Origin: a virus
IMG/VR virus record: IMGVR_UViG_3300045988_120504
Coordinates: 1-16,154 of that record
Strand: one strand, 5' to 3'
DNA: 16,154 nucleotides
Part shown: positions 1 through 16,154 of the stretch, one piece after another
How the letters are laid out: each line of letters starts with the position of its first letter
Numbering within the stretch: position 1 is the stretch's first letter
Translations under genes and position numbers: made by a program
Notes under the pieces: model-generated
Told to the model about the DNA's origin: nothing
What the model saw: the letters and a program-made list of their open reading frames with translations, nothing else
Database searches by the model: none

Positions 1-135
1 CACAACGCCAAGAACGACACAGCCCACACCTCTCTACACCACAACGCCAAGAACGACACAGCCCACACCTCTCTACACCACAACGCCAAGAACGGCACAG
101 CCCACACACGCACTATACCACAACGCCAAGAACAA
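1..135. repeat. Terminal array of about 3.4 copies of a 39-40-bp direct repeat inside the ITR (unit cacaacgccaagaacgacacagcccacacctctctacac); CA-rich on the 5' strand
   Basis: Copies at 1-39 and 40-78 are identical. The copy at 79-118 is diverged (…gaacggcacagcccacacacgcactatac). A partial fourth copy lies at 119-~135. The array begins at nucleotide 1, the genome end. Confidence 0.9.
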
Positions 136-208
136 CACAATAAAATAATGAACTAAAATCCATAGCATTTACCAATGAATAAAATCCAAACAAATTAAAC
201 CAAAGCAC

Positions 209-237
209 TAGACACAAGCGCCAACGCATGGCATAAT
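209..237 (+). promoter_or_regulatory. Sigma70/sigmaA-like promoter inside the left ITR (-35 TAGACA 209-214, 17-bp spacer, extended -10 TGgCATAAT 229-237), preceded by A-tract-rich DNA at 140-200
   Basis: Close hexamer matches (5/6 and 5/6) with a TG extended -10 and ideal 17-bp spacing. It lies about 45 nt upstream of the 282..557 gene. A GGAG/AGGAAA RBS sits at 268-279. Confidence 0.55.
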
Positions 238-281
238 GTAATTGTTCGGAAGGGAACAGACTTTACGGAGATTTAGGAAAG

Positions 282-557
282 ATGTACACCACTAAGAAAT
301 TTACCATTGCTGAGCTCAAAGCAAAGAACGCAATTTGCCCCGGTACTATCGTTGACGGCTATACATATGTAGTAACGCGCTACTCTGTAGATGCTAGCGA
401 TGATCTTATTCCCGAAGTTTATAAGCAGACTGACATTGCATCGTTTGGCAGTGCAGAAAACGCAGGAGCGTATTGTGTAGCCGCCTACGCACGCGATTTA
501 GATATTAGCAGTGCAATTCAGTACTTCTATAAGGTTCGCGCGGTGGAGGTATACTAA
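282..557 (+). CDS. ITR-encoded hypothetical early protein, 91 aa (copy 1 of 2)
   Basis: ORF directly downstream of the ITR promoter, with an RBS upstream. Its stop overlaps the next gene's ATG (TAATG). An identical copy lies at 15598..15873(-). No motif recognised. Confidence 0.6.
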   Translation: MYTTKKFTIAELKAKNAICPGTIVDGYTYVVTRYSVDASDDLIPEVYKQTDIASFGSAENAGAYCVAAYARDLDISSAIQYFYKVRAVEVY

Positions 558-736
558 TGACCAAGCAACTAATAGCCGCAATAGCCTTTACCCTCCTTTG
601 CTGCCTACTAATGGCGCTAGGCTGGTATGTGGGTGGCATTGTTGGCGGCCTAATCTGGTGCGCTGCCCTCCCCTGCGGAATGATTGGCATTGGGTGGCTG
701 CTAAGCCTGGTAATTAATATGGATGGGTGGTTTTAA
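557..736 (+). CDS. ITR-encoded small membrane protein, 59 aa, two predicted TM helices (MTKQLIAAIAFTLLCCLLMALGWYVGGIVGGLIWCAALPCGMIGIGWLLSLVINMDGWF), copy 1 of 2
   Basis: Not in the ORF track because it is under 60 aa. A strong SD (GGAGGT at 545-550) lies 6 nt before the ATG at 557, and the ATG overlaps the upstream stop. The protein is very hydrophobic with GxxxG-like motifs. The alternative-frame ORFs 511..717(+) and 505..690(-) look like nonsense (R/W/P-rich). Confidence 0.55.
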   Translation: MTKQLIAAIAFTLLCCLLMALGWYVGGIVGGLIWCAALPCGMIGIGWLLSLVINMDGWF

Positions 737-739
737 AAA

Positions 740-1012
740 ATGCAAGAAGTTTGGAAGTTCCATAATCATACAGTCTATTTAATTTGCGAATACGTGAATA
801 AAGGCAATTATGTATTCACGGCAAAACCAGCAGACTTAGATAGTGCTGAAGCCGCTAAAGCGCTAACGAAACTTTCTTTACATTTACGAACTATTGGCCT
901 TACCGATCGTGGAATTTTTAGGGCAATGCCAAAAATCCTAGCAGAAGCGCCAGGCTGGCATTTAGCTAATCAAAAGGTTTGGCAATCTAGTGATGATAGA
1001 TTTAGGTATTAG
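740..1012 (+). CDS. Hypothetical protein, 90 aa; its ATG sits exactly at the ITR/unique-sequence boundary
   Basis: ORF continuing the left-end plus-strand operon. The start ATGC at 740-743 is the last ITR nucleotides. It converges on the ATPase gene, with 21 bp between the two stop codons. Confidence 0.45.
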   Translation: MQEVWKFHNHTVYLICEYVNKGNYVFTAKPADLDSAEAAKALTKLSLHLRTIGLTDRGIFRAMPKILAEAPGWHLANQKVWQSSDDRFRY

Positions 1013-1033
1013 CCTAATAGCGCTAGGTATTAT

Positions 1034-2074
1034 TTAACGTAACCCAAGCATTCGCAACATCTTTAAAAATCCCTCGCGAGTGGCGTTGTTCTCAAACCGA
1101 ACAACGCCGTTACCATATAATCTGCCAATCTGACGTGCAAACTTCCCGGCTGATTCAACCAGGTACATATTTGGCCTATGATCCTCGGTCGTAAGCGAAT
1201 AAACTAAACCACCTTTAGGCGATTTACGATTCACATAAAACAAGCCGTTTGAGTTGTCAAGCCAAACGGCATAAACATTGCCGCAATATTTAAATCCATA
1301 GCGGTATTTTGCGTTAGCAGTTTTCTTTGCAATGAACAAATCATTTGAAGCCGCAAACTCATTATCGATCATGACTTTTTCCAACGCCGTACCGGCAATA
1401 ACCTTGCCCACCAGCGTATCGCGCTCGCTTTGCGCAAATGCAGCGTCTTTAATGTGATGCAAAAGCACTGTTTTATTGTTATGCCAGGAATAGCCAGGCT
1501 TAGGCTCGTCGGTAATGCCAAGCCACAAAAACGCAGGATTGACCAGGTCAACGGCGTTAGATAGTAAATACAGTTGGCAATCGTCACGTTTACGACCAAT
1601 GGTTTTCCATAATTTAAAAAGCTTGCCCATATCGTCGTACAGATAGCCTGGAGGTGTTTTTACCTCTCGAATGTATTCATCAAAAATTAGCCGCTTAACG
1701 CGCGGGTACGCAGTTCCCTTGTAAGTGCCTTGCTTGCTCAACGCGAAGAAGTGGCAACACACTTGCCAATTTGGTTTAGCCTTGCCAGATGGTTTTTTAG
1801 AAATGTAGCCGTGTTCTTTGTCTGTCTTAAAAATATATCCTGGGAATTCCTCATGATCAACAAGGTCATCAAAAAAGTTTGCAGCCGCCTTTTTAAGCTC
1901 GGTTTCGTAGCGGCGAATCCATCCGAATTCTTTACCGCTTTTGATAAATTCCTTTACGCCTTGATACGTAAAACTATAGGTTTTACCAATAGAATTACCA
2001 CCAACGGCAATGGTCATAGGTGCGTTATACGATAACGTCTTTTCCATATATTTTTGCAAATAAAAATCAGCCAT
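1034..2074 (-). CDS. DNA packaging ATPase (phi29 gp16-like encapsidation protein), 346 aa
   Basis: Walker A motif VGGNSIGKT. Motifs WIRRYETELKK, AYPRVKRLIFDEYIRE, LLSNAVDLVNPAFL and YSLTTED align with the phi29 gp16 motifs (IGARGIGKS, YVRRYKPELAK, AYPNVSTIVFDEFIRE, CLSNAVSVVNPYFL, YTLTTDD) as I remember them. The ATG overlaps the upstream stop (TAATG at 2072-2076). Confidence 0.9.
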   Translation of the reverse strand: MADFYLQKYMEKTLSYNAPMTIAVGGNSIGKTYSFTYQGVKEFIKSGKEFGWIRRYETELKKAAANFFDDLVDHEEFPGYIFKTDKEHGYISKKPSGKAKPNWQVCCHFFALSKQGTYKGTAYPRVKRLIFDEYIREVKTPPGYLYDDMGKLFKLWKTIGRKRDDCQLYLLSNAVDLVNPAFLWLGITDEPKPGYSWHNNKTVLLHHIKDAAFAQSERDTLVGKVIAGTALEKVMIDNEFAASNDLFIAKKTANAKYRYGFKYCGNVYAVWLDNSNGLFYVNRKSPKGGLVYSLTTEDHRPNMYLVESAGKFARQIGRLYGNGVVRFENNATREGFLKMLRMLGLR

Positions 2075-3366
2075 TATAGATAACGCCTAATCCACCATGT
2101 ACATTTGTTCGATAAATAATTAGCTGGGTCGGTTTTCAGCCATGGGCCTTTAGGGTGGCTTCCGCCGCCGTGGCCCATGATCTGACCATTGCCCACGTAT
2201 AATTCAACATGCCCAACGCCTGATTCATCCGCTGAACCGCCCCATGATATTAGCACCAGATCGGCTAATTGCATCTTATCAAACGGTAAGTTTTTACCCT
2301 TGCCATGTGTAATTAGAGTTCCTTTGCTGCTCATGTCACCCGTCCAGGTGCCTACATTGATACCAGTAATTTGCTTATAGGCTGCGTAAATTGTAGAGCT
2401 GCAATCCCCTACCCCACTGTTTACCGGGTCGAGCCTTCCCGCGCCTTGCGAATACTGAAATTTACCCTCCCAGGACTTATACAACTCAACAACCTTGCGC
2501 GCGGCATCGCTGCCCGTGTCGTTTCCCTGGTCAGTGGTGGCATTATCGGTGCTGTTGGGATGCCCATTTACATTTGCCGACGGTGCCCAAATGTTAGGCC
2601 CCATTTTTTGGCACACCAAGCCATTAGTAAAGCCAGAAAGGCCAAAAATAACCAATTCGTTATTAACAAGTTGACAATAACTAACTTGGCTGGCTTGCTG
2701 CTCCGATTGTGTAGGGGAATCCCCACCAGATTCAACGTCGCCAACTTGCCCAAAATAAGGCGGCGCACTGTTACCGTCCCAATCCTTTAGCATGTCATAT
2801 GTTCGGTTATAACGGTTCTTGTATTTGCCCAGAACGCCATTATTCAAAACCGTGTTACGCATTGTTTCAAGCGTAGCATTACCGCCGCACGCTCTAAGCA
2901 CCTGACCAGCGCTGCGGGGGCTTTGGTGGTACATGCAAGCAGCAAAAACAAGCGTTTGCGGCCTATCCTGCGATAGACCGAACTTTTCCAGAGCCGGAAC
3001 ATACTCATTTTGAAATTGGTCGAACCATTTTTGTTGCTGCGTTTTATGGTTCGCGTCACGCTTTGCGAACTCTACCCACGCATTAGCTTCGCTATCGGTC
3101 AAATATCGCGAAGTCCACCAATTCCAACTATCTCCGTGCGCATCTACGTCAGCGTCTAATTGAGGGGCCGCCGCTTTAAAAGCGGCGTACCCCTCGGGAT
3201 CACCAGTTCGCAGCATTTTTAGCAGATTTGACGCATTTTGCCCGTATTCCTGCATCATGCCAATGGTGATAGGATCGACGCGGTAAACGCCTCCCCAATT
3301 GTGCTCTGACTCTACCGCGCCAATTACGTACATTGCGTATAATGATGTGTTTGCAAGTGTGGGCAT
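2074..3366 (-). CDS. Tail-associated peptidoglycan hydrolase (phi29 gp13-like morphogenesis/tail lysin): lysozyme-like N-terminal domain plus C-terminal NlpC/P60-type cysteine peptidase, 430 aa
   Basis: The N-terminus GAVESEHNWGG resembles the catalytic-Glu region of the gp13 lysozyme-like domain (GNMQSEST). The C-terminus has GDCSSTIYAAY...HVELYVGNGQIMGHGG, a Cys...His NlpC/P60 signature. It occupies the gp13 position between the fiber and the ATPase. TAATG overlap at 3364-3368. Confidence 0.7.
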   Translation of the reverse strand: MPTLANTSLYAMYVIGAVESEHNWGGVYRVDPITIGMMQEYGQNASNLLKMLRTGDPEGYAAFKAAAPQLDADVDAHGDSWNWWTSRYLTDSEANAWVEFAKRDANHKTQQQKWFDQFQNEYVPALEKFGLSQDRPQTLVFAACMYHQSPRSAGQVLRACGGNATLETMRNTVLNNGVLGKYKNRYNRTYDMLKDWDGNSAPPYFGQVGDVESGGDSPTQSEQQASQVSYCQLVNNELVIFGLSGFTNGLVCQKMGPNIWAPSANVNGHPNSTDNATTDQGNDTGSDAARKVVELYKSWEGKFQYSQGAGRLDPVNSGVGDCSSTIYAAYKQITGINVGTWTGDMSSKGTLITHGKGKNLPFDKMQLADLVLISWGGSADESGVGHVELYVGNGQIMGHGGGSHPKGPWLKTDPANYLSNKCTWWIRRYL

Positions 3367-4136
3367 TAGCTAATTGAGAACGTTGCACTAGCATTACCGT
3401 ATGTAATGCTCTTATCGCCGATGCCGTTACCATCAAGGTAAAGCACACCATCAGTGCCTACGTAAAGGTTGGTTACCCAACTGTTGTTTTGGCAAAAAGC
3501 TTCGCTATTACTGGCAACAGTCCAATACAGTGCTGCGCTTGGAATAGATAGCGCAGTAGTTGGCGCATAGCCCATGTAATACAGTGGGATGCCAGTATTT
3601 TTAGAAGTGCCTGGAATTGTGCGTTTTGCACTTTTCACGGCTGAATTGGCGGCGTAATTATATTGTTTTGTCTCGCGGGTTCCAACAAATCCGTAAAACT
3701 CGCAATGTTTGCCATCATCGCTAACGCGGCATTCTTGTGCAGTTTCTACTGTATCCTTCCAAGGGTTATCGGGGTGAATTGAAGCAGCTTGTAGGTTAAC
3801 AATGCCCTCAAGCGTTTTTACACGTGAAGTTGCTTCGCGCGCTTCGGATAGCGCGCCGTTTGCAGTGGTGTTTGCCGTAGTTGCCGCCGATTTCGCGGTT
3901 GCTGCCGCGGCGCTCGCTGCGTCTGCCGTGCCGCTGGCCTTTACTGCTTCGGTCTGTGCTTCGGTAGCTACCTTATTAGCGTTCGTTACCTGCGTTCGAA
4001 TCGCGGAAATATCCCCCTGCGTTGCAAGCGTTCCCATAGCAGAATCAGCAGCAGTTGCAAGCGAGTTCATATCATTAACAATTGAAATAGGGGATGCGCC
4101 GTTTATAAGTGGCAAATTGAAATTCGGGGTAGGCAT
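3366..4136 (-). CDS. Tail fiber / appendage-like protein with Ala-rich coiled-coil stalk, 256 aa
   Basis: Conserved N-terminal MPTPNFNLPLING, followed by about 100 aa of A/T/S-rich heptad-like sequence (AAAATAKSAATTANTTANGALSEAREATSRVKTLEG). It sits where phi29 has the gp12 appendage. TAATG overlap with the upstream gene at 4134-4138. Confidence 0.45.
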   Translation of the reverse strand: MPTPNFNLPLINGASPISIVNDMNSLATAADSAMGTLATQGDISAIRTQVTNANKVATEAQTEAVKASGTADAASAAAATAKSAATTANTTANGALSEAREATSRVKTLEGIVNLQAASIHPDNPWKDTVETAQECRVSDDGKHCEFYGFVGTRETKQYNYAANSAVKSAKRTIPGTSKNTGIPLYYMGYAPTTALSIPSAALYWTVASNSEAFCQNNSWVTNLYVGTDGVLYLDGNGIGDKSITYGNASATFSIS

Positions 4137-4984
4137 TATAAATTCTCCTTATAACCAAGAACGCCGTTCGCGTCCATTTCACCGTAAGTCGTAAAAATAG
4201 AAGGCGAATAATCATAACCAGGTTCAACATCTTGCATTGCTGCCGCTGGGGTTATTGCGCAGTTCAAAGCGTCATTAAACATTGCAATAAGTGATGCATC
4301 TTTCTTAGCCTTTTCGCACGCGTTTTTAAGAACGAAACGCCCATAAAAGTCAAGCGAGAAATAGCAAATTTCATCAGTAGTCGCGAATTCAGCCGTAACC
4401 ATTCGGCCCACAGCGTCTGGCGCGGGAGCAGGGTAAAGTGTTGCCCGCCCGGTCATTGCACCATCACGGTTTGCAAATGAACCATATGTTAGCCCGTCAA
4501 GATCATTATACGATAGATATTGATCGGTCTGCGCCGTGCCGTGCGCGGTTGCTTCGCCTATACCAAGGTAATCAATATCGGCATATGTTGCCGCGAAGGG
4601 GCGGCACGCGTCAAAAATTTGCCGGAATGCGACCTGGTGATAATCATAACTACCCGTTATAGGATTATGAACCAGGAACAAACCAGCGGTAATATTCTTG
4701 ATCTGCTCTTGCAGGTGGGAATCCCCCGCTTCCCAACCGCTTCGCAAATCGTTGATCTGCCCTTGCAAATCAGCATCAAGCTCGCTAATAGCTTTATTCA
4801 ATTCTTCATCATTAATGCCAGAATCATTTACCGCCATTAGCGCCTGGAGCAGCCAATTAATTTGATCCTCTAACCGGATCGCCCTTTTCCATGAAGGGGG
4901 TAAAGGATACTGAAATCCTTGATATGCAAAGTCTAAACCTGTTAGACCATCGAAAACAGCCATATTAAAATCCCTCATCATCAT
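4136..4984 (-). CDS. Structural protein of unknown function (282 aa from the MMM start; the ATG at 4963 with a GAGGGA SD gives 275 aa and is the more likely start)
   Basis: Long ORF inside the structural gene block, between lower collar and fiber. No motif recognised. The internal ATG at 4963 lies 1 nt after the upstream gene's TAA and is preceded by GAGGGA with a 7-nt spacer. Confidence 0.5.
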   Translation of the reverse strand: MMMRDFNMAVFDGLTGLDFAYQGFQYPLPPSWKRAIRLEDQINWLLQALMAVNDSGINDEELNKAISELDADLQGQINDLRSGWEAGDSHLQEQIKNITAGLFLVHNPITGSYDYHQVAFRQIFDACRPFAATYADIDYLGIGEATAHGTAQTDQYLSYNDLDGLTYGSFANRDGAMTGRATLYPAPAPDAVGRMVTAEFATTDEICYFSLDFYGRFVLKNACEKAKKDASLIAMFNDALNCAITPAAAMQDVEPGYDYSPSIFTTYGEMDANGVLGYKENL

Positions 4985-5537
4985 AGAGTTGATTAAACAA
5001 TGGCTCTAAGCCATTAAATACTAGGTATAGTGCATTGTTAACACCAGTGAGCCACTTTGTCAACACTTCGGCGGCTTGTCCCTGCGTTCCTTTATGTGTG
5101 CTTGTGCTTTTGCCCTGATCAGTCCCCCTCCCCGTGTTATCGGTTAGATTGGTAGCGTAATCTTTAGCGCCTGATAATTGCGCCTGTGGCGTTGCGCTGA
5201 AAATTTGCCGCGCGCTGCTGTTCGATTCAGACGAACTAATGTTCGTATCCTCTGTGCTGTAAGTAGCCATAATATCTAGCTTCTCATTTGCAAGCGCCGC
5301 AAAGATCGGATTAATTACTGGCATCATTTCGCGCATACGCCTATTAAGATAGGCCACAAATAGCGCTGGGGTGTCCTGCGCGATTTTTCGAAACTCGAAA
5401 TGATCATAGATTTTGTTTTGAAGTTCTTCGCGCTCTGATTCATCCCAAATAGGATAAGGTCTAGCTGCGTCCCAAAGGTCATTGCCGTACAAATGTACGA
5501 CATCTCGCAAAGTTGGTGCATCGTCTGCTATTAGCAT
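4965..5537 (-). CDS. Putative lower collar / tail tube protein (gp11 position), about 190 aa (ORF extends to a TTG at 5555; the ATG at 5537 with a GGAGA SD is preferred)
   Basis: Called by position, immediately downstream of the portal in the conserved phi29 order capsid, tail knob, connector, lower collar. No strong motif. Confidence 0.45.
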   Translation of the reverse strand: MLIADDAPTLRDVVHLYGNDLWDAARPYPIWDESEREELQNKIYDHFEFRKIAQDTPALFVAYLNRRMREMMPVINPIFAALANEKLDIMATYSTEDTNISSSESNSSARQIFSATPQAQLSGAKDYATNLTDNTGRGTDQGKSTSTHKGTQGQAAEVLTKWLTGVNNALYLVFNGLEPLFNQLYDDEGF

Positions 5538-5541
5538 TGTT

Positions 5542-6525
5542 TTATTCTCCGTCAATATCTTTATTAGGCATTACTTCGGGCGCTTCTGCTTCGCGCAAAT
5601 GCGGTACTGACCACGATACATCAATAGGCGCGTCGAGGTAATCAGCAAAAACAACGTTAGCCACTTTGCAAAATTCTTTTCGGCACTTTAGGCGCGAATT
5701 GCGCATCAACATAACCTGTTCGTTATTAGATAAAACTTCCTGGGTATTGACGCGCTCGCGCTTATCGGTATTGGCATTGTCAGCGCCTAAAAACGTGATC
5801 GCTTCATCGAGTATACGCTTTTTAGCATCAAGCAATTTATCAGCGACAAAAGGCGCGTTAGTGTTTAGTACCTCATAGTTTACAATGTCAGTCATTCCGC
5901 TATTTTGGCTGATGAACTGCTTATTGTTTTTAAGGTCCTTTATAATGCCCTTTTTGGTCGCTTTTGCTTCTTCTGGTCCGGTAATGATCCATGGCGTTTT
6001 TTGCGCCCCAACATTAATATCAATAGTGCGGTCAATTGCTGCAAGGCGCTTTGCATAATTGCTGATGAATCCGCTTAGCGGCGTTCGCATCATATTATCG
6101 AAAAGCATAACGGCATCGCGTGGCATCACTTCATTTTCTGCGTTGACCCAAAAATTACAATGGCGCTGCCAATACTGGCCTGCTGGCGAAAACAGGTTGA
6201 TTTTATTTGGATTGTAAAACATGTTGATGTTTTCAGCTGGTGCGGCTTGCGCAAAAAGAACGCCGCCGCTTTCTGTAAATAAAGCGCCCATCCCATAGTA
6301 AAGTAGGATATATTCAATAGCGCGTGGATCAATGCCAGCTGGTACGTTTTCCCAGGTAAAGCCAGCAATTGCGATGTTTTCTAGGTACGTGCGCCAAAAA
6401 CGATACTGCAATTGGTCATATGCCTGTGCACTGTCTAGCAGTTCGCGAACATGTTTTTTTCCTAGCATCAACTCTGATTCATCAATCCATACGGATTGCG
6501 CATAGTCTGGTAAGCTAGTGCTCAT
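5542..6525 (-). CDS. Head-tail connector / portal protein (phi29 gp10-like upper collar), 327 aa
   Basis: [21 protein letters not shown] aligns with gp10 [34 protein letters not shown] aligns with [33 protein letters not shown] aligns with [22 protein letters not shown]. TAATG overlap with the tail knob gene at 6523-6527. Confidence 0.85.
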   Translation of the reverse strand: [327 protein letters not shown]

Positions 6526-8585
6526 TATTTCACCTCTCTATCGTATCCATAAATCCCTTGAATAGGTGCGTTATCCGCTCCGTAGGTACGTCCTATATCT
6601 CCAGGGTTTCGCCACACGGTAACGCCTTTTTCAAAAATGCCGCGAATAGCATTTTTAACGCCCTCATCAGCAGTGGAGCAGATAATAGACGTATCAAGCA
6701 TCTTCCAATACGTGTATTTTTCCATGCACATAAAGTCTTTTTGTGGCACTAGGTATTGGCGAATCGCATAGCCGTATTTCAGAAAGTAGTTACCCACAAT
6801 TTCCTGCATCTGTGTGGTAATCGTTTTATATCTGATCTGTACGATCATCATACCATTTGAAAGATTAAAACCGTCTCCCGCCATCTGCCCCGATTGGCTC
6901 GGCTGCGTCAGCGCGGCATCCTGAACCGTGGCATCAATTCCAGCGACGGCGTTTTGATAATCGCCCTTGGCTGCCCAGTCTGATAAATTTTTGTTCTGGT
7001 CAGCAAATTGCCCAGCTAGTTGCTGGTTATTTTGGAACTGCAAATTAGACGCAACTAAATTAGTAGCTCCACCGGCAACGCCCATTAGAACACCTGCGGG
7101 GTTTCCAGCCATACCACTAGAAAGCGCAGACAGACCCATATTAATGCCTTGCTGTATGTTGCTAATAGACTGGTTAGCCTGGTTGTTAGCTAGCTGTTGT
7201 TGTGCCTGGTCATACGTCAATTGATTACCCGCTAAGCTTTTTTGCTGCGACCATCCAGCGGCATTGTAGCTAAATTGGCGGCGGTTGGTTGTGCTTGCTA
7301 GATAATTAACGTACTCATCATTAACGATTGACATTTGCGGAAAGGATTGAAACCAGATAGCCGCATCGAGCCAATAGCCGTAGTTAACTTCATGAGTTTT
7401 TTCGGAATATTGCCCCTCGGTGTAGTCCATTGTATAATAGCCGGCTTTTCCGTAGCCAGAATCGCCACCCGCTTCGCCGTAATGCGCAGGGAAAAAAGCA
7501 ATTTTCTGGTATGGCGGTGCAGCGCAAGCCATTTGCTTTAACGTCAATTTTTTATCATTTACCATTTCAGGCTTTAGCAATAAAGAATTGCCTTGGTAAT
7601 TAACAATTTCAATAACAGAGTAAGGAAAGCATTTTAGCTTATCTACGAATTTAAAATCATCGTTCGTAAGTCTGTCGAGCTGGTCTAGAATTGGCTCGTC
7701 AGAAGTAAAATACACGCCCTCGTCTGGAGTATCGCCTAAAAAGTGCGCATCAATGCCGTTTAGTGACACACTGGGGCCATCAGTCAGAACTGTTTTTGGG
7801 AATGCAGAAATAGAAACGATCCCTTTTGCCACCCACGGAGCATCGCGAACTTTTTTCATAAATTCCGAATAATCCCACGATTCAATAGCGTAGACGTTGC
7901 AACCGCTTGCTAGTCCGTCAGTCATTTGACCATCAGCAGTTTTAAGCGATGGATTATCGCGTGTCCCCCAATCGGCTGCAAGGTCGGTATTGCTTTGTAC
8001 GATAACAGCCCATTTTTTGGCGCTCAAATCGAACATTTCAGCTCGCGAAATGGTGTACTCGCTACCAACGTCCAGCCCTTCGCTTGCAACGCCAAATATG
8101 CGCATTGTCTCGGCAGTATTGTATTTTCCTGATTCCAATCGGTTATGCATTGCAGCCATTGCCAAATGCCCACGCTCAACAAAGCAAACACCCAAACGGA
8201 ATTGCCATAAATATGTTTGGAAAACGTCAAGCTGCAAAGTAAGTGCGGTAGTGGACGGATTCAGCATAGCCGCGCCTTCAATAAAGTAATAGAAGCGCGG
8301 CGGAGTTACATCGTCGGGATCATCAGTTTTAGGATTATCGACAATTAGATAATTATAGGTATAAGCCATGTGGAAAGGAACATCAATATTGATAGGCTCA
8401 TTTGGTTTCAAATAGGTGTAATTATCTAAAACGATTGATTCACTTTTAAGTGAGTCAAAATATTCGTTTCGCTTCTCAGGCGATTCAAAAGAAACAACAT
8501 CCTTATATGAATCGTCCCACGCAACGCGGCAAAGCGTTACGCGGGACTGAATCGCCCAACTAAACGGAGTTACGTTAGTTGGCAT
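6525..8585 (-). CDS. Tail knob / distal tube protein (phi29 gp9-like), about 686 aa; ATG at 8585 preferred over GTG at 8594
   Basis: The N-terminal layout (…RVAWDDSYKDVVSFESPEKRNEYF…YLIVDN…FYYFIEGAAM) parallels the gp9 N-terminus (RILADVPFSNDYKNTRWF…YIMFQNADYGNKWFYAF). It contains a long Q/N/G-rich, partly hydrophobic insert like the membrane-active gp9 loop. It sits in the gp9 position after the capsid gene. An AGGGAGA SD lies 9 nt before the 8585 ATG. Confidence 0.7.
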   Translation of the reverse strand: MPTNVTPFSWAIQSRVTLCRVAWDDSYKDVVSFESPEKRNEYFDSLKSESIVLDNYTYLKPNEPINIDVPFHMAYTYNYLIVDNPKTDDPDDVTPPRFYYFIEGAAMLNPSTTALTLQLDVFQTYLWQFRLGVCFVERGHLAMAAMHNRLESGKYNTAETMRIFGVASEGLDVGSEYTISRAEMFDLSAKKWAVIVQSNTDLAADWGTRDNPSLKTADGQMTDGLASGCNVYAIESWDYSEFMKKVRDAPWVAKGIVSISAFPKTVLTDGPSVSLNGIDAHFLGDTPDEGVYFTSDEPILDQLDRLTNDDFKFVDKLKCFPYSVIEIVNYQGNSLLLKPEMVNDKKLTLKQMACAAPPYQKIAFFPAHYGEAGGDSGYGKAGYYTMDYTEGQYSEKTHEVNYGYWLDAAIWFQSFPQMSIVNDEYVNYLASTTNRRQFSYNAAGWSQQKSLAGNQLTYDQAQQQLANNQANQSISNIQQGINMGLSALSSGMAGNPAGVLMGVAGGATNLVASNLQFQNNQQLAGQFADQNKNLSDWAAKGDYQNAVAGIDATVQDAALTQPSQSGQMAGDGFNLSNGMMIVQIRYKTITTQMQEIVGNYFLKYGYAIRQYLVPQKDFMCMEKYTYWKMLDTSIICSTADEGVKNAIRGIFEKGVTVWRNPGDIGRTYGADNAPIQGIYGYDREVK

Positions 8586-8599
8586 ATTTAGCACTCTCC

Positions 8600-9982
8600 C
8601 TAGGCTTTAGCTGCAAGGACAATGTTAGCAGACTTCTTATTATCAGCATTCGAAATTGCCGTAACCGTGATACTGGCATACTTGCTATTTTCGGAAATGT
8701 GCAAAACTCCCATACGGTCGATATAAGTACCAGTGTCAGGAAGTACAACATTCCAAACGCCTGTCTTCGCGTCTTCTACAGTCTGACCAGTGATAATAGT
8801 ATACGCGCGACCGTCAGTAGACAAATCAGAATATTTTACCACGGTATCAAGCGCGATTTCTGCGCCAGGTTCAACCACCTTGTTTTCTGCCACGGGATCA
8901 TGCAATGTAACGGTAACCGTGGTAACCGTTCGAGCGGGAGCCGCCGTGATATTGCTCTCCTCTGTAGTAGACAGAAGCAAGGCATTACGCATTGGCGAAG
9001 CACTGTACACGCCCCAATGGTGGTAGTAATAATCAAGGTCAAGCGTAGCAGGATTATAGATAGAAGCGCTCTTAATTTTGGTATCAGTGCAAACATAAAA
9101 ATCACGATCAAGCAATGCAACATCTACGCCAGGGATATTGAAATCATCAATAACAACGGTTCGATCAGCAATAAAGTTTGCCTTATCCATGTTGAAAGCA
9201 GCAGCCAAAACGGACACGTCGAAGTTTGCAAAGAAACGGGGAGTGCCCATAAGCACCAGCTCATCGCTCGTAACCTGCATACCAGCGTTGTTATAACGCG
9301 TGTTATAGAAGTTTTTCATCTGCAAATAGTGCTCGCGAAGTGCTGCCGCAATTCCCTCACCAGCAACGCGCTTATCGTCTGCCGTAATACTATTGTCGAA
9401 CATATCGGGCACGCGAACGGTAGCCATTCCCTCACTGTCGTGAACCTTGCGCAAAATATCGCGCATGATCAGGTATTCGTCGTTTTCGTCTGACTGCTGC
9501 GGGAGTGCAAGCAAACTATTTATAAATGCGGAAAGTTGGCCATCCTGCACGAAAGCCTCTTCGAGCATATCCTCATTAAGTCGCAGATCGTAGCGATCGC
9601 GGCGATTAACGCTGTGGTAAATAGCCTTTACGTCTGGTTTTTCTGCCCCAAATACGTTTGTGTCGTTAGGGTCATATGCCTTAGCTTTAATTAGATTTGC
9701 CCCGATTTCCTGGACAATGCCGCCATAGGCCATTGCACCAGTTTTGAACGGCTTCAAGCGATTTTCGAATGAATTCGTTCTGAAAAGCGTAAGGCCGATA
9801 CGCTGGACAAGCACCTGAATGAACTCATTCCAAAGAAGAGAATTTTCTTGCAAAAGTGCGAGCGTCTTAGTCAAATTGTTATCAGTAATCTCGGGAATAC
9901 GCGCGCGATACTGCTCACTGGCATTGTTTCGCACTGCATTAATAATTGCGGCGTTGGTTGCCGCGACCTTGCTAGCTGCCAT
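8600..9982 (-). CDS. Major capsid protein (phi29 gp8-like) with C-terminal Big2-like Ig domain, 460 aa
   Basis: Size is close to gp8 (448 aa) and it immediately follows the scaffold gene. The C-terminal about 100 aa (TVTVTLHDPVAENKVVEPGAEIALDTVVKYSDLSTDGRAYTIITGQTV…ITVTAISN) reads like a BIG2 beta-sandwich, as in phi29 gp8. Strong SD AAGGAGA. Confidence 0.8.
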   Translation of the reverse strand: MAASKVAATNAAIINAVRNNASEQYRARIPEITDNNLTKTLALLQENSLLWNEFIQVLVQRIGLTLFRTNSFENRLKPFKTGAMAYGGIVQEIGANLIKAKAYDPNDTNVFGAEKPDVKAIYHSVNRRDRYDLRLNEDMLEEAFVQDGQLSAFINSLLALPQQSDENDEYLIMRDILRKVHDSEGMATVRVPDMFDNSITADDKRVAGEGIAAALREHYLQMKNFYNTRYNNAGMQVTSDELVLMGTPRFFANFDVSVLAAAFNMDKANFIADRTVVIDDFNIPGVDVALLDRDFYVCTDTKIKSASIYNPATLDLDYYYHHWGVYSASPMRNALLLSTTEESNITAAPARTVTTVTVTLHDPVAENKVVEPGAEIALDTVVKYSDLSTDGRAYTIITGQTVEDAKTGVWNVVLPDTGTYIDRMGVLHISENSKYASITVTAISNADNKKSANIVLAAKA

Positions 9983-9984
9983 TA

Positions 9985-10278
9985 TTAATTCTCCTTATCT
10001 GCGAAAAGATCATCAATGGACTTCTCTGCAATTTCTTCCTGCGATTCTTCGGATTCGCCGCCATCGTCAGGCGCGGGAGCAGTTGCGGCAACCATCAGCT
10101 CATAATTTCGTGCGGCAACTTCCTGATATTTGTGCTCGGCTTCGGTAAGCTTTTCCTCAAGTTCGGAAAGTCTGGCCTGCATTCCTGCCGAAAGATCGGC
10201 CACGCCCTGGGACACACCAGCACGCCATTCGGACAAATCTTCAATTTCGTCCATTGCAAGAAATTCATCTAGCGTCAT
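9985..10278 (-). CDS. Scaffolding protein (phi29 gp7-like), 97 aa, acidic helical/coiled-coil
   Basis: 97 aa (gp7 is 98 aa), highly acidic with heptad-like LSELEEKLTEAEHKYQEVAARNYEL. It lies directly upstream of the capsid gene. SD AAGGAGG. Confidence 0.6.
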   Translation of the reverse strand: MTLDEFLAMDEIEDLSEWRAGVSQGVADLSAGMQARLSELEEKLTEAEHKYQEVAARNYELMVAATAPAPDDGGESEESQEEIAEKSIDDLFADKEN

Positions 10279-10302
10279 TGGTTTTCCTCCTTATAAAAAT
10301 AT

Positions 10303-10340
10303 CCCCTGGTCTATAGCCTTTAGGCATGACCAGGGGATTT
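10303..10340 (-). terminator. Rho-independent terminator on the minus strand downstream of the endolysin (9-bp GC-rich stem cccctggtc/gaccagggg, loop with an inner mini-hairpin, then a U-run from rc …gaccaggggatattttta)
   Basis: The inverted repeat is seen directly. On the minus strand the stem is followed by AUAUUUUUAU and then the scaffold RBS AAGGAGG. Confidence 0.55.
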
Positions 10341-10480
10341 AAAGGTCAAGCGCGGCAATTCCGCGAACGCTGATTAAAAAGCCTTGCACTGCTCGTTATG
10401 TAAGGATACCTCACGGTATTGCATTCCTTAATAACTACTCACCAGCGCAGGGGGTGCGCACGCTTAATTGCTTTATAGCA

Positions 10481-11518
10481 CTAACCAAACAATTTTGCAA
10501 ACGTATTTTTGCCTGCAATACCATCAGCGCTAAGCCCGTGATCGGCTTGGTACTGGCGAACTGCTGAATAAGTACCCCCGCCAAAAATACCATCAAAACC
10601 GTTAGTATCGTAACCATTGCAGATCAAAGCGCCCTGAAGCACCTTAGTAATATTGCCCCTTGCGCCTTTGCGCACATTGACACAAGCCGCGCGAGTTTTT
10701 GGCCCCCAAATTCCATCTACAGCAAGGCCCTTGCCAAACTGTTTATTCAGCTCGCTTTGCAAAACCTTTAGCAAAGCGCGCTTAGTGTTTGGGCCGTAAA
10801 TCCCATCAGGCGTTGAGCCTGCCCAAGCTTGCACGTTCGCAACATCGCAAATAGCGGGGGCGGTCGGTTCAGGCGTTGGCGTAGGTTCTGGCGTTACCGG
10901 TGCGCCACTTCCTGCCGAGATCTTCTCCCATGCTGCGCGGTCAAGCTGCGCATAGTTGCGATCAGTAGCGCCATTAGACGAGGAATATTGCCAAATAGTC
11001 CACGTTTTCCACGGGTCTGTGCCGTATCTAAAACTAGGCATATCCCATGAATTGCGGTAATCGGGATAACCAGCAATCCACAAGCCGCAATCATCCGCGC
11101 AGTTCGCCGCCTGGCTTCGCGCAGAAGCTTGAACGTAGATCAAGCACCATACGCCCGTCAATTCGTGGATTTTGTCCACAAAGCGGCGGCACCAGTTAGA
11201 ATCGCCCCAAGCCTTATTCTGGATTGATTCCCAATCAAGGCAGGGAATACCCTTGCCAAAATACCCCCTGCACTGATCATAGAAAAATTCAGCTTCTGCA
11301 ATAGGATCGTTACCGCCGGCATAGTGGTAAAAACCCCACATTTTGCCATCTGCTTTGCAGCGGTTAATAATAGCGTCGCACTGCCTATGCACATACGTAA
11401 CGCCCTGCGTTGCCTTTACAATTACAAAATCAGAATCACGGTAACAATTTTCAGTGTTAGCCTTAAATTCCGAGCCGTTAAAATTGTCGTGGCTCGATAC
11501 GTCAATACCTTTAATCAT
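10481..11518 (-). CDS. Endolysin: N-terminal GH25 muramidase plus Pro/Thr linker plus C-terminal PG_binding_1 repeats, 345 aa
   Basis: MIKGIDVSSH… and the CLDWE (DxE) motif are typical of GH25 lysozymes. Linker PVTPEPTPTPEPTAP. Repeats DGIYGPNTKRALLKVLQ, DGIWGPKTRAA, DGIFGGGTYSAVRQYQADHGLSADGIAGKNTFAKL match the PG_binding_1 consensus. Its start overlaps the holin end by 8 nt. Confidence 0.9.
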   Translation of the reverse strand: MIKGIDVSSHDNFNGSEFKANTENCYRDSDFVIVKATQGVTYVHRQCDAIINRCKADGKMWGFYHYAGGNDPIAEAEFFYDQCRGYFGKGIPCLDWESIQNKAWGDSNWCRRFVDKIHELTGVWCLIYVQASARSQAANCADDCGLWIAGYPDYRNSWDMPSFRYGTDPWKTWTIWQYSSSNGATDRNYAQLDRAAWEKISAGSGAPVTPEPTPTPEPTAPAICDVANVQAWAGSTPDGIYGPNTKRALLKVLQSELNKQFGKGLAVDGIWGPKTRAACVNVRKGARGNITKVLQGALICNGYDTNGFDGIFGGGTYSAVRQYQADHGLSADGIAGKNTFAKLFG

Positions 11519-11876
11519 CGTTTTTGCTCTCCTTTAGCTTCAAAAGTGCTGCTAGTGGCGAATCTCTCAATTCGGGCGATAGCGTACACAAATTCTCAAA
11601 AATTGAAATTGCTTCGGTGATAATCACGTACACGCAAACACCGCCGAAAATGGCGTTGAATGACGTTGGCAAAAGGTCATAAGTAACCGCCAATTGACAA
11701 CCGTATCCGAGCGCCATAGCACCGATAAACCCAGCCTTATGCCACAAGCCAAGCCTCATTTTAGTGCTATCTAATTCCCTATTTTTAATCGCTTTAATCA
11801 TGCCTGAAAGATAATCAGCCACGATAAAGCAAAGGCAAAAAACGGCGGCGATTCCGTCACTACCCAAAATGTCCAT
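11511..11876 (-). CDS. Holin, Phage_holin_4_1 (TcdE/LL-H-like) family, 121 aa (internal start of the 174-aa track ORF)
   Basis: ADYLSGMIKAIKNRELDSTKMRLGLWHKAG and EAISIFENL match the hallmark D-x-ITG-x-KA…S-K…G and SIlEN motifs of this holin family. Three hydrophobic segments. SD AAGGAGGT lies 4-5 nt before the ATG at 11876. The 53-aa N-terminal extension in the track overlaps the polymerase in another frame. Confidence 0.85.
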   Translation of the reverse strand: MDILGSDGIAAVFCLCFIVADYLSGMIKAIKNRELDSTKMRLGLWHKAGFIGAMALGYGCQLAVTYDLLPTSFNAIFGGVCVYVIITEAISIFENLCTLSPELRDSPLAALLKLKESKNDD

Positions 11877-11886
11877 TCTGACCTCC

Positions 11887-13632
11887 TTATCTAATCGAGA
11901 ATGGTCTCGGCACAAGTATAACGCCGCCTTTAACTGCTTGTGGTACGATTTTCCACCTAGATTTATCACGGTAAATTTCAGGCACATTTTCACATTTTTC
12001 AAAATCCGTGGTAAAGCCAGGGTGAAAATCCTCAATCCTCATAATCTGCTTAAGCGGTTCAACCATTCCCGCGCAAGTGTACGCCCACGGTTTGACGATC
12101 AAATTACCGTTTTTGTCGTGAGTGTATTCCGCTTCTGCATATGTTTTTGCGCGTAAGCAAACGCAGTCCGCAAATGCCGCTTCCAAATCCCAATAGCCTA
12201 GTTTTTTAGAATCAATAAGAATATCGCTCGGTATTTCTGATCCAATAAAATGTATTGAATCGGTGTCGGAATAGATAAACCGATCGCCAAATTTTAGCGC
12301 CGTCCTAATAGTGTAATCACGCGCCCACGCAGTTACAAAAATTCCGACTGGCAAATATACTGGTCTACGCTCTGTTTCCTCACCCATAACGTAATGTACA
12401 ATACCATCAGAATCAAGGCGTGGCACCTTGCCACGCACTTTAATTTTTTGCGCGTATTTTCCATATGCGTTATTTAGCCACAGTTTCCAATTCATGCGTT
12501 CACCTGGGCTTTTAGCGTTCATTTTGCCTACCATACCAGCATCAACATACTCTTTGAAAAGGCCAGTAACTCCGCGAAAATAGTACGTAGCGCCGTATGC
12601 TATTACGTCTACCGCATAGCACTCATTTATCAATGCCCAATCAACATTGGTGAGCATCATCGTAATAGGCTCGTCTATATCGGTCTGATATTCGCGAGCA
12701 TTAAAAAATAGACTTCCTTTTACCTGAATGCAAGGCAATTTTCCGTTTTTCAAATGCGCCGAAAAGGTTATTTCACTTATCCATAGGGGATATTTTTCAC
12801 TTTTTATAGGCTTACCAGGTTGCAAAAGTGGCTTACCTACCGGTAAGCATCTATCATGCATTACAAATGGGTATAAGCTATTTACATCAATTCGCCCACC
12901 TTCGCCTAAATGTTTATTTACATGCCTAGGGTTTGCGAACACGTAGCCACCTCGGTATGCTTTGCGCAGTATTGAATCTAGCTCGCTATCAAGCTCGGGA
13001 AACTTCACGCGCCATTGGCGTTTACCGAATAGGTCTTTTAATGCCGCTAAGCAGTCTGCACCAGTGGTTAGTTTTTCGCCCAAGTCGAATCGGTGATCAA
13101 GCGCTTTAGCCAGAATCAAAACATCACGGCGAAGATAATCCAATTCAAGAGCGGTCAAAATATGCCCTGGTTCACGGTAGGCGTTATAGTCTATTTCGCC
13201 TTTGGTCATTTCCAGCCCATACGCTCCTGCTACATTTGCGAGCGTCATAGGTAGTTTTTTATAGCTGTCTGCAATTTCAAAAGTAGAACATTCGTTCATA
13301 ATTTGCATATGGTAGAACTTGCCTAAACTATCCATCAACAAGGTAAATTCTCCAGCGCCTGGCTCGCGTTCCTCGGTATGCTTATAGCCATTTATTAGCA
13401 GCCACGAAATTATGAATTTAGTATCAAAGCCAGCGTTATGAAACCAATAGCGGCCTGGATGATCAAACGCCCAATTCATAAATGATTCTATGCTAGTCCC
13501 ATATTCAAATAGGCCATCGGTATTAGCGCCAACCGGGGCAACTCCCCATGCCCATACGGGATTGACTGCGCAACCCTCCGCGCTCGTGTTGGTTTCAAAA
13601 TCTGCCGAATATTCAATAACAGACTGTTTCAT
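11887..13632 (-). CDS. Protein-primed family-B DNA polymerase (phi29 gp2-like), 581 aa
   Basis: Exo I YSADFETNT (phi29 YSCDFETTT). Exo II FHNAGFDTKFIISWL. Exo III YLRRDVLILAKAL. Motif A DVNSLYPFVMH. Motif B KLWLNNAYGKY. Motif C YSDTDSIHF. KxY LRAKTY. ATGA overlap with the terminal protein gene. Confidence 0.95.
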   Translation of the reverse strand: MKQSVIEYSADFETNTSAEGCAVNPVWAWGVAPVGANTDGLFEYGTSIESFMNWAFDHPGRYWFHNAGFDTKFIISWLLINGYKHTEEREPGAGEFTLLMDSLGKFYHMQIMNECSTFEIADSYKKLPMTLANVAGAYGLEMTKGEIDYNAYREPGHILTALELDYLRRDVLILAKALDHRFDLGEKLTTGADCLAALKDLFGKRQWRVKFPELDSELDSILRKAYRGGYVFANPRHVNKHLGEGGRIDVNSLYPFVMHDRCLPVGKPLLQPGKPIKSEKYPLWISEITFSAHLKNGKLPCIQVKGSLFFNAREYQTDIDEPITMMLTNVDWALINECYAVDVIAYGATYYFRGVTGLFKEYVDAGMVGKMNAKSPGERMNWKLWLNNAYGKYAQKIKVRGKVPRLDSDGIVHYVMGEETERRPVYLPVGIFVTAWARDYTIRTALKFGDRFIYSDTDSIHFIGSEIPSDILIDSKKLGYWDLEAAFADCVCLRAKTYAEAEYTHDKNGNLIVKPWAYTCAGMVEPLKQIMRIEDFHPGFTTDFEKCENVPEIYRDKSRWKIVPQAVKGGVILVPRPFSIR

Positions 13633-14438
13633 TTTCCGATAAATTGCAAAAGTTCTTTTAGTGCGGTTTCGTTTGCAGTTGATTCTTCATCGGTGGGGGA
13701 GCGGTAACCCTTCTCGTATTCAGCTTCATACTGCCACGTATCTACGACTACGCTAAAATCAGTGTAATAATGCAGATAAGCTAGCTCGTCTGTGGTAAGT
13801 TCGCCTATTCTATCTAACACAGATTCAGATATGCCGTTTTCTTTTAACTTGTTAATGACAGCCTGTCTGTAATGCGTTAGTCTATCAATGCCAAGCGCAG
13901 ACGTAACGCGCAGCTTAATAGCCGCGTAAGTTGATTTTGCGCCTGGTTTAAATTCCGTTTCACGAATTACGGGCTTTATGGCACTAAAGCGCCCGTCATC
14001 CACGGCGTATTCCATGGGCGATTCTACATAATCAATGTTGCGCACTTGTGAATCAGGAATATTAGCCAAAACAGATTCGCGAATGCCTGTCAATTTAGCC
14101 GCATTCTCCGACCTAATAACGTTTAATTCAGCTTCTTCCAGACGCCGTTGCCATAATTCAGTGCTCATAATTGGCGTTCCCTCGCGCTGGATTACAACCT
14201 CGGTACCACGGTTAAAAGTGTATGCGTTTTCACGTGCGTTAAATTCGCGCAACTTCTGCGCATACTGTCGTTTTTCAACCGCACTCATACCTTTTAGCTC
14301 GGCAGCGGGAATAACTGGATTAAATGCGGCTGAAATTTGCGCATTGATTGCACCTTTTTTGCGCAAGCGGTATAATTTGTTACGGGCATTCTTTTGCAAG
14401 CGCGAAACTTCTTTGTCTAACTCGGTTCGCTTCTTCAT
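13629..14438 (-). CDS. Terminal protein (phi29 gp3-like), about 269 aa (track ORF extends to 14477; the ATG at 14438 after TTAGGAGGGGCA is preferred)
   Basis: Called by position, immediately 5' of and overlapping the protein-primed polymerase gene, as gp3-gp2 in phi29. The size matches the 266-aa TP. The genome has ITRs. Basic N-terminal region and a Ser/Thr/Tyr-rich C-terminal region. No direct motif match available. Confidence 0.65.
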   Translation of the reverse strand: MKKRTELDKEVSRLQKNARNKLYRLRKKGAINAQISAAFNPVIPAAELKGMSAVEKRQYAQKLREFNARENAYTFNRGTEVVIQREGTPIMSTELWQRRLEEAELNVIRSENAAKLTGIRESVLANIPDSQVRNIDYVESPMEYAVDDGRFSAIKPVIRETEFKPGAKSTYAAIKLRVTSALGIDRLTHYRQAVINKLKENGISESVLDRIGELTTDELAYLHYYTDFSVVVDTWQYEAEYEKGYRSPTDEESTANETALKELLQFIGK

Positions 14439-14455
14439 TGCCCCTCCTAATCTCC

Positions 14456-14510
14456 TGCCCCTCATCATGAGGGGCATTCTTTTAACAAAAAGGGCGGCAT
14501 AAATGCCGCC
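14456..14510 (-). terminator. Intrinsic terminator (gggcggca-uuua-ugccgccc plus U5) on the minus strand after the SSB gene, then a perfect 9-bp inverted repeat gcccctcat(c)atgaggggc overlapping the TP upstream region
   Basis: Both palindromes are seen directly at 14483-14510 and 14456-14474. The T-run follows the first hairpin in the minus-strand direction. Confidence 0.55.
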
Positions 14511-14528
14511 CTTAGATTTTACCGCAAT

Positions 14529-14960
14529 TTAGCCGATAAGCTTAAAAGTAAGCATGGAACCAAGGCGAACCTTACGAATAATAATCTCAATAGTTGCGGG
14601 GTTGTCCGCGTCAATTACTGGCCGAATTGCCTTCAAGCGCTGCAACGCCTGGTAAAGGCCAACGGACTGCGCTTCATACGTTGCACCGTCTGCGTCTGTA
14701 ATGACAATATGCGGGCGGTTTTCCAGCTCGCCAGTGAGCTGGTTAACGGCTTCAATCGGCTCAACGAGCCATGCAGTCATAACAATAGTTTTGCCCGCAA
14801 AATCAGAAAGCTTGTAATCAGATGCAACCCCGGCATTGAAAGCCGCAATCTGGCCTGCTTCGGTAGACAGATCATAGGATGCAGCAAACCCATAATTTGC
14901 GTTACCGGTAGCGATTTCGGTTACTTCCGCGTTTGCAATTTCCATGTTTTCCATTTTCAT
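14529..14960 (-). CDS. Single-stranded DNA-binding protein, phi29 p5-like, 143 aa
   Basis: Segments STEAGQIAAFNAG, HIVITDADGATYEAQSVGLY and ATIEIIIRKVRLGSMLTFKLIG align with p5 TETLEGQIKIFNAQ, TVTTIFAADGSLYSAISKTV and LETFKVKVVQGTSSKGNVFFSLQL, as I remember the p5 sequence. It sits one gene upstream of TP, the conserved p6-p5-(p4)-TP-pol order. SD AAGGAGA. Confidence 0.5.
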   Translation of the reverse strand: MKMENMEIANAEVTEIATGNANYGFAASYDLSTEAGQIAAFNAGVASDYKLSDFAGKTIVMTAWLVEPIEAVNQLTGELENRPHIVITDADGATYEAQSVGLYQALQRLKAIRPVIDADNPATIEIIIRKVRLGSMLTFKLIG

Positions 14961-14966
14961 TTCTCC

Positions 14967-15224
14967 TTAATCAATTTCTTTTGAATCAAAACATTTTGCA
15001 GATGAATAGAATTCATCTAGTGGCATAACATATACCTTGCTAACCTGCTTAGGGCGCTGGATCGAAATATCTTCTCCAAATTCCTTAACAGCCAAGTTGA
15101 AAATACGTGCCATGCCAGCGGCGGCAGGGTATTCACGTGTGGCGATCTTTTTACCGTTGCGGCAAATGTCGCAAGTGGTAACGTTTTTAGTGCGCCACAC
15201 GTGTTTAGCCTTTGTTACATGCAA
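14967..15224 (-). CDS. Putative dsDNA-binding protein, phi29 p6-like, 85 aa, TTG start
   Basis: Weak similarity to p6 as remembered (RTKNVTT… vs REITKTTVNV; KVYVMPLDEFYSSA vs ERYSMDLETFLKHA). It is basic and lies directly upstream of the p5-like gene. A strong AAGGAGGTGA SD sits 8 nt before TTG. The in-frame ATG one codon downstream is followed immediately by a stop. Confidence 0.4.
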   Translation of the reverse strand: MHVTKAKHVWRTKNVTTCDICRNGKKIATREYPAAAGMARIFNLAVKEFGEDISIQRPKQVSKVYVMPLDEFYSSAKCFDSKEID

Positions 15225-15415
15225 TTTTGGTCACCTCCTTTAGGCTCGGTTCGCTCTAGTTCCTTTATCTCTTCAGCGATTATGTAAATCAAATCGCGTA
15301 AAGATTCTACATAGTGCCTACCTAAATAGGTAGCGCCGTTATCTGCTTCGATCGCTATTTGATAGCAATCAAGCTGTTTGAGGTAATGCACTGATAGTGC
15401 TGTTACTCTTGGCAT
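15215..15415 (-). CDS. Small acidic early protein, 66 aa, unknown function; its ATG sits exactly at the right ITR boundary
   Basis: ORF starting with ATGC at the last ITR nucleotides (15412-15415). Net charge about -4. No motif. Confidence 0.4.
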   Translation of the reverse strand: MPRVTALSVHYLKQLDCYQIAIEADNGATYLGRHYVESLRDLIYIIAEEIKELERTEPKGGDQNCM

Positions 15416-15418
15416 TTT

Positions 15419-15598
15419 TTAAAACCACCCATCCATATTAATTACCAGGCTTAGCAGCCACCCAATGCCAATCATTCCGCAGGGGAGGGCAGCGCACCAG
15501 ATTAGGCCGCCAACAATGCCACCCACATACCAGCCTAGCGCCATTAGTAGGCAGCAAAGGAGGGTAAAGGCTATTGCGGCTATTAGTTGCTTGGTCAT
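15419..15598 (-). CDS. ITR-encoded 59-aa two-TM membrane protein (copy 2 of 2)
   Basis: Exact mirror of 557..736. Confidence 0.55.
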   Translation of the reverse strand: MTKQLIAAIAFTLLCCLLMALGWYVGGIVGGLIWCAALPCGMIGIGWLLSLVINMDGWF

Positions 15599-15873
15599 TA
15601 GTATACCTCCACCGCGCGAACCTTATAGAAGTACTGAATTGCACTGCTAATATCTAAATCGCGTGCGTAGGCGGCTACACAATACGCTCCTGCGTTTTCT
15701 GCACTGCCAAACGATGCAATGTCAGTCTGCTTATAAACTTCGGGAATAAGATCATCGCTAGCATCTACAGAGTAGCGCGTTACTACATATGTATAGCCGT
15801 CAACGATAGTACCGGGGCAAATTGCGTTCTTTGCTTTGAGCTCAGCAATGGTAAATTTCTTAGTGGTGTACAT
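15598..15873 (-). CDS. ITR-encoded hypothetical early protein, 91 aa (copy 2 of 2)
   Basis: Translation identical to 282..557(+). Confidence 0.6.
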   Translation of the reverse strand: MYTTKKFTIAELKAKNAICPGTIVDGYTYVVTRYSVDASDDLIPEVYKQTDIASFGSAENAGAYCVAAYARDLDISSAIQYFYKVRAVEVY

Positions 15874-15917
15874 CTTTCCTAAATCTCCGTAAAGTCTGTT
15901 CCCTTCCGAACAATTAC

Positions 15918-15946
15918 ATTATGCCATGCGTTGGCGCTTGTGTCTA
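15918..15946 (-). promoter_or_regulatory. Mirror copy of the ITR promoter, directing inward (minus-strand) transcription of the right-end early operon
   Basis: Reverse complement of 209..237 (tgtcta at 15941-15946, attatg at 15918-15923). All downstream genes from 15873 down to 1034 are on the minus strand. Confidence 0.55.
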
Positions 15947-16019
15947 GTGCTTTGGTTTAATTTGTTTGGATTTTATTCATTGGTAAATGCTATGGATTTT
16001 AGTTCATTATTTTATTGTG

Positions 16020-16154
16020 TTGTTCTTGGCGTTGTGGTATAGTGCGTGTGTGGGCTGTGCCGTTCTTGGCGTTGTGGTGTAGAGAGGTGTGGGCTGTGTC
16101 GTTCTTGGCGTTGTGGTGTAGAGAGGTGTGGGCTGTGTCGTTCTTGGCGTTGTG
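16020..16154. repeat. Mirror copy of the terminal 39-bp tandem repeats (right end)
   Basis: Reverse complement of 1..135. The sequence 16020-16154 reads ggtgtagagaggtgtgggctgtgtcgttcttggcgttgtg twice, plus the diverged copy. Confidence 0.9.

Follow-up and report, generated by a model that had tools for sequence, protein, structure and literature searches.

Two complete genes inside the long inverted terminal repeats of a phi29-type human-gut phage, probably duplicated when one end of the genome was copied to the opposite end

The stretch of DNA analysed here, referred to below as the window (16,154 nt), is the near-complete 16.2-kb genome of a human-gut podophage of the phi29 type, with protein-primed replication. 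Its polymerase (Pol) matches the DNA_pol_B_2 family expected of such Salasmaviridae-like phages (PF03175; E = 9.5e-49), and a phi29-type morphogenesis and packaging set is likewise present (PF05894, 1.1e-52; PF05352, 4.1e-43; PF20934, 3e-12; PF25622, 2.5e-77), with Pfam matches to the gp16 ATPase, gp10 connector, gp9 tail knob, phi29 MCP, PolB_2 and phi29 SSB. The nearest deposited polymerases, at about 40 % identity, are those of Actinomyces phage Av-1 and of Curtobacterium, Arthrobacter and Bacillus phi29-like phages, with Lactococcus phage asccphi28, Mycoplasma phage P1 and Streptococcus phage Cp-1 falling outside the top matches, and no deposited phage was matched by the window as a whole in megablast. 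The gene order is that of Av-1 and Cp-1, in which small inward-reading genes lie opposite the replication-gene end. A 282-aa ORF, the putative terminal-protein (TP) gene, directly precedes pol, an arrangement also seen in Av-1, Cp-1 and the Curtobacterium phages, but has no family match in Pfam or PHROGs. An Rfam scan of the full window (E ≤ 1) matched neither a pRNA nor any other RNA, which makes a pRNA less likely, although one may still be present given how fast these RNAs diverge. The features of the two genome ends are listed in Table 1.

Table 1. Terminal features of the window, from left to right
Feature	Position	Strand	Remarks
ITR left arm	1-743	+	Exact; outer tip truncated in the window contig
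39-bp tandem array	1-139, mirrored at 16016-16154	+	Tandem Repeats Finder (TRF); 3.5 copies in the window, 4.2 in L034
ITR promoter-like site, left	209-237	+	TAGACA-17-(TG)gCATAAT; consensus scan
p91, left copy	282-557	+	91 aa, acidic, pI 4.9; clade-restricted ORFan
p59, left copy	557-736	+	59 aa; hydrophobic residues 5-53
p90L	740-1012	+	First unique left-end gene; converges on the packaging ATPase gene (1034-2074, -)
Left junction/microhomology	740-750	+	ATGC/AAGAAGT, start of p90L
Putative terminal-protein gene	13629-14477	-	282-aa ORF
Terminator-like hairpin	14490-14513	-	10-bp stem and T run; separates the SSB and putative terminal-protein genes
Unique right early operon, inward of the ITR	14529-15415	-	p66R 15215-15415, p85R 14967-15224, phi29-type SSB 14529-14960
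Right junction/microhomology	15405-15415	-	ATGC/CAAGAGT, start of p66R
ITR right arm	15412-16154	-	Exact reverse complement of 1-743
p59, right copy	15419-15598	-	Identical to the left copy; missing in all relatives examined
p91, right copy	15598-15873	-	Identical to the left copy
ITR promoter-like site, right	15918-15946	-	Mirror of the left copy; sole sigma70-like - strand site in 9900-16154

Base-by-base comparison of the two ends delimits an inverted terminal repeat (ITR) of exactly 743 nt, while a repeat-finding program returns 750 nt because the 7 nt beyond the ITR are nearly identical. The inner end (...TGGTTTTAAAAAATGC) takes in the stop codon of p59 as well as the ATG and the following C of the next gene on each side, this being p90L on the left and p66R on the right. 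At the outer end the window begins inside a C-rich, G-poor 39-bp tandem array, whose copy arrangement varies among independent assemblies and which lies between the promoter and a missing terminal origin segment. This conserved segment of ~80 nt is present in the relatives and in L034, an independently obtained contig of this lineage that extends 98 nt further, and thus the true ITR in the window lineage is probably at least 841 nt long. Even at the 743 nt or more seen in the window, it is the longest among ten deposited genomes measured. The 100 % identity of the arms is partly built in, as an assembler passes one repeat node twice, and small differences between the arms are possible.

The two genes within the repeat are joined by a TAATG overlap, and are thus coupled, with GGAGG positioned 8 nt upstream of the p59 start codon. 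Homologues of p91 (22, at 67-91 % identity; dN/dS 0.27) and of p59 (73-93 % identity; dN/dS 0.19 over 45 pairs) indicate that both are real genes under purifying selection. Residues 5-53 of p59 are hydrophobic, with a Gly-rich centre, as would fit a probable two-helix membrane hairpin. Neither protein had been thought to carry a recognisable motif, and this was borne out: no match was found in PHROGs or Pfam, tblastn against phages gave nothing meaningful, and no homologues were detectable outside the clade of the window. The remote homology search recommended in the original prediction was taken further for p91. Its alignment profile, searched against 1.84 billion representatives, recovered six clusters, of which five comprise short proteins or fragments (33-105 aa) with clade-like matches and the sixth is a weak, repetitive match to a 766-aa protein, while an AlphaFold2 model built on the 22-sequence alignment reached a mean pLDDT of 44, too low for a fold search.

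A promoter-like site precedes p91 in each arm. It agrees with the consensus at 10 of 12 positions, has TG at -15/-14 (extended -10), and is the only + strand match in positions 1-1100. In the relatives the promoter, 5'UTR and Shine-Dalgarno (SD) sequence are kept at both ends wherever the contigs reach there, and consensus match and conservation together predict an inward, sigma70-like early promoter in each arm. A scan of the - strand from 9900 to 16154 found no sigma70-like promoter belonging to the p66R-p85R-SSB operon itself. Since the ITR promoter is the sole such site upstream of these right early genes, they would depend on it, and TP-Pol would probably do so too, via read-through. The proposal that each end carries a promoter and two genes, and that these are the first genes read inward from either end, is in keeping with these data: both genes are real, and p91 and p59 are promoter-proximal in both directions and would be the first transcribed from the predicted promoter.

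The original prediction named an assembly artefact as what would overturn it, and metagenomic ITRs are indeed known to include artefacts (PMC9610469). A mis-join, a hairpin chimera or the collapse of two strains could have produced the repeat without any single genome having p91-p59 at both ends; the arms of the window are identical by construction, and the 'ITRs' of three IMG/VR relatives are exactly 99 nt long. These last are assembler k-mer stubs of longer repeats, which is the expected product of a true longer inverted repeat, while 743 is not a k value. Furthermore, five other human-gut assemblies (ENA), made with k119, k127 and other assemblers, each yielded the ITR as a contig of its own (744-841 bp) that ends at exactly position 743. 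An independent contig (ERZ918921 k127_122553) of 14,922 bp, equal to 16154 - 2 x 743 + 2 x 127, matches positions 617-15538 of the window with three mismatches, covering the whole unique core, identical 127-nt stubs and both junctions. The 4-11 nt shared by the sequences at the junction fall well short of every k used and so could not have caused a graph mis-join. With the boundary and both junctions reproduced by independent assemblies, the artefact reading is considered very improbable and was dropped, and the claim of a long coding ITR, hundreds of bp in length and present at both genome ends, stands. From the contig structure, a twofold coverage of the repeat and the linkage of both junctions on single molecules would also be expected. 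In total the lineage was found in at least six samples. A single nucleotide difference (G603T) shared by two independent ITR contigs was entertained as a sign of concerted evolution of the arms, and was set aside because bubble-popping by the assembler could mask a difference between them.

Among the relatives, the genes of the repeat occur singly. Based on tblastn, p59 is confined to the left end in eight relatives and p91 in two. Taken over nine close relatives and nine further right ends, p59 is single-copy at the left and p91 is absent or left-only, most clade members lacking it. Among ten further right ends, p59 precedes p66R in that of the window lineage alone. The duplication of p91-p59 is, across these genomes, lineage-specific, and the answer to the question of whether the ITR genes are always duplicated is no. 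As the genes are single-copy at one end in the relatives, the donor and recipient ends can be told apart, and in every informative case the left end has been copied to the right. A right end of putatively ancestral type, with an 81-aa gene before p66R, exists in this clade: the 81-aa gene is found directly upstream of p66R in L073 and in L066 and L071 (69-75 % identical), with a truncated remnant in the same position in L068. Two contigs encode a p66R with 97 % identity to that of the window. Probing with a 20-mer of the 5'UTR yielded already known contigs only in IMG/VR, and two partial relatives in the JGI metagenomes, together with one unrelated 23-kb contig that was taken as a chance match.

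Although the unique core is conserved, close relatives differ in where the repeat ends on its inner side. Full-length relatives have exact ITRs of 266, 445 and 513 nt, others show 99-nt k-mer stubs, and together with the window the boundaries fall at 266, 445, 513 and 743 nt and at no fewer than four other positions, at Pol identities of 93-95 %. The boundary differs in nearly every genome and is always located at a short microhomology of 4-11 nt. For example, it coincides with the first ATG in relatives 126105, 145071 and 104897, and lies 36-38 nt into the first gene in 130525, 100619 and 082664, resulting in chimeric ORFs. In relative 117268 the ITR ends after the whole of a 74-aa gene and so includes one complete gene, while in 107894 this gene is seen only as a 3' end on a truncated contig. 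The first-gene position is itself variable, being occupied by alternative small genes (p91, or genes of 74 or 80 aa).

The reading preferred here, with a probability of roughly 0.8, is that terminal recombination or template switching widened a promoter-bearing ITR over two genes, thereby displacing an accessory gene from the right end. The ITRs of the clade span several hundred bp, and where the ends are complete each arm contains the conserved terminal origin segment and the early promoter with its 5'UTR, SD and ATG, in some cases together with a tandem array specific to the lineage. The microhomology ATGC(C)AAGA(A)GT is common to the start codons of p90L and p66R, and a single recombination event or replication template switch at this site would have attached sequence from the left end to the right one, lengthening the repeat inward by ~460 nt. 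What stands before this p66R start in close relatives is the end of the 81-aa gene (...GCGTGGTAAAT/ATGCCAAGAGTAACA), and it is this accessory gene that the copies of p91 and p59 from the left end would have replaced, with p66R left intact. The sequence fits both a template switch and recombination between molecules as the copying mechanism.

Long terminal repeats with a promoter in each arm have precedents among related phages. The ITRs of asccphi28 (577 bp) and Mycoplasma phage P1 (350 bp) have an annotated inward promoter in each arm, as is predicted for the window. Together with Cp-1 (236 bp) and Av-1 (~210 bp, imperfect), these two are phi29-type protein-primed podophages like the window, all with repeats hundreds of bp in length. 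The P1 repeat stops at the first base of the orf1 start codon, much as that of relative 126105 stops a few bases into the start codon of its first gene. However, no complete annotated CDS is situated within the repeat in any of these four phages, whereas the window has two complete genes under purifying selection there and so departs from the non-coding repeat of the asccphi28/P1 type. The contrast drawn initially with phi29 (6 bp) and Cp-1 thus holds as regards a coding ITR, but the comparison set was incomplete in leaving out asccphi28 and P1. A duplicated terminal promoter was already known from the latter two, and it is the inclusion of whole genes in the repeat that is new. The ITR of phi29 is 6 bp long, and transcription of the phi29 replication genes runs toward the other end and not inward from it. 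The early operon at the right end of phi29 (promoter C2; genes 17 and 16.x) is the positional analogue of the left-end operon of the window, both consisting of a terminal promoter and small early genes that are read inward and converge on the late-operon end, although p91, p59 and p90L have no sequence similarity to phi29 proteins (tblastn, Pfam, PHROGs).

Comparable remodelling of genome ends occurs further afield. Laboratory adenovirus variants carry a left-end duplication at the right end, shifts of the ITR boundary in poxviruses duplicate host-interaction genes, and in fungal linear plasmids the long terminal repeats contain the beginnings of ORFs. Protein-primed strand-displacement replication is common to adenovirus and these plasmids, and offers panhandle and template-switch routes for the copying of ends. 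All resemble the clade of the window in that the inner boundary shifts and genes become diploid as it moves inward. The clade differs in host domain and virus lineage, and in that the events are natural and recur within one narrow clade, at microhomologies of 4-11 nt and from left to right in every informative case. A literature search returned no direct report of gene-containing ITRs in phi29-like phages, nor of the adenovirus left-end duplications.

The placement of p91 and p59 could alternatively have been selected, such that both proteins are made at once and in double dose whichever end enters the cell, with DNA entry, membrane anchoring of replication and anti-defence as guesses at their roles. 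Their promoter-proximal position at both ends and the purifying selection on them fit this view, as do the recurrence of the lineage in several human-gut samples and a first-gene slot that is a hotspot of alternative small genes, as is typical of host-interaction loci. The left-end operon is also equivalent in position, on the gene order generally given for phi29, to the right-end early operon encoding the entry protein p17, an early protein required for the second step of the two-step entry of phi29 DNA (PMC2771126). Against this, all other clade members examined do with a single, left-end p59 and most do without p91, and the promoter is duplicated without p91 and p59 in relatives whose contigs reach both ends. 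The idea of expression whichever end enters first is thus not favoured, the promoter being at both ends already when p59 is single-copy at the left, as in the close relatives and nine of the further right ends, and p91 is absent or left-only. Entry in the phi29 model system is, moreover, polar, and according to Gonzalez-Huici and colleagues (2004) reportedly proceeds right end first. Neither homology nor a confident structure ties p91 or p59 to any function. The many boundary positions, some of which leave truncated chimeric ORFs, point to haphazard, recurrent end-copying with tolerated outcomes and not to a designed cassette, and selection for the placement as such is regarded as unlikely. 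Under the preferred reading of end-copying, the duplication would be a by-product of gene conversion that recurs at the genome ends, tolerated and perhaps of slight advantage. Its presence in at least six samples is compatible with a selective advantage, and a purely neutral model does not explain the one-way, left-to-right transfer. A further, rather doubtful possibility is that end-copying is frequent, directional and intrinsic to protein-primed replication, constituting an exchange of early accessory cassettes, and that the two-gene ITR was kept for an advantageous dose of p91 and p59 from both ends. If so, this dose might serve counter-defence, DNA entry or, through equivalent ends, a relaxed polarity of packaging and ejection.

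The window is in itself an interesting but unsurprising instance of a known end-copying process. Its clade provides a natural series of ITR boundaries, numbering at least eight among phages with 93-95 % identical polymerases, which displays the remodelling of protein-primed phage ends through microhomology junctions, always from left to right, and thus opens the maintenance and expansion of ITRs in phi29-like phages to comparative study. For viromics, a genome of this kind comes out of De Bruijn assemblers as two pieces, a short repeat contig and a core contig bounded by k-mer "ITRs", and ITR-based completeness calls thus understate genome length and miss terminal genes. The promoter-proximal slots of the ITR are hotspots of small, fast-turnover early genes, which are natural candidates for host takeover and anti-defence in an abundant group of uncultured gut phages.

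The ends of the window form an exact inverted repeat of 743 nt (arm identity in any assembled contig being partly by construction), while an automated repeat search returned 750 nt, since the seven following nucleotides are near-identical. Each arm contains a tandem array, a promoter-like site and two ORFs coding for 91-aa (p91) and 59-aa (p59) proteins, and the original prediction of a long coding inverted terminal repeat (ITR), with a promoter and two genes at both genome ends, was correct. The repeat ends with ...TTTTAAAAAATGC, just past the ATG of the next gene on each side, p90L (the first unique gene) on the left and p66R (an early gene) on the right. Based on its gene content, the 16,154 bp window can be assigned as a phi29-type podophage genome. 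A DNA-level search of deposited phages with the window yielded no close relative, and the best matches of its polymerase (Curtobacterium, Arthrobacter, Av-1 and Bacillus phages) are ~40 % identical. Genes are arranged as in Av-1 and Cp-1; in all three, the replication and late genes run in one direction from one end and a few small genes read inward from the other. Contigs encoding proteins identical to those of the window derive from human-gut metagenomes.

Features of the window, and tandem arrays of related IMG/VR genomes (six-digit names) and a retrieved contig (L066)
Genome	Feature	Coordinates	Strand	Remarks
Window	Tandem array	1-139, mirrored 16016-16154		39-bp unit; one per arm
Window	Promoter-like site	209-237		TAGACA-17-CATAAT with extended -10 TG; consensus match; one per arm
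Window	p91	282-557		91-aa ORF; one per arm
Window	p59	557-736		59-aa ORF; one per arm; TAATG overlap with p91, GGAGG preceding
Window	gp16 packaging ATPase	1034-2074	-	
Window	NlpC/P60 tail protein	2074-3366	-	
Window	gp10 connector	5542-6525	-	
Window	gp9 tail knob	6525-8594	-	
Window	phi29-type MCP	8600-9982	-	
Window	GH25 endolysin	10481-11518	-	
Window	Holin			Adjoins endolysin gene
Window	Protein-primed PolB	11887-13632	-	
Window	Putative terminal protein	13629-14477	-	
Window	Terminator-like hairpin	14490-14513	-	10-bp stem, 7 GC pairs, T run
Window	phi29-type SSB	14529-14960	-	
Window	p85R	14967-15224	-	85 aa; apparent TTG start; CxxC motif
104897	Tandem array	2-278		25 bp x11
130525	Tandem array	5-131		Unit ~20-25 bp
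L066	Tandem array	47-132		Unit 41 bp

Five other samples, assembled with differing assemblers and k values, each yielded a short contig (744-841 bp) encoding the exact p91 protein. Position 743 is the exact end of all five of these independent repeat contigs, which is how a de Bruijn graph handles a true repeat with two-way branching. The unique core in one of these samples is a 14,922-bp contig, equal to 16154 - 2x743 + 2x127 for k = 127, with three mismatches to window positions 617-15538. The same 127 nt of repeat occur at its start and end, followed by p90L on one side and p66R on the other, so that independent data contain the two junctions. An assembly artefact, which the original prediction had looked to related genomes to reveal, was not found; the five contig ends and the independent core make it very unlikely on the basis of contig structure. 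The IMG/VR contigs 3300045988_082664, _100619 and _107894 have apparent ITRs of exactly 99 nt, which are k-mer stubs left by the assembler from longer repeats; for contigs of this kind, completeness calls based on ITRs give too short a genome and miss the terminal genes.

The window starts within the tandem array, and the real termini are missing at positions 1 and 16154. An independent repeat contig (L034) continues outward from position 1 for 98 nt. This added stretch is non-repeat sequence with homology to the ends of the 126105, 145071, L066 and L068 contigs, and the true ITR of the window lineage, as seen in L034, would thus measure at least 841 nt. A conserved terminal segment of ~80 nt (…CTTACCCCACTTYCCCCCAAACCGTTC.CGCC.GA.CGTTCATG.CCGACACTTTG.CAC.CGA…), observed in L034:1-98 (same lineage), L068:1-90 and L066:1-90 and in four relatives in all, presumably represents the protein-primed replication origin. 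Between this segment and the promoter lie lineage-specific tandem arrays, all strongly C-rich and G-poor on the inward-reading strand, with none detected in 126105, 145071 and L068. Their arrangement varies from one independent assembly of the window's lineage to another, and one possibility is that they are bound by an origin or nucleoid-type protein.

Judging from their homologues and substitution ratios, p91 and p59 are real genes. There are 22 homologues of p91 (67-91 % identity) and eight clusters of p59 (73-93 %), with median dN/dS values of 0.27 and 0.19, respectively. Neither matches Pfam, PHROGs or deposited phages, in agreement with the lack of recognisable motifs noted previously. 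In line with the remote-homology search proposed for these proteins, a p91 profile search of 1.84 billion representatives recovered six clusters only, and the AlphaFold2 model of p91 (pLDDT 44) provided no reliable fold. Hydrophobic over residues 5-53, with a Gly-rich centre, p59 fits a predicted membrane helical hairpin.

Comparison with nine IMG/VR genomes with polymerases 93-95 % identical to that of the window, and with ten further right ends retrieved via the nearly invariant early gene p85R, indicated that the two genes are not consistently duplicated, the question for which a comparison of related phages had been proposed. All eight relatives reaching that far have a single p59 at the left end, adjoining p90L, while p91 occurs in 2/8, at the left end only; among the ten right ends, p59 precedes p66R in the window lineage only. 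What the clade has in common is a terminal promoter together with its 5'UTR, SD and ATG, found at both ends wherever contigs reach. A 23,288-bp contig (L065; Ga0308160_10002339) shares exactly 20 nt with the conserved 5'UTR motif but otherwise resembles the window in neither DNA nor protein, and was taken as a chance match. The first-gene slot behind the promoter, within the first 300-800 nt of the relatives' left ends, is a hotspot of alternative small genes, occupied by p91 in some genomes and by an unrelated 74-80-aa gene (MK.YAEEVKRNFENRFDAPGYKKAIEWLACFM...) in others, with extra genes of 36-91 aa sometimes inserted ahead of p59.

The inner ITR boundary varies from genome to genome, ending at the first start codon in 126105 (266 nt), 145071 and 104897 (445 nt), 36-38 nt into the first gene, with chimeric ORFs on the right, in 130525 (513 nt), 100619 and 082664, after a 74-aa gene in 117268 (whole gene seen) and 107894 (3' end seen), and after two genes in the window. 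Every boundary falls at a short microhomology between left-end and right-end sequence, such as AATTTTGA and ATGC(C)AAGA(A)GT. Left-end sequence is placed at the right end in all informative cases (the rebuilt contigs 082664, 100619, 130525, 117268 and 107894; L066-L075), and the 81-aa and 64-aa right-end genes were never seen at the left ends of the genomes examined. This bias could reflect selection or a polarity of replication or packaging. Upstream of p66R copies 97 % identical to that of the window lies the 81-aa gene (L073) or, closely following the promoter, its truncated remnant (L068). The 81-aa gene ends ...GCGTGGTAA(A/T)T in L073, and likewise in L066 and L071, which are more distant, and abuts the p66R start codon, where the window reads ...GGGTGGTTTTAAAAA and then ATGCCAAGAGTAACA.

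The structural and evolutionary steps of end-copying can be read from these sequences, any effect on fitness being putative, and for its mechanism we infer a single recombination or replication template switch between the ends, at the microhomology of the p90L and p66R start codons. The left terminal segment (ITR, p91 and p59) would have replaced the right one (ITR and 81-aa gene), lengthening a pre-existing promoter-bearing ITR by ~460 nt. The duplication had been proposed to guarantee p91 and p59 expression whichever genome end enters first. This is unlikely, and the comparative data lend it no support, as relatives lacking the gene duplication nevertheless have the promoter at both ends. 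Entry of phi29 DNA is polar. It takes place in two steps and depends on the early protein p17 (PMC2771126). Besides the ITR promoter, no sigma70-like sites were found on the relevant strand of the right 6 kb, and we infer that this promoter is active and probably drives p91-p59-p66R-p85R-SSB. A strong terminator-like hairpin separates the SSB and putative terminal protein genes, and expression of the latter and the polymerase may thus depend on read-through or an unrecognised promoter. The p85R protein has no match among known families, is 91-100 % identical among relatives with hypervariable neighbours, occurs as an exact sequence in 83 indexed blocks of a public collection, and may have an essential early role as a DNA-binding or replication factor. 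An Rfam scan of the whole window (E <= 1) detected neither pRNA nor any other Rfam family. Packaging of the phi29 type normally requires pRNA; that of Av-1 is annotated in the group of small genes reading inward from the end that lies opposite the replication genes, which would be equivalent to ~740-1030 in the window.

ITRs of 6-30 nt are described for the Bacillus and Clostridium groups (PMC6266182, PMC3362512), and others of 90 nt (PMC11320940) and 176 nt (PMC9331655) have also been published. In the ten deposited phi29-like genomes that were measured, exact repeats are 0-577 nt long, and none of the ten (0/10) contains a complete CDS within the repeat. Inward promoters are annotated in both arms of asccphi28 (577 nt) and Mycoplasma phage P1 (350 nt, stopping at the first base of the orf1 start codon), and duplicated promoters within long ITRs are therefore already known; the repeats of Cp-1 and Av-1 comprise 236 nt and ~210 imperfect nt, respectively, the latter ending at its annotated -35 box. 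Gene-containing ITRs arising from end-to-end copying are familiar in adenovirus variants, poxviruses and fungal linear plasmids. What is new for phi29-like phages is the presence of whole genes inside the ITR, together with a natural series of sliding boundaries. The gene-carrying ITR is thus a well-supported, real and modestly novel feature, valuable chiefly because it documents naturally how ITRs are remodelled in protein-primed phages and points to fast-evolving early genes of an uncultured gut phage clade.

Follow-up and report, generated by a model that had tools for sequence, protein, structure and literature searches.

Genomic context of the terminal repeats

The window, by which we mean the whole stretch of DNA analysed here (16,154 bp), is a phi29-like podophage genome of the protein-primed type with an inverted terminal repeat (ITR) at both ends (Table 1). 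Nearly all of its genes lie on the minus strand. Going inward from the right end, small ORFs are followed by the 85-aa ORF, the SSB gene, the 282-aa ORF, the polymerase gene, and the holin and endolysin genes, and the order beyond the endolysin is major head protein, tail knob, upper collar, and gp16-type ATPase. The DNA polymerase belongs to family B of the protein-primed phi29 type (phrog_1907, E = 1.8e-126, full length) and is 38–40% identical to the polymerases of GA-1, Av-1, and other phi29-like phages, with 99–100% of the length covered. The structural and packaging module is also of the phi29 type, with PHROG E-values between 1e-56 and 1e-89 for the major head protein, tail knob, upper collar, and ATPase, and PF05894 Podovirus_Gp16 was recorded for the ATPase. 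The closest isolates among the phage records are distant, with at most 40% identity in the polymerase and about 32–34% in the capsid protein. When the whole window and the ITR were used as DNA queries, no nucleotide match was found among 50,697 phage records. Human-gut metagenomes are the source of both the close relatives and further assemblies of this phage.

An Rfam scan detected neither a pRNA nor any other RNA family in the window; its sole weak match, to isrG (E = 0.28), was dismissed. The 282-aa protein, which is a putative terminal protein (TP) by its gene position, had no Pfam or PHROG match and no significant similarity to the TP of Av-1. For the exact sequence of the 59-aa protein encoded in the ITR, no record was found. 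Taken as a whole, the element is of a known kind: an ITR with the origin region of a phi29-like, protein-primed phage, together with a p6-type accessory protein.

Table 1. Coordinates of the features discussed, in the window and at the end of the independent contig L163.
Feature	Position	Strand	Remarks
Left ITR as assembled	1..750	+	Outer end truncated; 100% identical to 15405–16154
Array of 39/40-bp units, left copy	1..139	+	Contig begins within array; ~98 true terminal nt absent
A-rich block	140..208	+	55% A; abuts the −35 hexamer; mirror 15947–16015; conserved in all relatives
Early promoter, sigma-70-type, inward	209..237	+	TAGACA-17 nt-CATAAT, extended −10 TG; mirror 15918–15946
First ITR gene, 91 aa	282..557	+	No known family; probe for independent ITR assemblies
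ITR gene, 59-aa hydrophobic (membrane-type) protein	557..736	+	
DNA polymerase, family B, protein-primed phi29 type	11887..13632	−	PHROG match and similarity
Putative terminal protein, 282 aa	13629..14477	−	By position (between SSB and polymerase, as in Av-1 and phi29)
SSB, phi29-type	14529..14960	−	PF17427, E = 5e-7
85-aa basic protein, pI 9.3	14967..15224	−	Directly upstream of the SSB gene; predicted phi29 p6 fold
Variable 66-aa protein	15215..15415		
Right ITR as assembled	15405..16154	−	750 bp
Array, right copy	16016..16154	−	Mirror image of the left copy
L163 terminal segment	L163 nt 1–74		
L163 array	L163 nt 75–237		
L163 A-rich block			~70 nt, inward of the array
L163 promoter, −35 hexamer	L163 nt 307		
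L163 first gene	from L163 nt 380		

A tandem array inside both repeats

Tandem Repeats Finder (TRF) detected 3.5 copies of a 39-bp unit at each end of the window (93% matches, score 234), inside the identical 750-bp ITRs, in agreement with the first-pass annotation, which had reported tandem 39-bp repeats in both end copies from inspection of the letters. The first two units (1–39 and 40–78) are the same, followed by a 40-nt variant (79–118) and a partial unit (119–139). The top strand of the array is composed of 38.8% A, 43.9% C, 11.5% G, and 5.8% T (83% C+A), and the genome-wide composition is 26% A, 24% C, 21% G, and 28% T; the strand asymmetry that had been described, with a CA-rich 5' strand, was thereby borne out. 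The G+C content of the array is 55%. Against IMG/VR, a 15-mer of the repeat unit gave random single matches only, among the matches listed, and a 26-mer gave no match. The identity of the two ITR copies may come from a collapsed single graph node that was placed at both ends.

The contig ends lie within the array

The first-pass annotation went further and placed the array at the extreme termini, from nt 1, as a set of origin iterons where TP-dCMP would be formed at an internal G of 3'-GTGT before a jump back by 2 nt. The window and the contigs L166 and L167 do begin at the same CACAACGCC, the window is symmetric to its last base, and a p6-fold gene is present, as such a model would have it. 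An exact look-up with the 91-aa product of the first ITR gene retrieved five short ITR-only contigs from other assemblies, which differ from the window by at most one mismatch in the 613 nt that follow the array. The independent MEGAHIT k119 contig L163 encodes the identical 91-aa protein, has 0 mismatches in the 613 post-array nt, and continues 98 nt outward of nt 1 of the window: it starts with GTAATACTATGGCTTACCCCACTTTCCCCCAAACCGTTCGCGCCTGAACGTTCATGACCGACACTTTGTCACAC, followed by a partial unit and then by the array. Nothing of its terminal 74-nt segment is present in the window. L164 and L165 also reach further out than the window, by 48 and 45 nt, still within the array. The supposed end is therefore overrun by 45–98 nt in three contigs.

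The common start point coincides with a feature of the repeats themselves. The first 55 nt of the window are repeated exactly at 40–94, as are those of the relative 104897 at 101–155. The first 55-mer is common to the window, L166, and L167, and it stops exactly ahead of base 56, the A/G polymorphic position that separates the unit types. From these exact 55-nt coincidences we infer that the shared start is of the kind that a branch vertex would leave in a k = 55 de Bruijn graph. The "ITRs" of three relatives are exactly 99 nt long, and other assemblies split the same phage into a central contig of 14.7–14.9 kb and a separate ITR contig of 0.74–0.84 kb (a 2x node). The assembler would have halted at the repeated 55-mer, leaving the window short of its first 98 nt, and symmetric ends are the expected outcome of one ITR graph node used twice. 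The window does not contain the terminal box found in L163 and the relatives, and the CACA start is weak evidence of a designed reiteration in a region so dominated by C and A.

We consider it very probable that the array is subterminal and that the window ends are truncated, and highly improbable that the array forms the physical termini. The genome ends lie elsewhere, the array is internal, and the assembled ends are trimmed, which is the outcome that the annotation had itself named as contradicting its model. Because the CACA start is an assembly boundary beyond which L163–L165 extend, the proposal of a 5'-CACAAC genome end with a dinucleotide jump-back loses its basis in sequence. The sliding-back and jumping-back mechanisms known so far depend on a sequence that is reiterated at the template's physical 3' end (PMC5175343), a position that the non-terminal CACA of the window does not occupy. 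We placed the physical end where independent contigs stop, and a few terminal nucleotides may be missing. The longest contig ends read GTGTAG, ATGTAC, TGTAG, and GTAATA. The true ends could start with a non-A reiteration of the form (R)TGT..., as in the Av-1 record (TGTGT); if so, the initiating nucleotide would be other than the dAMP of the studied phi29-family phages.

A conserved terminal segment carries a common box

In the layout of L163, the array lies about 75–240 nt inside the true end and is preceded by a 74-nt terminal segment, which is 79–86% identical to the contig ends of 126105, 145071, and L175. This segment was assembled only for the window lineage (L163) and the array-free genomes, and L163 is the one contig that joins it to a window-type array. 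A terminal box, CCACTTTCCCCCAAACC, is common to close and distant relatives. It takes the form CCACTT(T/C)CCCCCAAACC in the L163 layout, 11–23 nt from the contig ends, and its consensus across the relatives is C[CA]ACTT(N0-4)CCCCCAAA. Both ends of 126105, 141537, and 180339 carry the box, as does one end each of 145071, L163, and L175; two of the box-bearing genomes, with the box at both ends, are distant relatives whose ATPase is 41% identical. Contigs that start within an array (the window, L164–L167, 104897, 130525, L145, L176, L183, and L184) are all without the box, and contigs without an array all carry it. A similar box, CCA(N)TT(T)CCCC, occurs 11–30 nt from the ends of Cp-1 and Pize and from the right ends of phi29 and Anjali, and is rare inside these genomes (0.002–0.007 matches per 70 nt).

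The L163-type end includes CCACTTTCCCCC. A comparison of the array unit with the terminal segment, made to see whether the array could be a back-up origin, found no shared 12-mers. The conserved terminal segment is probably the origin proper, which the complex of TP and polymerase would recognise. In this uncultured clade of phi29-like phages from the human gut, the segment and its box probably form the actual origin.

The array is a polymorphic minisatellite

Six assemblies of the same ITR contain from 3 to 5+ units in differing orders: A-A-B in the window, A-B-C in L163, A-A'-B-B in L164, A*-A'-B-C in L165, A-B-B-C in L166, and A-B-B in L167. This is not the fixed number and spacing expected of iterons. 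Relatives with 93–95% identical polymerases have unrelated arrays or none, outward of the same A-rich block. The arrays of other lineages consist of 11 units of 25 bp, 3.6 of 45 bp, 2.2 of 75 bp, or 11 of ~11–12 bp, or of other C-rich repeats. Some array periods in the clade (~11–12, 24, and 25 bp) are near the p6 register of 11–12 or 24 bp. The genomes 126105, 145071, and L175 are array-free with the same gene set, and the first gene of L175 is 91% identical to that of the window. The array is a polymorphic, lineage-specific, and fast-evolving minisatellite inside each ITR. Since copy number, unit order, and unit sequence all vary among near-identical phages, it is not a conserved set of binding sites, and the term "iterons", which the first-pass annotation had used in the sense of conserved specific sites, does not suit it. 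We judge it quite likely that the array is not a sequence-specific iteron set of any kind.

Copy number and unit order that vary with the assembly, and a contig end set by the assembler, might also raise the suspicion that the repeats are an assembly artefact, non-existent in the virus. This suspicion is barely credible in view of 3–5 units in six independent contigs from several samples and assemblers, of k = 119 and k = 127 contigs that span ~3 units within one k-mer, and of distinct variant tails (A, A', B, and C), which could not come from a collapsed loop.

The array-free genomes throw light on the origin of the arrays. Their −35 hexamer is only 182–188 nt from the contig end, from which it follows that the array was inserted into a short linker, whose homologue is present in single copy in 126105 and 145071. 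L145 has a 75-nt unit that duplicates a sequence found once in 126105, giving a direct view of how such arrays arise. Arrays arose independently in at least six lineages, each time outward of the same conserved A-rich block, and this recurrence could reflect selection for repeats or for length instead of neutral slippage; it is our chief ground for not treating the array as simply neutral.

The same recurrence outward of the A-rich block might be taken to mean that the units are true, subterminal iterons, i.e., lineage-specific sites for a co-evolving factor that modulates the early promoter or the firing of the origin. Such a factor could be encoded by the phage, with the 66-aa protein and the TP as candidates, or by the host. 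Between relatives, the 66-aa protein (44–93% identity) and the putative TP (78–92%) are indeed far more variable than the polymerase and the p6-like protein. However, 126105, 145071, and L175 do without an array with the same gene set, unit order and number vary within one phage, and no DNA-binding family was detected in the variable small proteins. No co-variation of array type was found with the first ITR gene, the p6-like protein, the SSB, or the polymerase. We therefore regard true iterons as unlikely.

A telomere-like, sacrificial buffer is another conceivable role, in which GGGCTG or GCTGG on the 3'-ending strand would act as Chi sites or exonuclease decoys, or in which the array would absorb end erosion before the promoter is reached. 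As in telomeres and Chi sites, the G-rich strand points 3' toward the end, motifs of the CAGCCC/CCAGC type recur in the window, 104897, 117268, L145, L183, and L184, and the copy number is variable. However, the ends of a protein-primed genome are capped by the terminal protein, and 130525 and the distant relatives are without the motif. Such a buffer is quite unlikely.

A-rich block, early promoter, and end composition

Inward of the array, the A-rich block abuts the −35 hexamer of the early promoter. The first-pass annotation had described phased A-tracts at 140–200; the A-richness holds, but the phasing does not. The A3–4 tracts are centred at 143.5, 156.5, 182.5, 189, 193, 198, and 203, with spacings of 13, 26, 6.5, 4, 5, and 5 nt, which do not follow a 10.5-bp register. 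The block is a candidate UP-like element and/or p6-type nucleation site. The left copy of the promoter reads inward into the first ITR gene, and its mirror copy, judging from the sequence, would drive the whole early operon on the minus strand. The promoter hexamers are kept in the relatives with minor variation (e.g., TAGACA/TATATT). A universal 5-nt periodicity of the spacer was considered and rejected; it is significant in 126105, L175, and 117268 and absent in 145071, 141537, and 180339.

Across the ends of the family, G makes up only 4–14% of the 5'-ended strand. As single-stranded DNA, the terminal 200 nt have predicted minimum free energies of −2.5 to −9.4 kcal/mol in all family members, and the mean of internal windows is −24.1 ± 5.6 kcal/mol (n = 580), none of them weaker than the terminal values. 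The right end of phi29 is similarly unstructured, whereas the left end of phi29 and the ends of Av-1 are not. The two-letter composition (C+A on one strand and G+T on the other) would keep both displaced strands nearly free of structure. A C-to-T deamination bias of the displaced strand was rejected by reasoning as the cause of this composition, since it does not fit a 5' strand rich in C and poor in T.

A protein with a predicted p6 fold

The 85-aa protein encoded directly upstream of the SSB gene had no BLASTP, Pfam, or PHROG match to p6, and its homologues are confined to this clade. We modelled it with AlphaFold2 (pLDDT 79.6, shallow alignment) and obtained the element order E-E-H-E-H. The sole significant match of the model in the PDB was 8pw4_A, phi29 p6 (E = 6e-4, probability 1.0, TM 0.46), and in BFVD the best matches, with TM up to 0.60, were dsDNA-binding/p6 proteins of phi29-like Bacillus phages. 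The p6 fold, reported as novel, consists of beta1, a beta-hairpin, beta3, alpha1, beta4, and alpha2, and roles have been described for the conserved residues G37, A44, V59, Y69, F76, and A80 (PMC10899789). An hhalign alignment to p6 was weak (probability 2.4%) and collinear, pairing Y69, F76, and A80 with Y65, F72, and A76, and V59 with I55; a Gly stands immediately before helix 1 of the 85-aa protein, like G37 of p6 (PMC10899789). The gene also stands where that of p6 does, heading the early operon directly upstream of SSB. Predicted fold, gene position, and aligned residues together support a p6-like protein. The p6-like gene that the first-pass annotation had put here thus finds backing in structure prediction but not in sequence homology. 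On this prediction, the recently solved p6 fold would extend to very distant, non-Bacillus relatives.

In phi29, p6 nucleates 46–68 and 62–125 nt from the ends. It responds to the bendability of the DNA rather than to its sequence and binds the A/T-rich minor groove every 12 bp (every 11 bp in GA-1), and besides opening the ends it acts as a repressor of the end-proximal promoter C2 (PMC4974454, PMC10899789). The position of the array, ~75–240 nt from the real end, overlaps this nucleation zone of 46–125 nt. The idea that a 39-bp unit would suit a periodic binder is not favoured by composition or register: the unit has 55% G+C, and 39/40 bp correspond to 3.3 p6 steps, which is no natural register. 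A common array period equal to the p6 register was also considered and rejected, the periods being 39/40, 25, 45, 75, ~11–12, and 10–20 bp. For arrays with periods of ~11–12, 24, and 25 bp, a periodic-binder role is possible. The p6-like protein is 92–99% identical across genomes with unrelated or absent arrays, and given this conservation despite array turnover it cannot read the 39-bp unit specifically. By analogy with p6, the A-rich block appears a better candidate nucleation site than the array. It is possible, and we put it forward tentatively, that the region is coated by the p6-like protein.

Interpretation and implications

The explanation that best accounts for these observations, and that is likely to be correct, is a subterminal minisatellite serving as a generic spacer next to a conserved terminal origin. 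Through slippage or unequal exchange, 39 nt of the linker that separates the origin segment from the A-rich block would have been duplicated, and the array would still be expanding, contracting, and reshuffling. Other lineages would have expanded unrelated units at apparently the same place, between the contig end and the A-rich block, and the usual ITR maintenance would keep both ends alike. Between the origin and the early promoter, the array itself might be generic DNA that provides spacing or a platform, with any role being non-specific. A p6-fold protein would coat the spacer and the A-rich block; in phi29, such a protein opens the ends and represses the early promoter. The subterminal minisatellite is one unusual and probably non-essential feature of the ITR.

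A more elaborate alternative is that the G-depleted spacer and the minisatellites constitute a selected telomere-like module, homogenised between the ends, that tunes the length of a p6-type filament. The filament may couple origin opening to early-promoter shut-off, with arrays changing by slippage during replication. We hold this to be rather doubtful; if true, it would be the first length-variable, origin-proximal regulatory array in a protein-primed phage.

The near-isogenic genomes that differ mainly in their subterminal minisatellite offer a natural series in which to separate sequence dependence from spacing or composition dependence of a protein-primed origin. The case also shows that a contig with a perfect ITR can look complete and still miss the real ends when the ITR holds tandem repeats, and that the chemistry of replication initiation should not be read off such contig ends. 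The same pitfall affects completeness calls throughout the clade because several IMG/VR relatives share 99-nt "ITRs" or repeated-55-mer starts.

Comparison with known systems

The window phage resembles phi29 and Cp-1 in its linear genome with a phi29-type polymerase and SSB, and in a putative TP gene assigned by position. Further similarities to phi29 are the p6-fold gene directly upstream of SSB and the end-proximal early promoter, comparable with C2, and the terminal box is shared in kind with Cp-1 and Pize and with the right ends of phi29 and Anjali. The ITR is much longer, with at least 750 bp compared with 6 bp in phi29 and 236 bp in Cp-1. The contig ends of the clade begin with RTGTA..., whereas those of the phi29 family begin with AAA..., and the p6-like protein of the window is basic and without the long acidic tail of phi29 p6.

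The window shares its gene order with the Actinomyces phage Av-1 (Dybvigvirus), in which the end is followed by a non-coding leader of ~200 nt, a promoter, small ORFs, SSB, TP, and polymerase, and then by head, tail, collar, ATPase, and inward-reading small ORFs at the other end. The Av-1 polymerase is 39% identical, and the Av-1 ends carry the C-run TGTGTCTGTGCCCCCCTTTG. The Av-1 leader differs in its G content (26%), its ordinary predicted single-stranded structure, and the lack of a tandem array, and the Av-1 ITR is imperfect and only ~50–200 nt long.

Jumping-back in adenovirus and Bam35 (PMC5175343) is related to the present case at the level of the general class, protein-primed replication with terminal reiteration, but in the window CACA does not occupy a physical end. 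The RepA-type iterons of plasmids and phages are likewise direct repeats near an origin. They are conserved together with a cognate specific initiator, whereas the units of the window vary between near-identical phages with no cognate binder evident.

Lineage-specific, variable arrays that lie just inside a conserved terminal element and are alike at both ends are also known from the repeat sets of poxvirus ITRs and from Tetrahymena mitochondrial telomeres. The chemistry of these ends differs, with hairpins or recombination-maintained telomeres as opposed to protein-primed ends, and the analogy is one of form only. TRF detected no comparable array at the ends of phi29, Av-1, Pize, Anjali, and CH17P1, and only an imperfect 94-bp repeat in two copies at the ends of Cp-1. 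In the window phage, by contrast, a polymorphic minisatellite lies between the origin segment and the promoter.

Sequence elements at the genome ends

The genomes of the gut clade carry a CCA(N1-5)TT(T)CCCC box 11–30 nt from their ends, and the same box is present at the right end of phi29, in Cp-1, at both ends of Pize and at the right end of Anjali. Elsewhere in the phi29, Cp-1, Pize and Anjali genomes (17–20 kb each), this pattern occurs only 1–4 times per genome. It is a candidate for an origin element with broad conservation across the phi29 family.

The 5'-ended strand contains only 4–14% G in every family member, including the distant ones, and its terminal 200 nt, as single-stranded DNA, are predicted to fold with a weaker energy than any of the 580 internal windows. 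Composition and folding were evaluated for positions 1–208 of the window and for the terminal 200 nt of L125, L126, L127, L148, L163 and L176 (L-numbers denote relatives, other assemblies and reference phages). Deamination of a long-displaced strand would give the opposite of the observed C-rich, T-poor 5' strand.

Some of the subterminal spacers show a 5-nt periodicity, with z-scores against shuffled sequences of 4.1 for relative 126105 (L126, 1–115), 3.1 for the array-free relative L175 (1–110) and 12.3 for the reverse strand of relative 117268 (L136, 1–135); it was absent from 145071, 141537 and 180339. Multiples of 5 are also common among the array periods (25, 40, 45, 75 and 10/15/20). 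Otherwise unrelated arrays of several lineages share CAGCCC/CCAGC motifs, and the strand with its 3' end at the terminus reads GGGCTG/GCTGG, which is the polarity of Chi sites.

Coordinates of terminal elements and selected genes
Feature	Sequence	Position	Strand	Remark
Terminal box	L163, independent assembly of the window's ITR	19–35
Terminal box	L126	19–33
Terminal box	L148	17–34
Terminal box	L156	15–32
Terminal box	L175	11–25
Terminal box	phi29 right end (L168)	27–36	reverse
Terminal box	Cp-1 (L182)	28–40
Terminal box	Pize (L180)	18–27
CAGCCC/CCAGC motifs	window	22–27 and repeats
CAGCCC/CCAGC motifs	L125, L136, L145, L183, L184	subterminal regions
59-aa protein	window, ITR copy	557–736	+	almost entirely hydrophobic
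59-aa protein	window, ITR copy	15419–15598	-	almost entirely hydrophobic
66-aa early protein	window	15215–15415	-
Putative TP	window	13629–14477	-
Holin ORF (PF05105)	window	11511–12035	-	listed from TTG start

Early-region, packaging and lysis genes

Among the relatives, the putative terminal protein (TP) is 78–92% identical and the 66-aa early protein 44–93%, the polymerase (93–95%), the single-stranded DNA-binding protein (SSB, 90–97%) and the p6-like protein (92–99%) being far less variable. The highest putative-TP identities belong to genomes with a terminal segment like that of L163, namely 126105 (92%) and L145 (89%). These sequences hint that the putative TP and the origin co-vary. Since the gene for the 59-aa protein lies inside the ITR, each genome has two copies of it, and its expression is predicted to be from the end-proximal early promoter. 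This protein resembles membrane-anchored early proteins such as phi29 p16.7 solely in position, and no homology was found for it.

Rfam detected no prohead/packaging RNA (pRNA) at E ≤ 1 in the whole window, although a gp16-type ATPase and the upper collar protein are encoded there; a pRNA, if there is one, has diverged too far for the Rfam model to recognise. When started at the listed TTG, the holin ORF shares about 150 nt with the polymerase gene, at that gene's 3' end, and the true start is probably further downstream.

Contig ends and the initiating nucleotide

Three IMG/VR relatives (L120/L133, L121/L134 and L123/L129) have apparent ITRs of exactly 99 nt, a typical assembler k, and in relative 104897 (L125) the first 55 nt recur at position 101. 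ITR-based completeness calls for such contigs of the clade, with apparent 99-nt ITRs or a start at a repeated 55-mer, are artefactual; these contigs lack their true ITRs and termini. Within the clade, the contigs that reach furthest outward (ends at L135 reverse strand 1–6, L126:1–6 and L148:1–5) begin with GTGTAG, ATGTAC and TGTAG. Because none of them begins with AAA, replication in this branch may initiate with a nucleotide other than dAMP, but all of these contigs may stop a few bases short of the real terminus. The Av-1 record (L169:1–10) starts with TGTGTC, likewise differing from the AAA start of the phi29, GA-1 and Cp-1 ends.
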